From assembly GCA_044892525.1 (NCBI GenBank), contig CM097887.1:81012397-81076396 (forward strand): a stretch of DNA of 64,000 bases, given 5' to 3'. Every line of letters starts with the position of its first letter. Position 1 is the first letter of the stretch. Below, piece by piece: positions 1-64,000 of this stretch. The DNA is from Schmidtea polychroa (Eukaryota). The position numbers and the translations under genes are program-made. Below the pieces are notes generated by a model. That model did no database searches. It was given only the letters and a program-made list of their open reading frames with translations, and was not told the DNA's origin.

Positions 1-2
1 GG

Positions 3-1517
3 ACAAAAGCCGGATTAACAATAAAACATAATCAAGAGAAGTACAAAGAAGCCTACGATAAGAAAACACGACCTCATGGAATAAAAATTGGAGATTTAGT
101 GTATCTTAACAGACCAGAACCACTCAAAGGTATGTCTCCAAAGTTACAGAGACCATTTAAAGGGCCATATAAAGTGTGTGATACAACCGAAACAAATTTG
201 AAGTTATTACCGTTTAGGAGTAAGAAGGCAAATCCTATAATAGTTCATGCCAATCGTTGTAAATTGGTCCCGGAAAATGACGAAGAAAGATATCCATTAC
301 GATCGAAACGAAATAAAGAGAAGGCGGATACAAAAATTCAACAAAAATTCACCAAAAATCCAGTTCCAATCAGTTATCTTAACAGAGTGCTATTCACAAC
401 AGTCGTGCTAATGATGATGACAAGGGTAAAAGGGATGAGAATGGATTTACCATATGCGATAACAAAAATACCCGTATGGGACAAGATCGATATTTATTCC
501 ACGTTTACAAATATTGTTTGGACTTATCAGTGCGAAATAATGGAGCAAATAGAAATTAGCAACGTGTTAGACCCGTTCACACCTTTCATTATTTTGAATT
601 ATGACAGAAATACGTATGCGGCACGAGAATTAAAAGTTAACTTCAGGTATCCATGGATCATAAGGCAGAATGAATCAGATTCGCTTGAAAAGTTTAATAG
701 TCAAATTCGAATTATAATACAAACTAACGAATTATGGAATACCGTGGAAATTGAGCCGATAATGAATGGTATAGATGTGTATTGGGTAGCCGTAGAAAGA
801 GTAAAGGTGCAGGTCATATTTCAAAATTTTGTGGATATTCTAAACATGCGAAAGGCTTACACTCGGTATTACAACCTCAAAATGAACTCAAATTATACAA
901 TAACGGTTAATTACTACGAAAATGCGATGTATGATAATGGCACAATAATGAAAAATAAATGGACATTGTTTCAAACAGAGAATCAAATAATTCCCCTTAA
1001 GAATGTATCGAATCGTGTGATTCTTGGAGTTCAAAACGGGTCAATAACAATTTATCGAAAATCCCCAGATGACGAAAGAGTGATTATCAGTAATGGAAAA
1101 AAAATTATCGTTTTGTTGGATGCCGGTAAAAGCTATTTTTCATTAATTAGTTCTAATTTAGAATATGATTTCCTGATAAAAATCAAATATCAACAACGGA
1201 TATTCGAGCCATATCGATGGCAAACCGTTCTGGTGGAAACGAGAAGGGTACCAGGCCTGAAATCTGATGTAACCACAGCACGTCCAATTACTACAAAACA
1301 ATACCAAGTTAACAATCGTGTAATAAATAAGCGGACTCAAATTGAGACTGATCAAGCTCTAATTATATGTGAATATTTGATATACCTCATCCTGACAGCT
1401 TTTCTCATAGTATCTCTGGTGTTCATAATAATAACAATCATTCTGTGCAAAAATAGACAGCATATTATAACTGATTTACGACTCGAGCCTTTCAGTGTGA
1501 TCGAAACCACTGTATAA
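3..1517 (+). CDS. 5'-partial Gypsy polyprotein end: integrase C-terminal region, internal signal-like segment, FN3-like ectodomain, TM helix, tail ending IETTV
   Basis: The frame is open from base 3 (KAGLTIKHNQEKYKEAYDRKT...SPKLQRPFKGPYKV...HANRCK...RYPLRS) and is colinear with the same region of ORF 35676-37670. It contains a hydrophobic VLFTTVVLMMM segment, an FN3-like NLKMNSNYTITV motif and a C-terminal TM. Confidence 0.85.
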   Translation, partial: TKAGLTIKHNQEKYKEAYDKKTRPHGIKIGDLVYLNRPEPLKGMSPKLQRPFKGPYKVCDTTETNLKLLPFRSKKANPIIVHANRCKLVPENDEERYPLRSKRNKEKADTKIQQKFTKNPVPISYLNRVLFTTVVLMMMTRVKGMRMDLPYAITKIPVWDKIDIYSTFTNIVWTYQCEIMEQIEISNVLDPFTPFIILNYDRNTYAARELKVNFRYPWIIRQNESDSLEKFNSQIRIIIQTNELWNTVEIEPIMNGIDVYWVAVERVKVQVIFQNFVDILNMRKAYTRYYNLKMNSNYTITVNYYENAMYDNGTIMKNKWTLFQTENQIIPLKNVSNRVILGVQNGSITIYRKSPDDERVIISNGKKIIVLLDAGKSYFSLISSNLEYDFLIKIKYQQRIFEPYRWQTVLVETRRVPGLKSDVTTARPITTKQYQVNNRVINKRTQIETDQALIICEYLIYLILTAFLIVSLVFIIITIILCKNRQHIITDLRLEPFSVIETTV

Positions 1518-1687
1518 AATTACATTATAAAAATTGCATGCGTGTAAATAAATCTTATAAAACTAGTATGATTATAGATTAATAATAACATAAATTAGTT
1601 ATTTTGGTTGATCGGACTTCGCTATGGTGTGCTTGGCCTTGCGCGATAAAGAGTGTTTAAGAAAACTTTAATTATATTTAACTTCAG

Positions 1688-1933
1688 GAAGCCCAAGAGG
1701 AAGAGTCAATCAAAGAGTGTCGAAACTCAATGAAAGAAATGAGAAGAAAAATGAAAGCAATGGAGAGGAAAATTGACGACTTGGAACTAGAGGATATGAT
1801 TTGCAAAAGAAAGCTGGAAAGGATGGAAATTCTCCTGTTCCAATACGAAGCGGAAGTCGTGCTGCTAAGAATGCAGATACAGGGAAATGAATGCCCGACC
1901 GATGAGGAAAGAGAGATGGATGAGTTAGAATAA
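1688..1933 (+). CDS. Small acidic coiled-coil accessory ORF of the retroelement, probably entered through a splice acceptor
   Basis: The acceptor-like ATATTTAACTTCAG|GAA at 1687/1688 is in frame with ORF 1730-1933. The product is E/K/M-rich with heptad-like periodicity. Confidence 0.5.
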   Translation, partial: EAQEEESIKECRNSMKEMRRKMKAMERKIDDLELEDMICKRKLERMEILLFQYEAEVVLLRMQIQGNECPTDEEREMDELE

Positions 1934-2125
1934 TTTAATGATTAATAAATTTTACAATGTAAAACCTCACTTTTCGTCCTCGAAGTAGTAAAAGAGAAAG
2001 GCTAAACGATAATAACATTTACATTAATAAAACTAAATGTTAAAAGAGAATAAATGAATAGAACAAAATAGTCAATAAACAAAATTTATTGATAAGTTAG
2101 TCCTCTAGCAGGACAAAACTCTCGA

Positions 2126-3247
2126 TGTGGGAGTCGTCCACTACACCCCGAGGAGGTCTTTTTTCGAACCTCTTGAACCTGTGGGACAAGTCCACACAGG
2201 CAAATGTACGTTTAGACCCGAGCGAGGTGGCGCGGGTACAGGAAGCCTAAGTAAATCCTACAGTAATTTTAATTATATAGAAACGAAACTAACCACATGA
2301 GGGGATCAAATTTTACTAATGAGTCCTAAATTAAAGAATAAAATTAAATTAAGCAAAAAAAAAAAAATTTAATTAATTCCGACATAAAACAAAAGTAAAG
2401 TAAAAAACAGCATAAGTGAAAAGGCTAAAGCTGTGAGGAAAATTTATATTTATAAATAACTGGCAAATAAAAAACCAACATAAAATCTGTCGCTGTACTC
2501 ATCATCGACCGTCGATATCCGGACATACAATCATAAAAGCTGAGATTGGATATGGGCGGGGATTTCTTTCATCATACCTGTTTCAAAATTTTACATTTCC
2601 TATAATCTTTAAAAATCTAATAAATTAATACTTCAAGCTCAGGAACATATACTAACACAATTCCTATAATAAAAAAATCGAGCACACTTGCGATGAAATT
2701 TATCGTTTCAAAATATAACAGATTTTTAATATACATAACTTATCAAAATTTTTTTTTACAAAACTTCCAAACTTTGTATTCCAACTAAGATTTTTATTTT
2801 TGAAAAAATTTTCTTTTAAAAATATTGTATGTGAGAAAAAAATATACAAAAATAGCATTAGATAAAAACCTGAATCACAATAAATTAAATCTTTAATAGT
2901 ATAAATTAAATTAACTTATAATAAAAGTGTGTGAAGTTTTCACCAAAAAGCGGAAAAGTTATTCGGCAAAATCGAAGGAAATTAAATTGCATTTAAAAAA
3001 AAAATAATCTGAATTAGATAATGAAACAATAAATACCTTTTTTTACTTTTATTTCGAAATGCTAATAAATTTTTTAAAAAAAAAATCTTTTATAAATATT
3101 CAATAAATTAAAAACCTGAAATTACATACAAAGTATTATAGATGAAACGAAAAGATAAATTAATTATATAAAATAAATTAAATTCTTATTCATTGTCATA
3201 AAAACTCTTATCAAATGCGATTTGGTCCAAACGATATTGGGTTCACA
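2126..3247 (+). mobile_element. Candidate 3' LTR of the element at 1-1933
   Basis: TGTG...CACA termini, 1122 bp (similar to the 1147-bp LTRs at 32004 and 45520), starting just after the last ORF. There is no clear polypurine tract and no partner LTR in the window. Confidence 0.3.
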
Positions 3248-3428
3248 GCAACGTGGAGGGCAAGCGACTGACGATTTGATTTACTAAATTGAAAATAATC
3301 AACAATATATTAAAAATATAAAATTAACCTCTAATATACTTTGACTCTGATCTGAATGTTTTACACTTGCTGAATAACTTTTGTGTAAACCTCCATTTTT
3401 GGATGTAACTGGAGTGCAGTCTCTTGAG

Positions 3429-3431
<3 letters not shown>

Positions 3432-3468
<37 letters not shown>
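3432..3468. repeat. (AAT)n microsatellite
   Basis: Direct run of TAA/AAT units. Confidence 0.9.
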
Positions 3469-3474
<6 letters not shown>

Positions 3475-4080
3475 ATAAATTTAAACAATACTGATATTAA
3501 TAATTATTATAATTAATATTATTATTTAAATCTAAATTTAATAGATTACATTCAAATTTAATAAAATCAATATAAAAATAAAATAAATTTCAATATAAAC
3601 GATATTATCAATCATTAATCAATTGCTACCCAAATAGATCAATATATGTATAAAAATAAATAATTATTATAAAATCTAATAGGAAATCAATTACATGACT
3701 GCACTGAATATGAATTTGATTGGATTAATTTGGATAGGGCTGCGATATTACAACCAATTAATAATGTGAAAATAAAAATAGCAACACTTCTCAGGCTGTT
3801 TTATGTCGGAAACGTTAATAGTTGGCATACTCCTACTGGAAAACTTATTAAAAACGTAATTTGTTTAATAACTCCTTAATTGAAAACATTTTTAGAAACT
3901 TCTTCAGTACTTACATGAATTTTCTTATATTTATTACATTTAAAATGTAAAATACTTTATTTAAATTATTTTTAAGAAAAATAATAATAATAATAATAAT
4001 TAATAAAATAAAAAAATAATAAAATTAATATAAAAAAATTAAAATAATAAATAAAATAAGAGAATGATAAAAACGAAAAA

Positions 4081-5054
4081 TCATGAATATGTGAAGGCAA
4101 ATAAAAATCCATCAAATAAGCACACACGCATGCATCTAACACAACGGCGATTAGCGATATCAGTATATGAGCATGCCTGAGAAGTAGCATCATCAACACA
4201 CAGCCTTAACAGTAAGGAATTCTGAATATACTCCACTTTGATGTGATGACGACATCGACTCACTCACTATCCTAGAGTTGGCAGACTTGCCTGTGTGTGT
4301 TGCCATGTTTGCCTGACATTATGCATGGCATTAATAACAGATTTTGTTGACAGATAAAAATTTTTGGTTGGACTTGCTAAAGTGATAAAAACGAAAAATC
4401 AATCAAAAATCAAAATCATAAATAATGTAAAAAATAAATAAACAAACAAAATAATGAAAATAATATTAATATTAATTATTATAATTATAAGTAGACTGAA
4501 TACGAGAAAGGTCTTACCGATTCGTAGACACTGTTAAGTAAGCAAGCTGCTGCTCCCATTGCTGGTTCATGTTTTTTTAACACATCCCACAAGAACCCAA
4601 TAAGGAGATTTAAATCGTTCTCCTTTAGTATTTGAAATAGTTCCTTTAGCAATCCAACATATGTGTCAATTAAAGTTTCCTGAAAATCTCCAGCAGATAG
4701 AAATGCCATTTTGAAAATATTGTGTAGTTGCTCAAACGGTAATATCTCACTGGAGAACTCAGGTATCTGACTGTAGAAATACAGCACCGTTTCAATGTCC
4801 TGAATTATTACGGATTTTTAGAAAATTTAAGTTAGATACAAGGCCTATTTATACCTAAATTAAGATTAATAAATTAACAAACAAATAATTACCATTTCAA
4901 GAGGCAATTGATTATAATTGCCAACATGGGAGGCAGAACATTGTTACTCCCGGAATCGCCATTGATAGCAAGAATCGACATTGAGAGCAAATATAATTTA
5001 GACATGATTGATCTGGTAAACATTGAGGGATAAAATTATCTTGCCGTCTCCAAA
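4081..5054 (-). pseudogene. Decayed multi-exon fragment of an unidentified helical host-like protein
   Basis: Putative exons 5054-4893, 4854-4518 and 4376-~4081 are joined by GT-AG introns (one only 38 nt) that keep the frame. It includes ORF 4485-4787 and several in-frame TAA/TAG/TGA codons. Confidence 0.4.
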
Positions 5055-5175
5055 CTGCAATATAATATTAAATTTAAAATTGTATTGTTTATTTACAAGG
5101 AAATAAATCAAACTTGTTGACATTATTATATTTATAAACACAGCGTGGAATTAATATTGAATCTTTCGTTAAACT

Positions 5176-5441
5176 ATGGAAGAATTAGGAAAGTATATTC
5201 TTGATAAATCACTAATTTCCAATAAAGTATGCCGTTACGATGATGACTGTATCGATCGACTTAATCATGTTTATACAACTACGCTTATAGGAATTTGTTT
5301 TTTTTTATGTTCACAAGGTAACTAGTTGGGAAACCTATCACTTGTTGGCTACAGACGGAATTTTCTGACTCTCAAGTGGCATATGCGGAACATGTATGTT
5401 GAGTCATGAGTACTTACTACGTGAAATTGGATGAAATTTAA
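5176..5441 (+). pseudogene. Innexin N-terminal pseudo-exon
   Basis: Reads DDDCIDRLNHVYTT...VGKPITCW...EFSDSQVAYAEHVC*VMSTYY, the innexin N-terminus and first extracellular loop. It has a frameshift in a 9-T run (5298-5306), TAA at the conserved Q (5319) and TGA at the conserved CW Trp (5400). Confidence 0.85.
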
Positions 5442-5484
5442 TTTACTATTGAACGTAAATAAATTAAATATAAATAAAGTAAAT

Positions 5485-5660
5485 AATTAACTTTGAAAAT
5501 GAAATGCTATGAAACACTTAAAAACTATTTAAATAAGAAAATTCACGAATAAAGTAAAATCAGATTTTTAATAAAATGCTATGAAACACTTGATTGAAAA
5601 TTTCAAAAAACTATTTAAATGAGAAAATTCACGAATAAATTAAAATCAGATTTTTAAACA
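5485..5660. repeat. Two-copy direct repeat of about 75-85 bp
   Basis: AAATGCTATGAAACACTT...AAAACTATTTAAAT.AGAAAATTCACGAATAAA.TAAAATCAGATTTTTAA occurs twice. Confidence 0.75.
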
Positions 5661-5827
5661 TAAGAAAAAAAAATGTTGAATTTTAATAAAATGAACAAGA
5701 CTCGAATGGGACTGAATTGTCGGTATGTCAATAGGTCACCTAATTTTCAGAAAATATAATAATATATTTTAAATTGAATAAGCATCACATATTTCGAGGA
5801 CGAAATTTTTTTTTAAGGGGGGAGATA

Positions 5828-6816
5828 TGTTGAGGCTTGAAAATGAATTATTAAATTATATAGTTCAGATTAAAAGGAAAGCCGAAATTGAATGGCGGTC
5901 AAGCAGAGAAGCAATGGCAAAGAAAGATATGATAAAAACAGAACTATAAAAGGGTACAATCAGACATGAAATGGGAAAATGCGCAAACCAGGGGAAGTGG
6001 AATAAAGTGAAAAGTTATCGAAATTGAAGCTGGAAAACGGGAGAGAGGTAGATTAAGGGATGGTGAAGAAGACAGCGAGCAAGAAATTGTTAGAAAATGT
6101 GTAGAAAGGGTCATAAAACAGACAAATGTGGAAAAACGTAAAATATTAATTAATTAATTAATTGGCTAATGGGAAACCCGAGCTAATGGGAAGCCCGAGC
6201 CAATGGAGAACCCGAGCGATGGAGAAAACCCGAGCACGGCAATTTGGAAGGGTAAACAAACGAGGAATTCAGAGGGCAATTATCCAAACAATCGGATAAA
6301 CGAGGGTAAACAAAAGACAGGGAATTACGAAGAGGGTCAACAAAAATAGTCAATTAGGGAATGATAGCTGAAGAAGTCAAAACCAATTAGGTCAAAAATG
6401 GGGCAATTACAATGATTATGAGAGTATATAAGGAAACTCAAAATTCACATAATCGGCGATAGCCTTAGGTAGGGATACGAAGAAACAGACGATAAGAGTT
6501 CACGGAATAAAAATAAAAAGGAAAAAGGAATTATAAGAGGAATTTAGGAGTCAGAAAGGAATATTAAAAGAGTTCGGATCAGAGAGCGGAATCAACAAAA
6601 AGGTGAAACCTATTTTTAATCGTACAAGGCCGAGACCTTCCAGAGCGGAGTTCGATCTGAAATTGTGTAAGAATTGTGATTAACCAACAGCGTGATTAAT
6701 TGTTGAGTTGTGAATTGTTATAAAACAAATATACGTTGGGAGTTTTTGTTTATTGATTTTGGAACACGTGGAGTCAGAGTAACCAACGGTTGATTTTGAT
6801 ATCATAAAACCCAACA
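5828..6816 (+). mobile_element. Gypsy-type 3' LTR (989 bp) with upstream polypurine tract
   Basis: TGTTG...CAACA termini. It is preceded by TTTCGAGGACGAAATTTTTTTTTAAGGGGGGAGATA, resembling the pre-LTR motif of the 32-46 kb element (TTTCGAGACGAAAATCTTTTAGGGGG). Confidence 0.7.
6167..6236. repeat. Four ~17-18 bp tandem repeats inside the LTR
   Basis: GC(T/C)AATGG(G)A..CCCGA repeated four times. Confidence 0.8.
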
Positions 6817-7639
6817 ACTTTAAATTTATCAATTTAATTCCAAAAATCTTTTTCTTTTAATTAATTATTTCAAAATGATTTATTTTCATCTGTTGTTATC
6901 TATTACAAATAAATGCCGACAACAAAATGAATGATTTCAAAGTAGTTTACTTTCATCAGGGCCGGATTCACCACGTTGCATACGTTTCGATTGAAACGGG
7001 TCTTCCAATAAATCTAGAAATTTAGGGGGCATACTTTGAAGTTGACCAATTGAAAAAATAAAAAACATACTGGTACTAATTAGCATTTTGAAGGGCTCAA
7101 TCATTATGATTTGTTTATGAGCATTGAGATATTCTCGGGCCACCGGCCGACCCTGTAGAGTCGTTCACAATGTCACATTCCTACTGTTTCAAATTATACT
7201 GACAGAGTTCTATACTGCTGAGTCATGGTCCTGTATCCCGTACAGCCCTTATAAAAGTCTCAGTACCGAAAGTCGATCTATATTAAAGCTAGATATCGCA
7301 ATGGCTCCGTAAATATAAATATAAACGAAAATTTCTCACGTCGACAAGCAAGCACACGCTCGATTCCGCAACAAATAACCAATAGTTCGGTTAGCTGTTG
7401 GCTGCCTGCATCTGCACATCATGCAGTGACTCTTTAGGCACAAAATTCGCAGCTAGCTTATATCCAAATCCTCTTGTAGCCGTTAACTTATCACCGCAAA
7501 AAAATATTGTTAATGAAGTTTGTAGTCCTTCGGGGGAACTACTCGTACAGCCTGAATCAAACTCAACCGAAGATAATATGCTGCCATTGTTGAACACTGC
7601 TAGACATGTTGACATGATACCAGAAGCCAATCCAGGTTT

Positions 7640-8110
7640 ATGGAATGTAGGGAGTGAGATAATGAATTATTGGCTTCACATTGGGCCTATATGTTAATTC
7701 GTTAAGGAAATATGTCAATAGTAACAGAAAACTTAATGATTCAGCATTTTATTCACAATCTCACAGTGGAGAAAAAATGGAAAGGCATTGGCTTTTGTAT
7801 TCGCCATCATCTGGGTGTGTTTTTTGCTTTTGTGTGTAAACTTTTCTCGATAAACAGTATTGTTTGACAGCTGGAGCACTATGACTTGAACAGATGCGCT
7901 CTTACCGTTTATGGCACTCGTTTATCCAAAGTTCAGCAAGCTGATAAGCAGAAGCACTATTGGAGAGAAGTTTTAAGGAGAGTTGTTTCAACAATAAAGT
8001 TTCTTACATCAAGTGGATTATCACTTAGAAGATCTCCAAAAACCTTGGGCAGGGCAGATAATGGAAACATTTTAGGTTGCTTGGAGTATATAGCCGAATA
8101 CGATGTTTTT
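7640..8110 (+). pseudogene. ZMYM1-like hAT transposase remnant
   Basis: Frameshifted fragments: IGPIC, HWLLYSPSSGCVFCF, KHYWREVLRRVVSTIKFL, DNGNILGCLEYIAEYD. Confidence 0.7.
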
Positions 8111-8379
8111 TCCAAAAATCGAGTACTCGAGTCCGACCTTTAAAGCTCGACAAGCTTCGAGCCTAAAGTAACGGTTTTTTTTAATTAAAGGTCCAATACA
8201 TTTTCAAAAATTTATTTAACGAAAAGTGTTTTAGTATGTGTGTTTATTCATTAATTTTTCCAATTTTCTGCTGGCTACAAAAAACTAAAATTTAAAAGAA
8301 ACTTAGTGAAATATCAGGTAATTTTAATAAAAATTACAAATAAATAATTTAATTTCTAATTATTTTTGCATCGATTTTA

Positions 8380-9289
8380 ATGAAATTTCAAATATTAACC
8401 ACCATAATGTCTTCAACAAACGAGAAGGAATCTTGGGTCTGGAAGTGTTACATTAAGCGAGTTGTCTACAAAAAAACAGTCGGAGCCACATGCACAATTT
8501 GTAAAAATGCAAAAGGATTTCCAAACATCTACGATGGCTCGTCATTTGTCAACAATTCACAGCATTAATGTAAAATCATCACATCCAGAAAGTGGAATTA
8601 AGACTGCCAATAAACCTCAACCGTCTTTATTGCTATTTATGCAGCTAAAACCCTTGGAATGTCTTGTCGCTGAACTTGCAGCTGTTGATGGATTCTCAAT
8701 CCGAGTCATCACGAACTTACCAAAATGTGAAACCAAAATTATGGGTCTGGTCCTCAAGTAAAAGCAGCTGCGATAGAACTGATTTCTGCTGATAAAGAAA
8801 ATCGATCTTAAAATTTCTTTTACTCTTGACGAATGGGTCGATGCCACGACTCGGAAATTTCTCGATATCTCGCTGATTCGGTCAGGTGGAGGTGTTTTGA
8901 ATTTGGGATTAGTGCGAATTATTGGCAGTTGTACAGCAGAAATATTGTGTGAATCTGTTGAAAACCATTTGATGGGTTTTGGTATCAATCGCATACACGA
9001 TATTGTGGCTGCAACTGGTGATGGAGCGTCTATTATGTTGAAATTTAGCAGATTAAATCATTTCATCTATCAAGTATGTTTAAATCATGCTTTTCATCTG
9101 GGAGTCACTAAGACTTTCTACAAGAAAAGGGAAAAATTGCGAGACACCAATGAAGCCATTGAAAATCAAACTGAAGTATTTGACGATAACTTTTATGACG
9201 ATTTTGATTTGGATGATGGGGCCGATGACAAAATTCTTTTGAACGAGAATATTAATGCGATTTATAGTTTTATTGCGAAATATTTATAG
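8380..9289 (+). pseudogene. BED-finger hAT transposase remnant
   Basis: SWVWKCY...ATCTIC / STMARHL..IH (BED finger), TLDEW, NLGLVRIIGSC, DIVAATGDGASIM and CLNHAFHL motifs spread across several frames. Confidence 0.75.
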
Positions 9290-9775
9290 TTTTTTCTTTG
9301 AAAATTTACTTTTATGCTTTTCTAGTCAGAAAAAATTTAATAAAAATAAATTTTAAATTAAATTAAAAAAAACTAATGTCCCCCTCCCATTTCAAAGAGT
9401 TATGGGGAGGGGTCTTGCTACTTTCCCTCTACTACACACATTTATAATTAGTTGTTTTTTTAATAATACTGAGGCTTTCATTTTTTATCATTTAAGCCCT
9501 GCCATAACGTGCTTTGGGTATAAGCCATTGTTTAATGTCTTGGATTTAATTTAATGTCAGTTTTGGCTATGATACACACACATTTATTAAAATGTAAATT
9601 TTATTTATGTAATTGAAACTTTAAATAAATGCCATTTAGGTCATTATCAATTAGTCTTTGGTGTAGAACTTCCATGTAATTTTATATACTAATTAATTCA
9701 ACTCCACAATTGTTTTGAGCATAAATTATCTAAAATAATCTGAAATTATTGTGGAATTATAATCAATAAATTTGC

Positions 9776-11053
9776 ATGTCAGATATATCAAATGAAGAAG
9801 TAGAAAGAAATTATGTCTGTCCTTGTCAACTTTATTCAGAAGATCTGGATTTTCAAATAATTGTTCTTGACAAAACGTGTTTTTTCAAGTGCTCCATTTG
9901 TTGGTATCCTTGGCCGACATTTTTACCTATCCCTTTAACTACGTGCAAATCATGCCACAATACTACATATGAAATCGAGTCCATTGTAACAGTAAATCTA
10001 ATAATTTCCTGTCGTTTCTGTAGAGGAGACATTCCAAAATCAGGCATCCGTGACCATTTCAGAAAATTAATTCAATTGCACCTCTCCAATGATAAGTCCA
10101 ATAAGCCGGCGAGAAGTGACCAAATGTGCTCGTGTAAAGACAACAACTGGAATTACCGATTCGAAAACGGGAATTTCTTTAAGTTGTGCTACAAATGCGA
10201 GAAACGTTATTTATTAACAAATGAAGACGAAATAATAAAGCATTCGAAGGAATTTTTCAATTGTTGTGATAATCCGTTTACTGGAATTTCCGGTCTCAAG
10301 TTGTCGGACCACATAATTATTCAGTGCACCTCATGTCTATCAGAAACTGTACTAAATAACAATCAATTTTTCGAAAAATTATTCTCCCAACAGAAATGGG
10401 GTAGTCCCTATTCTGACCAACCAATGCTTTCGATTAATGACCTACGAATCGGAGATCATATTGCCTATATCAGAAAATTATATGAACATCATGTTATCGT
10501 TGTATGGGTCAGTAGGTCTATGGGAACCTTCAAGCAGATTGGATTCACCCAACCTCTCAAGAAAAATGAAGGTGAGAGTCAAAATCTATTTACTGGACAA
10601 GTAGACCTTATTGAAAAGAAATTTCTAAGTATCAAAGATCCGTTGATGAGAATTAATTATCTTCCTCTTGATTGTTATCCTATTGGATATGTCGTTTGGA
10701 GAGCGTTTGACCGACTTAATGAATCTCAGTATAATCTTTTGACAAACAATTGCGAGCACATTGCAACCTGGTGCAAATATGGGAGGAATGAATGCATACA
10801 GATCCAAAGGTTAATTACAAAATATTCGAAAATCGGCCAGGAGGTTGTAAATGAGCATGTTGTACCCGTGGTCCAGAATCTCTGTGAACAGGTTGAAAAG
10901 GTATCTAAAGATGACAAAGTCATTCCTCAAATTCAAAACATTGTTGCAAAGCAGCAAGTAAATTTGAAGGGGAAATTTAAAAATGCTTTTGGATTCATTC
11001 TTGGTGAGCAGTCGGTCAGTAAGGAAGAAGAACCGATGAGTAAAAATAAGTAA
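9776..11053 (+). CDS. Intronless protein with a Cys-rich (zinc-ribbon-like) N-terminus and an LRAT/HRASLS (permuted NlpC/P60) domain
   Basis: 425-aa ORF with multiple CxC/CxxC pairs, then LRIGDHIAYIRKLYEHHVIV and YNLLTNNCEHIATWCKYG (NCEHF-type motif). Confidence 0.8.
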   Translation: MSDISNEEVERNYVCPCQLYSEDLDFQIIVLDKTCFFKCSICWYPWPTFLPIPLTTCKSCHNTTYEIESIVTVNLIISCRFCRGDIPKSGIRDHFRKLIQLHLSNDKSNKPARSDQMCSCKDNNWNYRFENGNFFKLCYKCEKRYLLTNEDEIIKHSKEFFNCCDNPFTGISGLKLSDHIIIQCTSCLSETVLNNNQFFEKLFSQQKWGSPYSDQPMLSINDLRIGDHIAYIRKLYEHHVIVVWVSRSMGTFKQIGFTQPLKKNEGESQNLFTGQVDLIEKKFLSIKDPLMRINYLPLDCYPIGYVVWRAFDRLNESQYNLLTNNCEHIATWCKYGRNECIQIQRLITKYSKIGQEVVNEHVVPVVQNLCEQVEKVSKDDKVIPQIQNIVAKQQVNLKGKFKNAFGFILGEQSVSKEEEPMSKNK

Positions 11054-12240
11054 AGCTGAGCAAATAAGTTTTCCCATAATTAAATCTTTGTCGATTTTAT
11101 ATTTATAATATTTTACTGTTATCTCGTCATGTTGTTTTACATACAAACGTTTGCATAAGGTTTTGGGAGGATTTATAAAGTTTTCACACATAGTACTTTG
11201 CTTCTTGCAAATCATTAGGTCTGTGACTTAATACTTTGCTCATTAGGTATCACCATTCATTGGTGTCAGATCAACACTAAATCCATATCTACCCAACCAA
11301 AAATCGGGACAGCGATTCTCAACCTGTGTACCGTGAGAAATTTGGAGGTGTGCCATGAAAACAATTCTAACATGCTAATAATTAATTATAATTGAAAACT
11401 CTACAAGAGTTATAAGTAGGGTAAAATGGGCATACAACACCAAGCCCCTCTCTTATTTTTATAAAGTGATCCAGTGGGGTAATCTCTAGGTATTGTAGAC
11501 GTTATGTAATATTTTGTCTGACTATAGCGAAGGGGTCTTTTGGAAGTTGGTAATTTATAATTTTGTTGGGTTATTGGGTTGGTAATAAAATTTAAATTTA
11601 ATGAATTGTTTCTGACTCCAAGCGTGTCTTTGACTGATCTACAAATAACTCTTGACAACAGAAATCTAAATTGATATTCACAAATAACTTTCACTTTACA
11701 CTGACAATCAATTCAACACTCTGCTCGGTGACTATACAATACTTATTACAACATTTCGTTAGGAATAGCACTTGTGTATAACACCGGATCTAAAGATTAC
11801 TAATTACGGATTGGTTTGTCGACCGGGACTTTGAGTTGGTTGTTTTCTTTGACCTTCTTTACAACTTTATTCAAATACTTAAATAACTTCTTTCGTTTAA
11901 TATTTCAACTAATTCTTTTCTTCAAATCTTCTTCGTCAATTATTCTTCACAAATCGTTTTCCCAATAACGTTTCGTCCGTTATACTAAAAACTTTAATTA
12001 AAATGATAACATTTGACAACTTTTATTTCAAAAACAATTGATTCATCTTGGATTTCTTCATCGTGTACCTCCATAACCACATAAATATCCATATAATGCC
12101 CATAAGCCAGACTTTTATTTTTCTCTACCCAAAGTCTTTTATCGTTCAAATTGGTAATTGATACTTTAAGATTTTTTATTGTAAATAAAATGTGGTTCTT
12201 ACTCACCATTCGCTATTGTTCTACAGAAACTACGGAGTTA

Positions 12241-12456
12241 TTAACCCATTAGATACTAATGTTCCCATTTGGGACGTCTCACATTTTATCGATTAATTCA
12301 TAGTTACCAACAATAATTTGCTAATTATTCGCATCACAAGTTTCTATACTCTGTGGTGCCCATCATTCACTTGACATTGTTGCCATTTGTGTTTATGTCT
12401 AAATATGTCTAAAATATGTCTAACAATACAGAAAAAAGTTATTACTCAATGGGTTA
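12241..12456. mobile_element. Possible piggyBac-type MITE
   Basis: TTAACCCATT at the left end and AATGGGTTAA at the right end: TTAA target plus CCC-starting TIR, only a 10-bp match. Confidence 0.35.
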
Positions 12457-14065
12457 AGCTAATAATGCAGGTACGACTGATATTTTATGTCAGTACCTTA
12501 CAATATTGATCTTTTGGGTTTCATTGATTCTTTCCCCTAACAAGCTATATCACTTAAGCCTAAGAAACACCCACTCCTTGTACTTAAACCCTTTATTCTC
12601 GTCTTTGAATTTACTAATGACTGAATCAAGGTTCCTACTGTACACTTCAGGAAGAAAAAGAAAATAAACTCTTGAAACCTTTTAGCTTGATAAGATATTT
12701 TTTTACTATATTAATGAGATAAGTGTTTCCATTCATGGTTGTCCAGTCACTATTACGGATGTAAATGAAATCTTGCAAATCTAACTGGGAATAAATTCTC
12801 TACGAAAAAATGGCGATGTGGAAATCCCGGAGTGCACTGAGATCCGACTTATTAGACAATCATCAAAGGAAGTTGAATTAGAACTTAACCGAGCGCCGGT
12901 TAGGAGTGGCCAAGTTAAAATGGTAGGATTCCAATAACCTTCCAGAAGATTGAAAATAATGTTTACCCAATGTTATTTGTGTAAAGAATATTTTATAAAT
13001 ATATTTAGTGTCAGAACTATTTTAGTTAAAATAATTATTGTCATTTTAATGCAATAAACTGGTTTTGATTATCTTGATGAAATTCAAAATTGAAAGCAAA
13101 ATTACTAAATAAAATTTACTTAAAATAACAAAAAAATAAACTGACCCGAAAGAAATTGTTTGATTCTAATTGGTTATTTCTTGCAGAAAATTCTTGATAA
13201 ATTATCCCAGGACTTTCTAGGATATTCAGAAGCGCCACGATTACAAAAATGAGAATATTTCATATTTAGGTCAATATTAACAAGTTCCAATATATAAATT
13301 TAGCATAGTGTCATTAGCGGAAAGTCGGTGCGAAAGGGTTAAAAAGTACTTATTTAACTGAAAATCAAAAGCACAAATTGACAAAAAAATTTCAATTAAA
13401 TGATAGAACAAAAAAAGTTTTAGAAAGGTGTTCGAGAAAAATAACAACTGCCAAAGCTTAGGCGTATTTTTTTAATAAAATTTCCAGTGTCATGGGAAAA
13501 TCAGGTATTTTTGAACACCTTTTGTCAGACACATTAATCGGACAAGTTTTATTTTAAAAAAGGTTCCTATCAGAAAAAGCGACCTGACACCGACTGTTAC
13601 AATATGCGTTGTCAGACACAAATCTTAGATTAATAATGTATTTTAAATATTGTTGACGTCGGAGGAGTCACTTTTGACTGACATGGTACTGAGAGTGTTA
13701 AACGAACTGGCTGCATTGATTATATACTTATCAAAAAATTAAATAGCTTTACCGACATTCTAAACATTTATTTACTGTGATTTGATGTAGTGCAAATCAC
13801 AATTTAATTTTGTTTATTGAAAAATTAAAAATATTTTTTAAGCATTGAAATATTTTTCTACAATAATTTTTAATTTTCTTTTTAATCAAACATTTTTTGA
13901 ATCTGCAAAAATTTTCTCTCGACACAGAGACATAAATAACCACTGATCTAGATAACCATTTAACATTACGTCATGCCCTGGCAAGGATGAAGGGTGCAAG
14001 CTCACAACATAACAGTTATTTTGATTTAGATTATTTATATAAATATTTCATCAATAAATATTCAA

Positions 14066-14362
14066 ATGAATGAAAATAATGATGATAATAATGAAACCAT
14101 TCCAATGAGAAGTACCAGCGAGCCGTATCTGGAAGTGACCCCACCAGACAAATTATTATTTCAAGGTATTTAGTATGAAACCTTTTGTCTAATTTAGTTG
14201 ATAATTGAGGATCATTCCGACATTCGATTAACGAAAGTATGATGTTAAAGAATGTTTCTGAGGACATGGTCAGATTCAAAATCAAGACAACAGCCCCGGC
14301 CAGTTATAAGGTTTATCCTAATTCAGGAGTAATAACAAGCAATGAAAGCGTCATCATTAACA
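14066..14362 (+). CDS. MSP-domain (VAP/MOSPD-like) gene, first two exons (14066-14165, 14210-14362)
   Basis: Spliced translation ...YLEVTPPDKLLFQGSFRHSINESMMLKNVSEDMVRFKIKTTAPASYKVYPNSGVI has the FKIKTTAP..Y.V.PNSG MSP signature. There is a 44-nt GT-AG intron and a donor GTACGT at 14363. Confidence 0.75.
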
Positions 14363-16959
14363 GTACGTGAAAGTTGGATTTATTTCTTTTTTCCTAATTT
14401 GAATTTTATGAGTCAATTGTTCTTAATGGGGAGTTTTTCCTGGAATATAAATGCCGTCAAATATTACGTCAAATGCCTTTTAATCTATTCGTAATCAGTG
14501 GTGTCCAGTAACCTTATCGCCAGGCGTTCTAGGAATGTGCGACCGGTTCCAATGTGTTGGGAATCACACAAATAAATTAACAGAAAATTGTGTTATAAGC
14601 TCATCGAAAATGGCAATTGTTTCCTTCTGAAGAAACTTTTCTTTTGATAGAGATTAACGGAAAATTTTATTCCACAAAATATGTGGATTAAAAAAAGTTT
14701 TATAATTTTTAAGGATCTACTTCCTTTTTTCTCCTCCAATAAAGATGGTATTTGTGTCCATTCATCTGCAATTGAGAAATACTACTGGCACAATCTGTAC
14801 ATTCAGATTCACGATTAAAACGTAAAATCTCCATAAACACAAAATTAGTATTATATTTATTCTTTGGTTTCACCTTTTTTCTTTTTTAATACAATAATTT
14901 TCATATTAATGGTGGGTTACAGCTAACCAGTGTTATACCCCTTCGTGCTGTTTCCAGAGTGACCCATAATACAATGGTTTACTTTACCATACGACACTAC
15001 GTTGAATTGTTTCAAATGGATGATTACTCTCGAAAATCGAGTGTACCTTTGTACACTATAATGGTCAAGTATTCGGCGGGTTCACGGACTATCGTTAGAA
15101 GGCATTTGCCAGTTTTACTTTCGGTTCCTTATTAATTCACTAAGATTTTCTTCGAATACTGTGAGCAAAGAGATCACTAACTAATATTTATATTTAGAAC
15201 AACATGTTACACGAGATATGTCGGATGCATTCGTATACATACTCTTCCTAGTTCAGTAACCGCCTCCATTTCCAATGACCTGGCGTCTCGCAATTCCCGT
15301 CGCCGTCTCTGGATTCTCTGCTCCACTGTAATTAAAAATTAATTAAGATAGGTTTATTTAACCTTTAGTTTGGAAGGCATTATGTGGGTGAGATTTCTTA
15401 ATCGTCGCCTAGATATAAATAACTGAAAAATGAAGATTTTCTAAGATTATTCAAATGTTACAACATCCGGCATTTCCATGGTCATTAAAGCACAATTTAA
15501 GTGTCCGATAAGTCGAGTCTCTTTGCACGCGCGTTGCCTTTCACGTTCCCTTTTCCCCGGTTTGTATTTCTTTTCAAGTCATACTCCCAGCAGTCTGGAT
15601 TTGGTCATTCTTTAGTCATTCTTAGATCCTTGGACGGGAAAGCTCGTGAGTCTACCATGCCCTGTTTTTCTACACTTCCAACTGGCGTATTCAAATTTTG
15701 TGTGTGCCTTTATTTCCAGTTTGATCCTTTGTGGCTTGTGACTGCAGCTGTTCGATGAACTTACATTTTAGTTTCATCGCGTTGGGAGCAAACAAACGTG
15801 CCATCATAAGTTCGACACCGGCTATTGAGTCTTTTGATTCACCCTAGGAAACTTTCCGCAAACGTAGTAGCGCATATTTTCCGCACCCATAAAAATAGTC
15901 TTGCACAGACCACAGAAAACAGGTCGGGTTCAGTTCTAGACTAATAAGTTGTAATAAGAAATCGTCAGGATAGGTTAAGAGAATTCTGATTACAGTCTAT
16001 GTAAAAAGATTATTGTGGCACTCAATCCCATTCTATGTTATTAGATTGATCGCAACTGATTTAATTCATTTTTGACATCTTTTTTCAGTGATCCATTACA
16101 TTTTAAATCATACACCAGTCAAATCAATCATATATCAACATCACATAACACTAAACCGATTTATTAACACAAAATGGAGATTTCGTGCTCGTGAGGGAGG
16201 TCATGGTGTTTCGGTTTGTGCCCAAGTGACCTCTTCTGGGATCTCTACTTCACAATTAAGGTTTGAAATCGAACTTCTGCTCGTGATCTTCGAGACGTTG
16301 ATGTTCTACGTCTGTATCTGGGTTCCATCGCGGATGTCTTTCTCCTCGCGGCGCTTCCTGGACTGCATGAATTGCTCTTAACCGGGTTGATCGCGCGTGA
16401 TTCAGCATGGGCTCTCTTTTAAGGACGACCATTGGAATGTCTCAGGTCAATGGTGTCCAGCTCCTGTATCGTTGATCATTAGTTTCGAAGCGATATCCTC
16501 GGTCCCAGATTCCCATATACCTCCAATTCTGTCTGCTCAATCTGACTCACCGTGGTCCTGCATTCGCTTTACCTGTAACATAAATGATCAGTTTACCATT
16601 ACAAAATACTTCATCCTTTATTTCGTCAATTTATACACCAAACACCGCTGAGATACGTTTCCTATAATATAAGAAAAAAATCAATAATCTTACATTATAG
16701 AAACATACATACTTACTTTGATTTCACGCTGATCTCACGATCGCTGAAAATGTTTTTAAATGTATTTTTAAAGAAACTATTGTCATGAAAATGACGAAAT
16801 ATTATCGTAAGAATTATTTTTGAGTTAAAATTAAGTTAAATATTCATTAGAATTTAGAAATGTTTAGAATGTTTTAGAAATATTTTAAAAAAATACATTT
16901 TTGGCTATTGATTTAATTATTTAATTATAATTAAAAATATATCTGACTTACATTTTATC

Positions 16960-17520
16960 GAAATAATTCCAAAATAATTATAAAATAAATTTCATAAAAT
17001 TCCTAAAAACCTGAAAATTAATTAAAAATAATTTATAACACAAATGTTGACTAAAAGAAATATTTAAGAACTTAAATAATGATCTCATATCTATATAGAC
17101 TATATGTACCCAAGTTTGTGTGCGCTTTCTTATCTATTTTTCTAATCTGCATCCTACCACTGCCACGTTTCAGATTATATTCTAAAATTGTCGGTGGGTC
17201 AGTGTGCGGCAAAGCTCTACTGTTCCCCACACAGGTTCTGATAAATTTTCACTACACCAAACACTACTGAAATACATTCTCTATAGTGGTGGTTGGCGTT
17301 GCTCACCAATTTAATGAATTTCATCATATTTTGGAAATTTATTTTAGCCATTTTACAAATGGCTTTCAGGTAAGATGTTAAGTTTTAAGTAAATTTTAAG
17401 ACCATATAGATATGAGATCATTATTCAAGTTCTTAAATATTACTTTTAATCAGCAGTATAATTATAAATAATTTTTTATTAATTTTCAGTTTTTTTAGGA
17501 ATTTTATGACCTTTATTTTT
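16960..17520. repeat. AT-rich foldback element with ~130-bp inverted arms
   Basis: TATTTAAGAACTTAAATAATGATCTCATATCTATA (~17060) and its reverse complement (~17405). Related sequence occurs near 59590 and 61390. Confidence 0.6.
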
Positions 17521-19779
17521 AAATATCAAATCTGGATTGAAAAGACATTGAACCAAATTCATCTGCTCTTGATAATTTCATTAAAAATATATTTAAATAA
17601 ATTTTCAGCGATCTTTTTTTTCTAAAAATTGTCTAAAATAAAGTTATTATAGAAACGTATCTCAGCAGTGCATTTCTATGAATCAAAAGTTTGTATGTAT
17701 TTTAGTATATGTTTTGCTAGTGTACAGTTTTTTAATTTTTCTTCCACTTTTTAGATTTCTAAAGTACACCTGTTTGCACTGAATAAACGCATCCTATAAT
17801 GTAAAAATAAAATCAATACGTGTATATTATATAAACATACAAACTTACATGTGTGTTGATTTTTAGCGTTGCAATGTACAAACGCATTTAATATAGAAAG
17901 TGAGAAAGTGGTAGAAAAAATAAACTGACACACAAAAACACAACATATAGTAATATATGCATGCAAATTTTCGATATGTAGAATCGTTGTAATGAATAAA
18001 CGCACTATAATAAATTATTTACAGATATCTTTAGAATTTTTTTAAAAAAAATGAATGAAAATATTTTTAACGAAAATTCCGAAAACTCAACTTTGAGTTC
18101 TATAGATAATGAAGACATTATTTCGTATGATTTATATTAAATTTTTAATAAATTTAATAGTTTTTTGTATTTCACATTGCCCTGAAATCTCAACTTTGCC
18201 GTCCGATGTTGGGAAAAAACTAGAAAATCGTAAATTTAATTAACCTAAATTTAAAAATTAATTTTTTTATAGATTTTTATAATTTCGGGCGATTATTAGG
18301 AATTCGCAAAGAATCAATCAGAAATATAATTTATAAATATAAAAGATTTAATAAACTGCATTAATAAATTAATAAGTTTTATTTGTTACTTAATTACTTA
18401 ATAAAATAATAATAAAACTCACATTATATTGAAATAATTCCAAATAATAATAATAACATCTAAAACTCCTGAAAAATTAATTAAAAATAATTTATAATAA
18501 AAAATGTTGATAAAAAGTATTATTTAAAGTATTATTCAATATTCAAGCCCTAAAGTTTACTTTAAATAAAAATAAATTACTTGAAAGCCATTTCTAAAAT
18601 GGCTAAATACAGATAGCTAAGTAGTTGAATGCATGTAGTAAAATTAACCACATGCCTTCCAAAAAATTTTATCACAAAGAATGACTCATCTATAATTGGT
18701 TGTACATACCAACCCATATTATAGATGCGTTTATTCAGTGCAAATGGGTGGTATAAGATGCATCTCAGTGCACTATAAATGAGAACATCAGCATGAAATC
18801 AAAGTAAGTATGTATGTTTCTATAATGTAAGATTATTGATTTTGTTCTTATATTATAGGAAACGGTTCTCAGCGGTGTTTGGTAATACGCTCACATCCAC
18901 TTATCGGAACTTTTCAATTCCATTTATTGTAACTAATTTGATGAAAATCAATCAATTTGACCAATGTTAGAATTTAGTTTATTCCTGAATGGTTGGACAT
19001 TCGTCATCAAAATTAGCTCATCCGAAGCCGTATTGAATATGGTCGGCCTGAGGACTCCTTTCGCCGAGCCTTCATCGAACTATCTTTGCGTTCATCGTCG
19101 CCCACGTGTTTGATGAATCAGTAAAATTCATTTTTCAAAGTTTTCGTACGGTAGTTCCCGAAAGTTTAACTGGTATAAATGATTTCAAGTGTGTGGTGAT
19201 TGTTATTTGTTCCTGATCTTGAACTTCGGTAACGAATTGAATAAAACTTGTTGTCGATTTGATTTTAATGGCAAGTAAGTTTATTTTGCTAGTCGGTACT
19301 ATGTGGTTGAGGACGTAAATTCAGGCAGAATTTTTAGATGATTTTACTTAATTGGATTTATCTTTGAATTAGGTGTTTCATAACTGTCAGTTCCTGCGGA
19401 GTTCCTTCAAACCTGATGTAATGCCATGCTTCATAAACTTTGCGCAGGGATACGCCCATATTTTTTGTATTTTGAAAGTTCGGTTTTAAGTTTTCTACAA
19501 TATTGATATTGTTCACTGTGTTTAAATTTTTGAGCAGGGACCCTCCCTTGTTTTTCTGTTTTAAAAATTCGGTTTTATGTTTTCTGAGATAATAATATTA
19601 AACTAAAAAGTTTGAATCAGTTCCTGATCTCCCTATTTAAATTTAAATTCTGCTGGTTAATATTTTGCGGTTACTCGTCCTACCTTTCGTGAGCTTGGCA
19701 CAGAAACGTGAAGGCTTTCCACTTGTAGATACCCAAGCGTTAGAGCATTTCCCATTCACTAGCTAATGTTCACCGTGGG

Positions 19780-20560
19780 AACAAGGAGTCAAAGTATGAA
19801 CTGTGCAGATAAACTGCATACAACTCGTAAGCCGAGACTTTTCATTTTACTGATTTGCGGTTTCGTGTAGTGGCTAAGGGCTGAAAAGTTTAGAATTTTA
19901 GTCGTTGACATTGATCTCGCTTTAAATATATAAAAACAAAAATCAGTAACAACTATGTTCGTAGAAGAACCACAATCGCGCAGCATCTTCAAAACGACCA
20001 GGATGATAAACTTCTGGAGTTCCAAATGTTTGTCCTAAAATTGAAAAAAGAACGCAAGTTGGAAATGCCGAACAAACACCCCTGACTTTAATAAACGTGA
20101 ATGGTGAAAAAACTGTGTCAATTCGAACAGCTGGACACGAGAAGTCTCACTTCACTGTCATGCCGGCAAGTACCGCAGATGGATGAAATTTGCCGCCGTA
20201 CATCTTTTTAAAGAGTAAGACCCTTCCAAAACTACAATTTACAAAAGGTGTACACATCTGTGTCCATGATAAGGCCTGGATGGTTGAAGCATTGACTATT
20301 GATTGATTGAAATGCGTTTGGTGGCATCGTACAAATGGTCTACGAAAATTACCTTTCATGTTGGTGCTCGATTCGTTTTGGTGTCATCGGATGCCTTCTA
20401 TTCAAAGGGAAATGAACCAAATAAAGTCGAATCTGTTCATTATTCCGGATGGCATGACCCGCCTATTTCAACCTTTAGACGTTTCTGTCAACAAGCCGAT
20501 GAAAGAACCTATCCGTCGTAAATGGAATGCTTGGTTATGCGTAGGTAATCACACATATGA
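19780..20560 (+). pseudogene. pogo/POGK-like DDE_1 transposase remnant
   Basis: Frameshifted motifs TAGHEKSHFTVM, HDKAWM, MLVLDSF.CHRMPSI and GMTRLFQPLDVSVNKPMKE. Confidence 0.85.
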
Positions 20561-20835
20561 CAGGTGGCTGTATGTGTCAACACTTTTTTTGTTATTTAGT
20601 TTTTATTTTATTTTCTAATTTTTATATTTTATTAATATTTTAATTAAATTCGCCGTCATGATGGATATGGTCATTTTCTAGAATAATCTATGGTATTTTA
20701 ATAGTTTTATTGTATGATTCTTATTTCTTTTAAATTTTAGGTTATTTTCTCATTAAAATATTGGCTTAATTTACTATAATTTGCTTATTTTAAATTATTA
20801 CCTCAATGTCTCAATTGTCATCGATTCCTTAAAAT

Positions 20836-22011
20836 TGTAATTGCATAATTAAATTTGTTTTAATATGCAGATTTTGTGATAAAAATAGAAGTTAAAAAAC
20901 GATGTGATTTCCTTGTGTCAATAAAACTACAAGCTATCGCGGCCATATCATGGACAAGATGATACCTATTTTCAATGGAGAAGGTGACGTTCAACAGTGG
21001 ATTCAGAAAGTGAAGCTAGTGGCAAAAATTCAATTCTTTACACTTGAGGATGTAAATGCCATAATTAGTGAATGTTCAGAATGTCAATCTATCGATCCGG
21101 CGCCTGTAAAATGGGAGCATGGAGAGTTGAGCGTTAAGGAGACGTGGAAGAGACTGGCTATGGATGTTACACACTATCTAAGTAAGCTTTATTTAACTAT
21201 GATTAATTGTGAACCGGGTCGTTTTGCTCTGTGGAGAGAAATAAGAGGTGAAGACGCGGAGACCATTACACGGAATCTTGAACAGATCTTTAGAGAACGA
21301 GGTTCCCCTGATGAGCTGTTGATTGATAATGCGACATCATGAAAGTACTGTGTCGCAAATGGGGTATGAAATGTGTGTTTCGATGTGCTTATTGACCATC
21401 AGTAAACGGCATAATAGAACCGAACCATCGTACAATTAAACGCATAGCAGCAAGAAGCAACAATGGAATATTGGAAATGGTATATTGGTATAACCTAGCA
21501 CCCGATGACAAGTGCGGAACGCCGCCATCTTCATCCGTGTTTTCATATTGCTGGAAAGGAGTTGGCGCTTGTTATACAGAAGAGAAGATACAGGACACGT
21601 CGATCCAAGTTGGCGATGCAGTTTACGTTAAACCACCAAACGCGAAGTGCACATCGACATGGGGTGAAGGGATTGTAACGAAGGTAAATTCATCGACTAA
21701 TTTCGACATCAATGGGATTCCGCGACACTATTCCGACATACGACCGGCTGTCAACGAAGCGTCAGTGGAGAACAACGACGATGATGGATTAACAGGCGTA
21801 GACACTCCTATACTCAACTCACTGCGCCGAGATGAACGTAGAGGCAGGACGAAAAGACCTCGATATGATTTTGAAACCAGTTTTATCGAGAACGAAGATG
21901 AAAATCACTCGGAGATGTAATTGCATAATTAAATTTGTTTTAATGTGCAGATTTTGTGATAAAAATAGAAGTTAAAAAACGTTGTGATTTCCTTGTGTCA
22001 ATAAAACTACA
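20836..22011 (+). mobile_element. Internally deleted mini LTR retrotransposon (TRIM-like, 1176 bp)
   Basis: 96-bp direct repeats at 20836-20931 and 21916-22011 (TG...CA, 2 mismatches) with a 5-bp TSD AAAAT. Internally, a gag start is fused to a disrupted Gypsy integrase (CSECQ, WKRLAMDVTHY, ERGSPDELLIDNATS, NGIIE). Confidence 0.85.
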
Positions 22012-22019
22012 AAAATCTA

Positions 22020-22310
22020 TTACTTTTTTTAAATATTACACTAATTTATTTAATTTTTAATTATTACCTCTATTTCTCGAATGTCACCTATTCATCAAAA
22101 TCTATTATTTTTTTTAAATATTATACTAATTTACTTAAATTTACTTAATTTTAAATTATTACCAAAATTTCACATGGCATCAATTCATCAAAACATTTGA
22201 CCAAAATAAAATCGTTTACTAATTTTTTAAATATTAATTTACTTTAATTTACTTTAATTTAAAATAATTACCAGAATTTCACGTGGCCATTTACTTCATC
22301 AAAGTATTTG
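22020..22310. repeat. Degenerate AT-rich tandem repeat (~90-100 bp unit)
   Basis: Repeated TAATTT..TTAATTTT.AATTATTACC...CATCAAAA units. A similar unit lies left of 20836. Confidence 0.5.
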
Positions 22311-23568
22311 ACCATAAATTCTTGTACAAAAATCTAGAGACCTTAAAATGCTTTGGCATTTTTAATGAGATCTGGATTTTGTAGAGAAAAAATCTATCCC
22401 GTCAAAGAGACCTCCTCACTATAGTGTGAATCGGAAAAAATATAGTGTATCCCCGACAACAATGAAAAATACCCTGTCGCCACCAGCAGAAATTAAAAAA
22501 AATTTTCTATGGGTGGTTGTGCTACTGGGGGCTACTAACTACCTACTATAGATCAAAACAATATATAAGTAACAAAATATTTTAACACACCCTTTATCAA
22601 TTGTGTATTTTTGATAATAAAAAATAAAAGATAAAAATAAAATTTTAGCAAAAAGACTTAAAAAATTATCAACAAAGGAACGAAAATATATGAAAAATCG
22701 CTAAATTCTATGAGGAACAACGGAAATTTGCCAGTCGAATAATAATTTAAATAAATAATTTGTGGGTAACAAAATTTAATGAATTAGGCATGTTTTAAGT
22801 GGTAGGAATGAATTGTATACCCTGTTACATTGGAAACATACACTGGAGACATCAGAATGATGTAATTTTGTTAACCTGTAACCTTCAAAAACATTACCTA
22901 ATCACAGTAGAATTTAGTAACTTACAAATTAGAAGTTATAAAATTATACAATAAACACGTTTTTTATTTGAAAAAGTAATTGTTATAAGGTTTCAGGTAA
23001 CCCCTATTGGGGTATCAACCTACAGGTTGGGTATCACTGGCTTGTAAACTGAACTCTAAACCATGCGCCAACTGAATATTATTTCATGCCACCTTCATAT
23101 TAACTGTTTTTAAATTTCAGCTCATATATATTATAAATGAAAAGGAGCTCTGCTTTTTTATTCTGAATAATTTACATATTTTAACACATTGTGATATTGC
23201 ATTTGTCGTTCAGTTGCCCTTCAGCCATTTGAATATCGAGAAGATCAGGTTTACAGGCACAAGTTCAAGGTGTTCTCGGTGCTGGCCAGTGACAGAAATG
23301 AGATAGGCGATGTTAGTAAGAGTAATTCGATGATAAGAATGATTAACTATAATAAATTTATTGAGCTTCACCATTAAATTTATAATTATTAAAAGTTATT
23401 TTTCTTGGCAGGAAATTTTAAAGTAATTTTAAATTGTAATAATAATTATAATTGTGACACAACCTTTATTTTGATGGGATCCATATGGGAACTGATCTCA
23501 AATTTATCCCCTACGGCCCTGTCCACATTAATTATATTCTTGGTTTTACAATATTCATTGCTTTAGGC

Positions 23569-23925
23569 CAGTGCTTTCCAACTTTTTCATGCTTGTGACA
23601 CACTTTTTAGACTTCCATCATTTCGCGACACAGCAAATCAGTTTTACCAGAAAACCAGACGTCATACAACTTACGCCATATGGTAAACCGTTATACAAGA
23701 GACCATGAAACATATTTAAAAATAAATATCGAATTCCAACGATTAACTAATAAATAAGGTAAACAAGCGTTCTTGCATCTAAAACACGACGGACTATATA
23801 TGTGTATTGTATTTCAGTCTAACAATCGTTAAAAAGTTTATAAAATTAAGGGACTCTGTGGCTTTTCACTATGTTCACGCGACACACCTATGCAGCTCTG
23901 CCGACACACCAGTTGGAAAGCTCTG
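23569..23925. mobile_element. hAT (Charlie-like) MITE
   Basis: TIRs CAGTGCTTTCCAAC / GTTGGAAAGCTCTG (13/14 match) and a perfect 8-bp TSD CTTTAGGC. Confidence 0.9.
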
Positions 23926-26819
23926 CTTTAGGCCCTTCAGTTATCCCAGCAACAACAGTTAAATAAAAATTAATGCAATTAAACAGGCCAAATATTTGTG
24001 AATTTGAGTATTACAGATTTATTTTGTTGTAGGTTTTACTTTATTATTAAATTTTTAAAAGCAATGCTTTCAAAAGGAAAGATTCGATACTAGACCAAAA
24101 AAATCTAACTTGAAACACACCTGCTTCATGACTTCTTCAGGGCGAAATATGCTAATTTAAATTTAATATAACCATTTTAATATAACCTAACCTTTTCTCT
24201 GTTTTCATTGGACAAATGAGAGTTTGATTCTTGGTTTCTTATTGGTCAGTGGCATTTAGCAAGGTGTCATTAATATTTGTAAGCGTCTATTGGCTATGAT
24301 TGCAATTGGAAGCGTGATGCTGAAAATCTATAAAAATGAAAAGGAAATGTGGATATCAAAGACTCGGAAATATGCGTAGAGTAGACTCGACTCAGCCCAT
24401 ATTATTAAGCATAGAGTGACAGTCGATTTTTAGAGTTTGATCTTTTCCAATTATTTCAATAATATATGAAAAATATAGTTTTATTTATATTTTAGTGGGA
24501 ATTCTTACGTGACTCCTCGTACCGTGAATACAAGATTCGATGCCTCATTGATCACGTTGCAAATGATGATCAGGTACTACCGGTTATAAATATAGTCATA
24601 TTTGTTTAATACGTTCTATTGTTATTGTTAAAAAAAACGACTCTTAAAGCCGATTACCGTAATTACCCGTATATAATACGCTTTTTCCTTATTCTTTTGG
24701 ATGACAATTGTGGTGCGTATTATACAAGAATACAACAATAAACAATTTGGTCCTGCTTAGAAACTTTTCTGAGAAACCAGTATGGGTAAGGAAAGTAAAG
24801 AATATATTGTTACAAAAATGTTAGTTAATTTTTAATGGTGTATATTATATTTGGGTGTGTACCTCATCTGAATAATTACGGTATTTATTAATAAATGTAA
24901 CACTCAAAGGATATCTAATAGCAAGGTAGCATCGGTTGTCAGTAAGAATAAACTGAAAACTGCAAAATAAAATCAACTCTTCATCAGAAGAAAAAGATTT
25001 TTGAGTTGACATCACTTTTCTTGGACAGTGAATTTCTCATAATAAAAATTAATTTAAAAATAATTAATTGAATTATGAATTGAAAAACCAACATATTTTC
25101 AGAATAAAAATGAAAGCTGATGGTAAGTAAAAAAATAAATGCTGATTTTATTGGATATAGTTTTATTCATATAAGAGAAGCGATCTGTTATGGGTTTGTT
25201 ACTGTCTCTTTGTATTACGTCTTTTGTAGCGGTGTTCAATTAAAAAATATTCTAATACAAATGTTTTAAGATATCCATCTTTTCTGTATTTTGCATTTGT
25301 CAGAGCAGTTACTTTTGGTTCTATTCTTTTCACTATTGGTAGAGATATTTTGTTTAGAATTGAGGCATGATTTATCTAAGGTGAATGGAGTTGCCACAAG
25401 GAGTTCCAAAACTCCTATTTAAAACTAATAGTTTAAATGTTATAATTGCGATCATTTAGTTGATATAATTATTATTGTTAAATTTGCATATTAAAATTTA
25501 TATTAGATTATCTTTTAAATTATTTTTAAATAAAAGTAATTATATTTGTGACCAATAGTGATCAATATTAATAATTACTGTTTCGGCCGATCAAGTTTAA
25601 CTAGATTTTGTGTTTGTGTGTTGGAGCGAAGTGGGATTTTCTGAGTGTGTGTTCTGATTGCATCTGTCTGCGCGTTTGATTTCTGGATGTTTGATTGATT
25701 TGATTTTCTTTGGTGTTGCGTTTATTGTGATTATTCGCGCTGTGTGTGAGTTGGTATTTTATTTTGGACAGTGATATTTGTGGCATTTTAACTATTCGAT
25801 TTTCTGTTGTTGATTATATTGGAGGTTTTTCGGTTGTTTGATTACATAAATTACATTATCGCTCTTTGTTAAAAGTTGGGAATAATCTCTGTTATTTGTG
25901 GATGAAATAAATTGTTTTTGAAATTGAAAATTTTTCCTTTATCATTTAAAAGCATAAATCGGAATTTTCTGTGATTCTGGAATTTCTTTTAGAATTTTTA
26001 AATGATTTTCGATATCAAAAAAGGTGAATCAATTTTAATACCAATGCATATAGCAGAAACTTTAATGAATACAGAGAAGATAACAGCGATGAAGTGTGAT
26101 ATGAAAGGTTCTTTTAGTGATTCAATCATTGACTCATGGAACAAAAATAAGAATATTTTCAAATAGCGCCCAAAAATTGCACAAATAATAAATTTTGAAC
26201 TTTTTATTTTAGTTTAATAAGTATTTCACAGATGTCATAGTTTCTCTTCGAAATTTGATACTTTGTTTATAAGATCTTTGTCATCTACTATAGGTTGATA
26301 TCTAAAGAACTAAAAATATTTGATATCAAATTCGTAAGGCTTTAATCAAAATTTATTTATATAAAGTATTTAATAATTAAAATACAAAATCGATATAATT
26401 AAATAAAAAATAAAGCTATTAAATTTCATGATCCCATATTTAGACGAAAACCTTAAATATTTTTTTCAAGAATAAAGTTAAGTGATTTACATGGTATTGT
26501 GGATAATATTTTATACAATGAAATCTTTTAAATAAATCAGTGAAACATAATTATGTACAATATTGCAATAAATTATTATTTTTATACTTATTGAATAAAT
26601 TGTAATATACACCCATCCCTCACTTAACACGGATTACGGGTAGTTGATAGATTCTTAAAGATTTAATTAGAAATTTTGTTAAATTAAAAAATATATTTTT
26701 ATTGAAAAATATTTTTAAAGGAAAATGGAAATTTGTTTAAATAACAAAAATAAGGAAGACAAGTTTTTGAGTGTATAATTTATTAAATAAAATGTATGGA
26801 ATTATTTAGTGATTTGAAA

Positions 26820-26940
26820 ACAGATGTTAATGTCCTAACGGATGAGAATCTTAATACGGATGAAGGGTTTTATGCGGCTTAACAGATATTTAATGCTAAT
26901 GAAATATGTCTTCTTTGGAAGAAAAATGAACCTATTCCCT
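26820..26940 (+). pseudogene. Tigger-like transposase fragment
   Basis: QIFNANEICLLWKK resembles the Tigger QxFNxDETGLFWK motif. Confidence 0.4.
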
Positions 26941-27289
26941 CTTTTCCATTCATTGGTAGTTTTGCTTCACACGGTTTCGTTTAACACGGTAATCTATCAG
27001 AACTTATCTTCCATGTTAAGTGAGGGATTGATATAAAATTCAGTGATTATAATAAATTATATTTCAATAAAACCTGATCCGAAGAGACAGGTGTGTCCTT
27101 TTAAGGGACGAGCTTCGGCTGGTAGCCAAAACTGAGCTGCTTCCACTTTGTACTTTTCAATCATCGTAGTCCCGCACTTTTTACAGATCAGAATTAGTAG
27201 GGCAATTTTGCTTAAATAAATTTGAATTTGGATTTTGTAATTATTTTGTTATTTGGTAGCTATTTGGAATGTTGTTTGGAGGGTTAATT

Positions 27290-27500
27290 GGAATGCTTCT
27301 TCTAATGTTGTTTCAAATGTTGTAGTTATGTTGTTTGGAATATGATTTGGAATGTAGTTCGGAATGATGTTTGGAACGATGTTTGAAATTTAACTTGGAA
27401 TATTGCTATGAATGCCTATTTGGAGTGTTGTCCTCATCTCTGACTGGAGAATTGTTTAGGGTTGCATATTTTGTTTGGAATATGGTTGGGAGTGTTTTTA
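27290..27500. repeat. Degenerate 12-bp minisatellite (TTTGGAATGATG-like)
   Basis: TTGGAA recurs with ~12-bp spacing. No frame stays open across it. Confidence 0.55.
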
Positions 27501-28660
27501 TTACAGTATATAGGTAACTATTTTTATATATTAACTTAAGACAACAACAAGGAATATTACTGCTATCTCCAGACATAAAAAATCACCATCGCGATGCAAA
27601 TATAAGATAAAAATGGGGCCATCACAATGCAACAGAAAACACTAAAAACGTCTAACAAAGCTAAAATGAGCCATCACACAATATAGAAAAACGGTTAANN
27701 NNNNNNNNNNNNNNNNNNNNNNNNNNNNNNNNNNNNNNNNNNNNNNNNNNNNNNNNNNNNNNNNNNNNNNNNNNNNNNNNNNNNNNNNNNNNNNNNNNNN
27801 NNNNNNNNNNNNNNNNNNNNNNNNNNNNNNNNNNNNNNNNNNNNNNNNNNNNAAGATGCTGTCCATATATCCTATAACTTGTAAATAATCGTTGTTTTAA
27901 TGCATTTCTTGCTAGTATGTCTATTTCCTTATCAGTTAGTTCTATATCTCTTAAAGGTTTATTGTTTTCATTATCCCATGTACCTAGTGTACACAGCACC
28001 GGCGCTAGAGTTTCAGATGATGTGTGAAAATTGCATATTACCGCCTTCGCATTCTATAATAAGAGTAAAAAAACGATAAACTATTTTTCAAAACAAAAAT
28101 ATTTTTCACAGATGGAACAATATTGTTCAAATTGGACTAGTTATTAAACAATAGAATGGAAATTGTTATGAAAATAACAAATTTCTGTACAATTTTGCCG
28201 CCTTTTGTATTTTTCCGCCGTGGCGCCTGCGTGAAAATCACGCATCGTACCCGCTCACGCCGGGCCTGAGTGTACATACAACTTAGGCGGATAATGTTTA
28301 TTTAGTTTTGTTTATTTTACCCGTTTCAAGAGCCAGGCTTGTGTGAGCTGAAAATAGTTGAATTGATTTAGAAATTCTAGAAAAATATGTTTTACAAATT
28401 TCATGACACTTGAGCCCGCGTTTCAAGGGTTTTGATGCTTCAGACAGAAATTGTTGCTTTAAAATATTAGCATCCTAAACTTGACTGTAATCAGTAGTCT
28501 GATTTTCGAATAAATAATTTTTTGATGAATGTCAATCAAATGAAAGAAATTGACAATAAAATTAATTTTAGATATCAACTCTAAGTCGAAATCCCTTTTC
28601 CGACCAAAGGTTAATGTATGATGATTTTATTAAGATTTTTGTTTCATTGATAGTTTGATT

Positions 28661-28890
28661 CCAGAGGAAATGGCGGATTGGACACTTTTGACATTATCTA
28701 TGATGGTAAAGAATTGGATCAAGACAATCAGATCAACTCCATTACAACCGATATTGAGAAATATAAACATAATCATTCACAAGATGAATATCCAACAATC
28801 GAGTCCTCGCCAATAACAGATCTTTTAACAACTTATTCAAATACTTCACCAAAGAAATTAAATCTCAAGGAAGAGAAAAGACCAAATCAA
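28661..28890 (+). CDS. Probable internal exon of an unidentified host gene
   Basis: Acceptor TTGATTCCAG, the open frame of ORF 28678-28899, and donor CAA|GTAATT. Confidence 0.35.
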
Positions 28891-29019
28891 GTAATTTAAA
28901 GAATCATTCAGTTAAATTTAATTTAAATGCTATCATTTTTAAGTAAATAGATTGGCCACTGATGTATCAACTCCCCCCCTCTACTGAGAAATTTTTACCC
29001 TAAAATTCCTAGTATTTTT

Positions 29020-29420
29020 ATGTAGGTCAACTCAAATTTTATGTTTTCACAATTTCAAAATTATTGATTTTTAATGTTTTGTTCACGAAATTTTTCAGTT
29101 TAAAGTAGGGCAAATCAATTTTAAAAACACGTCACAACTGGATAAATTTAGATCAAATAAAAAATAAGTAGATCAAATTAGAATTATTGATTTTTAACGA
29201 TTTTAAATGTTTTTTCACGAAATGTTTTGGAGTTTTATGTAGGTCAAACTTACACACTATATACTTTAATTAAATCGAGTTTAAAAACCGACCACCACTG
29301 GATCAATCTAGGTCTAATCAAAAATAAGTAAATCAAATCAAAATTATTGACTTTTAATGATTTTCAATGTTTTTTCATTAAATTTTTCAGTTTTATGTAG
29401 ATCAAATATGCACACTATAT
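29020..29420. repeat. Degenerate tandem repeat (~155-175 bp unit)
   Basis: AATTATTGA(T/C)TTTTAA...TTTTTCA..AAAT...GTTTTA.GTAG..CAAA appears three times. Confidence 0.55.
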
Positions 29421-29988
29421 AGTTTAATATTAAATATCTATACATACATACTTTGGAGGTAGAAAATTTGTGCCTGTGTAATGGGCAATAAATAAAGGAT
29501 ATTTCAACAACTTTTATGAAAATACATGTAATTTTGTTAAAATTTAATGGTTCAAAATGTGTGTCTGTATATGAAAACGTTAATAAAGGGGAAATTTAAA
29601 GGGAAAACGACAAATTGAAATGTAAATTTACGACACAGGTTCTATGATAACCAGTTATATGTCATTAGATAGAAGAAATTCTCTACATGTCCATTATGCA
29701 CTTACATCGCACTTATCATTGTTCTTCATGCACTTGCATAACCTACAAAAAAAATCAATAATTTTGATTTTAACTCTATTGATCCAGCGATGGCCAATCC
29801 ATCTACTTTTTTTACTACTTGATTTANNNNNNNNNNNNNNNNNNNNNNNNNNNNNNNNNNNNNNNNNNNNNNNNNNNNNNNNNNNNNNNNNNNNNNNNNN
29901 NNNNNNNNNNNNNNNNNNNNNNNNNNNNNNNNNNNNNNNNNNNNNNNNNNNNNNNNNNNNNNNNNNNNNNNNNNNNNNNNNNNNNNNN

Positions 29989-30245
29989 ATGACGAACGCA
30001 GTGCTGATACCGAATATTCGGCATTAAACTTAAAATTCACGATTCATGACCAAGTGATGAATCGGTACAACAATTTAACCTCTATCAAATCTAAAAAGAA
30101 AAGCATCAGCCCTGTATCAGCTCCGGATATAGTAGAAAAGGATTGGGCAAATGAATATATTCGATCAAATCTGGTAGTTCCCCCAATGATCTATCTTTTA
30201 ATTGCATTTTTGATGGGCGCCATGTTTGGAATGATATTTCTTTGA
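29989..30245 (+). CDS. Terminal exon of a tail-anchored membrane protein (VAP-like), 5' part lost in the N gap
   Basis: The frame is open from the gap edge (DERSADTEYSALNLKF...) to a C-terminal TM, IYLLIAFLMGAMFGMIFL*. Confidence 0.5.
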
Positions 30246-31073
30246 ATTTTCTTTAATAGATGCTACTTTGATGTTTTTCTATTCCTTTTGCAAATTTAGG
30301 TGTTGTCAATAAATGCGTTGATTTTATGTTTCTGTGTCCATAGCTCCCACCTTTCTTACTTAATAACGTTGGTAGCTTACATGAAATTTTTAGATTTTTC
30401 CGATTGTTGAGTTCGGTATTCTTATACATTTGGTCTCCTATAAACAGCAAATCAGATTTCAAAAAAAACTTATTGAATAAAAGACACTAATAACAATTGT
30501 TTTCTGATTACAACATTTAGGTACTAAATTCATATAAAAATATACAGTTTATTCTTGAAACAAAACCTACTTTGTTGACTTCTATATATTTGCGTTTTGA
30601 GTGATGCGGCTGCTGATTTTACGCAACTTTTATCGGTTAGCGTTATTTTTGTAACTCGGAAGATATTCTTACTGAGCTGTAACACAGGCAATTAGGGCAA
30701 TTTGTTTTTTTTTATTATTTTTTAACTGACTGTAATCAATCAGTGACGGTTGAAAATAAATAAATAAATTTGTTTTCAAAAAATAAGTTATTAGAAATGG
30801 AAACATTTATCTTATGGTTTCATCTTTGATGTTTTCTTAATTCAATAATTTTTATATTAATATTTGTATGCAAAGCCTGGCCCCGTACTTTGGAAAGTTT
30901 ATATAATATTATTATTAAATACAAGAAAAAAAATAGAAATTTACACAATATATTAAAATTTCCTTCGATTCAATCAGTTTTTTTAAAAGTTTTTTTTTAA
31001 AAAAGCATTTTAAAAAAATCACAAACATTAAATTTTTAAAATGCCTTTTTAAACCTAAAAAAAATGTTTACAT

Positions 31074-31541
31074 CAGTGCTTTTTTTCTGGAAAAAAAGTT
31101 GCCGGAACGTATCTGTACTATCCTTTATATGCAAAAAAATGACGCTGAAATTAGCTAACAAATAAAATAATTATGCAGGACACAAAATATACACTTATTA
31201 GTTATTAGTAACTTATTACCGATAAATTTTATAATGTAGAAAAAATGTAAAGAAAAATGAAATCGTAAAGTTGGTTATAGCAAATTCCATAATTTTTTTC
31301 CAATTTTAGTCAGACAAATCATCTCGACTCCTTTCCTTGCTCTTAGTGTCTACAGCAGAATGTCTTCCCCGAAGTAACCATAAATCAACATACTTCGAAG
31401 GATTTGATTTTAATTGACTATTTGAAATGTCTGAAATAGAAATAAGACAAAAAACCAAAACATGTCAATTTTTTAAAATCATTCAGCGAAAAAAGGTGCC
31501 GGAACGCCGTTCCGGAGCGTTCCGTCAGAAAAGAAGCACTG
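31074..31541. mobile_element. hAT MITE
   Basis: TIRs CAGTGCTT(T/C)TTTTCTG and a perfect 8-bp TSD GTTTACAT. Confidence 0.9.
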
Positions 31542-31904
31542 GTTTACATTATTATGTTTGTTAATTTAAATAGGAAAAATTTAATGGCTCCCGAATGGTG
31601 GAAATGCAAATTTGAACTGTTTTTAAAGAAAATTCAAATTTATTCACATAGTTGGCTTTGTTTTATAAATATTGGAAAACAAAAAGACTTTGGAACTTTG
31701 TTTTTTTGGCAATATAGTATGAGAATTCGACCTGTTGGTTGGTGTCCTGTCGTTCTATATTTAAATTTGACTTTTTTGCTAAATTTGTATTATTTCTAGT
31801 GTTTGTGTTTATAATTTAATAGTTTATATTATAATTCTTATTGGTAAATAGGTAAATAGCAGATTTGTCTATATTTTTATATTGTATACATTTAAGTTGG
31901 CAAA

Positions 31905-32003
31905 ATGGGAGGAGATCGAGATCGAGGAAAAAAATATTTAAGTGGAAGTAAAAAACTTAAGAACAAATTAAAGAGTGAACTACTGGCGAAAACAAAGTAA
32001 TAG
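31905..32003 (+). pseudogene. 5' end of the hAT transposase ORF split by the Gypsy insertion
   Basis: MGGDRDRGKKYLSGSKKLK... matches the LSG.xK.K start of ZMYM1-like transposases. Across the ATAG TSD it continues (with one frameshift) as SMLKYV at 46670. Confidence 0.55.
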
Positions 32004-33150
32004 TGTTAAGATCGAAAAACGGGGACTAAAGATCCTAACACAAATGACTCCAATAGGTTAAATAAATGAAAAAAAGATATAAATGAATATAAATAAATTA
32101 TATTTAATGTGGTTGCGCGTTTAATATTTAAATTACTGAGTTAAAAACAAAACAAACTCTTTCTCTGTTTATAAATATGTATTTTATAATTTACAACAGA
32201 TATTTATAATATATGTGCAAAGAATACAAGAAAACGGATTTATTAATCCTTACTGTTTACCACAGCCTGCAAGAAATCGATGGCTCCTGTGTAGCACAAC
32301 GATCGCAATTTGACCAAAAGAGTTGGGCAAGTAAGAGGGAATGATTTTGAGGCTCCCAGGGAACACTAAAGTAAAAGATCTATACTTTGTGTTCGCTTTA
32401 ATTTTACCTATTTAACGGGATACTAGTTTATCCCTTGATAATCAAATCTACCTGAATGTTTAAACAATGTTGTAGACCAATCTTCTTTACAATTCTGTGA
32501 CGACAATATTCTTAGCTCTCGATTAATTTCTGATTTTCCTTTTCCGTCTCAACTAATTTGATGATCAATTTATAGTAGAATTTCTCCGTTGATATTGATT
32601 TGAAATTGGAGCCGGAATTTCTTCGTGTGTGGGCTATTGTTTATATCCAATTTAAACAACTCGGAGTTGCGTTGAAATTAATTAAAATAAACACAGTGAT
32701 TCTTTAATCACAATAATGAACTAATTTGATCGTAAATGTTGCACTTCTAAATTAAATAATTAACACAGTGATTCTCTAATCACGTTTTCGTTTTTTTCAA
32801 AGTGATAATAATTTTCTAAATTATTGTTTCAATTTCTTTTCGAACTTTCTTGACAGTTTTTCTCGTCCGCAAGTTATCGTCAATTTTCTCGTCTATGTTT
32901 TTATCGTCCCTTGGTTCTCGTTTGAACCAGTATTTATATCACGTTATAATTATTTATTATATTAATAGTAATTTTATAATTACTATATATAGTAATAGTA
33001 TTATCAAATATTCCTATATATTACCTAAATCTATTAATAGTAATTAATAAAACCTATCTTTTATTTTCAGTAATTTTTTATTTATACTGTTTCTAAATAT
33101 AGTAATTCTTTATTTATTTTACACTCCAGGCCCCAGGCCTATCCCTAACA
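32004..33150 (-). repeat. 3' LTR
   Basis: TGTTA...TAACA termini. It matches 45520-46666; the one difference I noticed is 32670 C vs 46186 T. Confidence 0.97.
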
Positions 33151-33168
33151 AGTCTTACCCCCTAAAAG
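33151..33168 (-). promoter_or_regulatory. Polypurine tract region
   Basis: The minus strand reads TTTTAGGGGGTAAGACT immediately before the 3' LTR TGT. Confidence 0.7.
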
Positions 33169-33398
33169 ATTTTCGTCTCGAAAACAAGACAAAACCAAGA
33201 CTAAGGAAAGGCTTTTGGTAAACAGTATTACAATAAAACATAAAAATTAATCAAATAAGACAAAACACAAAAAATATAAATGTTTCAGATCACAAATAAT
33301 GAATGTCAGAACACTGAAAAACACAACTCAAATAATAGTTAAGTCATTTTGTACACATTTGAATTTGACGACACATGTTGGGTGGCAACGCTCTTGGG

Positions 33399-35615
33399 TT
33401 AGATATCCAGATCATCGGGATCTGGGTCTGGAACTTTGTAAAGGTGCACTTCCTTTGTGCTGTAGCTATTCGCAATGACGTATTGCTGCAACAACTTCTT
33501 CTTCCTCTTCTGTAAGACATCTGGCTCAAAACTCACTGCTAAAGGCTTACCATCCAGAGCACTTGTTAATATGACTGTAGACACCACGTAAGGGATCCCG
33601 TCTACGTCATAAACATCATATTTTTGGTTATTATTGACTGCCATTCTCGTGACTGGTTGGCAGTCATACTCCTTCGCTCTGGGTTTCCATTTACTATCCG
33701 GACGTTTGTACCACATTGGTTCGAAACCGTCCACATCAACCGAAACTGGTTTCTTGATGATATTCTCCTTGGCAATCTTTAACAACTTCTGCCTTACCAC
33801 AGGTTCAGATTTAACCTTTATTGCTTCCTGCATCTCCTTAACCGGAGGTTGAAAGGCAACTTCCATAATGTCATCATCTGGTTCGCTGAATATCTTTTGA
33901 GGTTTAATAGTCCTATCTTCCGAACCGCTGGGTGTATCTTTTGTCGTTCCTTCCGACGGTTTAACAACTTTCTTCAACTTTAACTTCGATTTGTCTCTTT
34001 TAATGGGTAACATTTTCTTTAACATCTTTTTCACCTTGCCTCCTTCTGGATTTTCTTTTCTGACCGCATTATCCGATTTATCCTTTGGCTGATAGGCAGC
34101 TCCTGATGGTTGTTTAGGTGATTTTGCTGTCTCTATTTCACTAGCACATGTTTCATATTCATCTTCTTCTCCAATAGATATGGCTGGAGGCGGTGGTAGA
34201 TCCACAGGTGATTTCCTCTTGGGCTGGGGTTGCTCTGATGTAGATGGTTGCTCAGGTAATCTCCTCTTCTGCGTCATTTCCTGTTCAACTATCGCTGCTG
34301 TAGTTGCGGAAATGAATTCCTCCTGAGGTATCGTGATATGGTCTAACCATTCGTTACTGATATGTAAATAAACAGCACGTATTGCCAGTGCCTCATTGGT
34401 GACCACTAAATTCCTCGGTTCTCCGGGAACCGTGCGCAGGAAAGTCTTTGTCAGGAATCCCAATCGGTAGTGGCCATGAATCTTTGGGACTCCTCTGGTT
34501 TCCAATAGTTTATTTGCCGAAAGGTCACGAATACCCAAAATTCGCTGCACTGGTAGATTGGCTACCGAGATCAGATCTTTAAGTAAAATACCTACCAGTA
34601 TTTTCTTATCGCAGATCTTTCTTATCAGATGATGACAATCGTCTTCATCGAGATTTCCTCTAATGTCGGGTTCTTTTAACTTATATTGGTGCGTTTGGTA
34701 ATGTTTTACTGGATCTCTGGGAGTCACTACCGCACTCAATAAATTATTTCCTCTCATATCCATAATTGCGATTTGGATAATTGTCTCCTTCAATTCGATT
34801 CGGGATTTGGCAAAACCTGCCGATATGAAAATTGTAGCCTCATCCTCCTCGGCTTTGGTTAACTTCTTCCTCACGAATGATTTACACTGCTGTATATCAG
34901 CTTCATTTACATTATAAATCCAAGTTGGCTCGTTTTTGCTAACTATAGAGTATGGTTTCCTGAAGTCTAAGATTTCCACTACGATTATGGTGTCCACCGC
35001 CGCTGCCTGGATCATAATATTCCGTTCTCGTCCATCAGCGTGGTAAATCTCCAGAGTACACTGTTTTTCTAATTCAACAGGTAGCTCTAAACCCGCCATA
35101 AACACAGTAAATGGCCTATTGATCGCATGGATCCAAATGTTTTCTACTTTCGGACATGAACCATACTCTCTACATAGTTCCGCCAATTTTAATCTACCTT
35201 GGTTATTTATAACCGTTACCATCATTTGCCTTCGAGGCCCTCCTGGAAATTTGAAGTCGTTTGGAATATCCACTCTCCTGGGATAATACCAATAGTTTGA
35301 GGTGAGGTGATTCATCTTTGCTGCGACTGTGGTTCCGATGAACCGATATACATACTCTTCTTTATAGGTGCTATACACTTCAGTTTCCACTCGAGTTTGG
35401 GAATTGTACGTTGCTAATGGGTGTCGTCGATTTGCCTTGACTGGCGGCTTTGATTCTCTGCTATAATTCATTTTTCTAAAAATAAAATAATTAACAGCTT
35501 TTATCACTTTCGTGATAGACCCTCGCAGGGTAACCAAGGTCGACATACGCTGATGTCTGATTTTACCAATGCTCATTTGAGCCCACATTAGTCTACATAC
35601 TAATATAAATAACAT
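33399..35615 (-). CDS. Accessory ORF with a REX4/ISG20-like DEDDh exonuclease fold (catalytic residues degenerate) and a basic/acidic disordered C-terminus
   Basis: IQIAIMDMRGNNLLSAVVTPRDPVKHYQT...KKILVG...IRDLS aligns by eye with REX4-like ARVSIVN.G..YD.FVKP..VTDYRT...RILVGH...IRDTS. The DxE motif is replaced by SAG. The likely true start is ATG 35471. Confidence 0.7.
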   Translation of the reverse strand: MLFILVCRLMWAQMSIGKIRHQRMSTLVTLRGSITKVIKAVNYFIFRKMNYSRESKPPVKANRRHPLATYNSQTRVETEVYSTYKEEYVYRFIGTTVAAKMNHLTSNYWYYPRRVDIPNDFKFPGGPRRQMMVTVINNQGRLKLAELCREYGSCPKVENIWIHAINRPFTVFMAGLELPVELEKQCTLEIYHADGRERNIMIQAAAVDTIIVVEILDFRKPYSIVSKNEPTWIYNVNEADIQQCKSFVRKKLTKAEEDEATIFISAGFAKSRIELKETIIQIAIMDMRGNNLLSAVVTPRDPVKHYQTHQYKLKEPDIRGNLDEDDCHHLIRKICDKKILVGILLKDLISVANLPVQRILGIRDLSANKLLETRGVPKIHGHYRLGFLTKTFLRTVPGEPRNLVVTNEALAIRAVYLHISNEWLDHITIPQEEFISATTAAIVEQEMTQKRRLPEQPSTSEQPQPKRKSPVDLPPPPAISIGEEDEYETCASEIETAKSPKQPSGAAYQPKDKSDNAVRKENPEGGKVKKMLKKMLPIKRDKSKLKLKKVVKPSEGTTKDTPSGSEDRTIKPQKIFSEPDDDIMEVAFQPPVKEMQEAIKVKSEPVVRQKLLKIAKENIIKKPVSVDVDGFEPMWYKRPDSKWKPRAKEYDCQPVTRMAVNNNQKYDVYDVDGIPYVVSTVILTSALDGKPLAVSFEPDVLQKRKKKLLQQYVIANSYSTKEVHLYKVPDPDPDDLDI

Positions 35616-35675
35616 ATATATAAAATAAATAACTATATATATTTACACTTCCTAGTATATGGTGAGACTTTCCCC

Positions 35676-37670
35676 CTATACCTCGGTTTCGTAAATATTT
35701 TCCCAATAACGCATATCTCGTATATTTAATCTAAACATCCATAGGGTGGTTAAGAGCAAAATTAAAATCATGCAAATTACTCCCCCTATCATAATTAACA
35801 ATAGCCATGTTGGCGTTTTCTCCCTCGCTGCCCCCTTTAACGTATTTTGACAACTACCATTATTAATTATTTTAGTTATGCGGGGCTGTTTCACATTCGC
35901 TACCTTTCTAATACTAAACCAATCTAAAGCATTTATTCCTTTACAACCAGGAATATTTACTAATCTAGCCTTTCCTTCTTTGCTAGTTAGTTCTCCCTTT
36001 GTGGGAGGTATTAGATTTACTATTTCTTGATATATTGTATACCAACCGGTTCTCTCCGTAAATTCCAAATACGAAATATTCGCTTTAGTCACGGTATCTG
36101 GTTTGATTTTCCATCTTCTACTTAGATACGCATGGTTGAGCACTAATCTCTCGACTCGCTGGTCGTTTTCTAATATGACGATTAGCGCAATTTTATTATT
36201 CGTCCTCCAATTGTGAGTGGAAGATGTGTCATTTCTTTTCCACCGTGGATGAGTAAATCTTACTATCTGCCCGAGATATGAAATCTCTACTTTTTTGGTA
36301 AATTTTTCAGTCTTCAAAATCCATGCTGCTTTATCTACACAATCTCCTCCGTCTGCAAAAACGTTTGGATCTGCAAAAAATGTTTTGATTTCTAATAGAT
36401 AACTTGTATTCGGCATAAGTCCTTCTATTACTTTTACTCGATCCCATGTATTCAAGTGAAATGATATCCCTCTTTCAGCAGCTACCAAATATAAATCATA
36501 TCTATGCCATTGTATATTCGTTAAATGAAATCTGAACGCTCTATCTGTTCGTTGATATTCGATATCTGGATGTTGACTGGCTTTAGGTGTGAATACCTCG
36601 AATGCTTGTCCAATCATCATAACACAACTAATCACTGCTAGAAATGTAACTGTTTTCGGTACTTGCCGAGATCGTAAGGGGTATCGTTCCGGTTGTCCTT
36701 TTAGGATACTTTTGTATGATTCCAACGTTTTCTTTTTCGATTTCTTATCTATTTCGAATTCATTGATTTCTGATTTTGGTTTCTCCTTTTCTGGTGGGGC
36801 TATCTTTTTACATCTGTTTGCATGAACCATTATCGGTTCTGCTTTTCTGTTTGCCACTAACTGCAAGACTAAATTTGTTTCTGTGACTTTCAAAATTTGA
36901 TACGGCCCTTTGTAATTTCTCATTAATTTTGGAGATAAACCTTTTTTGTTGTAATGTCCTTCTAACATGACATAATCTCCTACCAAAAACCCATGATCCT
37001 TCGTTTTACGATCATGATATTCCTTCATCGTTTCTTGGTTATAACGAATGTTCAAACCTGCTTTCTCCCAGGCTTCTTGCATTCTCTCTCTCATCTCGAA
37101 TAAGTAATTTCCCTCATCACAATTCTGTGAAGCTTTCGGATAAAATATAAGATCTACTGGCATCTTACTATGCCTTAAATACATCAGATAGAAAGGTGTT
37201 TCTCCTGTTACTGAATGAACAGCATTTCTGTACGCAAACAAACACGACGGTACTGGCATTGGTTTCAATGGAACATGTGGTTTCCTGCCTGTGTTCCTTC
37301 TGGTTATACATATCTTACATGATTGACACCACTTTTTAACATCATCTTTCATATCTGGCCAGAAGTATTTCATTTTTAATCTTGACAGTGTATGTCTAGC
37401 TGAGAGATGTCCTCCCAGTGCTCCGTCGTGGTATTGTAATAATAGTGATTCTCTGTATTTCTTTGGTACTAATATTACATTATCCCTTGATTCAACGTAT
37501 TTGATTAGCCCTTCTTCCAATATGAATTTATCTTTATGTTTCTCCCAATATTTCTGAAATTCATTTGGTATGGCCTTTGCTTCTATAGCTTGTCTGATCA
37601 TATTGATTTCGTCATCATTTTTCTGTGCTTCTACTATGTCGCTCAAAGTGTTAGCCTCTCTTGTTAGCAT
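35676..37670 (-). CDS. Integrase (HHCC zinc finger and C-terminus, catalytic core deleted) fused to a signal-like segment, FN3-like ectodomain, TM and tail YETEV
   Basis: YHDGALGGH...CQSCKIC zinc finger. PVPS joins directly to CLFAYR with no DDE core. GPY motif, TVTFLAVISCVMMIGQA segment, IEGLMPNTSYLLEI (FN3 signature) and TM WLLLIMIGGVICMILILLL. Confidence 0.85.
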   Translation of the reverse strand: MLTREANTLSDIVEAQKNDDEINMIRQAIEAKAIPNEFQKYWEKHKDKFILEEGLIKYVESRDNVILVPKKYRESLLLQYHDGALGGHLSARHTLSRLKMKYFWPDMKDDVKKWCQSCKICITRRNTGRKPHVPLKPMPVPSCLFAYRNAVHSVTGETPFYLMYLRHSKMPVDLIFYPKASQNCDEGNYLFEMRERMQEAWEKAGLNIRYNQETMKEYHDRKTKDHGFLVGDYVMLEGHYNKKGLSPKLMRNYKGPYQILKVTETNLVLQLVANRKAEPIMVHANRCKKIAPPEKEKPKSEINEFEIDKKSKKKTLESYKSILKGQPERYPLRSRQVPKTVTFLAVISCVMMIGQAFEVFTPKASQHPDIEYQRTDRAFRFHLTNIQWHRYDLYLVAAERGISFHLNTWDRVKVIEGLMPNTSYLLEIKTFFADPNVFADGGDCVDKAAWILKTEKFTKKVEISYLGQIVRFTHPRWKRNDTSSTHNWRTNNKIALIVILENDQRVERLVLNHAYLSRRWKIKPDTVTKANISYLEFTERTGWYTIYQEIVNLIPPTKGELTSKEGKARLVNIPGCKGINALDWFSIRKVANVKQPRITKIINNGSCQNTLKGAAREKTPTWLLLIMIGGVICMILILLLTTLWMFRLNIRDMRYWENIYETEV

Positions 37671-37679
37671 GAAGATTGT

Positions 37680-40600
37680 TCATTCTAATCTTCCTTCCTT
37701 TATATCTTCTAACTCAGGCTCTTGTTCCATTCGTGATAATGCATCTGCATTACCATTAGCTTTACCTTTACGATATACTATTTCGATATTATATGGCTGT
37801 AATCTCAATGCCCATCTTACTAATTTTGATGCTTCATCCCTATGTTTTAATAGCCATTGCAATGGTCTATGATCCGTATAGAAAATTACCTTTCTGCCCC
37901 ATAGGTAATGACTAAATTTTTCCACTGCAAATACTAATGCTAATGCTTCCAATTCTATTACAGCATAACTTTTTTCGTGTGGCTTCAATCCACGACTTGC
38001 ATATGCTACTGCGTACTCATCGCCAATTTCGTCTTTCTGTCCCAAAACGGCACCTATACCTCTTGTGCATGTATCGGTCATCACCATGAATTGTCTTTTA
38101 AAATCTGGAAATCGTAGAATTGGTGGTTTGCATAGTGCATCTTTTAACTTATCGAATGCCTGTTGCTGATCTTCTCCCCATAAAAATTTTATACCTTTCT
38201 TTTCTAAGGTAGTTAGAGGAAAAGCTATTGCTGAAAAATTTCGTATAAATTTCCGATAGTATCCCGTCAACCCTAAAAATCCTTTGATTTGTTTTACATT
38301 CACTGGTTGTGGGAAATTCTTTACTTTATCCGTGTTCGCCGGATCTGGTCTTACGCAATCGTGTGATATTACATGCCCCACGTAAATCACTTCCGATTCT
38401 GCCCATTTGCATTTGCTTGGCTTTACTTTCAGGTTTGCCATAATCAATCTTTTGAAAATGTCTTCTAGATGTTCCAAATGTTTATCTAAATCTTCCGAGA
38501 AGATGATAATATCGTCTATATATACCATTGCGTGATGTGCATCCATCAACATGATATTCATTGCTCTCTGAAAAGTTGGAGGGGCTCCTTTTAATCCAAT
38601 CGGCATTACTAAGTATTCAAAATGATCACTACTTGTAGAAAATCCTGTCATAGGAATTGAGTCTTCGCTCATCTTTATTTGATAAAAACCTTTCTGTGCA
38701 TCCATCACAGTAAACAACTTTGAATTTTTCATTTTATCATAAATGTAGTCTAGCAAAGGTAGCGGGTGATTATCACTAACTGTTTGTTCATTTAATTTCC
38801 TATAGTCATTACATAATCTGACTGAGCCGTCTCTTTTAGCTACAACCACCAAAGGTGAGGAATATGGAGATTTACTGGGTCTGATTATATTATATTTTTG
38901 CATTAATTTAATTTGTTTTTCAACGGACCCTTGTATGCTTTGAGGTATTCTGTACGGGCGAATTTTTATCGGTTTATTTTCTGTTAATTTAATCTCATGC
39001 TCTAGAATATTAACTTGCCCTAAGTCATATTCGTGTTTTGCGAAAACTTGGTCATATTTACGTAATAATTGATTGACTCTGATATTTTCTTTTCTAGATA
39101 AAGCTTTACTATCGCAGCTCGGTGCGTCGTAATATTCGATATCAGGATCTCGTTCATCCTCTTCTACTGCTAATATCGATTCATGCTCTTTCTGCATGTT
39201 AGAAAGTTGTATCACTTTACCCACTCTAGTCTCTGGGTATAATCTCAATGATTTGCTCGCTAGATTTGTTAATCTAATCGGGATCCTTCCTCCCCGTACT
39301 GTTGCCAAGTTTTGCACCATAGGCGTTTTATACCTATTTACGAACTGCTCACTGGGTTCGAAAATAACATCTCCTTCCACCTCTTGGTGTGTTGCTACGA
39401 AACAAACTGTTTCGGTCCTCGGTGGTATTGTCACCGTTCTATCCAAAAACACTACATCCACACTGTAGGTTTTCCGTTTTCTACCAGTCATTTTCACTAA
39501 TTCACCTGTTGCACAATCGAATACAATATCTTTTAACTTTTTCAATATATCCATTCCCACGATATATTCTGCCATACATTGTCTAGTGACCTTGATATCG
39601 TGTCTAAATTTTTGATCACACAACCTTAATTCGCAATCTAATGTTCCGATAACATTGATAGGTTGTCCATTTGCTCCCGATGCAACAAGTAATGTCGGCA
39701 CTATTGCTTGTAATTCTTTTTCATTTAATAAATTTGCTTCGATCAATGTCAAATCTGATCCTGAATCAATAATGGCATGTACCGTATGCCTGTTAACTTT
39801 TAATTTAATCGTAGGTTTATGAGTCTTTTTACCCATATTGACCATTAATATTGTTGAGATTCCTCGAATATTGTCTCTGAACTTTTGTTGATCATCACTA
39901 TCTTTGTCATTTTCTGATTTTATTTCATCTTTATACTCTTCCTTTAGCCGTTTCAACGTGCTAAATGGATATTTCGGTACCATCTCAAATACTGATGTAC
40001 CCAAGGGTGGCATTGTCTCGAACTTCATTTTATACGTTGGGTATGAGGTAGATGGTGATATATCTGTATTCGTTCTAAACTCGAGCCTCTTTAACATTTC
40101 CTCTTCAACTCGTTCTGGTATTATCTTTTTTCTACCCTCGTATGGAGACAAGTAATTTACGGGCCACTCCTGCCGTTTCCTCCTTTTTGCTTTAACAGGG
40201 TACTGTTGTAAAGTACTGTTTTCAAAATTTTGAAATTTCGGTTTTTTGTTGTCTGGTTTTATTGAGGTGTTGTCTGAGGTCTCATAGCCCTCTAGGTTAC
40301 CTCCCTTGTCAGAATTGTCATCGTCTCGATGACTAGGTTCATACATTATTAACTCATGCTTCTTTATAGTTTGTCTCTTCATTCTTTTAATCTCTTTATT
40401 ATGATGATGAAATACTGCAAAATCTGCACAAACTGGACACATTCCTAGTAGCAACTTCCAAGACCATCCCCCGATCTTGAAGATACTATAGGTAGAAAAT
40501 AATTGCGATATGATTATTTTCAATATCATCACTATTGCATATATACCTGAACATCGTGCTACAAAAATGCCAAAGCTTGTAAATCTACCCCAGATTTTCC

Positions 40601-42578
40601 GTATTACATTGGATGCAGCTTGTTTATAATGTTCTGGTCCAAATAATAAGTTATAGTCCGGTTTTCCATCATATGATTGATAGATTCTTGTTATTATTTC
40701 CGTCACTCCCCTATCTCTGATTTGGGGAAATACGATTGCTCTCCGAGCTTCTTCAATATCTTCCGGATTATATACTCCTCCTTTTGACATCTCGTTTAAT
40801 GGTTGAAACTCCATTTTAGTTTCTAACTTTGTCGCTTGAAGCACTTCAACTGGTTTTGAAGGCGGTTTTCTATCTGGCAACGAAATCCAAATATTGTTAA
40901 TTTTGTATAATGGTGACATTGCTAGATTGCAAATTGCTGTTAATGGTGAGGTATCCTCCTTTAATAGCTGGTGTGATACTGGCATCAGGAATCTCAATTT
41001 TCCTTTATATTTTACTGGTAACTCCAATGTACATCGATCATATTTGGTAATTTCCACCTCTATTGCTTTGCACTGATAGCTATAAATTGCTTCGCCCAAA
41101 ATTCTGCCGAATGTTCCTTCCTCTGTCAACATTGGCATTATTAGATCCGGATTAGCTATAGATATTGCTAATCTATTCCGTATTATTTCCCGATTTAAAC
41201 GACAGTCGTTCAGGATCACTTCCTGATAGACATCTAATAATTGTTTCTGCAGATCATGATACAAGAAATCAATCTTATTATTGATATACTTGGCTATTTT
41301 AATATCTGATAGATGCAATGATTCTGCTGCTGGAACATACTTGTATGCTAAGTATATTCCCTTGTAGTTGGTTTCAAATATTGGTACACCACATTTCGTT
41401 GTCTGTTTCTTTCTGACTAAACGAATTGCATCTGTTGGGTCCTTGGAGACTAATACTACTGCTGTGCTTTTCTCCGGTACTACTTCCTTTTTCGTTTTGT
41501 GAGTTATCTTGTCTCCCCAACCACTTTGTTGTGAATCCTGAGACGTAAAACTTTTCCCATCTAGCCTTGAAAATACTACCTTTTTCAGGTATCCTAAATC
41601 ACAAAAATCTCTCATTGATTGGTACGTTAATACTGCTAAACTGGTTTTACAATAACCATATTTCACGTTGCATTCTGGATGAGACATCATTTTTCCCGTG
41701 GATATTTCGAAAGTTCCTTCGTACTCTATCAGCTCTACTGTGTAGTCCTCAACTGTTACCACATAGCTTACTACATTAGAACCTCTAACTTTCTTTCTAC
41801 CATGACAAGAACCATCTTCTGCTATCGGTCCTCCCCGGGTAATAGTTATACCCAACTTTTTCCCTTCTTCTGCGGTAATTGTTACCTCATGATCTATTTT
41901 AACTGTTTTTGACCGAAAAGCATTTACACAATCCTCTGGTGGGATGATTAACGGTATAGGAATGAGTTTAGCTCCTAAAAATGCTGAATAACTATTCGAT
42001 CCACAGTAATATTCGAACGTCGCTCTCTGTATTCGACATTCCCTCACTCTGGTTCTGTAAAACTCTGTTTGCTGATAAACGTGATATTCTACGTCTTCCC
42101 TTTTTGCAACTTTATCTGGATATGCTTCCTTGCATTCCACTGTATCAACTAATGAGTAGATTCGCGATAGTATTGGTTCACTACAATCATATGCCGTTAG
42201 GGAATTTGTCTGTCGCAGTATTCCCATCATTACCAACAACATCATCATCCAACTAGTAAATCCACCTGTTCCCCGTGGACTACTTGAAATATTTTCTGTC
42301 AACAATTCTTCATTTAATTCATATTTTCCTTTCGTTTCTTTTATATCCCAAAACTTGTGCTCAGTCATCCATGTTCTGAAATTTACTTCGATGATATCAG
42401 TTAGTTTGTCTATGGCTGCTGGAATTTTCGACGAATCATCTTTAATTATGCTCAATGCATTTTTAAACATTAAGGCTAGAATCGTTATCATTTTTCCTTT
42501 CGTCAGGCCTTCATCTATGAATTGTCCTGCTATTTCGAACATCTCCTGTTCCGTCGTGCTTCCTGGAATCTTTTCCAT
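37680..42578 (-). CDS. pol: Polyprotein: chuvirus-like fusion glycoprotein (~42248-40400), linker, aspartic protease, reverse transcriptase, RNase H
   Basis: 1632 aa. Signal MMMLLVMMGILRQTNS then AYDC and GEAIYSYQC..EV......CTLELPV, a TM near 40590-40410, PR IIDSGS, RT LCNDYRKLN and YIDD, RNase H MTD/ELEALA/YTDHRPL/ADALSR. Confidence 0.92.
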   Translation of the reverse strand: MEKIPGSTTEQEMFEIAGQFIDEGLTKGKMITILALMFKNALSIIKDDSSKIPAAIDKLTDIIEVNFRTWMTEHKFWDIKETKGKYELNEELLTENISSSPRGTGGFTSWMMMLLVMMGILRQTNSLTAYDCSEPILSRIYSLVDTVECKEAYPDKVAKREDVEYHVYQQTEFYRTRVRECRIQRATFEYYCGSNSYSAFLGAKLIPIPLIIPPEDCVNAFRSKTVKIDHEVTITAEEGKKLGITITRGGPIAEDGSCHGRKKVRGSNVVSYVVTVEDYTVELIEYEGTFEISTGKMMSHPECNVKYGYCKTSLAVLTYQSMRDFCDLGYLKKVVFSRLDGKSFTSQDSQQSGWGDKITHKTKKEVVPEKSTAVVLVSKDPTDAIRLVRKKQTTKCGVPIFETNYKGIYLAYKYVPAAESLHLSDIKIAKYINNKIDFLYHDLQKQLLDVYQEVILNDCRLNREIIRNRLAISIANPDLIMPMLTEEGTFGRILGEAIYSYQCKAIEVEITKYDRCTLELPVKYKGKLRFLMPVSHQLLKEDTSPLTAICNLAMSPLYKINNIWISLPDRKPPSKPVEVLQATKLETKMEFQPLNEMSKGGVYNPEDIEEARRAIVFPQIRDRGVTEIITRIYQSYDGKPDYNLLFGPEHYKQAASNVIRKIWGRFTSFGIFVARCSGIYAIVMILKIIISQLFSTYSIFKIGGWSWKLLLGMCPVCADFAVFHHHNKEIKRMKRQTIKKHELIMYEPSHRDDDNSDKGGNLEGYETSDNTSIKPDNKKPKFQNFENSTLQQYPVKAKRRKRQEWPVNYLSPYEGRKKIIPERVEEEMLKRLEFRTNTDISPSTSYPTYKMKFETMPPLGTSVFEMVPKYPFSTLKRLKEEYKDEIKSENDKDSDDQQKFRDNIRGISTILMVNMGKKTHKPTIKLKVNRHTVHAIIDSGSDLTLIEANLLNEKELQAIVPTLLVASGANGQPINVIGTLDCELRLCDQKFRHDIKVTRQCMAEYIVGMDILKKLKDIVFDCATGELVKMTGRKRKTYSVDVVFLDRTVTIPPRTETVCFVATHQEVEGDVIFEPSEQFVNRYKTPMVQNLATVRGGRIPIRLTNLASKSLRLYPETRVGKVIQLSNMQKEHESILAVEEDERDPDIEYYDAPSCDSKALSRKENIRVNQLLRKYDQVFAKHEYDLGQVNILEHEIKLTENKPIKIRPYRIPQSIQGSVEKQIKLMQKYNIIRPSKSPYSSPLVVVAKRDGSVRLCNDYRKLNEQTVSDNHPLPLLDYIYDKMKNSKLFTVMDAQKGFYQIKMSEDSIPMTGFSTSSDHFEYLVMPIGLKGAPPTFQRAMNIMLMDAHHAMVYIDDIIIFSEDLDKHLEHLEDIFKRLIMANLKVKPSKCKWAESEVIYVGHVISHDCVRPDPANTDKVKNFPQPVNVKQIKGFLGLTGYYRKFIRNFSAIAFPLTTLEKKGIKFLWGEDQQQAFDKLKDALCKPPILRFPDFKRQFMVMTDTCTRGIGAVLGQKDEIGDEYAVAYASRGLKPHEKSYAVIELEALALVFAVEKFSHYLWGRKVIFYTDHRPLQWLLKHRDEASKLVRWALRLQPYNIEIVYRKGKANGNADALSRMEQEPELEDIKEGRLE

Positions 42579-42644
42579 AGCTTTCTTGACTTTTTCTGCA
42601 ATTTTGTCAACATTAACACTTTTATCTTTCTTGATTTGCCTTAA

Positions 42645-43919
42645 TCACCATGTTTCCGTTTTATCACTAGCGTCTCCAACGCTTTTATCGATTTGGCTAG
42701 CTATCCCTGCTAGAGCCTGCTTAGTTACATTTTGTATTGTAACTGGTTTTAGAAGTTCTCTTGGAGGTGGGTTCATTTGACTTTTCCTCGGTCTACCCCT
42801 TCTCTCCCTTTTCTTTTTATTCTCGACTAATTTCGGGCTCACTCTTTCTCTTGGTGGCTCGACTTGTCGCGATGTACTAGCTCCGATATTTGTTTCATCT
42901 TGATTTAAATGTACTTCATTATCTTCTTCTGTAGGAAATATTTCGACCAACTCGTCTTCAGTGTTATCAAGTTCCTTGAGATACTTATCTATCTCTTCAT
43001 CTAAATCCACTGTAGTTACGGGTTCCTGGTGAGTATTCCCGTCTACTTGTTTTTGCTCAGGATGTACTGTTTCATCCTCCATTTCTGCATTATCTGGCAA
43101 TCTCAAAGTTGCCCATTCAATCTCTGGAAACTCTACCAGTAATATTAATACAACTGTTTCCTCATTGGGAAAACATCCAACATCTACTAGAAATTCGTCG
43201 TCATCCACCTGACAACCATGTATCATTATGAGGAATGACTCTTTTAATATTTCTGATATCCTTTTTCTCAGTTTCTTTACCCTATGATAACATGAGAATT
43301 GTTGTATCAGGTGTCCTCTCCTGGGTATCCTGATATCTAACATCACTGGACCTTGTCTACCTTCCAAATGTCTAATAGCATGTCCATTTTTAATCAACAG
43401 CATCTTTGCTTGTGTCTGGAATTGTGATGTCTCTTTTACTAAAGGCACCACCAATGGCATTATCTCTCTAAGAGTATCTACTGGGATTCGCAACTCCAGT
43501 ATCCAATCCATTATCATCTTAATGGCTTCCCCATCTCTTGGGTTTTTCATCAGTTCAATTCCCAATCTATGTGGTACGGCTGATATTTGATTTAATTGAT
43601 CAATTTCAATCTCGCTTATAGTAAGGACATTATCCAAGTCCACTACTGTAACAGTTTCCTTGTGAAACTTTGCTTTTATAACCATATTTTTCCCTGGTAG
43701 TATACCACAATCTAACAAGGTTTCTCCCTCTAATAATCTTTCTCCCAATAAATATAGTTTGCATCTCTGTTGAGGTTTTACCACAGAAACTCTCTTTGCC
43801 AATGCTTCTACCTTTTCACTTGGGTTAATTGTATATCTACGAAAACAACCTTTTGGGAAAGATACAAAAATTGTAGAATCCTCCAGATTCTCTCTTTGTT
43901 TCCAATTTAGGCCAATATT
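42645..43919 (-). CDS. Segment with two ubiquitin-like domains, an acidic linker and an AT-hook/NLS
   Basis: The frame is open from 43919. UBL1: TIFVSFPKG...INPSEKVEAL...KLYLLGERLLEGETLLDCGILPGKNMVI. UBL2: VMLDIRIPRRG...IMIHGCQVDDDEFLVDVGCFPNEETVVLIL. Also KKKRERRGRPRK. Confidence 0.7.
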   Translation of the reverse strand, partial: NIGLNWKQRENLEDSTIFVSFPKGCFRRYTINPSEKVEALAKRVSVVKPQQRCKLYLLGERLLEGETLLDCGILPGKNMVIKAKFHKETVTVVDLDNVLTISEIEIDQLNQISAVPHRLGIELMKNPRDGEAIKMIMDWILELRIPVDTLREIMPLVVPLVKETSQFQTQAKMLLIKNGHAIRHLEGRQGPVMLDIRIPRRGHLIQQFSCYHRVKKLRKRISEILKESFLIMIHGCQVDDDEFLVDVGCFPNEETVVLILLVEFPEIEWATLRLPDNAEMEDETVHPEQKQVDGNTHQEPVTTVDLDEEIDKYLKELDNTEDELVEIFPTEEDNEVHLNQDETNIGASTSRQVEPPRERVSPKLVENKKKRERRGRPRKSQMNPPPRELLKPVTIQNVTKQALAGIASQIDKSVGDASDKTETW

Positions 43920-44549
43920 TCACAGAATTTCTCTCAATTCTGGATAATATTCCTCATTTCTGTCTAACTCTGATATGATATCTATTACTTTGTCAACCTC
44001 ATTCTCATTAACGGGGTTTAAACGAATATTTTCTAATTTCTGTCTCATTTCTCTTTGCCATACGCTCTTGCGTAATAGTATTTTTCTACAGTCATCGATG
44101 GGATTTCTTTCCTCTTTCGATGCTTCTCGAACCTTTATTGGTTCACTACCACACTCACCTCGCATGGATGATGTGGCTATAAGAACTTCCGGTTCACTGA
44201 CCGAAGCCCTTGTTTTTTCCAAAACTCCTGTTGGAACAATTTCATTAGCTACTGGATCCATGTCCAAAGCCTTACGATTTTTAACTGGTGAAACCGGTAA
44301 ACCTTCTATTTCTCTGTTGGCTTCTGGCTCCATGGCCACAGCCACTAGATTTTTCCTGGGTGAAACCTGTAAACCCTCACAGACCTCTGGTTCCATGACC
44401 ATAGTCTTTTCCTCTTTGTCCTCCCTTGGACTCTCTTGAAGCATCAACACTTCAAGTTCTACATAAGTTATTATTATTATTATTACCACGAAAATTCCTA
44501 TCGGGGCTTCTATTTCTACTACTGTTATTATTTGAATTATTCCCCCCAA
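43920..44549 (-). CDS. Acidic low-complexity linker ORF overlapping the gag end in the +1 frame
   Basis: Repeats of MEPE..EGL.VSP.KN. It shares the frame of all downstream polyprotein segments. Confidence 0.65.
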   Translation of the reverse strand: MGGIIQIITVVEIEAPIGIFVVIIIIITYVELEVLMLQESPREDKEEKTMVMEPEVCEGLQVSPRKNLVAVAMEPEANREIEGLPVSPVKNRKALDMDPVANEIVPTGVLEKTRASVSEPEVLIATSSMRGECGSEPIKVREASKEERNPIDDCRKILLRKSVWQREMRQKLENIRLNPVNENEVDKVIDIISELDRNEEYYPELREIL

Positions 44550-45381
44550 AACTAGCTTTACAAACTGACGCTACATGTCCCTTGCGCTTGCATTTCTCAC
44601 AATTTAGGTCCGAAATTCTACAGTTTGATGCCACATGATTATTTCTCCCACACTTGGTACATAATTTGTCACCTGGAGAATTATTCCTACTTTTACAATC
44701 TTTTGACATATGTCCCTTTTTATGACAATTAAAACACTCAATGTCTGACTTGTTGCTACTAATTGCAAAATTGTTTGACTTCTCAATGCTACTCTCAATT
44801 AAACACGCTTTACGAGTTAATTCCTCTAAATTATCTCCTATGTGTAAACTGAGTGCATTTCTCATTGCTGACGATAACCCAGACCAAAACTGATCTTTTA
44901 CTAATGCTCTAGTTGCATCATTCCAGGCTGCCCTATTACCAAATGCTCTCTCTGCCAACATCATTATTTGATATGAAAATTCCCCAACATGCTCACCCGA
45001 ATTTTGTCGCCAATTATAAAATTGTTGTCTCAGCACTCTAGTTGCATCCCCCGGTAATATTCTGTTTTGTAACGCTAATCTTAATACATTCCATTCAACT
45101 GGATGGTCGGCTATTATAACATCGTTATATATTTCCCGCGCCATCCCTTTTAAATATAAAGGTAATCTCAAAATCATTACCGGTTCCGGGAATCCTAATG
45201 CTCTGGCTAACTGAAAATATTCGGACATAAATTCTGGAAACTCCCCTGGGTTTCCACTAAATGGTTTAATCGGAATTGTTGGGTATCTCATAAAATCTAC
45301 CGCTGGTGGTTGAGCTACTGGCACATTATTATTTTGTAAATTATTCTCATTTAGATTTTGTAAATTATTTATCTCTGCCAT
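44452..45381 (-). CDS. gag: Gag: capsid plus three CCHC zinc knuckles
   Basis: IKPFSGNPGEFPEF capsid start, LPLYLKGMA motif, and knuckles CFNCHKKGHMSKDC, CTKCGRNNHVASNC and CEKCKRKGHVASVC. Confidence 0.93.
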   Translation of the reverse strand: MAEINNLQNLNENNLQNNNVPVAQPPAVDFMRYPTIPIKPFSGNPGEFPEFMSEYFQLARALGFPEPVMILRLPLYLKGMAREIYNDVIIADHPVEWNVLRLALQNRILPGDATRVLRQQFYNWRQNSGEHVGEFSYQIMMLAERAFGNRAAWNDATRALVKDQFWSGLSSAMRNALSLHIGDNLEELTRKACLIESSIEKSNNFAISSNKSDIECFNCHKKGHMSKDCKSRNNSPGDKLCTKCGRNNHVASNCRISDLNCEKCKRKGHVASVCKASFGGNNSNNNSSRNRSPDRNFRGNNNNNNLCRT

Positions 45382-45498
45382 TATTTGCTGGTTTCTATTA
45401 CCTGGTCTTAAATTTATTACCCTTCTATTTCTTAACTCAATGATTCAAAAAGATGTTTGCCTTTTATAAATAAAATTCTTATTCCCCCGAAAATTGCT

Positions 45499-45516
45499 AT
45501 CACGTCGGGCTCACCA
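45499..45516 (-). promoter_or_regulatory. Primer-binding site, tRNA-Trp type
   Basis: TGGTGAGCCCGACGTGAT lies 3 nt from the 5' LTR and differs by one base from the vertebrate tRNA-Trp PBS TGGTGACCCCGACGTGAT. Confidence 0.85.
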
Positions 45517-45519
45517 AAA

Positions 45520-46666
45520 TGTTAAGATCGAAAAACGGGGACTAAAGATCCTAACACAAATGACTCCAATAGGTTAAATAAATGAAAAAAAGATATAAAT
45601 GAATATAAATAAATTATATTTAATGTGGTTGCGCGTTTAATATTTAAATTACTGAGTTAAAAACAAAACAAACTCTTTCTCTGTTTATAAATATGTATTT
45701 TATAATTTACAACAGATATTTATAATATATGTGCAAAGAATACAAGAAAACGGATTTATTAATCCTTACTGTTTACCACAGCCTGCAAGAAATCGATGGC
45801 TCCTGTGTAGCACAACGATCGCAATTTGACCAAAAGAGTTGGGCAAGTAAGAGGGAATGATTTTGAGGCTCCCAGGGAACACTAAAGTAAAAGATCTATA
45901 CTTTGTGTTCGCTTTAATTTTACCTATTTAACGGGATACTAGTTTATCCCTTGATAATCAAATCTACCTGAATGTTTAAACAATGTTGTAGACCAATCTT
46001 CTTTACAATTCTGTGACGACAATATTCTTAGCTCTCGATTAATTTCTGATTTTCCTTTTCCGTCTCAACTAATTTGATGATCAATTTATAGTAGAATTTC
46101 TCCGTTGATATTGATTTGAAATTGGAGCCGGAATTTCTTCGTGTGTGGGCTATTGTTTATATCCAATTTAAACAACTCGGAGTTGTGTTGAAATTAATTA
46201 AAATAAACACAGTGATTCTTTAATCACAATAATGAACTAATTTGATCGTAAATGTTGCACTTCTAAATTAAATAATTAACACAGTGATTCTCTAATCACG
46301 TTTTCGTTTTTTTCAAAGTGATAATAATTTTCTAAATTATTGTTTCAATTTCTTTTCGAACTTTCTTGACAGTTTTTCTCGTCCGCAAGTTATCGTCAAT
46401 TTTCTCGTCTATGTTTTTATCGTCCCTTGGTTCTCGTTTGAACCAGTATTTATATCACGTTATAATTATTTATTATATTAATAGTAATTTTATAATTACT
46501 ATATATAGTAATAGTATTATCAAATATTCCTATATATTACCTAAATCTATTAATAGTAATTAATAAAACCTATCTTTTATTTTCAGTAATTTTTTATTTA
46601 TACTGTTTCTAAATATAGTAATTCTTTATTTATTTTACACTCCAGGCCCCAGGCCTATCCCTAACA
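45520..46666 (-). repeat. 5' LTR
   Basis: Near-identical copy of 32004-33150, adjacent to the PBS. Confidence 0.97.
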
Positions 46667-46670
46667 ATAG

Positions 46671-48926
46671 TATGCTAAAATATGTCGTCAACATGTCTAA
46701 TATTGCATTCACTCACAGTAGTAATGTGGAAGTAGAAGATACAGAGGCTGGTGGTGATGGTTACCCATTTGAATAAAATAATAATGAAGGAAGTAATAAT
46801 AATATTATAATATTTTAGAATGTGATCTACAAGAAGAAAATCATGTAATGACTTTGAATCACAAAAACAAATCCAATATTGAAACCGCCGAAGAAATTAA
46901 TCTATTAGATTTGGAAGACCCCGGTACAAGGCAAGTAAATTATCGAAACATATCAGAATTGCTTTAATTCGGCATGGTCCTGTTCAAATAAATAATTTTG
47001 ATTTTCCTATAGACAAGAATAAAAGATCTTTCTCTGTAAAATATTACAATAGAAAAGTTACAAACGGCCAAACTCTAAAAACACGATGGCTAATATATTC
47101 GAAAACTATGAACAAAGTATGGCGTTTTCCATGTAAACTGTTTATGGATAACGAAACTGATGTAGCATTAAACAATAATGGTTTTAATGATTGGATTCAT
47201 TTGAGTCAAAGGCTTAAAGCGCATGAGCGATCAGTGCGTCATATAAAATCTATGCAGACTTGGCTTCAAATTGAACACAATCTAAACTTTGGTAATACAA
47301 TAGATCAAGAACATGAACGGATAATTTGTATTGAAACGCATCGTTGGAAAAAGGTTTTCGAACGTATAATCGGAGAAATTTTATATTTTTCTGAATATAA
47401 TTTAGCTTTCCGGGGAAGTAGTGATACGCTATACTCACCGCACAATGGCAAAGGTTTAGGTTTATTAGAGCTGATTCCTAGATTTGATCCAGTTTTAAAA
47501 GATCACCTTAATCTTACTACCATTTAAAATGGCAAGAAAAAAGGAGAAACTGTTATTTGTCCAATTTAATTCAAAATGGATTAATTAATTCTTTGGGAAA
47601 TAAAGTTAAAAATAAAATAATAGAATTGATAAAGCACTGCAAGTATTATTCCATATTACTTGATTGTACTCCTGATATAAGTCATCGGGAGCAACTATCA
47701 GTTGTTTTATGCTGTGTTGATATAAATGATAGGGAAGTAAAAATTGTGGAATATTTTATAGCAATTGTAAGAGTGTATGACACTACAGGAAAGGGTCAAG
47801 GATACGGCAATGGGGTCAATATGAAAGGAGTGTATAAAGGAGGGCAGTCATATATTTCACGTGAAAATCCAAAAGCTTCTTACATTCCATGTGGGTGCCA
47901 TAATCTGAATTTACTCTTAGGAGATATCGCGAAATGTTCAGTCAGCAGTTAATTTTTTTGGCACCTTACAAATAATCTACAATATATTTGCGCATCGACA
48001 TCGCGTTGAGATATATCGAAAAAACATGGTAAACGTGTTCCCCAAAAATGCTTATCAGAAACACCTTGGGAATGTTGTGTAGAAAGTGTAAAAGCAGTAC
48101 TGCATCAAATTTCATATTTCCAAACTGCTTTAGTAGAGATTTCAAATGCAGTAACTGATAATACAATTAAAAGTGAAATAATTTACATTAGGCAGAAACC
48201 TACCAAATTTGAATTTTTTTGTTAGCCTCACCATTTGGTATGATTTATTATCAAAAGTCAATTTCGTCAGCCAAATACTACAGAATTCCACAATGCAGAG
48301 AGATGTGACCGTTTCTCATCTAAGAGAGCTTTTGGTATACTTTGAAAAGTTTAGGAAATCCGGTTTTGAATCATGTTTAAAAAAAGCTAAAGAGAGTGCA
48401 GATGATTTGAAAATATCTTCAGAATTTGAAATAACACGACGAAGACGAATGAGAATGCCATGATAAACATAACAATATTTTTGGGTTTTTATACGATTTA
48501 AATAAATTAAAATTGAAAGATGATAGTAACATTTTAAATTGTTGTATGGACTTACAACTAGCAATAGAAGGAGATATAGATGCTATAGATTTATATGAAG
48601 AAATTAAGTTTTTTATGAATATCGTGCCTGAAAATAAAACTGTTTTATAATTATAAAAATATATTATTAAAAAAAACTTGTCGGAAATTTATCCGAATTT
48701 AATTACAAGTCTGCAAATATTGTTGGCGACGCCTGTTACCGTAGCTTCTGCAGAGCGATCATTTTCAAAGCTGAAAATCATAAAAAATTATCTACGGTCA
48801 ACAATTAATCAGGATATGTTTACTTCATTATCAATTTTGTCAGTCGAAAATGAAATTGCAAGAGAAATAAATTACGATGATATAATTGAAGAATTCAGTA
48901 CAAAAAGAGCTCGAAAAATAAAATAG
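46671..48926 (+). pseudogene. ZMYM1-like hAT transposase pseudogene (TTF-type finger, DUF4371-like core, hATC dimerization domain)
   Basis: Broken into several frames: RWLIYS, NLAFRGSS, YYSILLDCTPDISHREQLS, YIPCGCHNLNLLL and PVTVASAERSFSKLKIIKNYLRST. Confidence 0.9.
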
Positions 48927-49182
48927 ATTTATTTATACATATTCTGATAATTACTGTTGTTTTAAATAAAAAATGTATTTAACATGATCATTTTGTTTAT
49001 ATTTTTCTTATGAAATTTACTTTAATTCATAATTTTTTTCTCAAAACTACAACAAATTTACTTAATTTTGTGCGTTTTAAATAGATCAGTCATCATAGAT
49101 AGGGTTAAGTCATTTTGTCTCTATCTCTTTCAAGTCTTGATGGAGGCTCTCCTTCTGTTCGTCACTCATTGATCCAAGATTC

Positions 49183-49830
49183 TCAGGAAACCAACTCGAA
49201 TGGGAGAACAGCTAGTGCATTATCTTTAGTGGTAAACGGGAGGTACTCTTCATGGCTGCTTCGGTAGAATGTGATGCGAACACTATGAAAGAGGAGGTGT
49301 TTGTCCTTCAGTCTCAATTCCAACAGCTCAGCATTCGATTTTGATAAGCTGAGATCATGAACAAGGTCATTAAGCTCATGTTGCGAGAACTGATGTGGAG
49401 CGTCATTGTCAGGAACAAGTTCTTCTCCTTCAACACTAAAAGAGGAGAAGAGGAGAGAGAATTCTTCGTCGCTCATGTCAGAAGGATCATGAAATAGAGG
49501 CACTGAAATCTCATCGCAGTATGGCATAGGACGACGTGCTGATTCCAGATCAGGACATTTGAGACAGCTCCGAAGTAACAGTCAGTTGCATGGTTGTAAG
49601 GTTTCCTCCAAATCATAGGGATTCCAAATGTCAAAAAACTCCTTGTTCCTTTGATCCACTGACGAAGATGCTCTATGCAGGTCTTGTATGTGTGAGGTGC
49701 CTAAAGTTTATCATGATCACCCGGCTTCATACCGAAATATGAATGATAAACACGCTTTACAAAGTTGGTGGTAGGGTTCCTGTTGGCAATAAGGGTGTAT
49801 TCACCACAGATGTAGCAAAATCAGGTTTGT
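49183..49830 (-). pseudogene. Remnant of an unclassified invertebrate transposon-associated protein
   Basis: GDHDKL*APH...CIEHLRQW...FGIPMIWRKPYNHATDCYF and ELNDLVHDLSLSKSNAELL..RLKDK motifs, which I recognise as a repeat-associated family but cannot name with certainty. Confidence 0.55.
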
Positions 49831-51523
49831 TTTTACAACAATCGAATAAATAAAAGAACCAACTAGTATTTAGAATTAAAACGCATAGATATCACACTTA
49901 CTATTTTATCGATGACAAGCATAGACACGTAAAAGGTTCATGTAGTGCTATATAAAAAAATTGACCTGACTTAACTTAGACACTAAATTTACTGTGGATC
50001 AGATTTATTAAATGGTGAAATAAACTTTTAGAGAAAATTCTTCGAACTTACCTAGAGTTGTCGAGAAATGAAGAAATATTTTTGTAAGATTTATCTTAAA
50101 GTAAATATAAATTTTGATATTTTCTTAGGATTTCAGATATTTCTGAAATTTCTATTGAAACGTTACTTTTTTGCGAAGGTGAACAAATGATAACGTAAGA
50201 TTTATTTTTGAAATTATAATTAATATAATATTTTTATAGTATTTCAAACATTTATGAAGTAACTGAATCAGGACCCTTAACAATTCCATCAAATATCGAC
50301 ATTGTGACAAAATCTCGAATTTGTAGAATTTCAAAACTTGACAGAAGAACAAGGAAATAGTTTGTTGGATTTTGTTGAATTAAAATTTTGGAAGAAATGC
50401 GCAATTTTCTGCTGCTACAAAATTGTAATGTCACAAAAGCAACTATTTTAAGATAGATTCAGTTCAATGCCCTTCCCAGCAGATCCGATGTTGTCAAAGA
50501 AGCTAAGGAAATTGAGCTTAAGAAAGAAGACTATAAAAACTTGGAAAACTATTTTGTATATGTTTGCAGTCTCTTCTCTTAATGTATTTAAAAAATAAAA
50601 ATCTCTGGTGATTACTTTTTGTTAATAATTTATCATTTAAAATTGATTTAATTTACATTAAATTGAAATATATCCAAAATTTAATACATAAATTCGAAAA
50701 ATTCTGAAAAACGTAATTAAAAATAAATTATAATATAAAATGTTGTATAAAAATAATATTAAAGAGATTGAAAATTGATCACATATCTGTATTAAATCAA
50801 AATTCGAGGCTTAAAATTGACATTTTTACCTACTTACCAGTCATTCCTAAAATGGATTCTAAAATGTAAAATGTCAAAATTATAAAAATGATGACTCACA
50901 AAATTGGTTTACACACAAACTTTTATTATAGAAGTTTTTATTCCGTGCAAATAGATATATAATAAATGATATTACTCGTGAAATATATTAAAATTCAAAA
51001 CACATGTAAGTTTGTATGTTTCCATTATATAAGATTAATGATATTTTTAATATTGTAGATCTTATTATTTTACACCAAATTCCACTGAGATACATTCTAT
51101 AATACAGGTTAATGTGTAAATTTACGTGATGAATAATATGTTTTCGTAAATTATTCAACTTCAGTCATTTTAATATTAATTTTTCAACATTTTCAGAAAA
51201 TTATTTATTTAAAAAACAAATTTATCTCCATAAATGTTTATTTTTTTAAAAATTTAAAGAAAAATTTGAATATGGACTATTAGAGGCTGCTAACACATCT
51301 TCTAAATTATTTTTTAAATTCGGTTCAAAAGTTAACGTCATAATTCCAAGTGTTTTCGCCGATTTTGGCGTTTTTTTGTGTCGCGTCTGTGTGCAGAATT
51401 ATGGTGATAATGATGTGCGTACACAGACGCGAGTAATAGGTATTTCATATTATTTTTTAATGAAATGTTGTAAATTGATTTTTTATAGAGTTTTAGAATT
51501 TGTTTTACCAGGTTTTTTGGTGA

Positions 51524-52105
<582 letters not shown>

Positions 52106-52757
52106 TAAAATATTTTAAAAACCATTAATTAAAATTTTGATATTTAAAATATATTTATTTAAACATTATTCACTAATAAAACTTCTTTCGAAAAGTTATT
52201 TTAATTTTTCAATTTTTAAATTCAAAAATTTCAACTTAAAAAATCCAATTTAAAAATTATTTTAAAAATTAATTTAATAGTCAATTATTTACAATTTAAA
52301 ATTATCTTAATAAATCATTGAAATATTTAATTCTCAGCTGAAAACACCTCACATGGACAAAATGGAAATAATCTTCGCCATTTTCCATGGCATTTATCAT
52401 TCGTACTTTATAATATTTTTCCAAAATTGTGTAATAATATTACATTTTTAAAACTGTTTCTAGATCCGACATTTTAAAAGTACATAATTGCATTTAAAAG
52501 ACAAAACATTCAAACAAAACATTTATTAAACAAATATTTACTTTTACTCATAAAATATTCAATAAGATATTTTGGTGAAATTATTAATCAAAATTTAGAA
52601 ACAAATAAATAGTTATTTTGTAAAAGATGGTGATAATGTGCACGTATAATTTATAGGTAAGATAATAGAGGGGGGGGGGGGTCATTATAAAAATACTAAA
52701 TATATGAAACTGGTTTATTGCAACCAATTTCATCTCAGAGGGAAATTTTTGATAAAG

Positions 52758-53483
52758 TTAAAAATAAGGATCCGATAAATTCATTTCACAGATGTAATTG
52801 ATAACAATTTCACTGCCAGTTCCTACTGCATATCCTGATGAGGTTAACTTTACGTATGCTGGAGGGGTCACATTTTCGGGTTGATTTGGCGCCCATAATG
52901 AAGAATTCAGTGGTTTGTTTGATTTATTCCAAGTATAGCAATCAGTAGAATTAGTCGGTTCAGAAGAACAGGACGCGCCGATCCACACAGAATTAATTAT
53001 TATAACCTGAGATAATATATTTTCAAATAATTTAGGACTTGTCAATTCTCCCAGTATCATTTTTCTTTCCAGGCATCCTTTTTCCGCTTCTGCGTAAGTG
53101 GTTAAAGCTTTATTTATAATTACTAGCTGTTTCACAGCCATATAATCATCAATAACATTTATAAATATCTTCTTGAATAAGATTCGGACATTGCTATTGC
53201 ATGTCTCATTCGGTAAAAGGAAAACTAAAAAAGAACTAATTAAATTAATTTCGTTCGTATAACTTATGCAGAATTTCGGAGTGACGGAATATCCACCACA
53301 CGAATTTCCTTGTTTAGAGCACCAAATTGCGCATTTTATATTGGAGAGACCTGCTGTAGGTTTGGTTATGTTATTCATAAATCTCAATAGACAACTGGAA
53401 ACGTTCAGTTTCGAATAAATGTCGTGGCCATTTGAGAATATAGAGAAAATTACTAATACCAGGATGAAATAGTTCTGTAGCAT
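52758..53483 (-). CDS. Secreted PAN/Apple plus C-type lectin-like protein (intronless)
   Basis: Signal peptide, KCAIWCSKQGNSCGGY (PAN-like), then YAEAEKGC...VWIGA...LWAPNQPEN...YICE (CTLD). Confidence 0.8.
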   Translation of the reverse strand: MLQNYFILVLVIFSIFSNGHDIYSKLNVSSCLLRFMNNITKPTAGLSNIKCAIWCSKQGNSCGGYSVTPKFCISYTNEINLISSFLVFLLPNETCNSNVRILFKKIFINVIDDYMAVKQLVIINKALTTYAEAEKGCLERKMILGELTSPKLFENILSQVIIINSVWIGASCSSEPTNSTDCYTWNKSNKPLNSSLWAPNQPENVTPPAYVKLTSSGYAVGTGSEIVINYICEMNLSDPYF

Positions 53484-55798
53484 TTAGGAAGAATAAAATA
53501 AATAATTTATAGGCTACTGTTTTATTTATAGTAGAGACTTGGCTGATGTGACACTGAGAGGCATATGGAACTGAAAGGTAAAAATGTTAATATAATTAGG
53601 ACTAATTAATTAATTATTGCCCGCAAGAATGAGATTGATATCTGCAAAAATAGAAATAGAATTTTTATTTTTTGCTGTCAGTTTCAAAAATTCATGTTTA
53701 AAACAATTAGACATTATCATTGTTCCTTTCAACAATACTTGACATCGAGACAATCAACGGAAGCCCGATGTCACTTGCCTAACTTTACAAATTACCAAGA
53801 AGTCTGCAAGAGGGAAATTCCGATAGTGGTAAAATATTTGGGGAAGAAAATTTAAACAAAAATGTAGTTTACNNNNNNNNNNNNNNNNNNNNNNNNNNNN
53901 NNNNNNNNNNNNNNNNNNNNNNNNNNNNNNNNNNNNNNNNNNNNNNNNNNNNNNNNNNNNNNNNNNNNNNNNNNNNNNNNNNNNNNNNNNNNNNNNNNNN
54001 NNNNNNNNNNNNNNNNNNNNNNNNNNNNNNNNNNNNNNNNNNNNNNNNNNNNNNNNNNNNNNNNNNNNNNNNNNNNNNNNNNNNNNNNNNNNNNNNNNNN
54101 NNNNNNNNNNNNNNNNNNNNNNNNNNNNNNNNNNNNNNNNNNNNNNNNNTTGCATTGTTGTAGAAAATTAGTAAATATAATAATAACAAAAATAATAAAA
54201 ATAACCCATTTCAAGAGAACTTTACCAGTATTGTCAACCGATATGTACCTGCATTAATTACATTTTGGGAATATTTGGTAATGTAGCCCTGTGATAATAT
54301 GATTGGGGTTGCACAGTGTTGGGGAAATATTGCTCTATTCCCGAACTTGCACTTGCACCTGGACATTATTAAGTGAGTCAAGTGGCTATTAATCGATTTC
54401 CTGCATTTTACGAGTTGACGTTTGACATTGTTTGTATTGTCTGTGAATGTTTAATGTAAATATGTGGAATTTCCTAGTTAATTATGCAAAGCTGACGCAT
54501 TTGAACAGGTTGTTTTAGTTACTGATCTCTCTTTAGAACCTACCAGTCCTAGCACTCATTGTGGTAGTGGAATATTTCACACAAAATTTGTTTATATATA
54601 ATTCTGATGTTCCTAATTAAAGGTGTAATAGAAAGCCGTATCGGTACTATAATTGACCCATGACAAATGGGAGTGCTGATCGATTTAGTGAACGCCACAC
54701 TTGTTGAGTGCAAAACTCTTTATAGGATTTATATTGTATTGAAGAAACAACATGTATCAAATAATTAATCAAAATAATACTTGAAATTAATGGTAGTGAA
54801 TTGAAAAGAATTATCCTATAATCGATATTTTCATTTAATACATATTTTGCAGCAAAGGGTTTTTTACTTGTCTATCATTTAGTAAAGAAACCAANNNNNN
54901 NNNNNNNNNNNNNNNNNNNNNNNNNNNNNNNNNNNNNNNNNNNNNNNNNNNNNNNNNNNNNNNNNNNNNNNNNNNNNNNNNNNNNNNNNNNNNNNNNNNN
55001 NNNNNNNNNNNNNNNNNNNNNNNNNNNNNNNNNNNNNNNNNNNNNNNNNNNNNNNNNNNNNNNNNNNNNNNNNNNTTGCACCTCACTTATAAAGTATATT
55101 TCAACATGTTTACTGTTATCATCAGGTAGGAATGAAAAAACTATATAAATTTTAAATTACTTATACAATTTCAACAATCAAGGAATGCAGAGAAATGACA
55201 GACCAAAGTTCAAATGCTGGTATTGTAATGGAAAGGATCATAGGAGATCAGAATACCAGATTGTGAATTGAATCACAAGGCAGGACATTTCAAGTATCAA
55301 TGATTTAAAGCTTAAATAATGGAGAAATTTTAAAGAAAATGTAAGAGGAAATGAGCAAGAAAACTCAAGAGAAAACAGAAATTGTCAGTTGTAGCGATGG
55401 AAGATGAATACGGAATATTAGAATTACCATTTTTGTAGGAACATTTAGTGTTTTAAACATTCAAGGTCTATTAAAAATAATTAAAGATAAATAAAAATTC
55501 CAAAACGATAATAAATTTATTTTTAGAAAACAAATCTTGTCTTTGGGATAATTTAACACTTTTTGCAGATCTTCAATTAGTGTTGATATTTTGAAAAAGC
55601 CTTCAAGAACTTTTCCTTGTATTTCTCTATATTTTATTTTATCGTAAATCTCTATAGCTTTTCCTGGCAAAAAAGCTCTGAGAAAAATTGTTCTACAATC
55701 GTTACGAGTTATTGAGTATTTCAAAGAAACATTTTATTTATAAGATAAATTTTTGAAAAACTTTGGTCCAATTCATATATTTTGATAAATCTACTGAG

Positions 55799-58700
55799 CA
55801 GTAGCGGATTTAGCTATAGGCGTGGGGGGGGGCGAATCGCCCCTCCACGCCCCTGTTGGATCCTAATTGGCGCCCCCCAAAGATATTTTATGAATTTTTT
55901 CTCTTATTACAGTTTTGTCTGTGTACAAAGTTCAACTGGATTTAAGCAACTCCAGCTGTTATGCTGCATCATATTAATAATATTACATAGCTCCAGTGAA
56001 TAGCGACTGTTTGAAGTTTTTAAGCTTGTATAGTGTTTGTACATAAATCTAACCATAATAATTATTGTCAATTTGGACTTTTTTGACAAACAAATTATTG
56101 CGTTACTATTGAAATATTAAAATAATATTCGATATTGAATTAAAAAAAAATTTAAATTATAACCATGGCTGAGTCAACTGGTGATACTAATAAAAGCAAA
56201 GCAATTACCCAATTAAGTGGATCATCTAGGCGTAAATTGGCAAAGGAAGCCAGTCTCAAGGCAGATGCTAGCAAATATATTAAGTTAACATCATTTATAA
56301 CTAAACAGTCTAAACTGCCAGTAGTTCAATCAACTGAAGTTTCTGCTAAAAATGAGTATGTATTTGATGATCAACACCCATCTACGCATTCGAGTTCCTG
56401 TGCTGAGCCTGCTGAGACAGAAACATCATCTGAAGTTCTTGTTGAAGATGAGCAAGTAGTTGATGAACAACACCCAGCTATACATTCATGTGCAGAGAAT
56501 ATTGAGACGGTAACATTACCTGCTCAGGGCTTGAAACATAATCAGGGTGATTCAGAATTTGATACAGTGGAAAAACAACTTGCTTCAGATATTTTACAAG
56601 AACAACTTCTTCCTCAATCCGACTTTCCTACAGATCCAGGACTCTACATTAATAAAAGCATAAGCTCGAAACTGATACGAAAATTGTTTGAAATCGGACC
56701 ATGTCAACCTGGACTCAATGAACCATTTCAATTTCCGACAGATGAATTGGAGCGCAAGTTTCAAATTTCTTGGTACACAAAATGTTTTTGAAAAGGTTGT
56801 ATGAAGGAGGAAAGAAATTGGCTTGTCTATTCACCAACAAATCAAAAAATGCATTGCCATGCTTGCTGGTTATTCGCTGATTGTAAAACTGAAAATTATA
56901 GCAAGGAATGGTCCGACCCAAATTTTGGAGTTTATAACTGGAAAAAAGGCATGGAAAAAATCGTTAAACATGAAACTTCCAATCAACATCAAAGTGCAAT
57001 ATGTCAATATTTGCTGGCTAAATATCGCATTTCAAATGATAAAAATGTGATATCTGGTTTGATCAGTCAGGAGCGTTATCAAGTGGAAAAAATAGAGAAG
57101 TTTTGAAACGAATGGTAGATGCAACGTTGTTTTTAGCAAAACAAGGTTTGCCATTTAGAGGACACAGAGAACATTCAGGCTCTGACAGGTGTAGTAATAC
57201 TGGAAATTTTCGTGAATTGCTATTTTTATTGGCTAAATATGATTCCACTTTGGACAATCATCTAAAGTTTGAAAAGAAAAATGAACTTTATTTATGTCAT
57301 GATGTACAAAATGACCTAATTCAATCACTTGCCTCAGAATTATCCGCAAATATTGATAATGAAGTTAGGTCTGCACAATTCTTTTCTCTAATTGTTGATT
57401 CAACAATTGATATATCTAGAGTTGATCAGATGTCAGTTTCTTTAAGATTAGTGTTAAAATCAGGACAAGTTGTTGAACGATTTATAGACTTCTACACGTT
57501 GGAAAACAGTAATGCTGCAGCATTTTCTGATATATTATTAACGGAGTTACAAAAGCGAAAATTCACATAACACTTTGTAGAGGACAGGCATATGATGGTG
57601 CCTCTGTGATGTCTGGGATTAAAAATGGTCTTCAAACTAAGATAAAGACACTTTCACCAAATTCCATCTTTGTTCACTGTTGTTCTCATGCATTTGGTGA
57701 CTATTGAAGCAATGTCTCTTAACAGTGATGTTCAGTTGTTTTTTGGTACAACAGAAAAATTGTATACTTTCCTTACATCAAGTCTACCACGACTACATAT
57801 TCTCGAAGAACATCAGAAATCTCGATATGAATCGACAGTAGATACTCTAAAACGACTTTCTGATACAAGATGGGCAAGCCGAAAGCATGCAGTTGATGCA
57901 GTTGTTGGATCATTCTCCGCTATTATATCTACTCTAGAAGATATAAATTTTGGGGAATCAAAAGAACACAAAGAAAGTGTCAGGCAGAAGCTATGGGACT
58001 ATCTATTTTGATAAAATATTCTTTTGTTTTTCTGATGCTATTTCTACAAAAGCTGTTAGATAATATCTTTGTGTTATCAAACTATTTGCAACGAAAGGAC
58101 ATTGATATTGCGTTTGCAAAACAATTGATTTATGTTGCCAGAAATAAGTTTGCTGATGTGAGAAGTTATAAAGCTTTTGAAAGTCTAAATGTTGCTGTAA
58201 AATCATTTATTATCAAAAATTGTTCCTTACTAGATGTTGAAACAGAATTTAAAGAAAAGCGAGTTGCAAAAAGGAAACGCATGGCAGGTGAACTTAACAG
58301 AGATGAAAGGGTTGATGATCCAACTACACGCTTCAAATGTGAAACGTATTTCACTGCCTTGGATACACTTGTAACACAACTATATGAACGTTTTAATGAT
58401 TTTCATAACACTGTTGCTTTATTCTCCTGTCTTGATCCATCACAAATATCAGAAGAAAATAAAGAATCTTTTCAAAATTTATGTGACATTTACAAAAACG
58501 ATATTAATATTGAAGAAGCAATCCTAGAATATGATACTTTCAAATACGTGTATGCATCAATACGCCCATTACTGTCTTGTGAACTACAACTTAAAGAGGT
58601 GCTGCCTTTCTTGGTTGAAAAACAGATGGCACCAGGACTTCCCAATTTGGCAATTCTCTATAAAATATACTTGACTCTTCCTGTTACATCTACTACTGCT

Positions 58701-59068
58701 GAAAGAAGTTTCAGTAGAATGAAAATCACCAAAAATTATTTGCGATCAACAATGACAAACGAACGTCTGTCTGGATTAGCATTAATTTCAATAGAACGCG
58801 AACTGCCTGAGAACATTGACTCTGAATCGACTATAAATCGTTTTGCTTCAATGAAATCACGCAGAAAGCAATTTAAATAATAAAAAAAACTTGTATGTTT
58901 GTTACATCAATAAATTTACTAGCATAAATTTACTGAATATAATGCTTTTTAATAATATTAGTATTCACTCAATACTCGCGAAAATAAGTAGTACCATCTT
59001 CATAATTTGTGGCGCCCCCTGAAAATTTTCCTCGCCCCCCCACGCACCTAAATCTAAATCCGCCACTG
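55799..59068 (+). mobile_element. Full-length hAT element (3270 bp) with a disrupted ZMYM1-like transposase (56165-58880)
   Basis: TIRs CAGT(A/G)GCGGATTTAG and a perfect 8-bp TSD CTACTGAG. Transposase motifs RNWLVYS, GLPFRGH, LIVDSTIDIS, SDTRWASR and TSTTAERSFS are broken by stops and frameshifts. Confidence 0.95.
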
Positions 59069-59382
59069 CTACTGAGTATTAAAAAATAATTAACTTTTAA
59101 ATTTAATATTTCAATTTTAAATTACGTTTTTCGATTTCTCCTATATTTCTCATAATTACCGGCAATCTATCAATATTTAACTCATTTCTGAAAATGTTTT
59201 AAGTTGAAATTTCTAAATAAATAATAATTTACATTGCTCCCCTTGCTTCATTATTATACATAAATAGGTGGAATGTGATAAAACAATAGAAATAGCCTTA
59301 ATTGCATTTTTATAATTAAAAAATCCCTTAATAAATAATTGCTGCCATTATATTTTGTCCATCTGATTGTATTTTTATTATA

Positions 59383-62300
59383 CACCTAACCGCGAAAGTT
59401 AACATTGTCTATACACCTAACCGTGAAAGTTAACATTGTCTATAATATACGTTGGTGTGCACACCACCTGAGGTGAGTCACCAATTATATGACAATGTTA
59501 ACTTAATTTCATTTATTCAATTTTCCAAAAATCGTTTTAGGGTAAGTTTTTGAATTGAAGTAATTTTTAGGACTTGAATTTTGATTTTATATAATTATGA
59601 GATCATTATTCAAGTTCTTAAATATTACTGTTAGTCAGCATTTATAATATTGATAATATATAACAACGGTGGGCAAGTGCGGCTCTTAGAGCCGCATGCG
59701 GCTCTTCGTTGAGTAAACTGCGGCTCATTGATAATTGAATTCTTGATAATCGAATTCGATTTTTTATTTTGAAATTTTTCACTAAATGTTTTGAGAAAAA
59801 AATTTTTGTTGCAATTGTATTTTCATAAATGTCAAAAATTAACGAAACATTGTTTTTCACATTTTACTGCTTTTTAAAATTATTTTGTAGTAGGCGGCGC
59901 TTTGTTATAACAACGAGAGAGAAGCATCAAAAATAAATTTAGTGAATTTTGATTGGTTATTATTTTGTTTGTACAAGATTGCGGTCGTTTGTATATTTTA
60001 GTATAGTTTTCTATTCGTGTTTTTTGAAAAATTTGGTACCATAAATCTACTTCTATAGTTGAATTTTGGAAACTCGTACCAGAGGCAAAATATCCACACT
60101 TAAAACAAGCTGCTTGCCGTCTAATTTCAATTTTTGGTACAACATATTGTTGTGAATCTTTGTACTCCACAATGAAGTTCGTAAAGTCGAAATATCTTTC
60201 ACAGTTGACCAATCAGCATCTTACAGAATTGCTGCGAACAGCTTTAACAAAGTATACACCAAATTTCAAAGATTTGACCAAAAGTCTTCGTTAATTCAAG
60301 AAATTTTATTACTTTTTATTAATGGATTTTTATGTTTGTTACTTAATGTTTGAAATAATTATTTTGTTTTTTTTTAATAGCGTTTAAGTCTCTTTAATCA
60401 AATTAATGAAATAAAAAAAAATATGTACTTTACTATGGTGGCTCTGTAAAAAATAAATTTTCGGAAAATGGCTCTTATTGAACCCATGCGTGCCCACCCT
60501 TGATATATAACATTGATAATTAAATTTCAGGTGTTTTTTTAGGAATTTTATGGTATTTTATTTGGATTTATTTGGATTTATTTCGTAAAAATGTAAGTTA
60601 GATATTTTTATAATTATAAATAAGTAAAGTAATCACTAAACATTTATTTTTTAAAGACATTTAGTAAAGAATGGATAAAATATTTTTTAAGTTTTTGTAA
60701 TCTTCTTTCGAATTTTGTCTATTTCTGTAATTCTATGAAAATATTAATTTGTTAAAATAATTTATTAAAATTTACGATTTGCGATTTTTTTCCTGCAAAT
60801 TCAAAGATGTCGAAGGATCTTCTTCAATATCTGTAAATCTAAAGAAATTTTATAATCTAAATTATTTTATAATTAAATCTTACGATATATTTACTTCTTT
60901 TTCCCTAAAGCTCAAGGTAAAGCAGTCAGAATCTGATTCAAAAGTTTTTTTGTACATAATTTTTTAAATAATTTAAAAATATTGATATGTTAATTATATG
61001 TTAATCAATCTGAATTTCGCATGAAAAACACTTTACTTAATTTTGTATGTATTTTTCATTATGTGTGCTGTGCTTGTATGCTTAATTATTTTCTCTCACT
61101 TTTAGATTCCTATAATAAATATGTTAAATTTCGCGGCATTAAATTTCTACACACAGGTAAGTTTGTGTGTTCCTATAATATATATTTATTGATTTTTTTT
61201 TAGATTATAGATAATGTTATATTTCGCGGTTAGGTGTAATATACGTTGGTGTGCACACCACCTGAGGTGAGTCACCAATTATATGACAATGTTAACTTAA
61301 TTTCATTTATTCTATTTTTCAAAAATCATTTTAAGGTAAGTTTTTGAATTGAAGTAATTTTTAGGACTTGAATTTTGATTTTATATAATTATGAGATCAT
61401 TATTCAAGTTCTTAAATATTACTGTTAGTCATCATTTATAATTTATCATTTATAAATATATTAATAATTAAATTTCAGGTGTTTTTTTAGGAAATTTATG
61501 ATATTTTATGCATTAATATGGAATTATTTCGCTAAAATGTAAGTTAAATATTTTTATATTTATAAATAAATAAAGTAATCACCATACACATTTATTTTTT
61601 TAATACATTTAGGGAAAAATCGGCGTGCATGAACGAAATAGTTTTTTTAATTTTTATAATCTTAAATTTTTATAAGCATTTCTTCTAACGATGCATAAAA
61701 ATTGGCTTCGACAAAATCCAACAAATTATTTCCCTGTTCTTCTGAAATAATTTGTTTTCTGCCACTTCTTTTTCCTTTTGTAATTTCGGCATATTTCTTA
61801 TATTTGTAAATTATTGAAATAATTGAATTTTTGGGGATTCCGAGCAATCTTCCAAATTCTTTATAATTGTCCCCATTTTCAAATGCATTAATAAGCCGAA
61901 TTTTGTCTATTTCTGTAATTCTTTGAAAATATTAATTTGTTAAAATAATTTATTAAAATTTACGTTTGCGATTTTTTTCTTGAAAATTCGAAGTTGTCGA
62001 AGGACCTTCTTCAATATTTGAAATGGTACCTTCACGCAAAGAAATATCTGTTATACTGTAAAATATTTTAATATTTTATATTTTAATGAATAAATCTTAC
62101 ATTGTCAGATCTTCAACTTCGCAAAAACCCACTGTGTCCTGTGAAATATCTGTAAATCTAAAGAAATTTTATATTCCAAATTATTTTATAATTAAATCTT
62201 ACGATGTATCTTCTTTTTTTTCCCTAAAGCTCAACGTAGAGCAGTCGGAATCTGATTCAAAAGTTTTTTTGTACATAATTTTTTAAATAATTTAAAAATA

Positions 62301-62557
62301 TTGATATGTTAATTATATGTTAATCAATCTGAATTTCGCATGAAAAACACTTTACTTAATTTTGTATGTATTTTTCATTATGTGTGCTGTGCTTGTATGC
62401 TTAATTATTTTCTCTCACTTTTAGATTCCTATAATAAATATGTTAAATTTCGCGGCATTAAATTTCTACACACAGGTAAGTTTGTGTGTTCCTATAATAT
62501 ATATTTATTGATTTTTTTTTAGATTATAGATAATGTTATATTTCGCGGTTAGGTGTA
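59383..62557 (-). mobile_element. Head-to-tail pair of non-autonomous Tc1/IS630-like elements
   Basis: TACACCTAACCGCGAAA at ~59383 (locally doubled) and its reverse complement at ~61220 and ~62540. Long direct duplications: 59445-59640 = 61238-61430 and 60700-61237 ~ 61895-62557. A paired-like HTH remnant LLGIPKNSIISII...RSGRKQII lies at 61662-61920. Confidence 0.65.
59664..60502 (+). mobile_element. Non-autonomous Buster/SPIN-like hAT inserted in the Tc1-like element
   Basis: TIRs CAACGGTGGGCA / TGCCCACCCTTG and a perfect 8-bp TSD ATATATAA. The plus-strand remnant EFWKLVPEAKYPHL...FGTTYCCESLYSTMKFVKSKY..LTNQHL is the GTF2IRD2-like C-terminus. Confidence 0.88.
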
Positions 62558-64000
62558 GGGTTTTTGTGTGTAAGGTAAGTGTGTTTGTATTTTATTTTTC
62601 TCACCAAAATTATTCTTCTGCCTTTCTATAGTAAATGCCCCATAACCAATGCCAATAATATTTGTACTGGTTTCAAGTAAGTGCTTATTTTTTCTATACA
62701 TAATTAAATATTTCTTAATTTATGATTAAACGTACCGAAATTTAGGAGCTTTTGTGTCTAATCAAGGTTTATGTGTAAAACGAAATTATGACTCATAAAA
62801 CTCTGACAAATTTGTTTTTTGATGATTTTTTCAATTTAAAATAAATTATTATTATTTTTAAACTTAAATTTGAATATTTTCATTTTATTTTTGCTTTTTG
62901 TGCAAAATTGGCGAGGATTCACAAAAACAATGCTTTTTTTTAAGTTTATATTTAAAAGTTTGTAAATTATAAAGTTAAATAAACTTTTCGGTATTCATAA
63001 TAACTTTTTTAAATGAAATTCGACTAAATCCTTTACGGGTTTTTCTTTTTTCGACAACATATGGTAAGATTTTAGAGTTTATGGCATTAAATTGCAGTTG
63101 TATTTAGAAACAATAGTTTCAATTGTTGGGTCTTATTATTCGAGTATTGAATCTATAAAGTAGTCGGATTTGTAATTTTTCTACTGAATATTTATAAACC
63201 CAATATATGGATAGCGTCTGTATGGGAATTGTACGAGGTTTGTCATCTTTCATTAATGTAAATATTTTTTATTAATAGATGCCAAATATTCAGATACCTC
63301 TGCATTTTATGTTGAAAATATGCATTCGAAATTTGATATGAATTGTCATTTAAATGCAGTAAGAATCGACAGTAAACAATTCAGGTGTTCGGTAAACATA
63401 GGCCATTCATAGGCCATTCATAGGTCATTATTACACAAAAATCTATAAAATATAAGAAAAATTTTAAAATTATTACCAATTAACTTAAAAATTATAAGCT
63501 AATTAAATATTCAAAAAAGTAAAAATCAATATTTTTAGGAAGAAAAAACTTAGATCGGTGACAAATGAGAATCTGAAGACATGAAAAATAATTTTAAATT
63601 GATGAGAAAATCCTATGAGAGTCTAGCACCGAAAACAATAATTATCCTCATTAATGATTCAGAGAAACCCCATAAATCGCTGGAGAATTTTTGGAAATGT
63701 CAACCAAATTGGGATGTCAAGCGTAGATTAGACCAAAACATTGAGTAAAAATTCCTATCTACAATTTGTTAATATCTCAACACAATTAAAAACGGACACC
63801 CATCGGCGTCCGCTAGGGGGGGGGCACTTGCCCTCCCCTTGAATTTGCCAAACCATTCTATTTTTCGATTAATTTAAACACATTTTAATAGATGCGCTTA
63901 AACAATGTTGGAAAAACTCAAGACAAAAAAAATTTAATTTAAAGAGGCTTCCTGTTTTTTTAATGTTATTAATTATATCTGGAAATCAATGATTTCAAAT

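Follow-up and report, generated by a model that had tools for sequence, protein, structure and literature searches.

We found that a 64-kb stretch of the Schmidtea polychroa genome (hereafter the window) carries, on its minus strand at 32004-46666, a 14.7-kb Ty3/gypsy element. We read it, with a probability of roughly 60%, as a young, defective copy of a GAG-ENV-POL family whose intact siblings encode a polyprotein giving a capsid, a gB-type fusogen, the replication enzymes and an FN3 protein for attachment or membrane targeting. The features of this copy and of a relative at the start of the window are the following:

45520..46666, minus strand: 5' LTR, 1147 bp, TG...CA ends
45499..45516, minus strand: primer-binding site, whose 18 nt pair with the 3' terminus of host tRNA-Trp
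44455..45381, minus strand: Gag with CCHC knuckles (Pfam zf-CCHC 4.9e-10, Retrotrans_gag 0.048), severed by a ~350-nt deletion
43923..44468, minus strand: linker between Gag and the first ubiquitin-like domain, ending at the private stop 43920-43922
43665..43877, minus strand: ubiquitin-like domain 1 (Pfam ubiquitin E 0.0066, below the cut-off)
43104..43352, minus strand: ubiquitin-like domain 2, weak (profile matches to ISG15, E 0.01, and the UHRF1 UBL, 0.05)
42264..42644, minus strand: Bcl-2-like domain (7-member family profile matches Bcl-xL, E 1.1e-5)
40302..42257, minus strand: Env, with a signal-like segment, chuvirus/gB-type class III ectodomain, TM and tail (Pfam PF24664, 6.8e-82)
42201-42257, minus strand: Env signal-like segment, assigned by eye and under the hydropathy threshold
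40512-40568, minus strand: Env TM, by hydropathy
39525..39824, minus strand: aspartic protease (DSG; Pfam RVP 3.3e-7)
39060..39524, minus strand: conserved PR-RT region, where the planarian element Burro has a dUTPase-like motif
38355..38957, minus strand: reverse transcriptase (YIDD; Pfam RVT_1 3.2e-30)
37791..38180, minus strand: RNase H (Pfam 6.8e-34), followed by the private stop 37680-37682
36663..37679, minus strand: integrase, with zinc finger and GPY part kept and 396 nt of the catalytic core gone near 37247
35679..36662, minus strand: second membrane protein, in the Pol frame, with a signal-like segment, two FN3-fold domains, stalk, TM and short tail
36594-36662, minus strand: signal-like segment of the second membrane protein
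about 36003-36572, minus strand: two FN3-fold domains, by predicted structure
35748-35804, minus strand: TM of the second membrane protein, by hydropathy
33399..35642, minus strand: ORF2, 747 aa stop to stop (775 aa in intact siblings)
about 34935-35438, minus strand: ORF2 cupin/2OG-oxygenase-shaped domain, by predicted structure
34344-34850, minus strand: ORF2 DEDDh exonuclease fold, catalytic residues absent
33152..33163, minus strand: purine-rich tract adjoining the 3' LTR, likely the PPT by its position
32004..33150, minus strand: 3' LTR, differing from the 5' LTR at 1 of 1147 bases
32000..32003 and 46667-46670, no strand: left and right copies of the 4-bp target-site duplication
3..1517, plus strand: end of the integrase, and second membrane protein, from an element of a sister clade, the remainder lying upstream of the window

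The assignment to Ty3/gypsy (Metaviridae) follows the PR-RT-RH-INT order, the gypsy-type RNase H and H2C2 integrase, together with the TG...CA LTRs, a target duplication within 4-6 bp and a tRNA primer site. The near identity of the LTRs noted in the original prediction was confirmed (one mismatch in 1147 bases between 32004-33150 and 45520-46666), and LTR pairs are 99.8-100% identical in all seven compared copies of the closest subfamily. The copy is a recent insertion, yet a defective one. Relative to its siblings it has lost ~350 nt near 44468, ~33 nt near 42645 and 396 nt of the integrase catalytic core near 37247, so that it cannot itself encode the integrase, and three in-frame TGA stops split its polyprotein reading frame into pieces of 216, 424, 1654 and 667 aa. 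Programmed readthrough of these stops was considered and rejected, since two are private to this copy (43920-43922 in 0/11 and 37680-37682 in 0/14 other aligned copies) and the third coincides with the junction of a deletion, the 8/8 count across copies at that point being an alignment artefact. The integrase deletion does not mark a shared defective sublineage either, its junction being spanned by this copy alone (1/40 scored matches). The copy was likely mobilised by proteins of its siblings, or damaged soon after insertion.

Those siblings are numerous. Among 150 scored genomic RT matches, 65 are at least 91% identical to the element, and 11 of these lie in frames of 3513-3516 aa that run Gag-UBL-UBL-Bcl-2-like-Env-PR-RT-RH-INT-membrane protein. 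A trait of the flatworm GAG-ENV-POL HSV/gB-type errantiviruses, several near-identical copies whose uninterrupted frames include complete RT and integrase, is shared by the family though not by the copy at 32004-46666. The proposed one-frame layout holds in the siblings (3516 aa) and fails in this copy with its four stop-separated pieces, and Gag, originally listed ahead of that one frame, belongs to the same 3516-aa frame; it appears in a different frame here only because of the ~350 nt missing near 44468. A Gag-Pol frameshift is ruled out by the single frame of the siblings. Such a frame would yield as much Pol as Gag, which is unusual for retroviruses and counts against our reading.

The predicted domain order (Gag, UBL, UBL, glycoprotein, PR, RT, RH, INT, FN3-TM protein and a separate exonuclease-like ORF) was borne out, and the 65 close RT matches with their 11 long frames bear out a family in place of a one-off chimera. 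The breaks in this copy and the tandem arrays of element fragments in the genome could suggest a chimera or misassembly, which we consider extremely improbable and in fact already refuted by the siblings and related families: the order is identical in the 11 open-frame siblings and in each family fetched, and contigs of independent runs cover all 30 bins in three of four runs. In runs X2 and X3, assembled contigs connect the left flank of the element with position 46666, spanning the element. Two sequencing runs that we guess to be RNA covered 30/30 and 6/30 bins, which speaks neither for nor against expression. The stretch at 1-1933, cited earlier as evidence for a family, does contain a true relative (window 1-1517), but one of another clade (RT 50-51% identical), as placed in a tree of 14 RTs, all from this genome. 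In the fetched copies, the exonuclease ORF is absent from its family and from the two nearest families (3/3).

The headline architecture, once proposed as a new lineage, is already published. In the giant planarian gypsy element Burro/GYPSM1, a single polyprotein contains Gag, Ubi2/SUMO-like and BCL2-like domains, an env related to mononegavirus fusion glycoproteins, PR, RT, RH and IN (Arkhipova and Yushenova, 2019, PMC6431247); as here, the UBL, BCL2-like and env parts lie in frame between gag and PR. According to the Burro section of that paper, Burro is more than 30 kb long and its ORF encodes 4873 aa, compared to 14.7 kb and 3516 aa (in siblings) here, and possesses MATH, BIR and ankyrin domains, none of which Pfam detects in our element; a post-integrase membrane protein or exonuclease is not mentioned in that section. 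Closer still are Smed_errantivirus_1-6 of Schmidtea mediterranea, catalogued as multi-copy GAG-ENV-POL elements of 14.5-18 kb with an HSV/gB-type Env between gag and pol (Chary and Hayashi, eLife 2026, PMC13524379). Their listed Env fragments visibly resemble the Env of our element, Smed_errantivirus_4 seemingly being the closest (by eye, 28 matches within the first 34 aligned residues of Env). No tRNA primer is assigned to the Smed elements, in contrast to tRNA-Trp here, and the main text of that paper does not mention ubiquitin, exonuclease or fibronectin, although its figures and bait files may annotate more. Thus, the same architecture was largely annotated before, in Burro and the Smed errantiviruses. 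Among other systems, as far as the accessible parts of the papers tell, the mosquito BEL/Pao element Anakin (PMC7642597) also pairs a chuvirus-type glycoprotein with an LTR element, in another superfamily and host, and Troyka (PMC12440569) differs in its CG...CG termini and 3-bp target duplication from the TG...CA ends and 4 bp found here. For the post-integrase signal-2xFN3-TM protein and the ORF2 cassette, no description was found in the literature searched, which covered few subscription journals and neither Repbase nor figures.

Env is 93% identical between subfamilies whose RTs are 98% identical, with a dN/dS of 0.04; metagenome and viral contigs scanned for the Env pattern gave no match. 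The PR-RT region at 39060..39524 had no Pfam or PDB match, and a dUTPase-like identity is not supported by these searches. Upstream, the profile of ubiquitin-like domain 1 matches ubiquitin/NEDD8 entries in the PDB, di-ubiquitin chains being the best (2.8e-5). The Bcl-2-like domain preceding Env had been overlooked earlier; a sister family has a Pfam Bcl-2 match (0.011).

The second membrane protein is encoded after the integrase. Its model is all-beta, with FN3 domains of fibronectin, tenascin and Tie2 as best structural matches (Z 8-9.6; rmsd 2.4-3 Å across ~80 residues for single domains), the model being of low confidence (mean pLDDT 56, pTM 0.48) and Z values near 8-9 being attainable by a common fold. 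Pfam, PDB sequence and word-index searches returned no match, and a comparison with 1.84 billion proteins gave a single match, to a membrane protein with FN3 repeats (E 2e-6), aligned best over the TM segment. A TM-ending tail follows the integrase in both RT clades, ~50% apart in RT; the two tails show no significant alignment (hhalign probability 1.5%), and the case for their homology is made by position, topology and end motif. The polyprotein C-terminus (ETEV in this copy) fits [ST]-x-[VIL] in 9/10 copies examined, a motif that we take to be of the PDZ-type class, and is without it in one. Judged by sequence comparison, the tail is the fastest-diverging part of the element (59% identity between the subfamilies compared above) and is under purifying selection (dN/dS 0.22); the UBL region has an equal value (0.23 between subfamilies), so the tail is not alone in its relaxed constraint.

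ORF2 belongs, by sequence homology, to the DEDDh exonucleases (RNase_T/ISG20L2): its profile matches ISG20L2 (E 0.002) and PF00929-positive ORFs of other elements in this genome (E 3e-23). The pseudo-nuclease of the original prediction was corroborated, as the DEDDh catalytic pattern D-x-E ... D ... H-x4-D is not preserved: D-x-E and H..D are missing in 4/4 sequences of the element's clade, while Exo I and III are present in 9/9 sister-clade sequences. A word-index search with a sister-clade ORF2 retrieved eight public homologues (D-x-E in 8/8, H..D in 7/8); the same search with ORF2 of the element's own clade retrieved none. The exonuclease is, on these motifs, likely catalytically dead in the element's clade and intact-looking in sister families; the reading frame stays uninterrupted over 761-775 aa, with 38% identity between families. 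A long charged tail follows the exonuclease domain. The start of ORF2 forms a cupin/AlkB-shaped domain that had likewise escaped notice: a double-stranded beta-helix that matches a prolyl hydroxylase at Z 9.6 (rmsd 3.0 Å over 136 residues), with the AlkB family next, in a low-confidence model (mean pLDDT 49, pTM 0.41; exonuclease part below 50). Its HxD...H metal triad is not conserved, a single His alone being invariant, and Pfam and PDB sequence searches with this domain gave no match. The likely ancestor of ORF2 is a cassette that combined a cupin domain with a DEDDh RNA exonuclease and was active; in the element's clade, the ORF2 protein would bind RNA or serve as a decoy, without catalysis. 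From the accessible parts of the sources, the closest parallel is ORF3 of the bdelloid Juno/Vesta LTR elements (Rodriguez et al., PMC5408684), also an accessory 3'-5' exonuclease downstream of pol, in which versions that look active likewise have Glu in place of one catalytic Asp; it is RNase D-like DEDDy instead of ISG20L2/RNase_T-like DEDDh, and unlike it ORF2 is fused to the cupin-shaped domain and dead in the element's clade. An AlkB-type domain occurs in an orchid Ty3/gypsy element (PMC9289625), in another host; the ORF2 domain lacks the HxD...H site.

Sequence, fold and conservation support the view that the element is virus-like and combines a class III fusogen with another surface protein and with modules for host interaction, the functions being predicted. 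The 3516-aa polyprotein would be cut into capsid, gB-type fusogen, replication enzymes and second FN3 surface protein, with four passes through the ER membrane (at the signal ahead of Env, the Env TM, the post-integrase signal and the last TM), its parts presumably being released by signal peptidase and the element's own protease and the UBL and Bcl-2-like parts remaining cytosolic. The FN3 protein would be displayed beside Env and bind a host surface partner, and its PDZ-type end would sort it to a membrane domain at sites of particle budding or cell contact. We tentatively extend this, as a less likely reading, to enveloped viruses with two-protein entry, in which a conserved gB fusogen would act with a fast-evolving, swappable FN3 attachment protein setting tropism and budding site, and the cupin-DEDDh accessory, active or dead by lineage, would counter host RNA defence.

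A considerably less probable role for the FN3-TM protein is that of a host-modulating receptor mimic in the expressing cell, outside particles (a signalling decoy, a polarity or junction tether, or a superinfection block). Its receptor-like build, its short cytoplasmic tail with a Tyr-containing motif, its PDZ-type end, its position among other host-modulating cargo (UBL, Bcl-2-like) and the poxvirus and iridovirus FN3 proteins among viral Foldseek matches all fit such a mimic; yet a single frame gives it in a fixed ratio to Env, and its ectodomain diverges much faster than Env, as is often seen in receptor-binding proteins. That the element moves inside cells only, with Env, FN3 protein and ORF2 as decaying passengers, seems improbable. 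This copy is indeed broken, ORF2 is without catalytic residues in its clade and missing from three families, and no planarian particles are reported in the literature searched; against decay stand the dN/dS values of Env (0.04) and tail (0.22), the persistence of the ORF2 frame (761-775 aa, 38% identity from family to family), and a layout maintained across clades with 50% RT identity.

One surface protein has been assumed to suffice for env-bearing retroelements. If two-protein entry is true, this would be the first retroelement to divide attachment from fusion in herpes- or paramyxovirus style. That deeply separated clades retain a second, variable surface protein suggests a way in which a retroelement gB-type fusogen finds its target cell. 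Planarians are amenable to RNAi, imaging and proteomics, by which the two-surface-protein idea can be put to test, and the exonucleases of the ORF2 cassette, which within this single genome range from active-looking through dead to missing, form a natural series.

The minus-strand element belongs to a known kind of Ty3/gypsy retroelement, to which its family adds a second predicted membrane protein (the tail) and a separate frame (ORF2), both real and apparently unpublished. The relevant features of the window are as follows:

32004-46666 (-): Ty3/gypsy element
45520-46666 and 32004-33150: its LTRs, mismatched at 1 of 1147 bases
36669-36686: RY[PN]LR motif
33399-35642 (-): ORF2, with an N-domain and an exonuclease-like domain
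1-1517 (+): integrase end and tail of a sister-clade element
9770-11053: open reading frame (427 aa) that encodes an LRAT/NlpC-P60-type domain (Pfam 2.4e-10)
56156-58880: broken hAT-type DNA transposon (DUF4371 and hAT dimerisation matches)

A 4-bp target duplication flanks the element, which also carries a purine tract and an 18-nt primer site complementary to the host's tRNA-Trp. In contigs of two public runs the left flank runs straight into base 46666. This junction fixes the insertion boundaries but, as the flank is itself repeated, is no proof of polymorphism. The long single frame of the original prediction is present in the fetched siblings, but in the window copy it is broken into four pieces separated by TGA stops. 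Compared with its siblings, this copy has lost approximately 350 nt after Gag and approximately 33 nt before a Bcl-2-like domain. Its integrase core is short by 396 nt, and it carries two private point stops. It cannot be autonomous and is a defective representative of its kind.

Searching the genome assembly (781 Mb) returned 150 scored RT matches, 65 of them at least 91% identical, including 11 inside open frames of 3513–3516 aa. In fetched copies, a single frame runs from Gag to the last transmembrane segment and is followed by a 775-aa ORF2; the LTR pairs are 99.8–100% identical in all seven closest-subfamily copies compared. Open-frame siblings share this layout, with Gag in the same frame, which rules out a chimeric architecture and bears out the earlier claim of a family. 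Searching for the tail and the exonuclease brought in further families. A tree of 14 RTs, all taken from this genome, splits into two clades about 50% apart, one with the window's element (3 rows, 100/100) and one with the remaining 11 rows (100/100), where the relative at 1-1517 falls.

Env matches Pfam Monjiviricetes_fusion (6.8e-82), and PR, RT, RNase H and the integrase zinc finger are standard by Pfam. UBL1 is backed by ubiquitin/NEDD8 matches and UBL2 weakly by ISG15 (E 0.01), while the Bcl-2-like domain between the UBLs and Env, previously overlooked, matches Bcl-xL (E 1.1e-5). The RY[PN]LR motif, found in most families just ahead of the second signal segment, resembles the motif through which foamy virus Gag tethers to chromatin, or may instead mark a cleavage site.

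The tail follows the integrase and comprises a signal-like segment, an ectodomain, a transmembrane segment and about 20 residues. In structure comparison the model of the ectodomain (pLDDT 56) resembles tandem FN3 domains, with Z reaching 9.6, and a class I PDZ-binding pattern fits 9 of 10 polyprotein ends. Families of both RT clades carry such a transmembrane-ending tail, and no significant alignment was found between their two tail types. Conservation is lowest in the tail, at 59% identity between subfamilies that share 98% in RT and 93% in Env. Judging from dN/dS between subfamilies (0.22 in the tail, 0.23 in the UBL region, 0.01–0.06 in other segments), it is under purifying selection.

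The ORF2 N-domain is modeled as a double-stranded beta-helix like that of 2OG-Fe(II) oxygenases (Z 9.6), with weak Foldseek matches to plant-virus replicases and phage oxygenases; a search for a conserved metal triad in this domain found none. The second domain is a DEDDh exonuclease, whose profile matches ISG20L2 (E 0.002); among sister elements it recovers PF00929-positive ORFs (E 3e-23). Its catalytic residues are absent from 4/4 sequences of the window's clade but present in 9/9 of the sister clade; thus, the term "pseudo-nuclease" of the original prediction holds for the window's clade only. Eight unnamed public proteins share the two-domain cassette, all with D-x-E, and fetched copies of three families have no ORF2.

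In Burro, gag and pol have env between them in the same frame, together with Ubi2/SUMO-like and BCL2-like motifs (Arkhipova and Yushenova, PMC6431247). GAG-ENV-POL gB-type elements are catalogued in Platyhelminthes, Nematoda and Bryozoa (Chary and Hayashi, PMC13524379). Six come from Schmidtea mediterranea, and by eye number 4 of these has the Env fragment most like ours. This homology makes a planarian host likely. The accessory nucleases described for rotifer elements are of DEDDy type, unlike the DEDDh type of ORF2 (PMC5408684). Searches for FN3, a PDZ motif, ISG20 or AlkB in such elements, covering the text of openly accessible articles, turned up no account of the tail or of ORF2.

Anatomy, copy number and selection form the observed part of the mechanism we propose. 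One polyprotein would cross the ER membrane four times and be cleaved by signal peptidase and the element's own protease; Env would mediate fusion, and the UBL, Bcl-2-like and ORF2 modules may blunt host responses. The FN3 protein could serve in particle attachment, or in assembly-site sorting through its PDZ-type end. The main rival reading would make it a receptor mimic, active only in the producing cell.

Subfamilies A and B (window 33200-44470 vs. loci L013, L014 and L029) are mosaics: in Gag, UBL, RT and RH dS is 0.14–0.22, in Env and PR it rises to about 0.75, and in late integrase and the tail it exceeds 1.1. These differences point to recombinational module exchange. Three open-frame copies stand in tandem on contig C2 (100.87–100.91 Mb), 14,218 bp apart, with LTRs apparently shared. 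Loci L065 and L067 carry internal deletions, retaining Gag, part of Env and ORF2 without RT and integrase. Long tandem arrays of a 2.87–2.88-kb (approximately) unit, built from the family's tail and ORF2 region in dozens of copies (contig C3, 106.49–106.52 and 107.05–107.23 Mb; locus L032), are a retroelement-derived satellite and possibly a small-RNA source. Genes for the primer tRNA, tRNA-Trp (821 pattern matches genome-wide), also form a tandem array, with a 284-bp period, on contig C4 at 55.02–55.05 Mb and beyond (locus L043).
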